Below are positions 1 through 49,131 of a DNA stretch of 49,131 nucleotides, one piece after another. Position 1 is the stretch's first letter; every line of letters begins with the position of its first letter. The DNA comes from a virus (taxonomy: Duplodnaviria > Caudoviricetes), in the IMG/VR virus record IMGVR_UViG_3300029775_000339, positions 1-49,131 of that record; one strand, given 5' to 3'. The notes under the pieces were generated by a model. That model did not search any database and was not told the DNA's origin. It was given only the letters and a program-made list of their open reading frames with translations. A program made the position numbers and the translations under genes.

Positions 1-77
1 TTTTTTGTTAAATAGCACAATTATTTTTAAATTTATTGTAATTTTTATATTACTGTTTTGTTAAGTTGACGACATTG
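1..77 (+). mobile_element. Right end of an IS4-family insertion sequence (partial; same element as 22457-23982)
   Basis: Bases 1-77 match the last 77 bp of the complete IS (23906-23982) and end in the terminal inverted repeat TTAAGTTGACGACATTG (61-77). Confidence 0.95.
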
Positions 78-2640
78 TAAGTACGCAGCCCATGTAAGAG
101 AAAATTTGGGATATTTTATTGCGTATGAAAATCTTTTTTCAACTTGGCTTAACAAAGGTAACGATTTTGACATATCCAATGTTAGGGATGCATTATCTGC
201 TTATGACCGTAACATTGATGATGTATATAGAAAAGTGTTTGAGAAAATTTTCAATACATTGCAGACAGGGTTATCTAAGCTTGGAGAAACTGCACAAGCA
301 CAAACAAAAGCTGTAAAAAGTCTTCTTAAATTGATAAGAAAAATTCCTATGGATGGAAAGCAGGACTATGATATTCTTGGCTTTATTTATGAATATCTGA
401 TTAGTATGTTTGCTGCCAACGCAGGTAAAAAAGCAGGAGAATTCTACACTCCGCATGAAGTTTCTGTTCTAATGTCAGAAATCATTGCAGAGCATTTGAA
501 AAATAGAAATCAAATTAAGATATATGACCCTACATCTGGGTCGGGTTCGTTATTGATAAATATCGGTAATTCCGTTGCAAAATTTATCGAAGGAGAAAAT
601 AAGATAGATTATTATGCACAGGAACTTAAGGAAAATACTTACAACCTCACAAGAATGAACTTGGTTATGCGAGGGATTAGCCCCGCAAATATTAATGTAA
701 GAAATGGTGATACGTTAGAGGATGACTGGCCATTTTTTGAGGATACAGATAAGGATAAGACATACAAATTGATACGTGTGGATGCTGTCGTTTCGAATCC
801 ACCTTACTCTCAAAAGTGGGACCCTTCGAATAAAGAATTTGAAGCTCGTTACAAAAACTATGGTATTGCACCAAAGAGTAAAGCTGATTATGCATTTTTA
901 TTGCATGATCTGTATCATCTAGAAGACGATGGTATCATGACAATTGTTCTTCCACATGGTGTACTTTTTAGAGGTGGAGATGAAGGTAAAATCAGAGAGA
1001 ATCTTATAGAAAAGAACAACATAGATGCCATTATAGGATTGCCACCAAATATTTTCTTTGGTACCGGTATTCCTACTATCATCATGGTTCTTAAAAGAAA
1101 TCGCCCTACTTCAGACGTGTTGATTATAGATGCATCTAAAGGGTTTGAGAAAGCTGGAAAGAATAATGTATTGAGAGCACGTGACATTAAAAAAATTGCT
1201 GACGTTGTTAAGAGCAGAGAATCCATTGAAGAGTATTCTGCACTTGTTTCTAAGGAAACCATTCGAGAAAATGGTTATAACCTTAATATCCCTCGTTATG
1301 TTAATTCATTAGAACCTGCAGAGAGTTGGGATATTCATGCGACTATGTTTGGTGGAATACCTGTAAAGGAAGTAGACCAACTCTTTGAGTATTGGGAGGC
1401 TTTCCCAAAACTCAGAGATGCAATTTTTCAGAAAATGTCTAATGAATATTTGGCTGTGAAATGCGATGATATTAAAGCGGCTATTACCTCTCATGAGTCA
1501 TTGAAAAACTACAAGCAGGCATTCTCAAATGAATTTAGTGATTTTTATAAAAAACTTAAAAATGATTTGATTGAAGAAATTCTTGATGTGTCTGCTGAGA
1601 ATGAGAAAGAAAAGGTAAGTGTGGATATTTTTGCAAGAATAGAAAATGTGAAACTTGCTGACAAGTACAAAGCATATCAGATACTTTCGGATAATTGGGA
1701 TGTGATTTCTACAGATTTGGAAATGATTCAGTCAGAAGGGTTTGAGGTTATCAATCAAGTAGACCCTAATATGGTTGCAAAAAAGAAGGAAGCTAACGAT
1801 GACGAGATTCCAGAGGTACAAGATGGATGGAAGGGTCATATACTACCTTTTGATTTAGTTCAAAGAGAGATTCTTACCGAAGATTTAGAAGAACTTCAGG
1901 CAATAGAAAAAAGATTAATTGAAATCACTTCTTTGTATGCTGAAATTATCGATTCGCTTGATGCAGAAGAAAGAGAAAGCAATGTATTGAATGACACAAA
2001 CGATGCTTTTGTAGCAAAGGAAGTTAAGAGTTTTGTTGCAGAAGCCCTCAGTGATGTGGAAAATGATGAAATTAAAATATTAAGAGGGTATCTAAGTCTT
2101 TCAAAGAAAAAAGAAAAGCTAGATTATATAAATAAATGTGATACAGTTTCGTGGGATTTAATGGAACAAGGTTCAGATGGGACATATAAGAAAGGCTCTG
2201 TTACTAGTAGAATAAGCGAATTACAAAGAACATATGAATTCCCGGAAGATTCCTTTGAATACAAAGTGATGACTGTATTATCTCTTATGGAAGAAGAAAG
2301 CCAGGCTAAAAAAGATCTAAAACAGAAATGGGAAGCCCTCCATATTAAGACCAAAGAAACCATTGAAAATCTTGATGAGGACGCATCTTTGCGTTTGCTG
2401 GAATTAAAATGGATAAAGCCATTAGTAGATTCTCTTTTTGCTATTCCAGATGAAATTATTGGAGAACTGATTAATAAAGTAATTCATCTAAACGAAAAAT
2501 ATTACATTACGTTTTCTGATATTGAAAATCAAATCGAAAACACAAGTGAAGTATTATCAAATATGATTGACGAGCTTGTTGGCAACGATTATGACACTAA
2601 AGGATTAGCAGAATTAAAGAAGATTTTGGGGGTACAGTGA
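78..2640 (+). pseudogene. hsdM: Type I R-M methyltransferase subunit HsdM, 5'-truncated by the IS; long C-terminal extension
   Basis: Motifs GEFYTP, YDPTSGSGSLL (motif I) and NPPY (motif IV). The frame is open from base 79 (KYAAHVRENLGYF...) right at the IS end, with no convincing start or RBS. The usual N-terminal HsdM segment is missing. Confidence 0.88.
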
Positions 2641-3905
2641 TGGCAAAAAAAAGAAAAAAACCTGAAATCAGATTCTCTGGATATGAAACTGAGTGGATTG
2701 AGAAAAAGTTTGATGAGACATTCGATATGCTTTCTAATAATACATTATCCAGAGATGCGTTAAACTATGATGGTGGTGCGGCAAAAAATGTTCATTACGG
2801 TGATGTGTTGGTTAAATTTGGAGAGTATATTGATGTCAATCGTCAGCAACTCCCTTATATCAGTGACGATTCCATTGCACTGAAGTTTATCAAATCATAC
2901 TTGAAAGATGGAGATATTGTCATTGCGGACACAGCAGAAGACGAGTCCGTAGGAAAATGTACGGAAGTAATTGGTATTGAAGATACTCCTGTTATTTCAG
3001 GGTTGCATACTATACCATGCCGTCCAAAACAGAAATATGCACCAAAGTATATGGGGTATTATCTGAATTCAACTGTGTATCATGAACGCTTATTACCTCT
3101 AATGCAGGGGGTAAAGGTTACATCTATTTCAAAGACTGGAATAAAAGATACCGATGTAATCATTTCACAAGAATTTGAGGAACAAGCAAAAATTGGTTAT
3201 TTTTTATCTTCGTTGGATGATAAGATAGGTTTTGAAGTGTCTAAGATTAAAAAACTTACAATTGTAAAAAAATCATTAATGGAAAAAATGTTCCCCCCAA
3301 ATGGTAGCAATGTGCCAGAGATTCGATTTAATGGATTCACTGACCCTTGGGAACAACGTAAGGTTGGAGAAATTCTTGTTGAGCGTAATGAACAATTTCC
3401 TCAAAGCAATGAATACCCACTTATGGCTTTTATTGCAAACGAAGGTGTTGCACCTAAAGGCGATAGATATGATAGAAGTTTTCTTGTTAATGATAGTGAA
3501 AATAAAGCGTACAAAAGAACGGAATTTGGAGATTTTATTTATAGTTCAAATAATCTTGAAACAGGTTCTATTGGACTTAATAAGTATGGGAAAGCCTCAC
3601 TTTCACCAGTTTATAGTATTTTTGAACCAACTGAAAATACAGATTCAGATTTTATTGGGAGAATGCTTGTTAGAAAAGAATTTATCAATGAAATGGTAAA
3701 ATGGAGACAAGGCGTTGTTTATGGACAGTGGCGTATTCATGAATCAGATTTTATAAAAATTAAGGTCTTTGTTCCCAAAATAGAAGAACAGAGGAAAATT
3801 GGAAATTTTCTTGACAGCATAGATAACCTTATAAAGATTCATCAACGTAGGCTTGAAAAGTTAAAGAATATTAAAGCGTCTTGTATGGAAAAAATGTTTG
3901 TTTAA
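2640..3905 (+). CDS. hsdS: Type I R-M specificity subunit HsdS (two TRDs)
   Basis: Repeated conserved segments PEIRFSGY..W / PEIRFNGFTDPWEQRK and EEQAKIG / EEQRKIG...EKMF; overlaps the hsdM stop. Confidence 0.95.
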   Translation: MAKKRKKPEIRFSGYETEWIEKKFDETFDMLSNNTLSRDALNYDGGAAKNVHYGDVLVKFGEYIDVNRQQLPYISDDSIALKFIKSYLKDGDIVIADTAEDESVGKCTEVIGIEDTPVISGLHTIPCRPKQKYAPKYMGYYLNSTVYHERLLPLMQGVKVTSISKTGIKDTDVIISQEFEEQAKIGYFLSSLDDKIGFEVSKIKKLTIVKKSLMEKMFPPNGSNVPEIRFNGFTDPWEQRKVGEILVERNEQFPQSNEYPLMAFIANEGVAPKGDRYDRSFLVNDSENKAYKRTEFGDFIYSSNNLETGSIGLNKYGKASLSPVYSIFEPTENTDSDFIGRMLVRKEFINEMVKWRQGVVYGQWRIHESDFIKIKVFVPKIEEQRKIGNFLDSIDNLIKIHQRRLEKLKNIKASCMEKMFV

Positions 3906-3917
3906 GGGGGGATAGAA

Positions 3918-6900
3918 TTGTATTTTGATAAAGAAACAGATTTTGAAGAGGCTGTCATAAAAGCCTTGATAGAATGTGGCTGGGAGTCAGAAGTAATTCG
4001 ACATCCTTCAGAAAAAGACTTGATAAAGAACTGGGCAGACATTTTGTTTAATAACAATCGGCAGAAAGACCGTTTAAATGAATGCCCATTGACAGACGGA
4101 GAAATGCAGCAGATTATGGAGCAGATTAAACTGCTGCAATCTCCTATCAAATTAAATAGTTTTATTAATGGGAGAAGTGTGTCTATTAAACGAGACAACC
4201 CACATGATAAAGAGCATTTCGGTAAAGAAGTTAGCTTAAAAATTTATGATCGCCAAGAAATTGCTTATGGTGAGAGTAGATATCAAATAGTGCAACAGCC
4301 TCATTTCCCTACAAAGTCGCCTATTCTAAATAATAGGCGTGGAGATTTAATGCTGTTAATAAATGGTATGCCTGTTATTCACATTGAATTAAAAAAGAGT
4401 GGAATACCGGTAAGTGAGGCATACAACCAGATAGAAAAATATTCTCACGAGGGTGTATTTAGGGGATTGTTTTCACTAATTCAAGTCTTCGTTGCAATGC
4501 AACCGGATGAGTCTGTGTATTTCGCAAATCCGGGAGAAGGAATGAAGTTTAATAAAGCATTCTATTTCCATTGGGAGAATTTTAATAATGAGCCGATCAA
4601 TAAGTGGGATGAGGTTATTGCAAAACTACTTAATATTCCTATGGCTCATATGCTTATAGGTTTTTATACCATTGCCGATACTGAAGATGGTGTATTGAAA
4701 GTAATGAGAAGTTATCAGTACTATGCTGCAATAGGTATAGCTGATAAGGTAGCTAAGAAGAATTGGAAAGAAATAAGCCAGTTGGGAGGTCATGTATGGC
4801 ATACTACAGGTTCAGGTAAAACAATGACCAGTTTTAAGTCTGCACAGTTGATTGCCAGTTCACATGATGCAGATAAAGTTATTTTCTTAGTTGACAGAAA
4901 AGAACTAGGAATACAATCCTTAAAGGAATATAGATCCTTTGCAAATGAAACAGAATCTGTACAAGCCACTGAAAATACTGATATTCTCATCTCAAAGCTT
5001 AAAAGTGATGATTTGGATAATACACTGATAGTAACATCAATACAAAAACTGAGTAATATCTCTGAAGAGGCGTTGGCCTTAAATGAAGCTGATTTAAAGA
5101 TAATTCAATCAAAACGAATTGCAATTATAATCGATGAATGTCATCGTTCTACTTTTGGTGAAATGCTAACCACTATTAAGAGTACATTTAAGAATTCAAT
5201 AATTTTCGGATTTACTGGTACTCCTATTCAGGATGTAAATATTAAGAAGGATAGCACAACGCCAACAATCTTTGGTGATGAAATACATCGATATACCTTG
5301 GCAGATGGTATCAGAGATAAAAATGTATTAGGTTTTGACCCATATATGGTAAAAATCTACGATGACTCTGCCCTTAGACAAGCGGTAGCACTTCATAAAG
5401 CCAAGGCAGCTAATGTGGAAGAAGTTATGGGTGACCCTAAAAAAGAAAAGATGTTCTATAAGTACATGGATTCTTCGCAAGTCAAAATGTATGGTGAACA
5501 AGTTGATGGGAAATGGGTTGCTGGCATTGAAGATTTTATACCAAACGAACAGTATCAAACAGATGAATACAGAAACGGCGTAATAGCTGATATCAAGAAG
5601 AAATGGACTATTTATAGCCGAGGCAGAAAGTTCCATGCGATTTTTGCCACAAGTAGTATTCCAGAGGCTGTTGCATATTATCGATTAATGAAAGCGGAAT
5701 TGCCGAGTTTAGCTATTACTGCAATGTTTGATCCTAGCATTGATAACGAAGGTGGCGGGTCGTTGGAAAAAGAAGATGGCATCGTTGAAATGCTTGAAGA
5801 TTATAACGGGAGATTCTCTCAGTCTTTCACTATTCCGACATACGATAAATTTAGAAAAGATGTAAGCTTAAGATTGGCTCATAAAAAACCTTATGAAAGA
5901 ATCAACCAAGACGAGCAAATTGATATTATTATTGTTGTAAATCAAATGCTTACTGGGTTCGATTCTAAATGGGTTAACACGCTGTATTTAGATAAGGTAA
6001 TGGAGTATGAGAATCTGATTCAGGCATTTTCAAGAACCAACAGATTGTTCAATTTTGCGGAGAAACCTTTTGGTATAATTAAATACTACAGGCGACCTAA
6101 TACAATGGAGAAAAACATAGAGGCTGCTGTAAAGGCTTATTCAGGGGACATTCCGTTAGGTTTGTTTGTGGACAAGTTACCAAACAACCTGAGACAGATA
6201 AATTGGTTGTTTGATGAGATGGAATTACTATTTAAGAATGCAGGCATAAGCGACTTTGAGAAGTTACCAGATGAGTCTTCTGTAAAAGCTAAATTTGCAA
6301 AGCAGTTTAAACAATTCTCTACACATTTAGAGGCAGCAACAATACAAGGGTTCACTTGGAGTCAAAATACATATACCGATGAAAACGATGAAAGTATTAT
6401 AATGCACCTAGATGAAATGACATACCTAATCCTACTTACCAGATATAAAGAGTTAGCAAAAGGTGGTGGAGGTGGGGTTCGAAGTGGAGATGTGCCATAT
6501 GAAATCGACACACATATTACGGAGTATGACACAGAAAAAATCGATGCAGACTATATGAATTCAAGGTTTGAGAAATTCTTAAAATTAATACAAAGTGAGT
6601 ATGATGCAGAGTCCTTGGATAAGACATTGAAAGAATTGCACAAATCATTTTCTATGCTATCCCAAGAAGAGCAAAGATATGCCAACATCTTCATTCACGA
6701 TATACAAGCTGGAAATATACAAATTATTCATGGAAAATCATTTAGAGAGTATATTTCAGAAATGATGAAAAGAGCAGAGAATGACAAAATTAAGTTGGTT
6801 ATAAATAGACTTGGTTGTTATGAAAAACTTCTCCGTGAATTGCTTGAAAGAAAAGTAACAAAAGAAACAATAGAAGCTCATGGTAAATTTGAAGAATTAA

Positions 6901-7889
6901 AGACTACTGTAGATGAACAAAAAGCAAGAATATTTTTTATGCAGGTTGAAGGAAATAACTATCAAGAATCTAGACTTGCAATGTATATTGAACAATATTT
7001 AAGACAATTTCTTTTAAGTGGTGGACAGGATCCGTATACTTATCTTTATCCTAATGTTGAATATAACGAAGTTATAAGAGAGAAAAATGAAAACAACGAT
7101 TATACTAGTGTTGGAATTACTTTAACAGAAGAAAAAATGGCAGGAAAATCCGTTATATCTTCTCTTAAGAGTACAACACTGAATAATTGGTATTCAGAAA
7201 GTAAGGCATTAGGTTGTATACTAGAAACAGATTGTTTCGCTTATGTAGAGAACAAGCTGTGCATCTACGATAGCAAATATATTCAACGTGATGATAATGG
7301 AAGATTTTTCCTTACAAATTATGCAAAGGAGCATGGAGAAGAATGCTTCCTTCAATTTGTGATTGACGATGAAACTGGAGAATTGCATTATGTAACATTA
7401 CCTGCAGCTTTGGCGAGCAAATCTTTTAATTATTATGATGAAATAGATGAAGATTTACTTACACAATATGGTCTTGTCAACGAAATGTCGCAAGAAATGC
7501 TAATTGCTATAAATGGAATGGAGTTTGGTGATGCTCTGACTAAGTTGATGAGCAAAAATATATGCAGTTATTCTGTTCGATTATTGAGGGCTACCACTGG
7601 GTTAGATAATAATACTATTAGTAATCTAAGAAAAGGAGCAAACCTCACAAAACTTAATGTTATTTCCACATGTTTGGGTATACATATTCCATTTCGCGTT
7701 AGTAATAAGATGTTACAACTTGCTGAATTATCTTTAAACTCAGAATTGCCGGGGAAAAAAGGTGAAGAAAATAGCATATATGATTCTCTTCTACATTTGA
7801 AATGGGCAACTGATTATGATGATGTCTACGAAGAATTGAAGGATCAAAGCTATGATTATTTGATTCATCAGCCCCCAGTGAAAAAATAA
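3918..7889 (+). CDS. hsdR: Type I R-M restriction subunit HsdR with an extra ~285-aa C-terminal domain ending in an HTH-like region
   Basis: Nuclease motif D..LLINGMP..HIELK, Walker A HTTGSGKT, DECHR, FTGTP, LTGFD and QAFSRTNR. The HsdR-like sequence appears to end near LSGG (~7017-7025) but the ORF continues to 7889. Confidence 0.93.
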   Translation: MYFDKETDFEEAVIKALIECGWESEVIRHPSEKDLIKNWADILFNNNRQKDRLNECPLTDGEMQQIMEQIKLLQSPIKLNSFINGRSVSIKRDNPHDKEHFGKEVSLKIYDRQEIAYGESRYQIVQQPHFPTKSPILNNRRGDLMLLINGMPVIHIELKKSGIPVSEAYNQIEKYSHEGVFRGLFSLIQVFVAMQPDESVYFANPGEGMKFNKAFYFHWENFNNEPINKWDEVIAKLLNIPMAHMLIGFYTIADTEDGVLKVMRSYQYYAAIGIADKVAKKNWKEISQLGGHVWHTTGSGKTMTSFKSAQLIASSHDADKVIFLVDRKELGIQSLKEYRSFANETESVQATENTDILISKLKSDDLDNTLIVTSIQKLSNISEEALALNEADLKIIQSKRIAIIIDECHRSTFGEMLTTIKSTFKNSIIFGFTGTPIQDVNIKKDSTTPTIFGDEIHRYTLADGIRDKNVLGFDPYMVKIYDDSALRQAVALHKAKAANVEEVMGDPKKEKMFYKYMDSSQVKMYGEQVDGKWVAGIEDFIPNEQYQTDEYRNGVIADIKKKWTIYSRGRKFHAIFATSSIPEAVAYYRLMKAELPSLAITAMFDPSIDNEGGGSLEKEDGIVEMLEDYNGRFSQSFTIPTYDKFRKDVSLRLAHKKPYERINQDEQIDIIIVVNQMLTGFDSKWVNTLYLDKVMEYENLIQAFSRTNRLFNFAEKPFGIIKYYRRPNTMEKNIEAAVKAYSGDIPLGLFVDKLPNNLRQINWLFDEMELLFKNAGISDFEKLPDESSVKAKFAKQFKQFSTHLEAATIQGFTWSQNTYTDENDESIIMHLDEMTYLILLTRYKELAKGGGGGVRSGDVPYEIDTHITEYDTEKIDADYMNSRFEKFLKLIQSEYDAESLDKTLKELHKSFSMLSQEEQRYANIFIHDIQAGNIQIIHGKSFREYISEMMKRAENDKIKLVINRLGCYEKLLRELLERKVTKETIEAHGKFEELKTTVDEQKARIFFMQVEGNNYQESRLAMYIEQYLRQFLLSGGQDPYTYLYPNVEYNEVIREKNENNDYTSVGITLTEEKMAGKSVISSLKSTTLNNWYSESKALGCILETDCFAYVENKLCIYDSKYIQRDDNGRFFLTNYAKEHGEECFLQFVIDDETGELHYVTLPAALASKSFNYYDEIDEDLLTQYGLVNEMSQEMLIAINGMEFGDALTKLMSKNICSYSVRLLRATTGLDNNTISNLRKGANLTKLNVISTCLGIHIPFRVSNKMLQLAELSLNSELPGKKGEENSIYDSLLHLKWATDYDDVYEELKDQSYDYLIHQPPVKK

Positions 7890-7898
7890 ATATTCTCT

Positions 7899-7935
7899 AA
7901 AAATAGATCAGACTTGAAGTCTGGTCTATTTTTTT
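7899..7935 (+). terminator. Intrinsic terminator after hsdR
   Basis: Inverted repeat AAAAATAGATCAGACTT-G-AAGTCTGGTCTATTTTT followed by more Ts. Confidence 0.75.
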
Positions 7936-7954
7936 ATGCTCAAAAAAATATTTT

Positions 7955-7974
7955 TGTTGAACTTTGTTCAACGG
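7955..7974. promoter_or_regulatory. Putative operator 1 (GTTGA-N7-TCAAC palindrome)
   Basis: TGTTGAACTTTGTTCAACGG; 17/20 identical to the copy at 8053-8072. Confidence 0.6.
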
Positions 7975-8052
7975 ATATTGGTCGTAAGATGTGCAATTTT
8001 ATAAGAATTTAAGATGTTTTTACGAATAAACCCAGTAGACAGCCATTTTGGC

Positions 8053-8072
8053 TGTTGATGTTTATTCAACGG
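8053..8072. promoter_or_regulatory. Putative operator 2 (GTTGA-N7-TCAAC palindrome)
   Basis: TGTTGATGTTTATTCAACGG; sits at the -35 position relative to a TATTAT hexamer at 8092-8097. Confidence 0.6.
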
Positions 8073-8220
8073 GTAAAAGAAGCAAAGAGAGTATTATTAG
8101 TTTAACAGGAGTAACTTCCTGAAATATACTCTCAATTCCTTGAGATGGCCATTAAAGGTGGTAGTGTGCATTCAATCAGGGAACATCTATTTAGCAATGT
8201 AGACTAAGGAGGTGAACATC

Positions 8221-8361
8221 ATGGCGAAGAACTTAAAGCAGACATCAAAATCAGTTGCTTCACAGGCAAGTAAGATTTTGAAGGATGGTCGTTATAGCAA
8301 TACTGCTAAGTCAGTGGCTGGAAGTGCGTTAGCACAGACCAAAACAAGCAAGAAAAAATAA
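8221..8361 (+). CDS. Small basic protein, 46 aa (MAKNLKQTSKSVASQASKILKDGRYSNTAKSVAGSALAQTKTSKKK); absent from the ORF track
   Basis: Near-perfect RBS AAGGAGGTG just upstream of ATG 8221; clean ORF to TAA at 8359-8361; internal repeat T.KSVA. Confidence 0.8.
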   Translation: MAKNLKQTSKSVASQASKILKDGRYSNTAKSVAGSALAQTKTSKKK

Positions 8362-8452
8362 TCTTGTAAAAACGGTAGATAGTGACGGATTTGAATAATC
8401 AACCTATCTACCTCCCCAAGTGGGGAGAAACAATCAATAAATCAAATATCAC

Positions 8453-8565
8453 AGGCCTGATTAGCTATAGGGGCTGGGATACAAATATTGAAACTGTCAC
8501 TGTGAAAGCAGTGATGGGTGCAATATGAAGTACCCTTTTTTCCTTATGCCCTAATCAGGCCTTTT
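8453..8565 (+). ncRNA. Putative structured cis-regulatory RNA (~110-nt rod-like hairpin)
   Basis: Perfect 12-bp closing stem AGGCCTGATTAG/CTAATCAGGCCT with nested stems ATATTG/CAATAT and CTGTCACTGT-GAAA-GCAGTGATGG. Confidence 0.5.
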
Positions 8566-8648
8566 CAATTGGTGTACTTCATAAGCACGTACCATATTTG
8601 TTCCCTTGCCCCTCTGCAAGAACCAGGCAGAAAGGCAAGGGAATTTTT

Positions 8649-9206
8649 ATGAAAATTCGTAAAACAAGAACAGAAGATCGTGGGGTATACAGATACCCAA
8701 TCAGTGTACCAGATGGCAATGGAGGCTATCATCAAGACAACATTATTATTCGACCAGGAGAAAATGAAATAACCGAAGCCTGGATATCTACACTTCATTC
8801 ATTGGATGACAGTGAGGTTTATTACAACTGTAAAAATGGACATCCACCTATGTCAGCAGACGAAAAAGCTGCAAGAAAAGAATGGGAAGAAGAACATCCA
8901 GGTGAAAAGTACCCAATTGGCTGGAATTTGTCATTAGATTACTACGCAGATTCTGATGACGATTCATCGGATAAGCAGAAGTTCTTAGAAGATACATCAT
9001 TTTCATTTGGAGATAATGTATCGCCAGCAGTAGAACATTTGCATGAACTTGTAGATACCATGACTGACAGACAGCAGGAAGTTTACAAGCTTCTCTTTAT
9101 AGAAGAATGTTCATTAACAGAAACTGCTGAGATTCTTGGCATGAGTGTACCAACCGTTTACAACCATAAAAAACGCATCTTAGAGATTATAAAAAAGAAT
9201 TTCTAA
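8649..9206 (+). CDS. Sigma-70 region 4 domain protein (phage sigma-like regulator)
   Basis: C-terminal MTDRQQEVYKLLFIEECSLTETAEILGMSVPTVYNHKKR is a typical region-4 HTH. I prefer ATG 8649 over the track's TTG 8598. Confidence 0.85.
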   Translation: MKIRKTRTEDRGVYRYPISVPDGNGGYHQDNIIIRPGENEITEAWISTLHSLDDSEVYYNCKNGHPPMSADEKAARKEWEEEHPGEKYPIGWNLSLDYYADSDDDSSDKQKFLEDTSFSFGDNVSPAVEHLHELVDTMTDRQQEVYKLLFIEECSLTETAEILGMSVPTVYNHKKRILEIIKKNF

Positions 9207-9218
9207 AAATATTTCCAA

Positions 9219-9257
9219 GGGGCTAATAAACCGACTGTTTCCTTTGACTGTGACTTG
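9219..9257 (+). promoter_or_regulatory. Candidate element-specific promoter, copy 1 (GGGGCTAA-N16-TTTGACTGTGACTTG)
   Basis: The same bipartite motif with the same spacing recurs at 13899-13937; both copies are intergenic and precede a gene block. Confidence 0.65.
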
Positions 9258-9293
9258 TAAGGGAGATGACCTTACAGAAAGCGAGGTGGTGAT

Positions 9294-9500
9294 ATGGCAT
9301 TGAAACACAAAATCATTATTAATGTCACTGATCCAAGCGGAAAGAAAGCCACTGTTTTAAGAGGTGCAGATATGAGATTGCCTTCGAGAATTGTGAAGTT
9401 CCTTTTTGGAGATTTCACCCAGGTATATCTTCTTGCACCGGGACAGTCGGTTGCATCCGTGGATGTAAAAGAAGTCAAGGAAGGAGGCAATGTTTCATGA
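9294..9500 (+). CDS. Small phage hypothetical protein
   Basis: RBS GAGGTGGTG; first gene of the replication block; overlaps the next start. Confidence 0.75.
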   Translation: MALKHKIIINVTDPSGKKATVLRGADMRLPSRIVKFLFGDFTQVYLLAPGQSVASVDVKEVKEGGNVS

Positions 9501-9850
9501 GTAAGATGAGCGAACTGGCTGCAGAAATTGCAGAACTGAAACACTGTGGCGAAATTCTTATTGGTATTTCAGAATCACTGGCAGATTTATTTTCTGCACC
9601 AGAGGAACATATGGAAAAGCAGACTATAAAAAAGACTGCTGCTAAAAAGGAAGAAAAGCCAAAGAAAACTCCAAAACAGGAAAAAATTTTATCCCTTACG
9701 GATGTTCGTGCAGTTCTTGCTGAGAAATCCCGTAACGGTTATACGGCAGAAGTTAAAGCACTTTTAAATAAGCATGGTGCAGATAAGTTGTCTGAGATTG
9801 ACCCGGCAGAATATTCGGCACTGCTTGCGGATGCGGAGGTAATTGGATGA
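9497..9850 (+). CDS. Phage hypothetical protein of PolA-type replication modules
   Basis: RBS AAGGAGG; C-terminal LTDVRAVLAEKSRNG...VKALLNKHGADKLSEIDP motif that I recall upstream of DUF2800 genes. Confidence 0.8.
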   Translation: MSKMSELAAEIAELKHCGEILIGISESLADLFSAPEEHMEKQTIKKTAAKKEEKPKKTPKQEKILSLTDVRAVLAEKSRNGYTAEVKALLNKHGADKLSEIDPAEYSALLADAEVIG

Positions 9851-10986
9851 GCTTCAAACACGCATTACTTTCTGCATCCTCCAGTCACAGGTGGCTGGAA
9901 TGCCCGCCCTCGGCAAGGCTTAGTGAAAGCTATGAGGACAAGGGCAGCGAATATGCACAGCAAGGCACGGATGCCCACAGCATTTGTCAGTACAAATTGG
10001 AAAAGGCATTAGGCATAAAAACCAAAGACCCCACAGACAGCCTTACTTATTACGATGCAGAAATGGAACAGTGTGCAGAGGATTATGCAGGCTATGTTCT
10101 GGAACTGCTGGAGGATGTAAAACAAATCTGTAAAGATCCTATTGTTCTGATTGAACAGAAACTAGATTTTTCAAGGTTTGTAGAGAATGGCTTTGGCACT
10201 GGGGACTGCGTAATTATTGCAGATGGGACACTGTATGTCATTGATTATAAGCATGGAAAAGGAGTTCTTGTATCGGCTATGGAGAATCCGCAGATGCAAT
10301 GCTATGCCATAGGTGCTTTGGAACTCTTTGATGGGATTTATGACATCAATGCTGTGTGCATGACAATCTATCAGCCACGCAAGGAAAACGTCAGTGTGTT
10401 CACGATGTCAAAGGATGACTTATATTCATGGGCAGAAAACACTCTTGCACCTACAGCAAAACTTGCTTATGCAGGAGAGGGTGAATATAAAGCAGGAGAG
10501 CACTGTCAGTTTTGTCAGGCAAAGGCGGTCTGTCGTAAACGTGCCGAATACAACTTAGAACTTGCCCGTTATGATTTTGAGATGCCTGCAACATTGGAAA
10601 CCGATGAGATTGAGGCAATTCTGCCAAAGGTGGATGAACTGATTTCCTGGGCCAATGACATTAAGGAATATGCTCTTCAGCAGGCTCTTAGTGGTACCGA
10701 GTATCACGGATTCAAGGTTGTTGAAGGTCGTTCCAACAGAAAATACACGGATGAATCCGCTGTGGCAGATGCCGTTATTGCAGCAGGTTTTGATCCATAT
10801 GAACAGAAACTGCTTGGCATCACGGCAATGACATCGGTACTTGGCAAAAAGAAATTTGATGAAATCCTTGGCGACTTTACCTATAAGCCACAGGGTAAAC
10901 CAACACTCGTGCCGGAGAGTGACAAGCGTCCGGCTATCAATAACAGTAATGCTGCATTAGCAGCTGAAGATTTTAATGAAAATTAA
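9847..10986 (+). CDS. DUF2800-family PD-(D/E)XK (Cas4-like) nuclease
   Basis: HALLSASSSHRWLECPPS, GTDAH, GTGDC, IDYKHGKG, QMQCYA and HCQFC..KAVC motifs. Confidence 0.85.
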   Translation: MSFKHALLSASSSHRWLECPPSARLSESYEDKGSEYAQQGTDAHSICQYKLEKALGIKTKDPTDSLTYYDAEMEQCAEDYAGYVLELLEDVKQICKDPIVLIEQKLDFSRFVENGFGTGDCVIIADGTLYVIDYKHGKGVLVSAMENPQMQCYAIGALELFDGIYDINAVCMTIYQPRKENVSVFTMSKDDLYSWAENTLAPTAKLAYAGEGEYKAGEHCQFCQAKAVCRKRAEYNLELARYDFEMPATLETDEIEAILPKVDELISWANDIKEYALQQALSGTEYHGFKVVEGRSNRKYTDESAVADAVIAAGFDPYEQKLLGITAMTSVLGKKKFDEILGDFTYKPQGKPTLVPESDKRPAINNSNAALAAEDFNEN

Positions 10987-11000
10987 AGGAGGACAATATT

Positions 11001-11567
11001 ATGTCAAACAAAGTTAACAATCCTATGAAGGTAATCACAGGTCCCGATACTCGCTGGAGTTATGCAAATGTCTGGGAAGCAAAGTCTATCAATGGAGGAA
11101 CACCGAAGTACAGCGTATCTCTTATCATTCCAAAGTCTGATGCCAAGACGGTAGCAAAAATCCAGACCGCAATTGAGGCCGCATACAAAGAGGGCGAAAG
11201 TAAGCTGAAGGGCAATGGCAGAACAGTTCCTGCGCTTTCTGTACTTAAGACACCTCTTCGTGACGGCGATACCGAAAGACCCGATGATGAGGCATACGCT
11301 GACTGTTATTTCATCAATGCCAACAGTGCATCTGCTCCTGGTATTGTAGATGCAGACCGCCAGCCTATCATTGACCGCTCTGAGGTTTACTCTGGCGTTT
11401 ACGGCCGTGCAAGTATTAACTTTTATTCCTTTAATTCCAATGGTAATAAGGGGATTGCCTGTGGTCTCAACAACCTTCAGAAAATCAAGGATGGTGAACC
11501 TCTCGGTGGCAAATCTCGTGCAGAGGATGATTTTGAAACTGAAAATGAGGACGATTTCCTGTCTTAA
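11001..11567 (+). CDS. DUF2815-family ssDNA-binding protein
   Basis: RWSYANVWE, KYSVSLIIPK, PLRDGD, YSGVYGRASI and GLNNLQK motifs; acidic C-terminal tail ending DDFLS. Confidence 0.85.
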   Translation: MSNKVNNPMKVITGPDTRWSYANVWEAKSINGGTPKYSVSLIIPKSDAKTVAKIQTAIEAAYKEGESKLKGNGRTVPALSVLKTPLRDGDTERPDDEAYADCYFINANSASAPGIVDADRQPIIDRSEVYSGVYGRASINFYSFNSNGNKGIACGLNNLQKIKDGEPLGGKSRAEDDFETENEDDFLS

Positions 11568-11647
11568 TCGGTATGTAACAAAGCAAATCAAGTGGGTGGT
11601 GGCACTGCTGCCACCCATGACAATCTATGAAATGAGGTAAAAAATAT

Positions 11648-11830
11648 ATGGATATGATGCGAATTGTAAAAGATGTGGATGCACTGGTACTATTTTATAT
11701 CATTGTTGCTTTGACTTCCTATGGGATTACATCGGCTGTATGTGATATCTTCCGCTGGGTACATAAAAAGTGGAAGAATCTTAAATCAAGGGCTAAAACC
11801 GACAAAGAAAATGAAGATATTACAGAGTAA
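11648..11830 (+). CDS. Small single-TM membrane protein
   Basis: RBS GAGGT; hydrophobic segment followed by a basic tail; flanked by hairpins. Confidence 0.55.
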   Translation: MDMMRIVKDVDALVLFYIIVALTSYGITSAVCDIFRWVHKKWKNLKSRAKTDKENEDITE

Positions 11831-11893
11831 GTAAACGGACGGGCGGCAGGAGTAATCTTTGCCGTCTTGCTTATTATGGAAGGAGTGAAAGTT

Positions 11894-13885
11894 TTGAGTG
11901 AAATAAAAACGCTCTCAATTGATATTGAAACCTACAGTGATATTGATTTGAGTAAATGCGGTGTATATAAATATGCGGAGTCCGAGAATTTTGAAATTCT
12001 GCTGTTTGGCTATGCTGTCAACGGTGGCGAAGTGCAGGTGGTTGATTTGATCCAGGGCGATGAAGTACCAGGAGAGATTATCAAGGCATTAGCTGATGAA
12101 ACAGTGACCAAGTGGGCATTTAACGCATCCTTTGAACGCATTTGCCTTTCAGTATGGCTGCGTAAAAATTATCCCGAACATTTTTACAGCTATAGCATCA
12201 AGGAGGATGCAGTTGAAAACTATCTTAATCCATCTGCGTGGAAATGCTCCATGATATGGGCTGCCTATATGGGGATGCCGTTATCATTAGCTGGAGCAGG
12301 TGCAGTACTGGGACTTGAAGAACAGAAATTGAAAGAAGGCAAAGACCTTATCCGATATTTCTGTGTTCCATGCAAACCAACTAAGACGAATGGTGGACGT
12401 AATCGTAATTTGCCACATCATGATAAAGCTAAGTGGGATACTTTTGTTTTCTACAATAAGCGGGATGTTGAAGTAGAAATGTCCATACAGAAAAAACTCT
12501 CCAAGTTCCCTGTCCCCGATTTTATATGGAATGAATATCATCTTGACCAGGAGATCAATGACCGTGGTATTGAACTTGATATGACTGTAGTAGAACAGGC
12601 TATTGAAATGGATGCTCGCTCTAAAGCAGAACTTAATAACGCAATGAAGGAACTGACACAACTCGATAATCCTAACTCTGTGCAGCAGATGAAACAGTGG
12701 CTTTCTGATAATGGATTGGAAACAGATACCTTAGGTAAAAAGGCAGTGGCAGAATTATTAAAGGCAACTGCTGAACCACTAAGAACAGTGCTATCTCTCC
12801 GTCAGCAGCTTGCCAAATCATCGGTAAAGAAATACCAAGCAATGCAGAACGCAGTATGTAGAGATGGCAGAGCCAGGGGTATGTTTCAGTTTTATGGTGC
12901 CAACCGCAGTGGAAGATGGGCTGGCAGGATGATTCAATTGCAGAACCTCCCACAAAATCATATGCCGGATTTGGAACAGGCTCGTGGCCTTGTGAGGAAT
13001 GGAGATTATAAGGCACTGGAACTTCTATATGATGATATTCCAGATACATTGTCGCAGCTGATCCGTACTGCCTTTGTGCCAAGACAAGGATATAAGCTTG
13101 TGGTAGCAGACTTTTCGGCGATTGAGGCAAGAGTGCTGTCATTTCTTGCAGATGAATCCTGGCGAAGTGACGTCTTTAAGAATAATGGTGATATCTATTG
13201 TGCATCTGCATCAGCTATGTTTGGTGTACCTGTAGAAAAGCACGGATTGAACAGTAATCTCAGACAAAAAGGTAAAATTGCTGAGCTGGCACTAGGCTAC
13301 GGCGGTTCGGTAGGTGCATTAACAGCAATGGGTGCCTTGGATATGGGACTTAAAGAGGAAGAATTGCAGCCGCTTGTGGATGCCTGGAGAAAGGCAAATC
13401 CGAATATTGTGCAGTTCTGGTGGGATGTTGACCGTGCTGTTAAAACTGCTGTTAAACAGAAAACAACAACAGAATGCCGTGAAATTTATTTTATTTGTAA
13501 AAGCGGGATGTTATTTATTCAGCTGCCATCTGGCAGAAGACTTGCTTATGTGAAACCTCGCATCGGAGAGAATCAGTTTGGTGGTGAGTCTGTAAATTAC
13601 GAAGGCATCGGTGGCACAAAAAAATGGGAACGCATCGAAAGCTATGGTCCCAAGTTTGTAGAAAATATCGTGCAGGCAATCAGCCGGGATATTCTTATGT
13701 TTGCAATGCAAACACTGAGTCACTGCTTTATCTGTGGCCATGTACACGATGAACTGATTATTGAATGCAGCATGGGAGCTTCTGTTGATGCCATATGCGA
13801 ACAGATGGGAAGAACACCGCCTTGGATTAACGATTTGTTACTTCGTGCTGATGGATATGAAACCATGTTTTATAAAAAAGATTAA
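11894..13885 (+). CDS. Phage family-A DNA polymerase with 3'-5' exonuclease domain
   Basis: DIETYS (ExoI), FNASFER, YNKRDV, QLQNLP, ADFSAIEARV (motif A), RQKGKIAELALGYG (motif B) and HVHDE (motif C). Start uncertain (11867-11894). Confidence 0.93.
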   Translation: MSEIKTLSIDIETYSDIDLSKCGVYKYAESENFEILLFGYAVNGGEVQVVDLIQGDEVPGEIIKALADETVTKWAFNASFERICLSVWLRKNYPEHFYSYSIKEDAVENYLNPSAWKCSMIWAAYMGMPLSLAGAGAVLGLEEQKLKEGKDLIRYFCVPCKPTKTNGGRNRNLPHHDKAKWDTFVFYNKRDVEVEMSIQKKLSKFPVPDFIWNEYHLDQEINDRGIELDMTVVEQAIEMDARSKAELNNAMKELTQLDNPNSVQQMKQWLSDNGLETDTLGKKAVAELLKATAEPLRTVLSLRQQLAKSSVKKYQAMQNAVCRDGRARGMFQFYGANRSGRWAGRMIQLQNLPQNHMPDLEQARGLVRNGDYKALELLYDDIPDTLSQLIRTAFVPRQGYKLVVADFSAIEARVLSFLADESWRSDVFKNNGDIYCASASAMFGVPVEKHGLNSNLRQKGKIAELALGYGGSVGALTAMGALDMGLKEEELQPLVDAWRKANPNIVQFWWDVDRAVKTAVKQKTTTECREIYFICKSGMLFIQLPSGRRLAYVKPRIGENQFGGESVNYEGIGGTKKWERIESYGPKFVENIVQAISRDILMFAMQTLSHCFICGHVHDELIIECSMGASVDAICEQMGRTPPWINDLLLRADGYETMFYKKD

Positions 13886-13898
13886 ATATTTTTTTAAG

Positions 13899-13937
13899 GG
13901 GGCTAAAATATAGCCTTCTTTTTTTGACTGTGACTTG
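13899..13937 (+). promoter_or_regulatory. Candidate element-specific promoter, copy 2
   Basis: GGGGCTAA-N16-TTTGACTGTGACTTG, as at 9219-9257. Confidence 0.65.
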
Positions 13938-13983
13938 AGGGACAAAGGTTCTTCAAAAAATCTTATAACAGGAGGTAATTCTT

Positions 13984-14781
13984 ATGAATGAATTACAAGT
14001 TTTCCAAAGTACAGAGTTTGGCTCTGTAAGAGCAGTCACAGTCAATGGTATTCCCTATTTTGTGGGAAAAGATGTAGCAGATATTCTTGGCTATGAAAGA
14101 CCCGCAAAGGCAATTCTCGATCATGTAGATGAAGATGATAAAGATGAAGTCCCAATTCAGGACTCCATCGGAAGAATGCAAAACACACCTGTCATTAATG
14201 AAAGTGGTCTTTATAGTCTTATTCTTTCAAGCAGGATGCCAAGTGCGAAAAAGTTCAAGCGTTGGGTAACTAGTGAGGTTCTCCCTGCTATCCGCAAACA
14301 TGGTGTTTATGCAGTTGATGAGTTACTTAATAACCCAGATATGTTGATTGCAGCACTTACGAAACTAAAATCAGAGCGTGATAGAAATAAGGCTCTTACA
14401 GAAACAGTTGCAGTACAAAATCAGCAGATTGTGGAGATGAAACCCAAAGCATCTTATTACGATGTGGTACTTAACTGTAAAGACCTGGTTGCCATTTCTG
14501 TTATTGCAAAAGATTACGGCTGGAGTGCCAATCGTATGAACAGATATCTTCATGATAAGGGTGTTCAGTTTAAGCAGAGCGCTATCTGGCTTTTATATCA
14601 GAAATATGCGGAAAAAGGATATACAAGCACGAAAACTCATAGCTATCCTGGCAATGACGGAAGTATTCATACAAAGGTTCATACTTATTGGACGCAGAAA
14701 GGCAGACTTTTTATCTACAGTCTTATGAAGGAAGATGGATATTTTCCTTTGATTGAGCAGGAGGATGAGTATGGGAATTGA
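13984..14781 (+). CDS. Phage antirepressor (BRO-N + KilAC/ANT domains)
   Basis: FVGKDVADILGY, INESGLYSLI and FKRWVTSEVLPAIRKHG (BRO-N); KPKASYYD and WTQKGRLFI (ANT). Confidence 0.92.
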   Translation: MNELQVFQSTEFGSVRAVTVNGIPYFVGKDVADILGYERPAKAILDHVDEDDKDEVPIQDSIGRMQNTPVINESGLYSLILSSRMPSAKKFKRWVTSEVLPAIRKHGVYAVDELLNNPDMLIAALTKLKSERDRNKALTETVAVQNQQIVEMKPKASYYDVVLNCKDLVAISVIAKDYGWSANRMNRYLHDKGVQFKQSAIWLLYQKYAEKGYTSTKTHSYPGNDGSIHTKVHTYWTQKGRLFIYSLMKEDGYFPLIEQEDEYGN

Positions 14782-15196
14782 TAAGTTTAACAGTGAGGGA
14801 TATTTTGACCCAACTCCCTATGAAGCATTAACTAAAGTTGAAAATGAAGAGAGAGCAGCTCGCAAGGCTGCCTCTTTCCGCCCTTTGGTGTATATCTGTT
14901 CTCCATATTCAGGTGATGTGGAGAAAAATATATATCTAGCAAAAGTATTCAGCCGATTTGCAGTTGTAAAAAATGCAATACCGATTGCACCACATCTTCT
15001 TTTCCCACAGTTCATGGATGAAAGCACGGAAAGAGGTCTTGCTATGTTTATGGATATGGTACTGCTTGGGAAATGCAGTGAAGTATGGGTATTTGGCAGC
15101 ACCATATCGGAGGGAATGGCAGCTGAGATTGCAAAGGCACAGAAACAAAGAAAAGTAATCCGCTACTTTACGGAAGATTTGGAGGAGAAAGCATAA
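14771..15196 (+). CDS. DUF4406-like / nucleoside deoxyribosyltransferase-like phage protein
   Basis: VYICSPYSG, APHLLFPQF and SEGMAAEI motifs. Confidence 0.75.
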   Translation: MGIDKFNSEGYFDPTPYEALTKVENEERAARKAASFRPLVYICSPYSGDVEKNIYLAKVFSRFAVVKNAIPIAPHLLFPQFMDESTERGLAMFMDMVLLGKCSEVWVFGSTISEGMAAEIAKAQKQRKVIRYFTEDLEEKA

Positions 15197-17442
15197 TGGA
15201 ATTAACCTTATTTACGGCAGACTGTGTGGGGAGTCTGTCTAATTGTGTTTATCCTCACAAAGCTGTAATTACAGATGAAGAATCATTAAAACAGGCGGTA
15301 ATACATGATCATGTAACAGCTGAGTATAAGAACAATTATCGCAGTAGTGCAAATTTTATAAAAGCTGATAATGTTCCGCTTGATTGTGATAATGATCATT
15401 CAGATAACCCGGATGAATGGGTCACCCCATTTGAAGTTGCACTTGTTTTTCAAGATGTTTCTTTTGCAGTTGTTTACAGTCGAAATCATATGAAAACAAA
15501 AGAAAATAAATCTGCCCGTCCAAGATTTCATGTTTACTTTATAACGCCCATGATTACAGACCCAGAGGAATACGCTGCACTGAAAAAACAAATTGCTGCT
15601 TCTTTTCCCTATTTTGATAACAATGCACTCGATAGCGCCAGACTGCTTTTTGGCACTGATGAGGCAGAGGTAGAAATTTATAATGGCAGTAAAAATATTG
15701 TGGAGTATATTGATGAAGTTGCATTTGAAGATTGGGAACAAAGTAAAGAGGAAATCCCACAAGGGCAGCGTAACAGCACCATGTCACATCATGCTGGGAA
15801 AATTATCAAACGCTATGGGAATACAGAAAAGGCGTATAACCTGTTTTTGAAACAGGCTGAGAATTGCAATCCACCGCTTGAAGAAAGTGAATTGAAAATC
15901 ATCTGGGGCAGTGCTGTCAATTTTGGCAAAAAGGTATCATCACAGAATGGTTATATACCGCCGGAGCAGTTTAACTCAAACTTACAGCTTAAGCCAGAGG
16001 ATTATTCTGATGTAGGTCAGGCAACGGTAATGGCAAAAGAATACGAATGTCTTCTGCGATATTCCCCTGCTACGGATTATATCGTGTATAACGGAAGCTT
16101 TTGGGAAGAATCGAAACCTAAGTCACAGGCGGTTGCACAGGAACTTACTTCCAGACAGCTTGAAGAGGCTGAAACCGAAATCAAGAAAGTTACCAACGAA
16201 ATGATGCAAAATGGTGCGTGGGAGATACTGGCGGCAATGGGCCCGAAGAAAGCCGTCTCAACATTTAATGAACAGCAGGCACACTCTTTTGATAAATATC
16301 AAAGTGCTGTTACCTACCGAAACTATGCCATCAAACGCAGGGATTCCAAGTATATTACTTCAGCTTTAAAAGAGGCTCGTCCTATGCTCGAAATTGAACA
16401 GCGCACCTTGGATGCGGATGAATTTTTATTGAATGCACCATCCGTTACTTATGACCTACGTAATGGAATAACATCACCAATGGAACATAATCCGCTCGAC
16501 TTTATTACTAAGCAGACGGCCGTTGATCCCGACAATGTGGGTTTTGAAATATGGGAGAAAGCACTTGATACATTCTTCTGTGGAGATGCAGACCTTACCA
16601 GCTATGTGCAGGAAATTGTAGGGCTGTCTGCTATTGGAAAAGTATATGTTGAGGCTCTTATCATTGCTTATGGTGAAGGACGAAACGGAAAGTCTACCTT
16701 TTGGAATGCAGTGTCCAGGGTTCTTGGCTCATACAGCGGAAATATGTCTGCAGATATGCTGACCGTTGGGTGCAGGAGAAATGTAAAGCCGGAACTGGCT
16801 GAAGCTAAAGGTAAAAGATTGCTGATTGCGGCTGAATTGGAAGAGGGTATGAGGCTGAATACCTCTAATGTTAAACAGCTGTGTTCTACCGATGAAATTT
16901 ATGCAGAGAAAAAGTACAAAGACCCATTTTCCTATATTCCCAGCCATACTTTGGTGCTGTATACCAACCATCTGCCAAAGGTCGGTGCGATTGACAAAGG
17001 CACATGGCGAAGGTTGATTGTAATTCCATTTGGAGCAAAGATTGAAGGCAGTGCGGATGTGAAGAACTATGCAGATTTCTTGTTTGAAAATGCTGGAGGA
17101 GCAATTCTTTCATGGGTAATTGAGGGTGCAAAAAAGGTAATCAGCCATAACTATAAAATTACCACTCCACAGCAGGTCAAGGATGCCATTGAGGCATACA
17201 AAGAAAACAATGACTGGCTTAGCCATTTTTTGACGGAATGCTGTGAGGTGGAAGATTCTTATAACGCAAAGTCCGGCGAGGTCTATAACTCATACCGTGC
17301 CTATTGTATACAGGTGGGTGAGTTTATTCGCAGTACAGCAGATTTCTACACTGCCTTGGAATCCGCAGGATTCGGCCGTAAGAAAACAAGAGCCTGCAAT
17401 ATTATCACTGGACTCCGATTAAAGTCGGAATTCTTGGAATAA
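15196..17442 (+). CDS. P4/D5-family primase-helicase
   Basis: DCDNDHSD and RPRFH (primase), GQRNST...CNPPLEESEL (PriCT), GEGRNGKST (SF3 Walker A), TNHLP and WRRL. Confidence 0.92.
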   Translation: MELTLFTADCVGSLSNCVYPHKAVITDEESLKQAVIHDHVTAEYKNNYRSSANFIKADNVPLDCDNDHSDNPDEWVTPFEVALVFQDVSFAVVYSRNHMKTKENKSARPRFHVYFITPMITDPEEYAALKKQIAASFPYFDNNALDSARLLFGTDEAEVEIYNGSKNIVEYIDEVAFEDWEQSKEEIPQGQRNSTMSHHAGKIIKRYGNTEKAYNLFLKQAENCNPPLEESELKIIWGSAVNFGKKVSSQNGYIPPEQFNSNLQLKPEDYSDVGQATVMAKEYECLLRYSPATDYIVYNGSFWEESKPKSQAVAQELTSRQLEEAETEIKKVTNEMMQNGAWEILAAMGPKKAVSTFNEQQAHSFDKYQSAVTYRNYAIKRRDSKYITSALKEARPMLEIEQRTLDADEFLLNAPSVTYDLRNGITSPMEHNPLDFITKQTAVDPDNVGFEIWEKALDTFFCGDADLTSYVQEIVGLSAIGKVYVEALIIAYGEGRNGKSTFWNAVSRVLGSYSGNMSADMLTVGCRRNVKPELAEAKGKRLLIAAELEEGMRLNTSNVKQLCSTDEIYAEKKYKDPFSYIPSHTLVLYTNHLPKVGAIDKGTWRRLIVIPFGAKIEGSADVKNYADFLFENAGGAILSWVIEGAKKVISHNYKITTPQQVKDAIEAYKENNDWLSHFLTECCEVEDSYNAKSGEVYNSYRAYCIQVGEFIRSTADFYTALESAGFGRKKTRACNIITGLRLKSEFLE

Positions 17443-17462
17443 AGCCATTTTCCCAATAGTGT

Positions 17463-17554
17463 GGAGGTCTATGGAAGTCTTATATATAACTTCTCTTAGA
17501 AGTAAAAAAATAAGACTATATAAAAAGTTAAGGAAATGCATTCCATAGACCTCC
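17463..17554. repeat. Inverted repeat around an AT-rich core; putative replication origin
   Basis: Perfect 14-bp IR GGAGGTCTATGGAA (17463-17476) / TTCCATAGACCTCC (17541-17554) directly after the primase-helicase gene. Confidence 0.55.
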
Positions 17555-17588
17555 TCACCTACCCAAAATTATGACTGATGGAGGTATC

Positions 17589-17870
17589 ATGAGAGAAAAA
17601 GTAATAGAACAGAAACTTGTGGCAGCAGTAAAGAAAAATGGTGGCATCTGTCCGAAGTTTACATCTCCAGGCTTTGATGGAATGCCTGATAGATTGGTAT
17701 TGATGCCTGGTGGCAGGTTTGCTTTTGTGGAGGTTAAGGCTCCAGGGCAGAAACCAAGAGCACTGCAGGCAGCAAGACACAAATTATTACATTGTTTGGG
17801 ATTTAGAGTATACATCTTGGATGATGAAAGCAAGATTGGAGGGATACTGGATGAAATACGAGCCACATAG
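17589..17870 (+). CDS. VRR-NUC domain nuclease
   Basis: EKVIEQKL, SPGFDGMPDRLV, FVEVKAPG and LQ..RH motifs. Confidence 0.9.
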   Translation: MREKVIEQKLVAAVKKNGGICPKFTSPGFDGMPDRLVLMPGGRFAFVEVKAPGQKPRALQAARHKLLHCLGFRVYILDDESKIGGILDEIRAT

Positions 17871-19221
17871 TTATCAGCAGTTTGCCATTTCATATATTGA
17901 GGAACATCCTGTGGCAGCAGTCCTTTTGGATATGGGCTTAGGGAAAACGAGCATTACGTTGACTGCCATCAATGATTTATTGTTTGACAGCTTTGATATT
18001 CATAAAGTCCTTGTGGTTGCGCCCCTTCGTGTAGCAAGAAATACATGGTCTGATGAAATCAGTAAATGGGAACATCTGAGTGACCTGCGTTATGCCATAG
18101 CGGTTGGCACAGAATCCGAAAGAGTGACAGCACTGATATCCAAAGCAGATATTTATATCATCAACCGTGAAAATGTGCAGTGGCTGATTGAGTCAAGTGG
18201 AGTTCCCTTCGATTTTGATATGGTGATTGTAGATGAGTTGTCATCTTTCAAGAATCACCAAGCAAAACGATTCAGAGCCTTAATGAAAGTAAGACCAAAG
18301 GTTAGAAGAATGATAGGACTTACAGGTACCCCATCTAGTAACGGACTTATGGATTTATTTGCAGAATTTAAGTTGCTGGATATGGGAGAACGGCTTGGAA
18401 GATTTATTGGTCAGTATAGAACGGCATATTTCAAGCCGGATAAAATGAATGGGCAGATTATTTTTTCCTATAAGCCACTGCCTGGAGCAGAACAGCAGAT
18501 TTACAACAAAATATCAGATATCACGATTTCCATGAAGTCTACCGATCATATAAAGATGCCGGAACTTGTAAATTCCAGATATGTGGTGCATTTATCGGAG
18601 AAAGAACAGGAACGATATGAAGAATTGAAAAAAGACCTGGTGCTGCAGTTACCAGATGGAGAAATTACAGCAGCCAATGCCGCATCACTTTCTACCAAGC
18701 TTTGTCAGATGGCAAATGGGGCAGTATATTCTGATGATGAAGATATTCTAAAAATTCATGATAAGAAACTGGATGCCCTTGAAGATATTATCGAAGCAGC
18801 AAATGGAAAGCCGATACTGGTGGCTTACTGGTTTAAACATGACCTTCAGAGAATCACCGAAAGGCTGCATAATCTGAAAGTACCTTTTTCAAAATTAGAT
18901 ACTGATGCAAGCATTCGAAATTGGAATGCAGGAGAACTTCCTGTGGCAATGATCCATCCGGCATCTGCTGGACACGGACTTAACCTTCAAAGTGGTGGTT
19001 CAACCCTTGTGTGGTTTGGACTTACCTGGAGCCTGGAACTGTATCAACAGACAGTGGCAAGATTATGGCGGCAGGGTCAGACAGCAGGTACTGTGGTGGT
19101 ACAGCATATTATTGCTAAAGGCACAATTGATGAACGAGTGATGAAAGCATTATCCTTAAAGGATAGTACCCAGTCCGCATTGATTGATGCTGTTAAGGCG
19201 GAAATCTCAGACAACATTTGA
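17851..19221 (+). CDS. SNF2-family helicase
   Basis: DMGLGKT, VDELS, LTGTP, SAGHGLNLQ and Q...RLWRQGQ; start at ATG 17851 (MKYEPHSYQ). Confidence 0.92.
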   Translation: MKYEPHSYQQFAISYIEEHPVAAVLLDMGLGKTSITLTAINDLLFDSFDIHKVLVVAPLRVARNTWSDEISKWEHLSDLRYAIAVGTESERVTALISKADIYIINRENVQWLIESSGVPFDFDMVIVDELSSFKNHQAKRFRALMKVRPKVRRMIGLTGTPSSNGLMDLFAEFKLLDMGERLGRFIGQYRTAYFKPDKMNGQIIFSYKPLPGAEQQIYNKISDITISMKSTDHIKMPELVNSRYVVHLSEKEQERYEELKKDLVLQLPDGEITAANAASLSTKLCQMANGAVYSDDEDILKIHDKKLDALEDIIEAANGKPILVAYWFKHDLQRITERLHNLKVPFSKLDTDASIRNWNAGELPVAMIHPASAGHGLNLQSGGSTLVWFGLTWSLELYQQTVARLWRQGQTAGTVVVQHIIAKGTIDERVMKALSLKDSTQSALIDAVKAEISDNI

Positions 19222-19250
19222 AAACCTAAGACAATCCAAGCCAATCCGAG
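19200..19250 (+). repeat. Imperfect 10-bp tandem repeats
   Basis: GGAAATCTCA/GACAACATTT/GAAAACCTAA/GACAATCCAA/GCCAATCCGA. Confidence 0.45.
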
Positions 19251-19276
19251 TGCAATAAAATTTCGGAGGTAAGGAT

Positions 19277-19732
19277 ATGAACATTATCTGGCAGTATTTA
19301 GATAAACGCAGTGCGGCCGTAAATGCCTTAATGGATTACAGCAGTATGGAATATATTATCAGTCATACGGATGAGGAAATCAAGAATGCCCATGACAAGA
19401 TGAGTGGTATCCGAAGTCCCCAGTTTGATGGGATGCCAAGAGTCCATAATCCCCAGGCGGGAGAAGAACGTATCTTAAATGGAATTGAAGAAATCGATGT
19501 GCTAAAAGAACGTTACAGACAAGCCGTGGAGTACATGGAATGGTTTAAGCCTGCATGGGAGCAGCTGACCGAGGATGAGCATTATGTGCTTGAAAAATTC
19601 TACAGCAATGAAGATAGTCAGACAGGTGCGGTATATGACATATGCGACCATTTTCACATTGAGCGTTCCTCTGCGTACAACAAGAAGAACCGTGCGCTGC
19701 AGCACCTGGCTGTTTTGCTATTTGGAAAGTGA
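19277..19732 (+). CDS. RinA/ArpU-like late transcriptional activator
   Basis: Position between helicase and HNH; C-terminal region-4-like HTH (LTEDEHYVLEKFY...ICDHFHIERSSAYNKKNRAL). Confidence 0.7.
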   Translation: MNIIWQYLDKRSAAVNALMDYSSMEYIISHTDEEIKNAHDKMSGIRSPQFDGMPRVHNPQAGEERILNGIEEIDVLKERYRQAVEYMEWFKPAWEQLTEDEHYVLEKFYSNEDSQTGAVYDICDHFHIERSSAYNKKNRALQHLAVLLFGK

Positions 19733-19806
19733 TGAGTAATATCGTGGACGCATTTTCAGAACCACGGTGTTATACTGATAGCATGAAAAACTGCATAGAG
19801 AACAGC

Positions 19807-19843
19807 GAGCCTTGTGGGAGTAATCCTGCAGGGCTTTCTTTAT
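19807..19843 (+). terminator. Hairpin with GTAA loop upstream of HNH gene
   Basis: GAGCCTTGTGGGA-GTAA-TCCTGCAGGGCTT followed by TCTTTAT. Confidence 0.5.
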
Positions 19844-19863
19844 GCCCAAATGGAGGTGAACAG

Positions 19864-20223
19864 ATGCCAAGAAAGCCTAGAAGGCCGTGTTCCTTCCCTG
19901 GCTGTCCTAATCTTACAGACGGAAGGTACTGCAAGGAGCATGAGAAACAGGAGAATAAACGCTACGAGAAGTACGACAGAGACCCTGCTGTACGCCGTAG
20001 ATATGGTAGAGCATGGAAGAGAATCCGTGACAGTTATATTTCACAGCACCCGTTGTGTGAGGAATGCGAGAAGAACGGAAAGCTGATAAGAGCAGAAGAG
20101 GTTCATCATAAGAAACCTTTGTCTGAAGGTGGAACTCATGCCAGAGAGAATCTGATTGCACTTTGCAAAGAATGTCACGCAAGGACTCATGCAGAGAGTG
20201 GTGATAGGTGGCATAACTTTTAA
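19864..20223 (+). CDS. Phage packaging HNH endonuclease
   Basis: RBS GGAGGTG; MPRKPRRPC, PLCEEC, EVHHKKP and NLIALCKECH; immediately upstream of terS. Confidence 0.9.
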   Translation: MPRKPRRPCSFPGCPNLTDGRYCKEHEKQENKRYEKYDRDPAVRRRYGRAWKRIRDSYISQHPLCEECEKNGKLIRAEEVHHKKPLSEGGTHARENLIALCKECHARTHAESGDRWHNF

Positions 20224-20226
20224 CCT

Positions 20227-20290
20227 GGTAGGGGGAGTCAAATCTCTACAGCTTTTTAATTGGACAACGGGTGTGGGGTCACACGCACAA
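20227..20290. other. Putative cos / packaging site region
   Basis: G-rich intergenic segment (GGGGGAGTCAAATCTCT...CGGGTGTGGGGTCACAC) between HNH and terS, where cos lies in HK97-like cos phages. The exact cut site cannot be determined. Confidence 0.4.
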
Positions 20291-20346
20291 AAACCACAGT
20301 TCAAACAGGGGATTAAACCCAGCAAACTCAGAAAGGGGTGAAAATA

Positions 20347-20925
20347 GTGGCGAAAGATGGAACAAATAGAGGCGGTAGACGAGTTCGCGCAGGCGATAAG
20401 CCACTACCTCTTTCAGATAAAATTACAAAAGGCAAGGCAGCAAAAGTATTGGACGTCCCTGACCTACAGCCTGAAACAGCACTTAAAATTGATGAACCAG
20501 AAGAAGTGGCGGATTTGTATGGCGAGGATATGCCAGCACCAAGTGACTACCTTAGTGCAAGGCAAAGGGATGGTAAGCCGTTAGGAGCAGATTTATTATT
20601 CACTGAAACCTGGAAATGGCTGAAAGAACGTGGGTGTGAGAAGTTCGTCAATCCTAGATTGATTGAGGCCTATGCTCAGGCATTTACTAGATACATCCAG
20701 TGCGAAGAGGCTATCAGTACTTACGGACTCTTGGGGAAACATCCAACAACGGGTGGTGCTATAACAAGCCCATTTGTACAGATGAGCCAGTCGTTTCAAA
20801 AGCAGGCAAATCTCATCTGGTATGAGATTTTTGATATTGTAAAACAAAATTGCACCACATCATTTGTTGGAAATCCTCAAGACGATATTATGGAGGCACT
20901 TTTATCAGGCAGAAAAGGCAGGTAG
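20347..20925 (+). CDS. terS: Terminase small subunit (P27-like)
   Basis: MAKDGTNRGGRR..AG N-terminus, YAQ...RYIQCEEAI..YG, HPTTG and DDIMEALL; follows HNH. Confidence 0.85.
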   Translation: MAKDGTNRGGRRVRAGDKPLPLSDKITKGKAAKVLDVPDLQPETALKIDEPEEVADLYGEDMPAPSDYLSARQRDGKPLGADLLFTETWKWLKERGCEKFVNPRLIEAYAQAFTRYIQCEEAISTYGLLGKHPTTGGAITSPFVQMSQSFQKQANLIWYEIFDIVKQNCTTSFVGNPQDDIMEALLSGRKGR

Positions 20926-20928
20926 CTC

Positions 20929-21075
20929 ATGACTCTTAATATATTTTTAAAGCATCTAAAAATGCAAAGGAAAAAATTAACCATGCAACAGTATAAAACA
21001 ATACGTGGGCAAGCAATGGCCGGTGATATTGATGGTGCAAATAAAGATCTTATAAAATTACTAAGCCGGGGGTGA
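20929..21075 (+). CDS. Small hypothetical protein, 48 aa (absent from the ORF track)
   Basis: MTLNIFLKHLKMQRKKLTMQQYKTIRGQAMAGDIDGANKDLIKLLSRG exactly fills the gap between terS and the methyltransferase. Confidence 0.65.
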   Translation: MTLNIFLKHLKMQRKKLTMQQYKTIRGQAMAGDIDGANKDLIKLLSRG

Positions 21076-22331
21076 ATAATTTGGATAAAGAAAATAAATT
21101 CACACAGGAAATGCAGCAAGTGGAGATATCGAAGCTGGTACCCTATGCAAATAATTCAAGAACCCATAGCAAAGAGCAGATAAAAAAGCTGCAAGCAAGC
21201 CTACGGGAGTTTGGTTTTGTAAACCCGATTTTGATTGATAGAAAATATAATATCATTGCAGGACACGGCAGAGTATTAGCTGCAAAAGAAGATGGCTTAG
21301 AAACAGTGCCTTGTGTATTTGTAGACCATTTAACTGAGGCTCAAAAGAAAGCTTACATTATTGCAGATAACAGACTCGCTGAAGATGCAGGGTGGGATAA
21401 AGAATTGTTATCCGTAGAACTGGAAAGTTTGAAGGAACTTGAATTTGATATTGATCTTTTAGGATTTGATGCAGCCGAATTAAATACACTTTTAAATGCT
21501 GCTGAGGATGTACAAGAAGATGATTTTGATGTTGAAGGAGAACTAAAAAAGCCTACATTCTCAAAACAAGGAGATTTGTGGATTTTAGGAAGACACCGTC
21601 TTATATGTGGGGACAGCACAAAATCAGAAACCTATGAAAAATTGATGGATGGTAAAAAGGCAAACCTAATCGTTACTGATCCACCGTATAATGTGAAATA
21701 TGAAGGCACTGCAGGAAAGATACAAAATGATAATCTTTCGGCAGATGCTTTTTTTAATTTCCTTTTTGATAGCTTTAGCAATATGGAAAAGGTATTAGCC
21801 GATGACGGTTCTATTTATGTTTTCCATGCTGATACCGAAGGACTTAATTTTAGAAAGGCTTTTTCAGACAGCGGATTTTATTTAAGCGGCACTTGTATTT
21901 GGAAAAAGCAAAGCCTTGTTCTAGGAAGAAGTCCATATCAATGGCAGCATGAACCAGTCCTTTTTGGATGGAAGAAAACGGGTAAACATCAATGGTATTC
22001 GGATAGAAAGCAAACCACTATATGGGAATTTGATAGGCCAAGTAAAAATGCTGACCACCCAACGATGAAACCAGTAGCACTTATAGCTTATCCAATCGGA
22101 AACTCAAGCCTTACCAATTCAATTGTTCTTGACCCCTTTGGTGGCAGTGGTTCAACACTGATAGCCTGTGAGCAAATAGATAGAATTTGCTGTATCGCAG
22201 AACTGGATGAGAAGTACTGTGATGTTATTGTAAAAAGGTATATAGAACAGGTCGGTTCATCCAAAAATGTATCAGTTCAGCGTGAGGGTGTGACCTACCA
22301 ATATGATGAATTGGAGGCAGAAAATGAATAA
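21072..22331 (+). CDS. ParB-N domain + N6/N4 DNA methyltransferase (beta class)
   Basis: IIAGHGR and ADNRLA (ParB/Srx); TDPPYN, HPTMKP and DPFGGSGST. Confidence 0.92.
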   Translation: MNNLDKENKFTQEMQQVEISKLVPYANNSRTHSKEQIKKLQASLREFGFVNPILIDRKYNIIAGHGRVLAAKEDGLETVPCVFVDHLTEAQKKAYIIADNRLAEDAGWDKELLSVELESLKELEFDIDLLGFDAAELNTLLNAAEDVQEDDFDVEGELKKPTFSKQGDLWILGRHRLICGDSTKSETYEKLMDGKKANLIVTDPPYNVKYEGTAGKIQNDNLSADAFFNFLFDSFSNMEKVLADDGSIYVFHADTEGLNFRKAFSDSGFYLSGTCIWKKQSLVLGRSPYQWQHEPVLFGWKKTGKHQWYSDRKQTTIWEFDRPSKNADHPTMKPVALIAYPIGNSSLTNSIVLDPFGGSGSTLIACEQIDRICCIAELDEKYCDVIVKRYIEQVGSSKNVSVQREGVTYQYDELEAENE

Positions 22332-22456
22332 ATTAACCCTCGGCAGTCTGTTTGACGGCTCCGGCGGGTTTCCTTTAGGCGGCTTACTTTCCTGCATCAC
22401 CCCAGTGTGGGCTTCGGAAATCGAGCCGTTTCCTATTAGGGTAACAAGCAAACGGC
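22324..22456 (+). pseudogene. 5' fragment of a C5 cytosine methyltransferase, cut by the IS
   Basis: MNKLTLGSLFDGSGGFPLG...WASEIEPFPIRVTSKR contains motif I (FxGxGG) and motif II, then runs into the IS left end and stops at 22473. Confidence 0.85.
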
Positions 22457-23982
22457 CAATGTCGTCAACTTAAGAGATAAAGAAAAAAGTCAAAAATATT
22501 TAAAAAAACACTTGACAATAGGATAAAAATTTGTAGCCTCCCAGTGAATATTACATTTACTGGGAGGCATTTTCATGAATCATATAAAAATTTTATCAAT
22601 TATTCTAAGACGAACTAATACTCTAATAAAATCTGAAGATTATAAAGAATCCTACAGAATAGGCAACTCATTTTCAAGAAATAGAAAATTATCCTTTTCT
22701 AATGCTATTTATTTTATCTGCTCTGCACTTCGAAAATCACTTTCTTCTGAAATACATAATTTTATTGGTGAACATTCTTATTTAGAGTTTCCTGATATAT
22801 CAAAACAAGCATTTTCAAAAGCAAGACAAAACATTTCCCCCGAGGCTTTTAAAGAGCTTTGTAGGCTATTTGTTGACTCTTACTACAACTCGAATATAAA
22901 TCTTAAAAAATGGAATGGATTTAATATTTTTGCTATTGATGGAACTACATTGCAAATACCAGATACATCAGAAAATATTGAACACTTTGGAGCAAGCACA
23001 AATCAATCAAAGACTAAAACTGCCCTTGCGTCGGCATCAGCCCTATATGATGTTTTAAATGACATTGTTATTGATGCTGTAATATCGCGTTATAGAACAA
23101 GTGAAAGAGAACTAGTTAAACAACATATAAATTCTATAAATAATGCTAAATTATTAGACAATAGTGTTGTACTTTTTGATAGAGGTTATCCCTCATATGA
23201 GATGTTTGACTTCTTAGACGAGAAGGGGTTGTTCTTTGTAATACGTTTATCATCATCTTACAAAGAAATACAAGCAATTAATTCAAATGATTCTATTTTA
23301 AATTATAATTTTGGACCAATTTCAAAGAAAGTAAGAATTATAAAAATCAAACTTCCTGATGGGACTATAGAAATGTTAGCAACCAATATTTTTGACAAAA
23401 GTATTACTACCACTTTATTCAAGGAATTATATTTTCTTAGGTGGGGCATTGAGTGTAAATACAAAGAACTTAAAAGTAGTATTGAAATAGAAGAATTTTC
23501 AGGAACTAAGCCAATTGCTATAAAGCAAGATTTTTATGTATCTATTTATTTATCTATGGTTGCATCACTTATAAAGACTGATGCCGATGCTGCGATAGCA
23601 AATGATAATAAACATAAAACCTTAAAATCAGAATATCAAGCAAATAGAAATTTTATATTAAGTGAAGTTTTGAAAAAGATTGTAACTATCATGGTGAAGC
23701 CTATTTCAGGGAAGCGAATATTAGAAATTTTATTAGAAAAAGCTAAAAAAATACGTTCACAAATACGCCCAAACCGTACTTGTGAACGAAAAAATAAACA
23801 CCCAAGGAAAAAGCATCATTCTCAAAGGAAATCTTGCATATAAGTCTATAAAAACTAAATATTCCCAAAAACTACTTTTACCAGTAGGTTTATTAATTGT
23901 ACCATTTTTTTGTTAAATAGCACAATTATTTTTAAATTTATTGTAATTTTTATATTACTGTTTTGTTAAGTTGACGACATTG
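22457..23982 (+). mobile_element. Complete IS4-family insertion sequence, 1526 bp, 17-bp terminal IRs, no target duplication
   Basis: CAATGTCGTCAACTTAA (22457-22473) / TTAAGTTGACGACATTG (23966-23982); the second copy at 1-77 confirms the right end. Confidence 0.93.
22575..23843 (+). CDS. IS4-family DDE transposase
   Basis: AIDGT, FDRGY and Y..RWGIE..YKELK (YREK signature). Confidence 0.93.
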   Translation: MNHIKILSIILRRTNTLIKSEDYKESYRIGNSFSRNRKLSFSNAIYFICSALRKSLSSEIHNFIGEHSYLEFPDISKQAFSKARQNISPEAFKELCRLFVDSYYNSNINLKKWNGFNIFAIDGTTLQIPDTSENIEHFGASTNQSKTKTALASASALYDVLNDIVIDAVISRYRTSERELVKQHINSINNAKLLDNSVVLFDRGYPSYEMFDFLDEKGLFFVIRLSSSYKEIQAINSNDSILNYNFGPISKKVRIIKIKLPDGTIEMLATNIFDKSITTTLFKELYFLRWGIECKYKELKSSIEIEEFSGTKPIAIKQDFYVSIYLSMVASLIKTDADAAIANDNKHKTLKSEYQANRNFILSEVLKKIVTIMVKPISGKRILEILLEKAKKIRSQIRPNRTCERKNKHPRKKHHSQRKSCI

Positions 23983-24315
23983 GCCGTGCAGATGGTTCAG
24001 AACCTTGAAGGTTTAGGCTTTACTGTAGTTCCTTTTGGTCAGGGTTATAAGGATATGAGTCCGCCTACAAAGGAGTTTATGAAAATAACCTTAGAACAGA
24101 AAATAGCACATGGAGCACATCCAGTACTCTCCTGGATGATGGATAATGTTTATGTTAGAACCGACCCTGCAGGAAATATAAAGCCGGATAAAGCAAAGTC
24201 CACTGAAAAAATAGATGGTGTTGTGGCACTTGTTATGGCACTGGATAGGGCAATAAGGAGAGAAATGAAAGAAAATATTTATGAAAAAAGAGGAATGAGA
24301 AGCTTACTTGATTAG
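23983..24315 (+). pseudogene. terL: 3' fragment of terminase large subunit (end of nuclease domain)
   Basis: AVQMVQNLEG.GFTVVPFGQG, HPVLSWMMDN, DPAGNIKPDK and KIDGVVALVMAL; begins at the IS end; the ATPase domain is absent. Confidence 0.9.
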
Positions 24316-24326
24316 GAAGTGATATT

Positions 24327-25610
24327 TTGAAGTTTATAGATAGATGTAAGTTGTTTTTTACTCCGCAAAATGCATTATTTGAAGTCCTGCAGAAATATTC
24401 CCAGGATTTTTTAGCTGGAGAGGATGTGCCAGTAGACAATTGGAGAATAGATACAGATACAGCTATGGGATTTTCAGCTGTGTTTGCCTGTAACAAGGTT
24501 CTTTCAGAAACACTTGCCAGCTGTCCCATACTTCTCTATGAAAAAGACGATAAAGGCAACAGACATCAGGTAACAGATACTCCTGAATATGGAGTTTTAC
24601 ATTACGCACCAAATGCTGAAATGACACCGGGACAATTTAAAGAGTTTGGTATGACAAATATTAACCTTGGAGGTAATTTTACAGCACAGAAAGTTTTTAA
24701 TCTACATGGAGAACTTCTAGAGCTGAGGCCTATATCCTGGGAAAGGATAAGAATTGATATAGATAAAACCACAGGGAGACTCCTTTATTTTATTGATGGA
24801 AAACAAGAGCCTAAAACAAGAGATGAAATACTTCACATTCCGGGACTTACCCTAGATGGCTACATTGGAATAACACCACTTACTTATGCAGCACTAACTG
24901 TTGATGTTGGATTATCTCAAGATAAATTTGAAAGAAACTTTTATCACAACAGGGCATCAACTAGTGGAATATTTCAGTATCCAAATGAACTTGGAGAGGA
25001 AGCTTTTCAAAGACTTAAAAAAGATATCAAGAAAAACTATATGGGATTTTCCAATGCAGGAGTTCCAATGATACTGGAAGGCGGCGGTCAATTTAAGGAA
25101 ATCACTATGAAGCTTACAGATGCACAGTTTTTAGAATCCAAAAGATTCAGGATAGAGGATGTGTGCAGGATATTTAGAGTGCCCCTTCATCTGGTACAGG
25201 ACTTAACAAGGTCTACTAACAATAACATAGAGCATCAGAGCCTTGAATTCATTGTGTACACCATGCTGCCATGGTTTAAAAGATGGGAAGAAAATTTAAA
25301 TTTACAGCTTTTATCAAATGACTCAAAGAGGAGAAATAGATATTTTGAATTCAATATAAGTGGCCTTCTCCGCGGAGATATTAAATCCAGATATGAAGCC
25401 TATGCTCAAGGCAGGCAGTGGGGATGGCTTTCAGTTAATGATATCAGAAGGCTTGAAAATATGAATCCTGTGGAAGGGGGAGATATCTACATGCAGCCAC
25501 TAAATTGTATTGATGCAACTATGGCAAATGAATATTTTAAGAAACGGGATGAATCTAAAAATAAAATTATAAGAGAGGAGATATTTAATTTAATAAATGA
25601 AGGGAAGTGA
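24327..25610 (+). CDS. HK97-family portal protein
   Basis: SAVFAC..VLSETLA, EILHIPG, DAQFLESKRF, FRVP and SVNDIRRLEN. Confidence 0.92.
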   Translation: MKFIDRCKLFFTPQNALFEVLQKYSQDFLAGEDVPVDNWRIDTDTAMGFSAVFACNKVLSETLASCPILLYEKDDKGNRHQVTDTPEYGVLHYAPNAEMTPGQFKEFGMTNINLGGNFTAQKVFNLHGELLELRPISWERIRIDIDKTTGRLLYFIDGKQEPKTRDEILHIPGLTLDGYIGITPLTYAALTVDVGLSQDKFERNFYHNRASTSGIFQYPNELGEEAFQRLKKDIKKNYMGFSNAGVPMILEGGGQFKEITMKLTDAQFLESKRFRIEDVCRIFRVPLHLVQDLTRSTNNNIEHQSLEFIVYTMLPWFKRWEENLNLQLLSNDSKRRNRYFEFNISGLLRGDIKSRYEAYAQGRQWGWLSVNDIRRLENMNPVEGGDIYMQPLNCIDATMANEYFKKRDESKNKIIREEIFNLINEGK

Positions 25611-26365
25611 TTATATTGTCATTTTGGAACTTTAAAAACAGTGAAGAAAATGAAGATGAGATAGAACTTAGAATTGATGGAGATATTGCCATGGATGATG
25701 ATTTTTGGTCTATGTTATTTGGAATAGAAAATGTAACACCAAAAGGATTTATGGCAGAACTCAGCAAGTATAAGGGAAAAAACATAAATGTGTGGCTCAA
25801 TTCTTATGGCGGAAACGTGTACGCAGCTTCCAGAATTTACACGGCTCTTAAAGAGCATAAGGGAAAAGTAAAGGTAAAAATAGATGGTGTTGCAATATCG
25901 GCAGCCTCCGTAATTGCTATGGCAGGGGATGAGATTTTAATGTCACCTACTTCAATATTAATGGTTCACAACCCCTGGGGAAATTTTCAGGGTGAGGCTA
26001 AAGACTTAAGACATGGTGCGGATGTACTTGATGAAGTAAAGGAAACTATAATTAATGCCTACCAACTTAAAACAGGAAAATCAAGGGCAAAGATATCACA
26101 GATGATGGATGAGGAAACCTGGATGAGTGCTAAAAAAGCAGTTAGTGAAGGATTTGCAGATGGGATTCTTTATTCTGAAAGTGAAGTGGAATCTACACAA
26201 AATTCCTTTATGTTCAGTAGGTTTGCAATACAAAATAGTGTAAATGACAGCACTAGAGAATTTATAGAGAAGTATAATAAAAAATTTAAGGAATTAAAAC
26301 AAGATGGGGAAGCCAATAAAATTAAATTACTAAAAGCAAAACTTGCCTTAGAGTGTGAACTTTAG
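25607..26365 (+). CDS. ClpP-type prohead maturation protease
   Basis: NSYGG, IDGVAISAASVI, MVHNP and ETWMSA..A...GFAD. Confidence 0.92.
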   Translation: MIILSFWNFKNSEENEDEIELRIDGDIAMDDDFWSMLFGIENVTPKGFMAELSKYKGKNINVWLNSYGGNVYAASRIYTALKEHKGKVKVKIDGVAISAASVIAMAGDEILMSPTSILMVHNPWGNFQGEAKDLRHGADVLDEVKETIINAYQLKTGKSRAKISQMMDEETWMSAKKAVSEGFADGILYSESEVESTQNSFMFSRFAIQNSVNDSTREFIEKYNKKFKELKQDGEANKIKLLKAKLALECEL

Positions 26366-26402
26366 TGAAAATCAAGAATTATTACAGGAGGAGGTAAGAA
26401 CA

Positions 26403-27206
26403 GTGGGGAATATTATACCGGCACAAAATAACCTGCCTGATAATATAGAAGATTTAAGTAAATTTGTATTGGTAGGCAGGGAAAAACTTGTATCTGTGAA
26501 GGCAGAAATAAGGGCAATAGATAAATTAAATTTAGCTACAGAAGTAAGAGACCAGAAGAAAGAAGAATGTTCTATGCTTGCAGAAGCTCTTTTGGATGCC
26601 GAAACCAGGTTGGGAGATTTATTAAAACAGATACCTAAAGATAACAGATTTAAAGGAAACCAATATAAAGAGGTTAATTCGCAGCAATGCGATATAAGCA
26701 AAGAAATTTGCCAAAAGGACAGCAGTGTCCATTCAGCAGAAAATAATCGTATTGGTTCCAGGTTTGAAAAACCAAAACATGAGGTAATAGAGGAATTAGG
26801 ATTTAACCGGAAACAGGCAAATAGGTTTGAAATTTTAGCCAATAACAAAGATCTAGTGGAACAAGTCAAACAGGAAGCTAGAGAAAATGATGATATTCCC
26901 ACAAGGACAAGAGTTCTGGAGCTTGCCAGAGCCAGAAAGAAAAAACAGGACGGAAGTCCATTAAAAGAACCCGATGGTGTTGAAGAATATTGTAAATACA
27001 TGGATGAATGTAAAAGTATAACTGTTAAGTTCAACAATACTTTGTTGAAGCTTTCATTATTAGATGTTGATGACAGGACGCTAGGTATGTGGGGAAAATT
27101 ATTAGATAAAGATGACATTGAAAGAAAAATAGAAAAAGTAGAGACAGCAATACCTAAACTTTTAAAGATTCAAAAATTTCTTAGGGGGGTGTTGAAAAAT
27201 GGGTAA
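26403..27206 (+). CDS. Hypothetical helical protein with HTH-like segment, inserted in the head module
   Basis: Strong RBS AGGAGGAGG before GTG 26403; segment KPKHEVIEELGFNRKQANRFE is HTH-like; no catalytic motif seen. Confidence 0.75.
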   Translation: MGNIIPAQNNLPDNIEDLSKFVLVGREKLVSVKAEIRAIDKLNLATEVRDQKKEECSMLAEALLDAETRLGDLLKQIPKDNRFKGNQYKEVNSQQCDISKEICQKDSSVHSAENNRIGSRFEKPKHEVIEELGFNRKQANRFEILANNKDLVEQVKQEARENDDIPTRTRVLELARARKKKQDGSPLKEPDGVEEYCKYMDECKSITVKFNNTLLKLSLLDVDDRTLGMWGKLLDKDDIERKIEKVETAIPKLLKIQKFLRGVLKNG

Positions 27207-27606
27207 AAGACTATTTGATGACAGGGTGAAAGAATTAATATGCAAGAAAATGGAAGAGTTGGGAGCTGAAATCACGCAGGAACAGGTTATAGAAATAATA
27301 GAGCCTTATGTTGAAGATGAAATTAATATAGCAAAGTTAAAGGAATCCTATAAAAAGACAATTGCAAACCGTCTTATATCCAGCTTTAGAGATGATAAAG
27401 GCTTGAGAGATTGGTATGCCATACGGGAAAAATCTATCTCAAGATATATAAATATTGAGCAGACAACAAATGTGAAAGACCTGGAAATTGTAGACACATC
27501 CATTGAAAATAGAATTGCAGGCTTAAGGGCATCTAAAAACAAAGTCAATAAAATATTTAAGCAGATAGCAGGTCAGATATCAATGGATGAGTTAAGCAGG
27601 CGATAA
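27199..27606 (+). CDS. Hypothetical protein, 135 aa, translationally coupled to the previous gene
   Basis: 8-bp overlap, G-rich RBS; ends GQISMDELSRR. Confidence 0.75.
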   Translation: MGKRLFDDRVKELICKKMEELGAEITQEQVIEIIEPYVEDEINIAKLKESYKKTIANRLISSFRDDKGLRDWYAIREKSISRYINIEQTTNVKDLEIVDTSIENRIAGLRASKNKVNKIFKQIAGQISMDELSRR

Positions 27607-27706
27607 TTATTTTCTAAGTAAATATATCAAACATAGTATAGAACTTACCTTAAGGTGCCAGCTTTAGGGTTTTTATCATGTAAAATTTGAAAGGCAGGTA
27701 ATAAAT

Positions 27707-28993
27707 ATGTCAGAAAAAATGAAGGAATTGTTAGCACAGCTTACCAATTTAGAAACAGAATCTAAAAACCTCATAAATAAACAGGATGCAACAGCTGAGG
27801 AAATCACTGCAAAGCTTTCCGAAATTAAAGCACATAAAGCTAAAATTGAAGCACAAAAAGAAATTGATGCATTAGAGGAAGAAAGACAGAAACAGGCACA
27901 AATACCTGTAAATGAGCCGATATATGCAAAGCCTAAAGACCCTAACGAAAAGAAATGGAAAGGGGGAATGGGAGAATTTCTTCAGGCTGTGGCAACTGCA
28001 TCTTCACCTGGTGGGAGAATGGATAACAGACTTGTATACCAGAATTCAGCCACAGGTTTAAATGAAAGCGTGACTTCTGAAGGTGGTTTTATGCTGGATA
28101 ATGATTTTATACAGGGACTATTTGATGCAATGATGGCAGAAAGTCAGGTGGCAAATAGAATAAGGATGATTCCAATAGGTGCAAATACCAACAGACTAAG
28201 AGCACTTGGCATTGATGAAACCAGCAGGGCTAATGGAAGCAGGTGGGGCGGAGTCCAGGCTTACTGGGTAGCCGAGGCAGAAACTGTTACACAGTCCAAA
28301 CCAAAGTTTAGAGAAATTGATATGGCACTCCAGAAATTACTGGCACTTTGTTATGTTACAGATGACCTGCTCCAGGATGCCACAGCCCTTGAAGCAATAG
28401 TAAAGCAGGCCTACGCAGATGAGATGTCTTTTAAAATTGACGATGCCATAATAAATGGAACTGGTGTTGGAATGCCCCTTGGAATACTAAATTCAGGTGC
28501 ACTTGTTTCGGTGGCAAAAGAATCAGGGCAATCTGCAGGTACTATAAAATATGAAAACATACTTAAAATATGGAGCAGTATGCCCGCAAGGCTCAGGGCA
28601 AATGCCGTGTGGTATATTAATCAGGAAATAGAACCGCAGCTTTATACCATGGCTTTAAATATTGGAACTGGTGGGGCACCTGTATTTTTACCTTCCGGCG
28701 GAGCTTCAGCTTCACAATACAGTACCCTTTTAAACAGGCCAATAATTCCTATAGAGCAGTGCTCTGTATTGGGCAAAAAAGGGGATATCATACTTGCAGA
28801 CCCGACCCAGTATATAGGAATAGATAAAAAAGCACCAACAGCTGATGTATCAATACATGTGAGGTTTCTCTATGATGAACAGGTGTTTAGATTTATTTAT
28901 AAATTCAATGGTGCACCATATAGAAATAAGCCTATTATACCTTATAAAGGAGCTAATACTTTAAGTCCATTTGTGACTTTGGCTGATAGATAG
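27707..28993 (+). CDS. HK97-fold major capsid protein
   Basis: N-terminal coiled coil (delta domain), EGGFM, AYWVAE, INGTGVGMPLGIL and SPFVTLADR. Confidence 0.93.
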   Translation: MSEKMKELLAQLTNLETESKNLINKQDATAEEITAKLSEIKAHKAKIEAQKEIDALEEERQKQAQIPVNEPIYAKPKDPNEKKWKGGMGEFLQAVATASSPGGRMDNRLVYQNSATGLNESVTSEGGFMLDNDFIQGLFDAMMAESQVANRIRMIPIGANTNRLRALGIDETSRANGSRWGGVQAYWVAEAETVTQSKPKFREIDMALQKLLALCYVTDDLLQDATALEAIVKQAYADEMSFKIDDAIINGTGVGMPLGILNSGALVSVAKESGQSAGTIKYENILKIWSSMPARLRANAVWYINQEIEPQLYTMALNIGTGGAPVFLPSGGASASQYSTLLNRPIIPIEQCSVLGKKGDIILADPTQYIGIDKKAPTADVSIHVRFLYDEQVFRFIYKFNGAPYRNKPIIPYKGANTLSPFVTLADR

Positions 28994-29147
28994 AAATTTA
29001 GAAGGGTTATACTATAAACAACTTGAGAGTGTGAATTGATAGTAATTGCTGGTATAATATTTGCAGGTGTTATTAAGATTTTGCAATTTAATGCAGAGTA
29101 AAAGTAGTTATATAATCTTTCAGCTTTATCACAAAGGAGAGCATAGT

Positions 29148-29444
29148 GTGTTAGAAAAAAATAAAAAGAAATGGGAAAAAATTCGAGCAGATGGTTTCAT
29201 CAGATGGTGGATAAATGAAGGAAGTATAAAGTTCTTATTACCTATATTTGCGATTAATGTATTTTTTGTTAATCCGCTGATAATGAATATGGGAATAGCA
29301 TATTTTATTTCAAAGGCTTTTATAAAAAGCATAATTACAAATAGTACAATTCTAATTATATTAAGTTTGTGTAAAGCGATGCTAACATGGCATATTATAG
29401 ATAAGCAGTATAAAAGAGAAACTACTAAGCAAACAGGATTATAA
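29148..29444 (+). CDS. Small two-TM membrane protein (cargo)
   Basis: RBS AAGGAG before GTG 29148; two hydrophobic segments; AT-rich; extended -10 TGGTATAAT at 29050-29058 upstream. Confidence 0.65.
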   Translation: MLEKNKKKWEKIRADGFIRWWINEGSIKFLLPIFAINVFFVNPLIMNMGIAYFISKAFIKSIITNSTILIILSLCKAMLTWHIIDKQYKRETTKQTGL

Positions 29445-29589
29445 TAATTTGAAATATAGATTACTTCTTAATTATAAAGATAATATGAAGAAAAAATAGA
29501 ATTCATTATAATCTTAAAATTGCTGTTGTAAAAAATTTTATAATCTAATATCATTTGAGTTAAGACGAAGATTGAAGGTGATTATAAAT

Positions 29590-30342
29590 TTGGAAGAATT
29601 ATATGATATGATTTTTAAAAGGAAGTCATTTAGAAAATTTAATGATACGTTAATCCTTTCAAAAGAGGAATTGCAAGATATAAATCAGCAAATAAAAAGT
29701 TTAAATCCTCTTATAAAGGATATAGAAATAAAGTGTAAAATTGTTCCAAGGGAAAAAACTACATGTAAACGCGGAGAATATTGCTTGATTATTTACAGCG
29801 AAGAAAAAGAACATTATCTATTAAATATTGGTTATATGTTTGAGCAGTTGGATTTATGTTTAGCATCAAAAAATATAGGTGTATGTTGGTATGGAATGGG
29901 AAAAGTAAATGAACCCCAGTACGAGAATTTTAAATATATAATAATGATGGCTTTAGGAAAGGGGATAGAAAGCGAATTTAGGAAAAACTATAAAAAGAGC
30001 AAACGAAAAGAAACAAGAGATATCTGGAAAGGCGATTTGAGCCTTGAGATAGCTGATTTTGTTAAATATGCTCCAAGTGCTTGCAATACTCAACCATGGA
30101 GAGTTATTTGTGAAAATTATATATTGAAGGTATATCGAACCACAGAAGTTAAATCAATTATGCCGAAAGGAAAAGTGCCTTTTTATAATTCAATAGATAT
30201 GGGTATTTTTCTATATTTTTTAGAGTTAACTTTATCACATAATGGATTTTCCTTTCAAAGAACTCTGAGTCCTGAAAATAATAATTCTAATTTAATATCT
30301 ATAGCAACATATACTTTAGAAAAAAATAAAAATAAACCATAG
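29590..30342 (+). CDS. Nitroreductase-family protein (cargo)
   Basis: IFKRKSFRKF, GVCWYG, APSACNTQPWRV and IDMGI motifs. Confidence 0.85.
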   Translation: MEELYDMIFKRKSFRKFNDTLILSKEELQDINQQIKSLNPLIKDIEIKCKIVPREKTTCKRGEYCLIIYSEEKEHYLLNIGYMFEQLDLCLASKNIGVCWYGMGKVNEPQYENFKYIIMMALGKGIESEFRKNYKKSKRKETRDIWKGDLSLEIADFVKYAPSACNTQPWRVICENYILKVYRTTEVKSIMPKGKVPFYNSIDMGIFLYFLELTLSHNGFSFQRTLSPENNNSNLISIATYTLEKNKNKP

Positions 30343-30410
30343 ACAAATTTTGATTTTTTAACATATAAGATGAGTATAATCTTTAGTTTATGTTTTTTTA
30401 TAAAATGATA

Positions 30411-30439
30411 AAAAGACTTGCTTACCAGTGAGTCTTTTT
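30411..30439 (+). terminator. Intrinsic terminator after cargo genes
   Basis: AAAAGACTTGCT-TACC-AGTGAGTCTTTTT. Confidence 0.7.
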
Positions 30440-30479
30440 GCTATTTATATCAATAAATTTTAAAGGAGGAAAATAAATT

Positions 30480-30956
30480 ATGGCAATAATTGAAAAATAT
30501 AAAGTAATACAGGCATTTGAGCCTAAAACTACAAATGCTGCAATAACAGGTGAGTATGTAACCCTTAAAAATTCTATTACAGCAACTGTTGTTGTAAACT
30601 TAGCCCAGACAGCAGGGCATGAAACACAAATATCTCTGTATCAAGCACAGGATGTGGAGGGAACTGGTGCAAAGCCTTTAGTAAATAATGTTCCAATACT
30701 TGCAAATGAGGATGTTTTAGCAAGTGATAAACTTGTGAGACAATCAGATGGAGTAAGCTTTACTGTATCTAACACTGCAAAAAATAAACAGGTAATATTT
30801 CATATTGACCCGGCTAAACTTGATGTAAATAATGGCTTTTGCTGCTTGAATGTAAGACTTGGTGCAAGTTCCCAGGCTACAAACTTTGCAGGTGGTGAAT
30901 TTATACTGGAGAATAAATACCCTCAGGAAGAGCCACCATCAGCAGTAGTTGATTAA
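30480..30956 (+). CDS. Virion structural protein (possible capsid accessory/decoration)
   Basis: Strong RBS; beta-rich composition; lies between capsid and head-tail connector. Confidence 0.6.
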   Translation: MAIIEKYKVIQAFEPKTTNAAITGEYVTLKNSITATVVVNLAQTAGHETQISLYQAQDVEGTGAKPLVNNVPILANEDVLASDKLVRQSDGVSFTVSNTAKNKQVIFHIDPAKLDVNNGFCCLNVRLGASSQATNFAGGEFILENKYPQEEPPSAVVD

Positions 30957-30970
30957 ATTCAGGTGATTTT

Positions 30971-31543
30971 ATGGCACTAAAAGTTATAGCACCACCTGCA
31001 GCAGAACCTTTAACTTTAGAAGAAACAAAACAGCATTTAAGGATATCAGGCAGTGATGATGATATTATTTTACTCAGTATGATTAAACAGGCCAGGGAGT
31101 TTTGTGAAGATTTTCAAAACAGAAAATACATTACTCAAGGTTTAGAACTAGTGCTGGATTCTTTTCCAGAGTATAATTACATTTCATTTAAAAACTCATC
31201 ACCAGTTCAAAGTGTAGAAAGTATTAAGTACTATGATATAAATGGCCAGGAGTTTACATTTGATTCGGGTAACTATATTGTTGATACAGACAGCTTTGTT
31301 AATAAAATTGTGCTTGGATATTGTAAGTTGTGGCCTACAATATCATTACAGACTGTGAATGCTGTAAGAGTTAGGTTTACTGCAGGCTTTGGAGATAATG
31401 GTGAAAGTGTTCCTGAGACAGTTAAATGGGCAATGGTACTTCACATGAGGCTTCTCTATGATGATTACAAACCGGATGAAAAGAGGAAAATTGAAGAGGC
31501 AAGAAACTCATTACTTGGCATGAATAGGGTGATACCAATATGA
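30971..31543 (+). CDS. Head-tail connector protein
   Basis: PAAEPLTLEETKQHLRI, AREFCE and VRVRFTAGFG. Confidence 0.85.
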   Translation: MALKVIAPPAAEPLTLEETKQHLRISGSDDDIILLSMIKQAREFCEDFQNRKYITQGLELVLDSFPEYNYISFKNSSPVQSVESIKYYDINGQEFTFDSGNYIVDTDSFVNKIVLGYCKLWPTISLQTVNAVRVRFTAGFGDNGESVPETVKWAMVLHMRLLYDDYKPDEKRKIEEARNSLLGMNRVIPI

Positions 31544-31866
31544 GAACAGAGGAACTAAGGCACAAAATAACATTTCAAAAACTTACAACTTCTACAAATG
31601 AAAATGGCTTTGAGGAGGAAATATGGGAAGGTTACTTAACTGTTTGGGCAGGGGTATCCAATCTCTATGGAAGAGAATATTTTGAGGCGACAGCTGTGCA
31701 GGCAGAGAAAACTGTTAAATTTATTATAAGATATTCATCCAGTATATCTACTGATATGAGGATACTATTTGAAGATAAACAGTACAATATAACTTCTATA
31801 GATAATATAAAATACGGAAATAGATATATGGAAATAAAGGCTTTGGAGGTGGAAAGCAGTGGCTGA
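31540..31866 (+). CDS. Head closure / head-tail adaptor protein
   Basis: LRHKITFQ, TVWA, GREYF, FIIRY and MRI...YNITSI. Confidence 0.88.
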   Translation: MRTEELRHKITFQKLTTSTNENGFEEEIWEGYLTVWAGVSNLYGREYFEATAVQAEKTVKFIIRYSSSISTDMRILFEDKQYNITSIDNIKYGNRYMEIKALEVESSG

Positions 31867-32239
31867 TATAGAACTTACAGGTGTGGATGAAATATTAAAT
31901 AAGCTTCAGCAGATGGGTGCAAACATTAGTAGATTAGAAAATAAAGCACTTAGAAATGCCGCAGAACCTGTACTTGAAGATGCAAAGGCAAATGTGCCTG
32001 TAAGAACCGGGAAACTTAAAAAGGGTCTTAAGATAACTAATGTTAAAAAGAAGGAAGGGATAAAGTATATCCTTGTAGGGGTTGATAGGGGAGATAATTC
32101 AGAAATTTTTTATAGCAAGTTTATTGAATTCGGAACTTCCAAAATGTCTGCAAGACCATTTTTGCAGCCAGCCTATGAGAAAAATAAGGATAATATACAA
32201 AAAACTATAGCCAATACTTTGAAGGAGGGACTTAAGTGA
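31859..32239 (+). CDS. HK97 gp10-family tail component
   Basis: PVRTGKLK and FIEFGTSKMSARPFLQPA. Confidence 0.88.
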   Translation: MADIELTGVDEILNKLQQMGANISRLENKALRNAAEPVLEDAKANVPVRTGKLKKGLKITNVKKKEGIKYILVGVDRGDNSEIFYSKFIEFGTSKMSARPFLQPAYEKNKDNIQKTIANTLKEGLK

Positions 32240-32565
32240 TAAATGATTTAATCCTTGGAGCTTTAAGATCCCTTAGGGTTCCAGTTTCATTTCAAAAATA
32301 TAGGGGAAAGGAGAACACCTATATAACTTTTTTCAGCTACTTAGAGCAAGGGGAACAGTATGCGGATAACGAAGAAAAGGAAACAGGATATTATATTCAG
32401 CTAGATGTGTGGAGTAAAAGTGACTATACAGAACTTGTAAAAAATATAACAGATGCCATGAAGGCCGCAGGTTTTAGGAGAACTTCTGCGGCTGATTTAT
32501 TTGAAGAAGATACTAAAATATATCATAAGGCAATAAGATTCTTCATTCATATTGAAGTGAGGTAA
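32236..32565 (+). CDS. Tail terminator / completion protein
   Basis: YITF, IQLDVWSK and MKAAGFRR...YHKAIRF; precedes the major tail gene. Confidence 0.75.
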   Translation: MINDLILGALRSLRVPVSFQKYRGKENTYITFFSYLEQGEQYADNEEKETGYYIQLDVWSKSDYTELVKNITDAMKAAGFRRTSAADLFEEDTKIYHKAIRFFIHIEVR

Positions 32566-32571
32566 TAAACT

Positions 32572-33138
32572 ATGTCAGAAATAGTAAGCAGTGCCCCTAT
32601 AGGGGTAGAAAATTTAGTGTATGCAGTTTTAACAGAGGAAGCTGCGGCAACCTACGGCACACCTGCATTAATTTCACCTGCAATAAATGTAAAGATAAGT
32701 CCAAAGAGTAATTCAGATACACTTTATGCTGATAATAAGGCGGTAGAGACAGTATCAACATTAGGAGAAGTGGAGGTAGAACTTGAAACTCAAGACCTGC
32801 CTTTAGAAGTGCAGGCAGTACTTCTTGGGCACACATTAGATGCGGAAACTAAGGTAATGAGCTATGAAGCTGATGACAATGCCCCTTATGTGGCAGTAGG
32901 ATTTAAAGTAAAAAAGGGTAATGGAAAGTACAGATATGTATGGCTTCTGAAAGGCAAGTTCAGTGAACCGGAAGAAGAACATTCAACCCAGGAAGATAAA
33001 ACCAAATTTCAGACACCAAAACTTAAAGGTACTTTTCTTACAAGGTCAGACGGCAAGTGGAAATATACTGCTGATGAAGACAGCGGCTTCACAGGCGGGG
33101 CTTCTTGGTTTACCAGTGTGTATGCTCCAGCAGCTTAA
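32572..33138 (+). CDS. Major tail (tube) protein
   Basis: IGVENLVYA, LYADN, APYVAVGF, YVWLLKGKF and FQTP motifs. Confidence 0.9.
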   Translation: MSEIVSSAPIGVENLVYAVLTEEAAATYGTPALISPAINVKISPKSNSDTLYADNKAVETVSTLGEVEVELETQDLPLEVQAVLLGHTLDAETKVMSYEADDNAPYVAVGFKVKKGNGKYRYVWLLKGKFSEPEEEHSTQEDKTKFQTPKLKGTFLTRSDGKWKYTADEDSGFTGGASWFTSVYAPAA

Positions 33139-33163
33139 TATCAAAGATTGGAGGGGATGAACT

Positions 33164-33448
33164 GTGGAAATAGTATTGAACGATAAAACCTATGTTATGC
33201 CAGGGGTAAAAACAAGGATACTTAGAAAGGCTATTGAGATAAATGAAAATATAGATTTTAACAATCTAAAGACAAAGGATTTAGACGGCTTAGTGGATTT
33301 TGTAGTAGAACTTTATGGTAATAAATTTACAAGGGATGATTTTTATGATGGCCTTGATGCAGATAAACTTATAGAAACTCTTAATAACAGTATAAATGGG
33401 ATAGTAGGAAACTTGGGAAATAAATTGAATGAATTCCCAAACAAATAA
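33164..33448 (+). CDS. Tail assembly chaperone (gpG-like)
   Basis: Between major tail and tape measure genes; ends at slippery CCCAAAC. Confidence 0.85.
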   Translation: MEIVLNDKTYVMPGVKTRILRKAIEINENIDFNNLKTKDLDGLVDFVVELYGNKFTRDDFYDGLDADKLIETLNNSINGIVGNLGNKLNEFPNK

Positions 33449-33636
33449 GCGGGGGCAGCAGTGAAAAGCTGTCTCCGTCTGACTTTATAAAAGAAATTTA
33501 CTTGGAGCTTTTAGGACAGGGGTGGACATTAAATGATATTGACAGCATGGATATATTTTATTACTTTGATATTCTAATCTACAGGGCTAATAAGGAATAT
33601 AGGAAAAATTTAAATGCCGTTTTAAATATATTGTAG
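33436..33636 (+). CDS. -1 frameshift extension of the tail chaperone (gpGT-like; absent from the ORF track)
   Basis: XXXYYYZ heptamer CCCAAAC (33436-33442); the -1 frame is open to TAG 33634-33636 and reads ...ELLGQGWTLNDIDSMDIFYYF.... Confidence 0.8.
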   Translation, partial: PKQISGGSSEKLSPSDFIKEIYLELLGQGWTLNDIDSMDIFYYFDILIYRANKEYRKNLNAVLNIL

Positions 33637-33650
33637 AGGTGGTGGGAGAG

Positions 33651-36161
33651 TTGGCAGAAGAACTTGGAAGCCTGGCGGTAAAAATAGGACTGGATTCAAG
33701 TGGATTTCAAAATGGTATAAGCAGTATTAACAGGAGTCTTAGAGTACTTGACAGCGAGTTTAAAGCTAATACTGCAGCTCTTGGGGAAAATGGAAAAGGT
33801 ATTGAAGGGCTAAAACTAAAATCAGAAAGCCTTTCAAAACAATTAGAACTCCAAAAGCAGAAGGTAAGTGCCCTTGAGCAAGCTTATACCAAGAGTGCTG
33901 AAATAAAAGGCAAAGACAGTAAAGCCACCCAAGACCTTGAGATAAAACTAAATAAGGCAAAACAAACCCTGTCACAAATGGAAAATGAACTTTCTAAGAC
34001 TAATAAAGAAATAGAGACCCAGGGCAGCAGGTGGACTTCTTTAAGTAAAAGTTTAGATGGCATAGGAAGTAAAATGAAAACAGTAGGTGAGGGGTTTTTA
34101 AATGTGGGAAGCAAGCTTTCACTTGCAGTAACTGCCCCTCTTATTGCCGCAGGAGCTGCAAGTGTAAGCCTTGCCTCAGATACTGCTGAGAGCATGAATA
34201 AAGTTGAAGTTGCATTTGGAAGTGTCAACCAAAAGGTAAAGGACTGGTCAGATACCACTTTGAAAAGCTTTGGTATAGCAAAGGGAACAGCACTTGATAT
34301 GTCGGCACTTTATGGGGATATGGCAACAAGTATGGGTTTAAGTCAGGAAGAAGCTGCAAAAATGTCTATGTCACTTGTGGGTCTTGCAGGTGACCTTTCA
34401 AGTTTTAAGAACATTGATATAAAACAGGCAGAAGAAGCTTTAAACGGCATATTTACAGGAGAGACGGAAAGCTTAAAGATGCTTGGGGTAGTTATGACAG
34501 ATGCAAACCTGCAGCAGTATGCCTATTCTAAGGGTATACAAAAGAGAACCCAGGATATGACAGAAGCTGAAAAAGTACAGCTCAGGTATAACTATGTCAT
34601 GGATAAAACTAAAAATGCCCATGGTGATTTTGAACGTACAGGTGCAGGTGCCGCTAACCAGATGAGGGTATTTCAGGAGAGTTTAAAAGAACTGGGTGCC
34701 ACCATGGGACAGAATATACTCCCTATAATAACTCCTATAATTGCTAAATTAAATGAATGGATACAGGCATTTGGAAAACTGGACCAGGGTTCCCAGAGAA
34801 TAATACTTGTCATAGGTGCATTAATTGCTGTAGTTGGTCCAGTCTTGGTTGCAATTGGAAGTGTAGTAAAAGCTGTAGGTGAAATATCCTCGGCCATTTC
34901 TAAGGTATCAGCTGCCGCAGGTAATTTAGGTGGTATGTCTAAAATACTTGGAATGGTGTTTAACCCTTGGGTAATTGGCATAGGTCTTGCCATAGTTGCA
35001 GGGTATGAAATTTATAAACACTGGGATGTTATCAAGCAGGGGGCTTCTAACCTCTGGAACAATCTTGCGGCTGTTTTTGAAAATATAAAAACCTCTATAG
35101 TTAATGCCTGGGAGAATGTAAAAACTACGACTATAAATACCTGGGAAAACCTAAAAAGCACCGTAGGTAACACCCTAGAAAATATAAAGACAACTATGAC
35201 TGGTGCCTGGGAAAGTGTAAAAACCACGGTAATGAATGTCTGGGAAAACATAAAAGCTGCCATAAATAATGCCCTGGAGGGCATAAAGAGTTTTCTAGAA
35301 CCGGCACTGAATTTTTATAAGACCCTGTTTCAAAATACCTGGACTAAATTAAAGGAGGCAGTATTAAACCTTTGTACCAGTATTAAAGAAGGTGCTGTGG
35401 GTATTTGGGAAGCCATAAAGACTTCTCTTGCAAATATAGGGGAAGCCATAAAGAATGCCGCAATAAATGCCTGGACTAAATTAAAGGAAACTGTAATAAA
35501 CCTCTGTGCAAATATAAAAGAAGGGGTTATAAATCTATGGAATAGTATTTTAACCTGGTTTTCTGAACTACCAGGTAAACTTTATAGTTATGGCTCAAAT
35601 ATGTTTACCAAAATGAAAGAGGGGGTAAGCAGTACTATAGGAAATGTAAAAAGTTCTATAGAAAGTGGTATAAATAATGCATTGAGTTATTTAGCAAGTC
35701 TTCCATCCAAAGCATGGAAATATGGGGCAGATTTTGTTAATGGAATTGTAAATGGAATAAGGTCAGCTGCAGGAAAAGTTACAGATGCAGTAAGTGCACT
35801 AGCAGCTAAGATAAGAAGTTATCTCCATTTTTCTGTTCCAGATGAAGGGCCACTTACTGACTATGAATCCTGGATGCCAGATTTTATGAGTGGTCTTGCT
35901 GAAGGCATAAATAAAAGTAAGTCAGCTGTAATAGAAGCTGTAAGGGGACTGTCACTGGATATGAAAGTAAATACTAAAATGGGAGCTGTGGTAGTAGCAG
36001 ATAACAATACATCAACACAAGGTAGAAATTCAAATAGTAGTAGTGGATTTAATCTGCATATAGAAAACTTTAATAATAACACAGATAAGGATATAGAACA
36101 GTTGGCCTATGAACTGGAGTTTTACAGAAGGAAAATTTCTATGGGAAAGGGAGGAATTTAG
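33651..36161 (+). CDS. Tail tape measure protein
   Basis: LAVKIGLD N-terminus, coiled coil, hydrophobic middle, Trp every 11 residues, C-terminal HFSVPDEGPL. Confidence 0.92.
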   Translation: MAEELGSLAVKIGLDSSGFQNGISSINRSLRVLDSEFKANTAALGENGKGIEGLKLKSESLSKQLELQKQKVSALEQAYTKSAEIKGKDSKATQDLEIKLNKAKQTLSQMENELSKTNKEIETQGSRWTSLSKSLDGIGSKMKTVGEGFLNVGSKLSLAVTAPLIAAGAASVSLASDTAESMNKVEVAFGSVNQKVKDWSDTTLKSFGIAKGTALDMSALYGDMATSMGLSQEEAAKMSMSLVGLAGDLSSFKNIDIKQAEEALNGIFTGETESLKMLGVVMTDANLQQYAYSKGIQKRTQDMTEAEKVQLRYNYVMDKTKNAHGDFERTGAGAANQMRVFQESLKELGATMGQNILPIITPIIAKLNEWIQAFGKLDQGSQRIILVIGALIAVVGPVLVAIGSVVKAVGEISSAISKVSAAAGNLGGMSKILGMVFNPWVIGIGLAIVAGYEIYKHWDVIKQGASNLWNNLAAVFENIKTSIVNAWENVKTTTINTWENLKSTVGNTLENIKTTMTGAWESVKTTVMNVWENIKAAINNALEGIKSFLEPALNFYKTLFQNTWTKLKEAVLNLCTSIKEGAVGIWEAIKTSLANIGEAIKNAAINAWTKLKETVINLCANIKEGVINLWNSILTWFSELPGKLYSYGSNMFTKMKEGVSSTIGNVKSSIESGINNALSYLASLPSKAWKYGADFVNGIVNGIRSAAGKVTDAVSALAAKIRSYLHFSVPDEGPLTDYESWMPDFMSGLAEGINKSKSAVIEAVRGLSLDMKVNTKMGAVVVADNNTSTQGRNSNSSSGFNLHIENFNNNTDKDIEQLAYELEFYRRKISMGKGGI

Positions 36162-36162
36162 A

Positions 36163-36870
36163 GTGCTTAGCTTTAATTTTGGCGGTAGAAACAGTTGTGA
36201 TGATTTTGGAATTTTAATAGCTAAAAGGCCAGACCTTCCTTCTCCTAAACGTAGGGTGAGTACCATAAATATCCCGGGAAGGGATTCTAATTTAAGGTTT
36301 GATGAAAAAACCTATGAGGATATAACACTAAGCCTTGAATGTTCTGTAAAAGATACACAAAACCTTACAAGCAAGCTTGATGATATTAAAGCATGGCTCT
36401 TTGGGACAGGTGAAAGTGATTTGATATTCAGCTTTCAAGCAGATAAAAAATATATTGCCCAGGTGGTAAATGCCATTGATTTTAAACAGGTTTACAGGTA
36501 TTTTAGCCAGTTCCCCATAATATTTAACTGCAGACCTTTTAAGTATGCAGTGGAAAATAATATAGTGACCATAAATACTTCAGGTACAGCTTTAACTAAT
36601 CCGGGGACTATTGAAAGTGAACCTGTAATAAGTATTTACGGCTCTGGTGATATAGCCTTTAAAATAAATGAAGGGCAAATAACTCTTGCGGATATAACTG
36701 AAAAGGTCATAGTAAACTCAGTTATACAGGACTGCTATGATGATGGGGGAAATAATTTAAATGGCAATATGACAGGTGAATTTTTAAAAATGAAGCCTGG
36801 TGAAAATGTTATGGAATGGAGTGGTGGTGTTACTAAAGTAGAGCTTTTACCAAACTGGCGGTGGCTGTGA
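36163..36870 (+). CDS. Distal tail protein (Dit)
   Basis: Follows TMP; IPGRD, FNCRPFKY, NPGT..SEP.I and PNWRWL. Confidence 0.85.
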   Translation: MLSFNFGGRNSCDDFGILIAKRPDLPSPKRRVSTINIPGRDSNLRFDEKTYEDITLSLECSVKDTQNLTSKLDDIKAWLFGTGESDLIFSFQADKKYIAQVVNAIDFKQVYRYFSQFPIIFNCRPFKYAVENNIVTINTSGTALTNPGTIESEPVISIYGSGDIAFKINEGQITLADITEKVIVNSVIQDCYDDGGNNLNGNMTGEFLKMKPGENVMEWSGGVTKVELLPNWRWL

Positions 36871-38726
36871 TGATCTGCATCTACGATAAAAAAACTACCA
36901 AAGGAAATTTTGATAATAATGGTCTTGGAATTTTAAGTGAATCCATAAGTTGTTACATTACTGAAGAGTTAAATGGTGACTATTCTTTGGAACTAGAGTA
37001 TTCTGCTAATTCTAAAAAGTCAAAGTACCTTGTTGAATGGAATATTATTAAGGCAGATGGACAGCTCTTTAGAATATACATGGTAGAAAAAGATAGTGAT
37101 GATAAAAATGTTATTAAAGTTTGGGCTAAGCATATATTTTATGACTTAGCTTATTATTTTATAGAAAGTATGGAAGGTAAAAACTGCAGTGTAAAAACCG
37201 CTATGGAAAAATCTTTAATAGGAGATTTGCTTACCATATATACAGTAGACAGCGATATTATAATAGCTAATTCAATCAGTCTTGAAGAGAAAAATCCAGT
37301 AGAAGCTGTATTTTCTATAATTAATATATGGGAATGCGGCCAGCTTAAAAGGGATAACTTTGATATAAAAATACTTACCTCAATTGGTAAAGATGCTGGG
37401 GTTTTAATTGCACAAGGTAAAAATATATCGGGACTGAAGTTTAATATAGATACCACAAGTGTTGTAACAAAGCTTTATCCAGTAGGAAAAGACGGCATAA
37501 AGCTTACTGAAAAATATATAAGTGTGCCTAACTGGGACAGTGAAAAGTATCCGCCCTTTCCTATAATTAAAAAAGTGGAGTTCAAAGATGCGGAGGATGA
37601 AGTTACTTTAAGGCTGGTGGCTCAGGAAGCTGCAAGTGTAATAGGGTTAAGTAAAGTTAGCATTGATGTGGATTTTGTTGAACTTAGCAAGACTAAGGAA
37701 TATGAAAACTATAAGCATCTCCAGACAGTTAATATAGGAGATACAGTTATAGTGAGACACAAGGATTTTGAAATAGATGTAAAAGTTCCTGTAGTTAAAA
37801 TAAAGAAGGACATTTTAACTGGTGTAAATGTTAAAGTTGAACTTGGCCAGCCAAAGGACAGCATATTGAATCAGCTTGATACGGCATCTATTAAAACTAC
37901 ATTAGATGAACTTGGAAACAAAGTAGCAGAGTCCTTTAGCTCCATGCTGTATTATGCAAATCCTGTTGCACTAACTATTGGGACAACAGCAATAGAGCCG
38001 ATATACCTTGGAGTTACCGCAGTGACATCTACAAATTTAGCTATGAATTTTTCTATGTACTGCAGTGCAAGTACTGTATGTACCTTAACCATGCAAATCC
38101 AGCTGGATAATAAGGATATTCCCTTTACTCCAAAGCAAAAACTCCAGCAGGGAGATAACACAATTGGAATACCCCTTGGAATTCCACAAGTATCTCAAGG
38201 GGCACACTATATTGGAGTTTTTTTAAAGGTAGATACAGGAACATTAAGTATACCAATGTTTAACCTGCAGTGTATGATTGACGGGAGAAATCTTCAGGGC
38301 GGCTTAAACTCAGATCCACCACATGCAGAATGTTTTGAAAAGCAAAGCTTTGTAAATATGAATGGATTATACATGAATAAAATTTTAGATACCTATATTG
38401 GTACGGAAATGCAAATTCCTATAACTTCAATATTAAGTGTCAATCAGACAGCAGACATAGCAGCAATCAGCAGTGGAAAGCAGATGAGTATAAATTATGC
38501 CCTTTCAATTAAAAAGTATGGTGAAATTTTATATTTAACTTCTCAGTATAAGGATAAATATTTAATGGATGAAGAAATTTTAATAATAGATAATGAAGGA
38601 CTTTATTTTAAAACAGTCTATGAGGGAACAGCAGTTAATGAAGTAATAGATTCAGGAAAGTTGTACAGTTTTGAACTTTTAGATAGCAGTAATTTTACAA
38701 GTATTGAAAAACTGGAGGTGAAGTAA
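36870..38726 (+). CDS. Tail-associated hub/spike protein (Tal-like, prophage tail endopeptidase family)
   Basis: NNGLGIL, EELNGDYSLELEY, QLFRI, HIFYDL, RDNF, GKNI and VVTKLYPVGKDG. Confidence 0.85.
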   Translation: MICIYDKKTTKGNFDNNGLGILSESISCYITEELNGDYSLELEYSANSKKSKYLVEWNIIKADGQLFRIYMVEKDSDDKNVIKVWAKHIFYDLAYYFIESMEGKNCSVKTAMEKSLIGDLLTIYTVDSDIIIANSISLEEKNPVEAVFSIINIWECGQLKRDNFDIKILTSIGKDAGVLIAQGKNISGLKFNIDTTSVVTKLYPVGKDGIKLTEKYISVPNWDSEKYPPFPIIKKVEFKDAEDEVTLRLVAQEAASVIGLSKVSIDVDFVELSKTKEYENYKHLQTVNIGDTVIVRHKDFEIDVKVPVVKIKKDILTGVNVKVELGQPKDSILNQLDTASIKTTLDELGNKVAESFSSMLYYANPVALTIGTTAIEPIYLGVTAVTSTNLAMNFSMYCSASTVCTLTMQIQLDNKDIPFTPKQKLQQGDNTIGIPLGIPQVSQGAHYIGVFLKVDTGTLSIPMFNLQCMIDGRNLQGGLNSDPPHAECFEKQSFVNMNGLYMNKILDTYIGTEMQIPITSILSVNQTADIAAISSGKQMSINYALSIKKYGEILYLTSQYKDKYLMDEEILIIDNEGLYFKTVYEGTAVNEVIDSGKLYSFELLDSSNFTSIEKLEVK

Positions 38727-38727
38727 T

Positions 38728-39861
38728 GTGGGAGTATACAGCAGTACTATAATTCCACCAAAAGGAAGTAGTGGTATGACTTTAATAAGTTCCCATAATG
38801 ATGATACTACAGTTAGTTTTCCGGATATAGGCTTTGACTTCTACTACAATGGGGCAAACTGCAGGACTACAATCAAAACAAATGGTAACTCATGGGTGGG
38901 TTTTACTGGCTCAACTGAGCAGCTAAAAATAAATAGAAGGGATGCAGGGGCAGACAACATTTACTATGCACAGGAAACTGTAAATGACAAACCTACCTTT
39001 AGAATTAGATGGGAAGGCCATGGAGTGTACAGCACCTGGGGAACTCTTAATCTGGTATGGGAACTAATACTATTCAATGATAGTGCTATGGTACTTGTCA
39101 TTGAACAAATACCTAATACTGGAACAAATTCATTTGTAAATCCAAACCTTGGAACTACTACTTTAACTCTTGAAAATAACAAATCCTATGCATTTATCCC
39201 AGGGCAGGATCAGGGAAAATCATACACTATTCAGGAAGGCTCTTACATTCAGCCAAATATTAAATACCTTATGGTAGATGGAAATGATATTAAACACTGG
39301 GATACTTCAAGTGAAAGCTATGTTAAAGTTTCAGAGCTTCCACTAACAGCAGATAAATTCCAAAGCTACGGTGATGATAATTATCATAAAGAAAGGACAG
39401 GACTTGTATCTATTTCTCCAGTATTAAAAATATGGTCACCACTAGCTGAAATGCCAGCACCTGTGGTGACTCAAACAATTATTCCTAAACCTGTAATTGT
39501 AAGAATGAAAGAAGACATCTTATTTACCGAAGCATATATAATAGATATAGTTAATGCAGTAGTGACTATAGATAACACAGGCAGTGGAAGTATAGTTATA
39601 GTTTTTATAGTGAGTACAGATAGTGGAACTTCATGGGAAGCGTGGAATGGAAGTTCATGGATACTGGTGGATATAACAAATATGGAGGACGTGAAAACTA
39701 AAGGAATGACTGTTACAACACTCCAAGGAATTACTGAAGCACAATGGACGTCTCTTGGTCTTTCAGATAAGAAGATAAGACTTGCATGGTATATGGAAGT
39801 TAGTTCAAGTACGGATGTTTTAAAATTAAAGGAGGTAAGGATTAATTATAATACAGTATAG
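38728..39861 (+). CDS. Putative tail tip / receptor-binding protein
   Basis: Coupled to Tal gene; beta-rich with Thr/Ser/Trp; VSTDSGTSW motif. Confidence 0.6.
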   Translation: MGVYSSTIIPPKGSSGMTLISSHNDDTTVSFPDIGFDFYYNGANCRTTIKTNGNSWVGFTGSTEQLKINRRDAGADNIYYAQETVNDKPTFRIRWEGHGVYSTWGTLNLVWELILFNDSAMVLVIEQIPNTGTNSFVNPNLGTTTLTLENNKSYAFIPGQDQGKSYTIQEGSYIQPNIKYLMVDGNDIKHWDTSSESYVKVSELPLTADKFQSYGDDNYHKERTGLVSISPVLKIWSPLAEMPAPVVTQTIIPKPVIVRMKEDILFTEAYIIDIVNAVVTIDNTGSGSIVIVFIVSTDSGTSWEAWNGSSWILVDITNMEDVKTKGMTVTTLQGITEAQWTSLGLSDKKIRLAWYMEVSSSTDVLKLKEVRINYNTV

Positions 39862-40041
39862 GGGAGGTATATGGTATATCTTCAAGAATACTTAAGTAAT
39901 TCAATTTAATTCCCTTGAATTTCATGATATACTAGAAATAGTTATGACGGGATTGTGGATTATTGCTTATTAATAAATATTGTATTATTGAGATTAATAA
40001 AATCAAATAATTTATACTATTAAGGAAAGGAAGGCTAAATA

Positions 40042-40395
40042 TTGAATGATGATTATATATTGAGAATAGTAGAATCTATAGGAAGATTTGCTGGAGAAAT
40101 TTTATCAAACAAACAGGATAAAGAATTTCAAAATATATATGTACAATCAATGTCTGTACAAGATTTACTGCCAATATTATTAAAGCAACTTGTTCTTCAA
40201 GGTAAATACAACAAAGCAGAAAATATATTATTTGAAGAACTAAGTAAAAATCCTTCAAATGATTTACTCGATATCGGCAAGAATTTCTATAATGTACTGC
40301 TTTCAAAAAGTGATGAGGAACTTGATAAAGCAAATTTTTCAAGAGAAGAAATATTTCAGGGATTAAACGATATGAAAAAATTTATTGATAATTGA
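40042..40395 (+). CDS. Small helical protein (DUF6483-like; cargo)
   Basis: DYILRIVE...AENILF...FY..L...SDEEL..ANFSREEI..GL pattern. Confidence 0.65.
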   Translation: MNDDYILRIVESIGRFAGEILSNKQDKEFQNIYVQSMSVQDLLPILLKQLVLQGKYNKAENILFEELSKNPSNDLLDIGKNFYNVLLSKSDEELDKANFSREEIFQGLNDMKKFIDN

Positions 40396-40472
40396 TATTA
40401 ATTTTAAAAGTAAATCTTAAATTCTCATTAATTCATAAGTTTCTTATAGGGGGAAAGAATAGGGTGGATCAA

Positions 40473-40865
40473 ATGAATAAAAATGCAACATTATTTTTTA
40501 CAAAAATTCTTTATGTGATATTTATACTTGGAACTATAGTTTCACTTTTGATCGTTTATAAAGATATAGACAGTAGCATTGCTTTCAAGTTCTTAATGGG
40601 ATATTTGTTTTTAATATTCTTTTTACTTTTATATGTACCCTTTATTACTATTTTAAATTCAAGAAAGTTAAAATGGGTTGAGATAAGGAAAAGGCTATTT
40701 AAGTTTATTGCTTTGTTTATTTTATTTGGTACGTTAAATTATGGGTTTGATTATGTTTTCAGAACTTCAAACATAGATTTATTTAGAGAATTTTCAATTG
40801 CTCTGGGTTTAACCTTTAGTATTTCATTTATTGATATTACATTACTTAAAAGAGAAATAGAGTGA
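40473..40865 (+). CDS. Four-TM membrane protein (cargo)
   Basis: Four hydrophobic segments; ATG 40473 preferred; very AT-rich. Confidence 0.7.
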   Translation: MNKNATLFFTKILYVIFILGTIVSLLIVYKDIDSSIAFKFLMGYLFLIFFLLLYVPFITILNSRKLKWVEIRKRLFKFIALFILFGTLNYGFDYVFRTSNIDLFREFSIALGLTFSISFIDITLLKREIE

Positions 40866-40928
40866 TTGATACACAACTTTTTAGAAGTTGTGACGGAACT
40901 GTAAATAATTGTGAAGTAAAGATTATTT

Positions 40929-41132
40929 GTAACTATTCAGCCACTATATATTGCTTTTTACAAATATAAAATACAATATGTTGTGCTTTTTAAGAACAAA
41001 TTTATGGTTTAAAATGATTAAATTAATCTATTTTAATGCATTTTCGTAACAGTCAAAACATGTAAGTTCTTGAACTGGCTCTATAAGCCCATAGAACAAC
41101 AATTTAAAATTTGTCAATGCCTGAATAGTTAC
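40929..41132. mobile_element. MITE, 204 bp, with terminal IRs and an 8-bp target duplication
   Basis: GTAACTATTCAG (40929-40940) / CTGAATAGTTAC (41121-41132), flanked on both sides by GATTATTT (40921-40928 and 41133-41140). Confidence 0.88.
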
Positions 41133-41188
41133 GATTATTTATATAACACGCAGTTTGATAAATAGTGTTTTGTATAGGAGAGTATAAA

Positions 41189-41935
41189 ATGTACCAGAAA
41201 GTACTAAATGGAAATCAATTAAAAATTATAGCAATGATTGCAATGACAATAGACCATCTTACGAGTGTGCTATATCCGAATTACCCAACAGATTGGTGGA
41301 TTATTGTACTACATATCATTGGAAGGCTGGCGGCACCTATTTTTTGGTTCTTTGTGGCAGAGGGTTATCATTATACTCATGATATAAAAAAATATGCTGG
41401 CAGATTGTTTATCTTTGCAGTAATTTCGCATTTTGCTTATAATTTCGCCTTTGGGATACCTTTTATACCTTTTCAGACCTCCATATTTAATCAGACAAGT
41501 GTTATTTGGTCTTTGGCTTGTGGTCTTGTAGCATTGGCAATACATGAAAGCAACCGATTTAAGCAGTGGCAAAAGACACTGCTAATCCTTGGAATTACGG
41601 TTATTACATTTTGTTCAGATTGGAGCAGTATTGCAGTACTGGCAATTATACAAATTGGTGCAAATCGTGGAAACTTTAAAAAGCAAATGACTGCAATGAT
41701 GCTATGGATATCAGTATATGCTACCGTATATGCTGTTTTTATCAATCCTATTTATGGTATTCTACAACTATTTGTTGCACTTACAATTCCGCTGTTGAAA
41801 ATGTATAATGGTGAGCGTGGTACTTGGAAAAGTATGAAATGGTTTTTCTATGTTTATTATCCGCTTCATTTAGTTATTTGCGGTCTGATCCGAATTGTAT
41901 TGCATGGAAATGTTGGCGTTATGATTGGTGGGTGA
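41189..41935 (+). CDS. TraX-family membrane protein (putative acyltransferase; cargo)
   Basis: LKIIAMIAMTIDH, IGRLAAPIF.FFVAEG..YT, YNGERG and FFY.YYPLHL. Confidence 0.88.
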   Translation: MYQKVLNGNQLKIIAMIAMTIDHLTSVLYPNYPTDWWIIVLHIIGRLAAPIFWFFVAEGYHYTHDIKKYAGRLFIFAVISHFAYNFAFGIPFIPFQTSIFNQTSVIWSLACGLVALAIHESNRFKQWQKTLLILGITVITFCSDWSSIAVLAIIQIGANRGNFKKQMTAMMLWISVYATVYAVFINPIYGILQLFVALTIPLLKMYNGERGTWKSMKWFFYVYYPLHLVICGLIRIVLHGNVGVMIGG

Positions 41936-42026
41936 TAAATTCCAATCATGGTCAAATTATTCTAATAAAGCGTCACAGTGGTAATTTATCGTGAATTAAA
42001 TAATAGAGTTTTTGGAGGAATAGAGG

Positions 42027-42524
42027 ATGAGGGTGAATTATAAAAACATTAATAACTATTTTCAAGAACTACCTACCTTAAAGTTTATTATTGCTATGGT
42101 CTTAGCTACATATTTAGCCATAGTACCATTTATTCCACTATTTTATCTATATGAAAAATACATAGGACAAATGGGGGGACCAGATAGCTTAGAAACATCA
42201 TCTCTATTGGCAAAAATTATAGTTGGCTCAATAATAGGTCCTATATTAGAAACGATTATTTTCCAATATGGAATTATTGAAATTTTGAGTTCTATTAAGA
42301 TTTTTAAAGAAAAAAAGATTATTATTGCTATAATTTCGTCGTTACTATTTGCAATTTCACATAGTTATAGTTATTTATATATTTCCTATAGTTTTATAAT
42401 AGGTTTAGTATTAGCATATTCATATTTAACTTATAAAAAAAAGAATTTCTCTGCTTTTGGAGTTGTTTTCTGGATTCATTGCATAAGAAACACAATTTCA
42501 ACTATTTTATTTATGTTAGATTGA
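42027..42524 (+). CDS. CPBP (CAAX/Abi) family intramembrane protease-like protein (cargo)
   Basis: GPILETIIFQ (degenerate EExxxR), SSLLFAISH and IHCIRN (HxxxN). Confidence 0.78.
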   Translation: MRVNYKNINNYFQELPTLKFIIAMVLATYLAIVPFIPLFYLYEKYIGQMGGPDSLETSSLLAKIIVGSIIGPILETIIFQYGIIEILSSIKIFKEKKIIIAIISSLLFAISHSYSYLYISYSFIIGLVLAYSYLTYKKKNFSAFGVVFWIHCIRNTISTILFMLD

Positions 42525-42592
42525 TTTTAAGGAAGATTAAAGTTAAAATATAGTGTTTAAATAGTACATGGCAATTTTCTTATTAGATAACT

Positions 42593-42625
42593 AAAAGCCC
42601 ATATCTAGAAGGTATAGGCTTTTTT
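42593..42625 (+). terminator. Intrinsic terminator after cargo cluster
   Basis: AAAAGCCCATATCT-AGA-AGGTATAGGCTTTTTT. Confidence 0.65.
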
Positions 42626-42655
42626 ATATTCAAAATTTCAGAGAGGAGGAAATCT

Positions 42656-44020
42656 ATGCTTTATAAACAAAGTTTATTTTACAGCAAAGATTTAATAAAA
42701 GGAACTAAAATAGAAATTCCAAAGAAAAAATTAATATTACCTTTTACAGGCACAGCTACAGTTAAACTCTATGATGCCTTAACAGGAAAGCAGACCTATG
42801 AAGCTAAAAGTGAAAATAGGATATCTGCTGTATTTGGAAATATGGCTTACCTTGACGGATTTTATTATCCCATCCTGGATAATATGCAGGAAAATATATT
42901 GACTGATATATACACAACTTATCCATTCAGGGTAATGGTTTTAACTACAGGAGATATTGCAGAAGATCCTTATGACTATTTTACCTGGGGAAGCATTATA
43001 GGTTATGCAGATGGCTGGTATACCTACAGCGGCAGTGATGAACTCAGGGGAACTGTAAATACAGGTGAGACTACAAGAACTAATACGGATGCATCAGGTA
43101 TACGGCATTACGTCATGGATTTTCCAACCAGTGCAGCTAACGGAAGCTTTAAGAGTATATATTGGACTGGTGGATCTAGTACCGGGAGCACTGCCCAGAG
43201 TCCTAAGATTAATAGTTTGTATCCTAAAATTGAATTAGCTGCAGGCAGCAGTGGAAATTATTTGCCTGGCTATAACCTGTGTACCGATGAAACAAACCTC
43301 TATGCCCTAAGTAAAAATACCACAACTTTAGTAGTATACGATAAAGTTACCGGTACTAGAGGTGATAATATAACCCTGCCAGCTCAGGTTAAAGCTATAG
43401 CTTATGACGGTACAAACTTCTGGATTCTTATAAGTGATGGTTCTTTTAAAAAGCTTGATAAGGATTTTGCCGTAATTTCATCTTACCCAAAAAGTGCAGC
43501 AGTACCTGATGACCTTGTCTATGATGTGGAGTATTTTGATATAGCAGTAAATGCTGCCTATGTGTATATAACTTACAATGGATGCATGGATACTTCAGGG
43601 TCAAGTTCCAAATATAAAAGCTGTATAGCAAAATATAATAAAGACGGCACGTTTGCCAGTAAAGTTGAAATATATACAGGGAGTATTGGCTCAATTACTT
43701 TAACTAAAATAGCAAATAATAAATTGTGGGTGATAATACAATACGGTGCCTGCCTTCAGTTAAATGAGAATTTAACAGTGTACGGAATCTCAAACTTTAC
43801 CTCTACCAACTATAACAGTGTTTCCTGGGACAGTGATACATCTACTATATTTACCTATACTGACAGCAGCTATGGCCAGTTAAAGCAGCAGTATGTTGTA
43901 CCGGCAGCTGCCCATACACTGCTTCCAGAAGCAGTGACAAAGACACCAACAAATACTATGAAAATACAATATGATTTTACCAGTGAATATGTGTATCCAC
44001 TGGATATGCCGGCACATTAA
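42656..44020 (+). CDS. Putative tail fibre / receptor-binding protein with beta-propeller-like insert
   Basis: DFPTSAANG and VTKTPTNTMKIQYDF flank repeats such as AIAYDGTNFWIL; strong RBS; last structural-type gene. Confidence 0.6.
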   Translation: MLYKQSLFYSKDLIKGTKIEIPKKKLILPFTGTATVKLYDALTGKQTYEAKSENRISAVFGNMAYLDGFYYPILDNMQENILTDIYTTYPFRVMVLTTGDIAEDPYDYFTWGSIIGYADGWYTYSGSDELRGTVNTGETTRTNTDASGIRHYVMDFPTSAANGSFKSIYWTGGSSTGSTAQSPKINSLYPKIELAAGSSGNYLPGYNLCTDETNLYALSKNTTTLVVYDKVTGTRGDNITLPAQVKAIAYDGTNFWILISDGSFKKLDKDFAVISSYPKSAAVPDDLVYDVEYFDIAVNAAYVYITYNGCMDTSGSSSKYKSCIAKYNKDGTFASKVEIYTGSIGSITLTKIANNKLWVIIQYGACLQLNENLTVYGISNFTSTNYNSVSWDSDTSTIFTYTDSSYGQLKQQYVVPAAAHTLLPEAVTKTPTNTMKIQYDFTSEYVYPLDMPAH

Positions 44021-44085
44021 AAAAATATCTACATATTGTATAGTGTTAAAAATATAAAGTTTAATTATGCATACATATTGATTTG

Positions 44086-44116
44086 AAAAGCTTACTGAAG
44101 TTCGGTAGGCTTTTTT
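44086..44116 (+). terminator. Intrinsic terminator at end of the structural module
   Basis: AAAAGCTTACTGAA-G-TTCGGTAGGCTTTTTT. Confidence 0.72.
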
Positions 44117-44153
44117 GTTTTTATTAAAAATGGGGAAAGGGGAAATATATTAT

Positions 44154-44303
44154 ATGGAAAATATAAACTCAATAATAATTAAAGGAAAACAGAACTCAAG
44201 GATTAATTCAATTAAACATACATATTCAAATAAAATTACATGGGAAAAAGCCTTTGAAATTATAATAGAAAATCACCTCAAAAGTGCTAAATTGCTTGAT
44301 TAG
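44154..44303 (+). CDS. Small hypothetical protein upstream of the recombinase (49 aa)
   Basis: Purine-rich RBS (AAAGGGG) upstream of ATG 44154; in frame with track ORF 44115-44303. Confidence 0.5.
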   Translation: MENINSIIIKGKQNSRINSIKHTYSNKITWEKAFEIIIENHLKSAKLLD

Positions 44304-44387
44304 TGGGGAACGTAGATTTATCATCACACTACCAATCAAGTTAAGTCATTGGGGTTTAGAATATAAAAAATATTGGAGGAATTAATT

Positions 44388-45950
44388 ATGGGCGTTTATG
44401 GATATATTAGAATTTCAAGGGATGAAGATGGCAGCAGAGATAGCATAGAAAGTCAAAGAAATGTAATAAGGGTTTTTGCAGAAGAAAGCGGACTTATGAT
44501 TGATGATATTATAGAAGATAATAATGTTAGTGGTTATACCTATGATAGACCTGGACTTAATGAATTAAATGAACTAATAGATGAAGGTAAAGTTGACATA
44601 CTACTTGCAAAAGACCTTTCAAGAATAGGAAGGCATAATGCTAAGACGCTTTTATATATTGAACATCTTGAAGAAAAGAATGTAAAACTTATGCTTAAAA
44701 GTGGATATCAAGATGAAAATTTAAGAGGAATTGAGACATGGTATAATGAAATGTATATAAGGGATCTAAGTAGAAAAACTAAGGAAGCCTTAAGAGTAAA
44801 AGCTAAAGCCGGGGAAGTTCATATTACAAACTTTGGTTATAAAAAAGATCCGAACAATAAAGTTAAATGTATAATTGATGAAGAATCAGCAGAAACAGTA
44901 AAGATAATATTTAGATTATTTATTGAAGGTAATGGGTGTACTAAAATTGCTAAATATTTGAATGGTCATAAAGTAACAACACCAGCTATTAGAAAACAGG
45001 AATTATACGGATATGGATGGAAAAAAGAATGGACTTTAAAGGAAGTATGGACAGGAGGAATGGTAAGTAGAGTTCTAAAAAATGATGCATATATAGGAAC
45101 GGTAAGAAGGGGCAAGACAAGGAGAAATAAAATTAGGGATAAGAAAATAATTGAAGTTCCTATTGAAGAGCAATATGTACATAAAAATATGCTTCCAATA
45201 ATAATTAGTAAAGAAACTTTTGAAGCAGTTCAAATGATTTTTCAAAAACGTGTAACTAATGGTGTAAAAGCAAAACAAAAGCCTATAGGAAAATATACAG
45301 GTATATTAAAATGTGGGAAATGCGGTAAAAATCTTGTAATAACAAATTCAACAACGAAAAGTAGGGGTAAAGAAACTTTTTATATTTGCGGTACATACAA
45401 CCGATATGGAAGCAATTATTGTACAAGGCATACTATAAAAATTGATGATGTTGATGAAATAGTTTTTAATGAAATTGAAAGATTATATACTCAGGGACTT
45501 ATACGGCTTGATAATATTGATAATAAAATAGAAAAGAAACATAAGAATAATGCTAATGAAAAGAGAGTAGACAGGCTTAAAAGGGAAGTTGAAATGAAGA
45601 AGGCTGAAATAAAAAACTATTCAAAGCAACTTGCAAAGGGACTTATATCAGAAGAAATTTTCAAAGAAATGACAGATGAAGCTAATCAGGATTTAATAAA
45701 GCTTGAGAATATACTTGAAGAAGCTATAAACATTAATCATATAAGAAAAACTGAAAAAGCTAGAATCACAAAGGCAATTGATGTATTAAAGGAAATTATT
45801 GAAAGAAAAGAATTAACAAACTCAGATATAACGATGATTATTGATAAAATAGTTATCCATGAAACCTTTAATAAAAAGAAGGAATCAAAGCTTGATGTTG
45901 AAATAATGTGGAATACCCCGTTTATAGGAATAATTGATGAAGAAAATTAG
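44388..45950 (+). CDS. Large serine recombinase (integrase)
   Basis: YIRIS (catalytic Ser), SG...DRPG, DLSRIGR, recombinase domain (LKNDAYIG, PIIISKETFE), Zn ribbon CGKCG...YIC...C and coiled coil. Confidence 0.93.
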   Translation: MGVYGYIRISRDEDGSRDSIESQRNVIRVFAEESGLMIDDIIEDNNVSGYTYDRPGLNELNELIDEGKVDILLAKDLSRIGRHNAKTLLYIEHLEEKNVKLMLKSGYQDENLRGIETWYNEMYIRDLSRKTKEALRVKAKAGEVHITNFGYKKDPNNKVKCIIDEESAETVKIIFRLFIEGNGCTKIAKYLNGHKVTTPAIRKQELYGYGWKKEWTLKEVWTGGMVSRVLKNDAYIGTVRRGKTRRNKIRDKKIIEVPIEEQYVHKNMLPIIISKETFEAVQMIFQKRVTNGVKAKQKPIGKYTGILKCGKCGKNLVITNSTTKSRGKETFYICGTYNRYGSNYCTRHTIKIDDVDEIVFNEIERLYTQGLIRLDNIDNKIEKKHKNNANEKRVDRLKREVEMKKAEIKNYSKQLAKGLISEEIFKEMTDEANQDLIKLENILEEAININHIRKTEKARITKAIDVLKEIIERKELTNSDITMIIDKIVIHETFNKKKESKLDVEIMWNTPFIGIIDEEN

Positions 45951-45976
45951 AAGATATTTATATAGATATATTATAG

Positions 45977-46024
45977 AATAGAGTATGGAGTGGCTGAAAT
46001 GGCTATTCTATACTTTATTTTTTT
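45977..46024 (+). terminator. Intrinsic terminator after the recombinase
   Basis: AATAGAGTATGGAGTGGCT-GAAAT-GGCTATTCTATACTTTATT followed by a T run. Confidence 0.72.
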
Positions 46025-46037
46025 CATCAATGAAGTA

Positions 46038-46081
46038 ACACCTACCCTGTTGAGTGTGTTGTAAGGATAGAGCGGAAATAG
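46038..46081 (+). other. rlmD: Putative attR: displaced 3' end of the 23S rRNA m5U methyltransferase gene
   Basis: 46040-46081 translates TYPVECVVRIERK*, matching the RlmD/RumA C-terminal motif (FPxT.HVE.V) with H changed to P; lies just after the recombinase. Confidence 0.7.
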
Positions 46082-46551
46082 CTTGGTATCAAAGGCTTAG
46101 GGCATTTTGCCCTATTTTTTTTGTGTGCTTTATGTTTGCATAGACTACAGTTTCGGGGTATTTTTTGTTCAGGGGGGGTAAAGCTATTTTGCGTATTAAT
46201 AAATACGCGCATTTGTATAAGTTTTGCATAGAAGGTATTGGATAAAAAGGATTTATAATAGAGCGTGTTAAAATTGATATATGAATAATAAATAGTATAT
46301 AATATATTTAATGAATACTATATGTTTAATAAGAGCTGGAATGAGAAACAATATAATATAACTGTGGAGTTATATTACATATGTTAAAATTTTATCTATT
46401 TTTTATAGAAGTAGTATTAGTAGAGGTAAAGCAAATAAATGTAATGTAGCTCAGTTTATAAATCAATGTTGAGGCATTCTTGTTTTTACTTGACTTTTAA
46501 AATAAACAGAGTGATTAATAATACTATTAATACTTAGAAGGAGAATGAAAA

Positions 46552-46872
46552 ATGATGGATATTTCATGTGATAAAATAAAAAATCAAATTGATGCTAAAA
46601 ACATTAACAAAATAAGTAGCTATTTTATAGAAAGGGCAGAAGCGATAGGAACGGAATTTAATGTATCTATAAAATTAAGCAATAGTTTTAAATCTCTAAT
46701 AGTTGCTTGGTTATATAAAAATTGGAGGTTAGCTAGAAATAATATATATTTAATTAATGAATTTGAAGCAGATTTAGAAAAAATGATTATTGCAGAAATA
46801 CAATTACACAAAGAAGTAAATAGTAAAAATAAGAAATATTGGTTGATTGATGAAATAGAATTTAAAGAATAA
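46552..46872 (+). CDS. Hypothetical protein, 106 aa
   Basis: RBS AAGGAG; AT-rich; no recognisable motif. Confidence 0.6.
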   Translation: MMDISCDKIKNQIDAKNINKISSYFIERAEAIGTEFNVSIKLSNSFKSLIVAWLYKNWRLARNNIYLINEFEADLEKMIIAEIQLHKEVNSKNKKYWLIDEIEFKE

Positions 46873-46942
46873 ATTTATGGAAATTTTATACAAATAAAGA
46901 CATGTCTGATATAATATTATTGGAGCAAGGAAGGAGATTATT

Positions 46943-47833
46943 ATGGCAACACCCCATCTTGTACAGTATCAAGGAAGCAAACGTAATATTGCTTCTGAAA
47001 TTTCAAGTTATTTTCCTAAAAGAATAAACAGATTAATTGAACCTTTTTGCGGAACTGCTGCTGTTAGTATTTTAGCTGCCAAGCAAAATAAGGTTGGAAA
47101 ATTTATTTTAAATGATATAAACAAACCACTTGTTGAAATGTTAGAATTATGCGTAAAGCAACCAGAGGTATTATATAGACAATACGAAGAAATATGGAAT
47201 GGACAATTTGTAGAAGGAACTAATAATATAGATTATTTTTACAAAATGCGTGAGAAATTTAATCAAGAAAGTGAACCAGCATTAATGTTGTTTATGTTAG
47301 CGAGAGTAGTAAAAGGGGCGGTAAGATACAATAATAATGGCCAAATGAATCAATCTTGTGATAAGAGAAGAAATGGAACCAGACCAGAGTTAATTAGAAA
47401 CAATGCTATACAAATATCAAATTTACTCAATAATAGGACTGAATTCTATAACCTGGATTATAGGGAAATGTTACTTAAAGCTCAACCAGGAGATCTGGTT
47501 TATATGGATCCACCATATCAAGGAACAAGCAATACATCTGACAATAGATATTATCAAGGGGTTGATTATGAAGAATTAGTTAATGCACTTAAATTATTAA
47601 ATGACAAAAATGTTGATTTTATAATAAGTTATGATGGCATGACGGGAGAAAAAAAACATGGCAAAGATTTACCAGATTATTTAGAACTTACTCATATATT
47701 TATAAATTCAGGTAAATCCGCCCAGTCAACATTATTAGGTAAAAAAGAAATTACTTATGAGTCACTATATTTAAGTAAAAATTTAAAATGTGTTTATGAA
47801 AATAGAGCTGAACAACTAAAATTAATTATATAA
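46943..47833 (+). CDS. Dam/D12-class (alpha) N6-adenine DNA methyltransferase
   Basis: YQGSKR, IEPFCGTAAVS, LNDIN and YMDPPY. Confidence 0.92.
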   Translation: MATPHLVQYQGSKRNIASEISSYFPKRINRLIEPFCGTAAVSILAAKQNKVGKFILNDINKPLVEMLELCVKQPEVLYRQYEEIWNGQFVEGTNNIDYFYKMREKFNQESEPALMLFMLARVVKGAVRYNNNGQMNQSCDKRRNGTRPELIRNNAIQISNLLNNRTEFYNLDYREMLLKAQPGDLVYMDPPYQGTSNTSDNRYYQGVDYEELVNALKLLNDKNVDFIISYDGMTGEKKHGKDLPDYLELTHIFINSGKSAQSTLLGKKEITYESLYLSKNLKCVYENRAEQLKLII

Positions 47834-47954
47834 AGATAAGTTTGATATATGAAGTATAATAAAACAATGTAAATGAATTAAAAAGTCTTTATTGATATTT
47901 CGTTTTGTAATAGGTATTCAAGGTGATAAGAAATTTATATATAGTTAAAATTTT

Positions 47955-47982
47955 CTATTATTCGCAAGAATAATAGTTTTTT
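47955..47982 (+). terminator. Terminator-like hairpin between the M and R genes
   Basis: CTATTATTC-GCAA-GAATAATAG followed by TTTTTT. Confidence 0.55.
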
Positions 47983-48040
47983 ACTAAATAGACAAACTGT
48001 ATAAAATTAATAAAACAATTGAATTAATATGATATGGGGG

Positions 48041-48766
48041 ATGAAATATAATATGGAAAAGATACCAGATGATTTTATGGCGAAACTTAATTCAGTAACA
48101 AACAAACGTGCTAGGTGTGTAATAGATACTATAATAGAAAAAGGATTTTGTAGTACTGAAGATTTGAAAGATGCAGGGTATGAACATGCACCTAGAGCCG
48201 CAAGAGATGTTCGCGAATTGGGAATACCACTTGAAACATTTAAGATTAAAGATCGAAGTGGAAAAAGCATAGGAGCGTATCGTTTTGGTGATTGGGAGGA
48301 GTATAAGAAACAAAACTTACTTAGTAAAACAGCAGGAAGGACACAACTTTCAAACAGACTAAAGCAGCAATTAATAGAGCAGTATGGGAGTATTTGCTTT
48401 TTATATGGAGAAGAATATCCAGAAAATCAGCTTCAAGTAGATCATCGCATACCTTATGAGATATTAGGGGAGCAAGATGAAAATAATCTGCAGAATTTTA
48501 TGTTGCTGTGTCCAAGTGGAAATAGGGCGAAATCTTGGGCTTGTGAACATTGTGAAAATTGGGTGATTAAGGATAAAGATATGTGTGAAAACTGTTATTA
48601 TGCACACCCAGAGGGGTATCTACATATCGCAGGTGAACAGGAAAGAAAAATTGATATAGTATTCAAAAATGGAGATATTGAGATTTATGAATTGCTTAAG
48701 GAAAAGGCGGATAAAGAAAATATAAGTATACAAGATGCTTTTAAGATTTATTTTAGAAATAAATAA
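48041..48766 (+). CDS. HNH-type Type II restriction endonuclease, SphI-like
   Basis: QVDHRIP...LC..GNRAK HNH core plus a Cys cluster. GYEHAPRAARD and NRAKSWACEHCENW resemble R.SphI as I recall it. Adjacent to an MTase; start uncertain (48029-48053). Confidence 0.75.
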   Translation: MKYNMEKIPDDFMAKLNSVTNKRARCVIDTIIEKGFCSTEDLKDAGYEHAPRAARDVRELGIPLETFKIKDRSGKSIGAYRFGDWEEYKKQNLLSKTAGRTQLSNRLKQQLIEQYGSICFLYGEEYPENQLQVDHRIPYEILGEQDENNLQNFMLLCPSGNRAKSWACEHCENWVIKDKDMCENCYYAHPEGYLHIAGEQERKIDIVFKNGDIEIYELLKEKADKENISIQDAFKIYFRNK

Positions 48767-48865
48767 ATAACACAAATCTATGTTAGACTGAGTATAAACA
48801 GAAATTGGTATGTTAAAAACCCATTATAGATAAATTTTTAATTACCATTTGTGAAAAAATAATAT

Positions 48866-48954
48866 CTCATATTTCGGTACCTAATTATGGAGATTAATTA
48901 ATTAAACTATAAATATCAATATATTGTAATTTTTTTAACTCATATTTCGGCACC
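48866..48954 (+). repeat. 16-bp direct repeat pair
   Basis: CTCATATTTCGGTACC (48866-48881) and CTCATATTTCGGCACC (48939-48954). Confidence 0.7.
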
Positions 48955-49053
48955 AAATAAATCCAGAAATGTAGTTAAGATTTGCCACGTAAATGGGAAC
49001 ACTAATTATAGTAATATAGAAGAATAATACTATAATTGAATGGGTGATGACAA

Positions 49054-49131
49054 ATGGTAAGTAATGTCGTAAAGGAAATACTAAATCGATTGAAAGTATG
49101 TAGAGATGGAGCACTTCCATTAATATCAGCA
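49054..49131 (+). CDS. 5' end of a gene running off the window (MVSNVVKEILNRLKVCRDGALPLISA...)
   Basis: TATAAT at 49031-49036, GGGTGA RBS and an open frame to the window edge. Confidence 0.5.
   Translation, partial: MVSNVVKEILNRLKVCRDGALPLISA

Follow-up and report, generated by a model that had tools for sequence, protein, structure and literature searches.

Type I restriction enzymes and ImmA/Xre-type switches have both been well studied. The locus described here raises the question of how a part of the second could come to sit on the first, and what it might do there. The window, by which we mean the whole 49,131-nt stretch of Caudoviricetes DNA that was analysed (IMG/VR record IMGVR_UViG_3300029775_000339), opens with a type I restriction–modification (RM) operon whose hsdR gene runs on, in frame, well past the end of the HsdR core. 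A preliminary description made from the letters alone had left two accounts of this extension: a chance deletion-fusion, or a conserved system that couples a restriction subunit to the control of the prophage early operon.

The RM Operon and the HsdR Core

The RM genes lie at the very start of the window and are read in one direction:

106..2640, plus strand: hsdM, 844 aa as read here, with N6_Mtase at residues 87-403 (PF02384, E 1.7e-101) and a long C-terminal part without a family
2637..3905, plus strand: hsdS, 422 aa, with two Methylase_S stretches
3918..7025, plus strand: EcoR124-type core of hsdR, residues 1-1036

The fused hsdR open reading frame extends from 3918 to 7889 on the plus strand and encodes 1323 aa in one frame. 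HSDR_N (6-206), SWI2_SNF2 (266-473), T1R_D3 (570-725) and EcoR124_C (749-1029) all score above the Pfam cut-offs, as does ResIII, which was also matched for the SF2 motor. TIGR00348 (hsdR) gives 334.6 bits for the 1323-aa protein against a cut-off of 284.55, over residues 9-742. The protein thus has the N-terminal nuclease domain, the SF2 motor and the C-terminal helical assembly domain of an HsdR, with hsdM and hsdS adjoining. The strings GSGKT, DECH and an N-terminal D...ELK can be read in the translation, and we take them to be the Walker A motif, the DECH box and the nuclease motif. With EcoR124_C ending at 1029, the HsdR part ends at about residue 1036 (LRQFLLSGG), in agreement with the preliminary description. 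What follows is a tail of 287 residues (window 7026-7886), very close to the roughly 285 proposed before, and the strings quoted at that time are present in it.

Orthologues of hsdM precede the fused hsdR in all related loci with enough flanking sequence, and the hsdS orthologues of these relatives are variable (25-91% identity). A small HTH_3 or HTH_17 gene is found just upstream of hsdM in relatives, and the record begins just 105 nt before hsdM; a separate small regulator may therefore have been cut off. This weakens the earlier remark that the window holds no separate CI-like repressor, although the remark is true of the window itself, where no HTH_3-type protein other than the tail was found among the open reading frames.

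Spread and Selection of the Fusion

The fused form is common. The tail occurs on HsdR-length proteins in 148 clusters; among the 120 listed, 109 have 1309-1369 aa, with tail identities of 50-86%. Seen from the other end of the protein, the 120 sequences closest to the HsdR core (65-93% identity) include 109 that are as long as the fused form. The fusion was located in 25 genome loci, which span at least four classes of Bacillota, and a sample of 301 genomes from one order has it in 3. Named isolates with the fusion include Propionispora sp. 2/2-37, Clostridiisalibacter paucivorans, Roseburia lenta and Blautia luti. The reading frame is uninterrupted between the HsdR N-terminus and the end of the tail in 19 of the 25 loci and, as far as the contig reaches, in 4 more; only two are broken, one cut by IS110 and the other a remnant with a stop codon. 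Members carry the public names "type I restriction endonuclease subunit R" or "DEAD/DEAH box helicase". A tblastn search of the GenBank phage collection with the tail returned two distant records and no fused form.

Contigs from three public runs, belonging to three studies, run across position 7026 without insertions or deletions, so the frame is not an artefact of a single record; a fourth run gave no contig here, which is no sign of absence. The agreement of the three disposes of the sequencing error that had been considered. The existence of 148 clusters and 25 loci likewise refutes a chance fusion unique to one strain, and the recurrence across Bacillota, together with the fused length of the nearest core relatives, bears out the idea of a conserved system.

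Purifying selection acts on both halves, which had been suggested as a check. The dN/dS ratio is 0.05-0.14 for the tail (pairs with dS 0.08-1.0) and 0.03-0.08 for the core. For the linker between them, it is 0.13-0.65 in most unsaturated pairs and 0.00-0.06 in the near-identical pairs of loci L015, L016 and L018, and linker identity falls to just 27-40% between distant fused forms. The fusion is thus real and widely distributed, with a single conserved junction and with both of its parts maintained by selection. The tail is also unbroken and under constraint in loci that have lost their lytic genes or had them replaced (L007, L010, L015/16/18 and L026); in L015/16/18, with no lytic phage genes downstream, its dN/dS is 0.07-0.10. 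For this reason, prophage repression cannot be its sole selected role.

Architecture and Fold of the Tail

The tail can be divided into four parts:

7026..7181, plus strand: linker, residues 1037-1088, variable; the first ~27 residues (tail residues 1-27) are predicted to be disordered (pLDDT <50)
7113..7430, plus strand: alpha/beta domain, tail residues ~30-135
7512..7748, plus strand: Cro/CI (Xre)-type helix-turn-helix (HTH) domain, tail residues 163-241
7752..7889, plus strand: C-terminal helices and stop, with the conserved ...YDxxLHLKWAxDY...LIHQPP; TAA at 7887-7889

By sequence, the tail matches no Pfam or NCBIfam family, with no HTH at E 0.05 or better, and no PDB chain at E 10 or better. 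HTH_3/HTH_26 matches are found in 31-32 of 64 unfused homologues and, among the rows listed, in 0 of 18 fused tails. The predicted structure is compact (pLDDT 87.8, pTM 0.81). When it was compared with known structures by VIA-align, all 50 listed rows fell on tail residues 163-241, and nearly all of them were Xre/Cro-CI-type HTH proteins (Z 5.1-6.7). They include C.AhdI (Z 6.4, rmsd 1.6 over 60), the DNA-binding domain of ImmR (Z 6.3), DdrO, P22 c2 and 434, and for these five the rmsd is 1.6-2.5 A with 60-66 residues aligned. The Z scores are modest but the rows are uniform, and the model shows that the tail carries a five-helix Cro/CI-type HTH fold. The Xre-like HTH of the preliminary description is therefore recovered in the predicted fold at residues 163-241. 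Its support comes from VIA-align and not from Foldseek, in which the whole tail gave nothing at E 1e-3 against PDB and BFVD, the weak top rows being C.BclI and Stl. The putative recognition helix is TGLDNNTISNLRKG, and the region around it belongs to the most conserved stretches of the tail.

The alpha/beta domain is conserved as strongly as the HTH and has the family signature FAYVE..C...KYI...G...LT.YA..H..EC.L.F., with Cys and His positions conserved in the family consensus. Folded alone, it is predicted with a pLDDT of 92.1. Its best VIA-align Z is 3.3, with none at 5 or above, and Foldseek returns nothing at E 1e-3, which does not make the fold a new one. A homodimer prediction with two copies of tail residues 28-287 (score 0.07, mark 0.42) counts neither way on dimerisation. 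A separate tail protein made from an internal start was considered and rejected: Met 39 of the tail is not conserved, being absent in the homologue P0011, and 19 loci keep one long frame.

Kinship with ImmA/IrrE-Peptidase-HTH Regulators

The origin of the tail is indicated by its match to phrog_4031, a family of ImmA/IrrE-peptidase-HTH proteins of about 520-670 aa. The tail aligns with positions 389-621 of 626 (E 1.9e-16) and is thus a partial, domain-level member covering the last 233 positions. The peptidase part of phrog_4031, placed at positions ~125-355 by stand-alone peptidase matches, lies outside this alignment, and Pfam finds no Peptidase_M78 in the 1323-aa protein or in the tail. An exhaustive profile-free search with the tail gave 177 matches, many of them to proteins of 580-730 aa over their C-terminal ~200 residues, with stand-alone forms of about 250 aa also among them. 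Peptidase_M78 is present in 23 of 64 non-HsdR relatives and, at E 0.01 or better, in 10 of the 11 ImmA-HTH proteins that were examined in context.

The genomic surroundings of these unfused proteins point in the same direction. In Anaeroplasmataceae phage NatCom_34063, the nearest annotated phage with this regulator family and classed in Ca. Heliusvirales, a 635-aa homologue lies between GmrSD/methyltransferase cargo and sigma-like/DUF2800 genes. The gene after ImmA-HTH is sigma-like in L079 and L080 and, more weakly, in L069. In L079, a type I hsdR stands two genes upstream of the unfused ImmA-HTH gene. In L080, every part is separate and the order is hsdM-hsdS-hsdR (1013 aa)-ImmA-HTH (519 aa)-sigma-like-DUF2800-SSB-PolA. 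From these alignments and gene orders, the tail shares its ancestry with the C-terminal module of ImmA-HTH regulators. In related phages, it is these regulators that stand at the place of the fused hsdR, ahead of a leader and a sigma-like gene. The resemblance first proposed, the position of such regulators directly upstream of sigma-like genes, and the view that HsdR takes the place of their N-terminal and peptidase parts all hold.

The Palindrome Pair and the Early Region

Downstream of the stop codon, the following features lead into the phage genes:

7905..7935, plus strand: hairpin with a stem of 9 bp and a T run after it, probably the terminator of the RM operon; read from the letters and conserved in a 17-leader alignment
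7956..7972, no strand: O1 palindrome GTTGAACTTTGTTCAAC, of the form GTTGA-N7-TCAAC
8038..8056, plus strand: second hairpin and T-rich run between O1 and O2; relatives have hairpins at the same place
8054..8070, no strand: O2 palindrome GTTGATGTTTATTCAAC, of the form GTTGA-N7-TCAAC, followed by a conserved GGGYAAAA
8092..8130, plus strand: candidate early promoter elements, a TAnnnT hexamer or TTAACA-17-TATACT
8221..8361, plus strand: small leader ORF, 46 aa, phrog_5079 (E 1.9e-22)
8598..9206, plus strand: sigma-like gene, only region 4 detected (Sigma70_r4_2, E 3.3e-10; phrog_1740)

The sigma-like gene is the first long gene of the early/replication operon, in which a Bro-N/ANT antirepressor-like gene is also found (13984-14781). 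A simple scan scored the 7905..7935 hairpin on the minus strand only. An Rfam scan of 7700-9300 gave a chance-level miRNA match alone (E 0.27).

The palindromic pair noted in the preliminary description is confirmed as two exact copies of GTTGA-N7-TCAAC, 67 and 165 nt past the stop. They are the only two in the window, where shuffled sequences lead one to expect 0.03 and reach at least two in 0 of 100 cases, and no further O1/O2-like sites stand out elsewhere in it. The same motif stands right after the tail stop codon in 10 relatives. Of 36 windows taken 3' of tail or ImmA-HTH genes, 21 contain a repeated palindrome pair; of 1476 control windows in these loci, 9 do. The strict pair test was passed by only 5 of 14 unfused ImmA-HTH loci, some of which are near-duplicates. 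At the same position, other lineages have TGGACATGCCATGTCCA twice (L073/74), TGGAC..GTCCA (L070/71) or AACTC..GAGTT (L079), and less regular pairs occur in L076, L001, L080, L069 and L072. A pair of palindromes following the stop codon is a conserved feature, with a sequence particular to the lineage.

Natural half-site variants include GTTGA, GTAGA, GTTGG and GATGA. Within the fused clade, GTAGA half-sites are found in all six loci whose recognition helix reads TVSN and in no locus with TISN. This co-change of I to V and T to A is confined to one clade and so counts as one evolutionary event.

Two promoter assignments were compared. The TAnnnT hexamer at 8092-8097 lies 21 nt past O2 and is invariant in the 17 leaders (columns T203, A204 and T208). 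The consensus scan prefers TTAACA-17-TATACT at 8102-8130, with 10 of 12 matches, a hit count that is not above that of shuffles. If the TAnnnT hexamer is the right one, the centre of O2 would fall near -42 of the early promoter, from where activation as well as repression could be possible. Of the listed public runs that contain 6800-8700, none is on record as RNA. The TTCAAC half of O2 was rejected as a -35 hexamer, being 21 nt away from the conserved TAnnnT hexamer.

Comparison with Known Systems

The tail shares its Cro/CI-type HTH fold with ImmA/IrrE (COG2856, Peptidase_M78)-Xre fusions, with ImmA/ImmR of ICEBs1 and with IrrE/DdrO, and, like the ImmA/IrrE-Xre regulators, it adjoins the early control region of a mobile element. 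Makarova et al. 2009 (PMC2701414) note that COG2856 and Xre form a single protein in over half of cases, and liken them to LexA. Unlike these regulators, the fused HsdR lacks a peptidase domain and shows no visible route of induction by cleavage. In the phage ImmA-HTH subfamily, the peptidase comes first and the HTH after it, with the extra alpha/beta domain between them.

With EcoR124I-type (type IC) enzymes, the phage HsdR shares the full domain set, including EcoR124_C, and adjacent hsdM and hsdS. The EcoR124I subunit has 1033 aa according to part of a review (PMC12707154), and the phage protein is 287 residues longer than this type; its operon has the order hsdM-hsdS-hsdR in one direction and an unusually long hsdM.

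RM controller (C) proteins also have an Xre-type HTH linked to RM genes. They are small stand-alone HTH proteins with a C-box before their own gene or the R gene, which the tail is not. Its HTH is placed on the C-terminus of a type I R subunit and derives from a phage regulator, and the sites presumed for it are downstream of the RM operon, before phage genes. Regulatory methyltransferases, as outlined in the same review section (PMC12707154), provide a precedent for an HTH translationally fused to an RM enzyme.

The window shares its gene order (sigma-like, DUF2800, Enc34-type SSB, PolA; serine recombinase) with temperate Bacillota phages resembling Ca. Heliusvirales, a likeness by gene order. 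This order of phages is widespread in the human gut, and the main text of its description has no mention of sigma, repressor or ImmA (PMC11283538).

Possible Roles of the Tail

On balance, the evidence favours, by a little, the reading in which the ImmA/IrrE-like alpha/beta-HTH module fused to the hsdR of this phage RM operon likely binds O1 and O2 and would regulate, most probably repress, the early operon. The fusion would have arisen most likely by a deletion that began in the 3' end of a cargo hsdR and ended within the ImmA-HTH gene beside it, and that took away the N-terminal and peptidase domains of the latter. A flexible linker joins HsdR to the alpha/beta-plus-HTH module of the phage regulator, whose HTH, as a dimer, may bind both palindromes. 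During lysogeny, the outcome would be repression of the sigma-led early operon. Some observations speak against the tail as the binder. The sigma-like protein, or a small HTH protein not seen here, also varies by lineage and could bind the palindromes. Additionally, the tail reaches no Pfam HTH threshold, and its fold match (Z 5-6.7) is modest.

The captured HTH might instead serve the restriction enzyme by dimerising or tethering two HsdR subunits, by parking the enzyme on DNA, or by autoregulating the RM genes as C proteins and HTH-fused regulatory methyltransferases do. This is rather unlikely. It fits the purifying selection on the tail in the loci without downstream lytic genes (L015/16/18, L007, L010 and L026), and the RM controllers C.AhdI, C.BclI and C.Esp1396I rank high in the fold comparison. 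As treated in part of PMC12707154, HTH-fused regulatory methyltransferases are an established form of RM self-control, and the C-terminal region of EcoR124I HsdR affects R1/R2 complex cycling. However, the exact palindromes are downstream of hsdR and not before hsdM, with none in window 1-105. The operators stay with the tail even in decayed loci, which fits regulation of whatever lies 3' of them, and in unfused phages 11 of 13 loci have this module without any RM partner. As a general feature, autoregulation of the RM promoter by way of this palindrome was rejected, since only L022 has an exact site upstream of hsdM.

It is also possible, if quite improbable, that the HTH-shaped module is a protein-binding or sensor domain. 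An antirepressor, an anti-restriction protein or a redox or metal signal would then act through the alpha/beta domain, and another protein would bind the palindromes. The alpha/beta domain, conserved like the HTH, without a known fold match and with conserved Cys/His positions, is in keeping with this, as is the Bro-N/ANT antirepressor-like gene of the early operon. IrrE, too, has an HTH and yet reportedly does not bind its target promoters, in the account given in a portion of PMC2701414. Against a sensor stand the lineage-specific palindrome pairs directly 3' of the gene in many lineages, and the strong conservation of the recognition-helix region. The half-sites, moreover, are spaced in the way used by dimeric Cro/CI-type proteins.

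Finally, a functionless relic of an in-frame deletion, hitch-hiking on a successful RM operon, would suit the simple deletion between neighbours that the unfused L080 order suggests and the poorly constrained linker, but it is strongly disfavoured and highly implausible given the low dN/dS of the tail over dS 0.08-1.0, its retention across four or more Bacillota classes at identities down to 53%, just two broken loci in 25, and its confidently predicted compact fold.

Significance

A full-text literature search, judged by the titles listed, found no description of an R subunit with the DNA-binding module of a phage regulator, and the relevant part of a 2025 RM review mentions only HTH-fused methyltransferases (PMC12707154).

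If the operator-binding reading preferred above is taken further, an immunity repressor and a restriction motor would be united in one polypeptide, and the state of the restriction enzyme would set the lysogeny switch. Such a coupling is doubtful. If true, one form of it would be that removal or occupation of HsdR lifts the repression of the early operon, whether through a nonsense or frameshift mutation, proteolysis, or recruitment to translocating complexes on unmodified DNA. This form would penalise loss of the restriction gene, or else give the phage a way out of a cell under DNA attack. In the converse form, the operator-binding tail would guide the nuclease/translocase to the operator-bearing DNA of incoming related phages, and repressor immunity would become repressor-guided restriction.

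Should the tail be the operator binder, the locus would be a convenient example of how a defence gene can be tied to the control of lysogeny, with natural specificity variants ready for study. Otherwise, there is a large HsdR subfamily with an unexplained, selected module of 235 residues, whose alpha/beta domain has no solved relative.

The Fused Restriction Subunit and Its Genes

The window is an entire IMG/VR virus record (49,131 bases), with an estimated completeness of 82%. Its relevant features are as follows:

106-2640, hsdM, the first gene of the restriction-modification (RM) operon
2637-3905, hsdS, between hsdM and hsdR
3918-7889, hsdR, 1323 aa
7956-7972 and 8054-8070, palindromes O1 and O2, both GTTGA-N7-TCAAC
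between hsdR and the sigma-like gene, leader of ~700 nt
8598-9206, sigma-like gene
3' of the sigma-like gene, phage replication module (DUF2800 nuclease, Enc34-type SSB, family A polymerase, Bro-N/ANT, primase-like protein, SNF2 helicase)
after the replication module, packaging, head and phage tail genes
22575-23843, IS with a DDE_Tnp_1 transposase, directly before the TerL fragment
23971-24315, TerL fragment, 114 aa, with a match limited to the final third of the TerL nuclease domain
29572-30342, TM1586-type nitroreductase-like gene among the head genes, probable cargo
41165-42524, TraX-like protein and CAAX-protease-like membrane protein, 3' of the phage tail genes, probable cargo
44373-45950, large serine recombinase

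Since no ORF for the TerL ATPase was seen in the window, the phage of this record is probably packaging-defective. As read in the window, HsdM has 844 aa, and the ORFs of its relatives have 917-923 aa; N6_Mtase spans only residues 87-403 of this protein, and about 440 C-terminal residues are without a family.

The TIGR00348 score of the window HsdR exceeds the cut-off, and HSDR_N, SWI2_SNF2, T1R_D3 and EcoR124_C together span residues 6-1029. The translation contains the strings GSGKT (Walker A), DECH (DECH box) and D..ELK (nuclease motif), and the protein is a true HsdR, complete as such. The 287 residues past LRQFLLSGG (hereafter the tail) had no match in Pfam, NCBIfam or PDB sequences. The junction between core and tail is crossed by contigs of three independent studies with zero insertions or deletions, so the fusion observed in the preliminary description is real.

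Homology and Fold of the Tail

The tail aligns to the last 233 of the 626 positions of phrog_4031, a phage family of ImmA-like peptidase-HTH proteins (E 1.9e-16). When 1.84 billion representatives were searched exhaustively with HMMER, 177 hits were returned, which fall into three groups: close relatives (48-81% identity), the long enough of which extend upstream into HsdR (P0003, 1330 aa; P0006; P0008); many proteins of 580-730 aa, matched in their C-terminal ~200 residues only (23-33% identity); and stand-alone proteins of ~250 aa. Among the 64 aligned non-HsdR relatives, Peptidase_M78 (IrrE N-terminal-like) is matched by 23 and HTH_3/HTH_26 by 31-32, which confirms the likeness to ImmA/IrrE-peptidase-HTH regulators that had been proposed in the preliminary description, and the homology part of the earlier interpretation is supported by these relatives and the phrog_4031 match. 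The window protein is a partial, domain-level member of phrog_4031.

The AlphaFold2 model of the tail, built with an alignment of relatives, is confident (pLDDT 87.8, pTM 0.81). Its parts are as follows:

tail residues 1-27, disordered
tail residues ~30-135 (window 7113-7430), alpha/beta domain
tail residues 163-241, five-helix domain
after tail residue 241, two C-terminal helices

The 50 VIA-align matches listed map without exception to residues 163-241, and almost every one is an Xre/Cro-CI-type HTH protein (Z 5.1-6.7), among them the ImmR and DdrO DNA-binding domains, Stl, P22 c2 and the 434 repressor; C.AhdI superposes with an rmsd of 1.6 A over 60 residues. Modelled alone, the alpha/beta domain reached a pLDDT of 92.1 and found no convincing solved match (best VIA-align Z 3.3; zero Foldseek hits). 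The conserved Cys and His of its family consensus (YVExHxCxN...YAxxHxxECCLxF) hint at a putative metal or redox site.

Spread and Selection of the Fusion

A tail-only search among HsdR-length proteins yielded 148 clusters, from Clostridia, Negativicutes, Tissierellia, Streptococcus and one archaeal MAG; of the 120 listed, 109 combine the HsdR domain set with a length of 1309-1369 aa, and identity over the tail is 50-86%. A core-only search found the fused length in 109/120 nearest relatives (65-93% identity). Most of the shorter sequences are flagged as partial or come from short contigs, so this HsdR clade normally has the tail. A scan sampling one genome per species found 25 loci, with the frame open from the HsdR N-terminus to the tail end in 19 and up to the contig end in four more; an IS110 interrupts L023 after ~231 tail residues, and L024 retains only a remnant, which contains a stop codon. 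The junction ...LLSGG-QDPY... is identical in divergent members, which points to a single origin.

In nine unsaturated pairs (Nei-Gojobori), dN/dS was 0.05-0.14 for the structured tail vs 0.03-0.08 for the core; in the linker that begins the tail, it was 0.13-0.65 in most unsaturated pairs and 0.00-0.06 in the near-identical L015/L016/L018 pairs. The unequal dS of core and tail in some pairs, e.g., 1.10 vs 0.60 (window vs L003), suggests recombination within the fused gene. The preliminary description had left a choice between a chance deletion-fusion and a conserved system, proposing to look for the junction in divergent genomes and to compare dN/dS of both halves. A one-off event is ruled out by the 148 clusters and the prevalence of the fused length, and the clusters, the 25 loci and the constraint on the tail support a conserved system.

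Upstream of the fused gene, hsdM and hsdS occur in all loci with enough flank. In relatives, directly before hsdM lies a small HTH_3 gene of 71-86 aa (L003:2645-2857, L006:2769-3026, L007:2660-2872, L012:2288-2500) or an HTH_17 gene (L014:2654-2848, L018:2417-2851), a candidate controller of the C-protein type, or else a repressor or excisionase that the element encodes separately. The window starts 105 nt before hsdM, so this slot lies outside the record. A host-type RNA uracil-5-methyltransferase gene is found further upstream in L006 and L015.

Downstream, 20 fused loci with >=1 kb after the fused gene were compared. The next gene matches Sigma70 region 4 (E 1e-3 or better) in nine of them (L003, L005, L010, L013, L014, L017, L019, L020 and L008, where it sits behind an inserted IS21) and weakly in L021; in L025 and L027, the next ORF has the same size and no Sigma70 match. 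Phage replication genes follow in many fused loci and in 5/9 fusion-carrying IMG/VR contigs; other fused loci have lost the lytic genes. L010 (11671-18480) keeps the fused RM operon, leader and sigma-like gene, with uvrB and uvrA directly after, and has the appearance of a decayed prophage in which RM genes and control region are what is left. A DUF2971 gene lies downstream in L015/16/18, followed in L015 by an ORF6N gene and a serine recombinase, and the flanks of L007 and L026 run into host genes.

The Leader and Its Palindromes

GTTGA-N7-TCAAC occurs twice in the window vs 0.03 expected, and a relaxed pattern gave no extra sites above chance across the whole window. The exact motif directly follows the tail stop codon in 10 relatives, in two copies in L003, L005, L006, L009 and L027. 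Seventeen aligned leaders share one order: a hairpin with a T run, O1, a variable stretch that often includes a second hairpin, O2 followed by GGGCAAAA, and a TAnnnT hexamer, which is invariant, 21 nt after the O2 element and often preceded by TG. If this hexamer is the -10 element, the O2 centre would lie near -42. A consensus scan, with a hit count not above shuffles, favours TTAACA-17-TATACT at 8102-8130. Between O1 and O2 (7973-8056) there is another -10-like hexamer (TAAGAT in the window, TATAAT in L003 and L009), followed by the second hairpin and a T-rich run at 8038-8056, with hairpins at the same place in most relatives; this interval could give a short transcript or act as a tandem terminator.

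From O2 to the sigma-like gene (8100-8597), the leader is conserved at the DNA level, with 70-80% identity to Ruminococcus, Streptococcus and Terrisporobacter phages. Leaders of relatives (L003, L005, L014-L018, L079) contain hairpins and a recurring ...GGGATGCAT...hairpin...GATGCACCCACCG... element. No Rfam family matches the leader, which could represent a leader RNA or attenuator not yet described.

The half-sites vary within the fused clade: GTTGG/CCAAC in L019/20, GATGA/TCATC at O1 of L013/21, and GTAGA in six Lachnospiraceae-type fused loci, whose recognition helix reads TVSN vs TISN. The last case is a clean co-change, but confined to one clade. More telling is that unfused ImmA-HTH genes have palindrome pairs of their own in the corresponding position.

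Table. Palindromes beside regulator genes of related loci
L073/74 (unfused): TGGACATGCCATGTCCA x2, 130 nt apart
L070/71 (unfused): TGGAC-N7-GTCCA x2; recognition-helix regions resemble L073/74
L079 (unfused): AACTC..GAGTT x2
L076 (unfused): CATTAAGT..ACTTAATG x2
L001, L080 (unfused): TGACAT..ATGTCA
L068, L069 (unfused): CGGACA..TGTCCG

Under one fixed criterion, a repeated pair was present in 21/36 downstream windows (16/22 fused and 5/14 unfused loci) vs 9/1476 control windows of the same loci, where many loci are related and the 36 trials are not independent. Such a combination, in which the position is fixed while both the sequence and the adjacent HTH are lineage-specific, typically marks a repressor with its operator.

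Unfused Regulators and the Probable Origin of the Fusion

phrog_4031 was found in 38/301 sampled genomes of the order of Roseburia lenta, and three of the matches sit in ~1330-aa frames, i.e., fused forms. For the unfused form, 13 loci were fetched, encoding 11 distinct proteins, 10 of which match Peptidase_M78 (E 0.01 or better). The ImmA-HTH gene stands immediately before a replication module in L069, L073, L074 and L080, with PolA in all four and DUF2800 and SSB also in the last three; a sigma-like gene follows it in L080 and L079 (weak match in L069). L080 (G002:C10:122426-135925), an unfused second prophage in the Propionispora genome that carries L003, the closest fused relative, reads hsdM-hsdS-hsdR(1013 aa)-ImmA-HTH(519 aa)-sigma-like-DUF2800-SSB-PolA, and its type I system is from a different family (HsdM identity 24%). 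In L079, a type I hsdR and a YgjP-like peptidase gene lie directly upstream of the regulator, and phage NatCom_34063 has a GmrSD enzyme and a methyltransferase as cargo there. Defence cargo adjoining the regulator is thus a recurring layout. A simple route to the fusion would be a deletion that starts at the end of hsdR and reaches into the neighbouring regulator gene.

Discussion

HTH-fused RM enzymes are known for methyltransferases (PMC12707154), whereas here the HTH is carried by HsdR; no description of an HsdR-HTH fusion was found among the literature matches listed or in the sections covered of that RM review. Sigma, repressor and ImmA are absent from the main text of the Heliusvirales paper (PMC11283538). 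The window protein is neither an ImmA/IrrE peptidase nor a C protein, and no Peptidase_M78 gene was found among the window ORFs.

Together, the data show that the fusion of HsdR with a regulator module is conserved and selected, beside a conserved operator-like pair and an early operon. The tail HTH would bind O1 and O2 and thereby control the sigma-led early operon, most probably repressing it in the lysogen. By analogy with LexA and ImmA/ImmR (PMC2701414), the same module in unfused ancestors would have been joined to an ImmA-like peptidase of its own. In loci that have lost the lytic genes, the tail nevertheless stays intact, so there it must be of use beyond prophage repression: it may still regulate whatever follows the retained leader, or it may act on the restriction enzyme itself.
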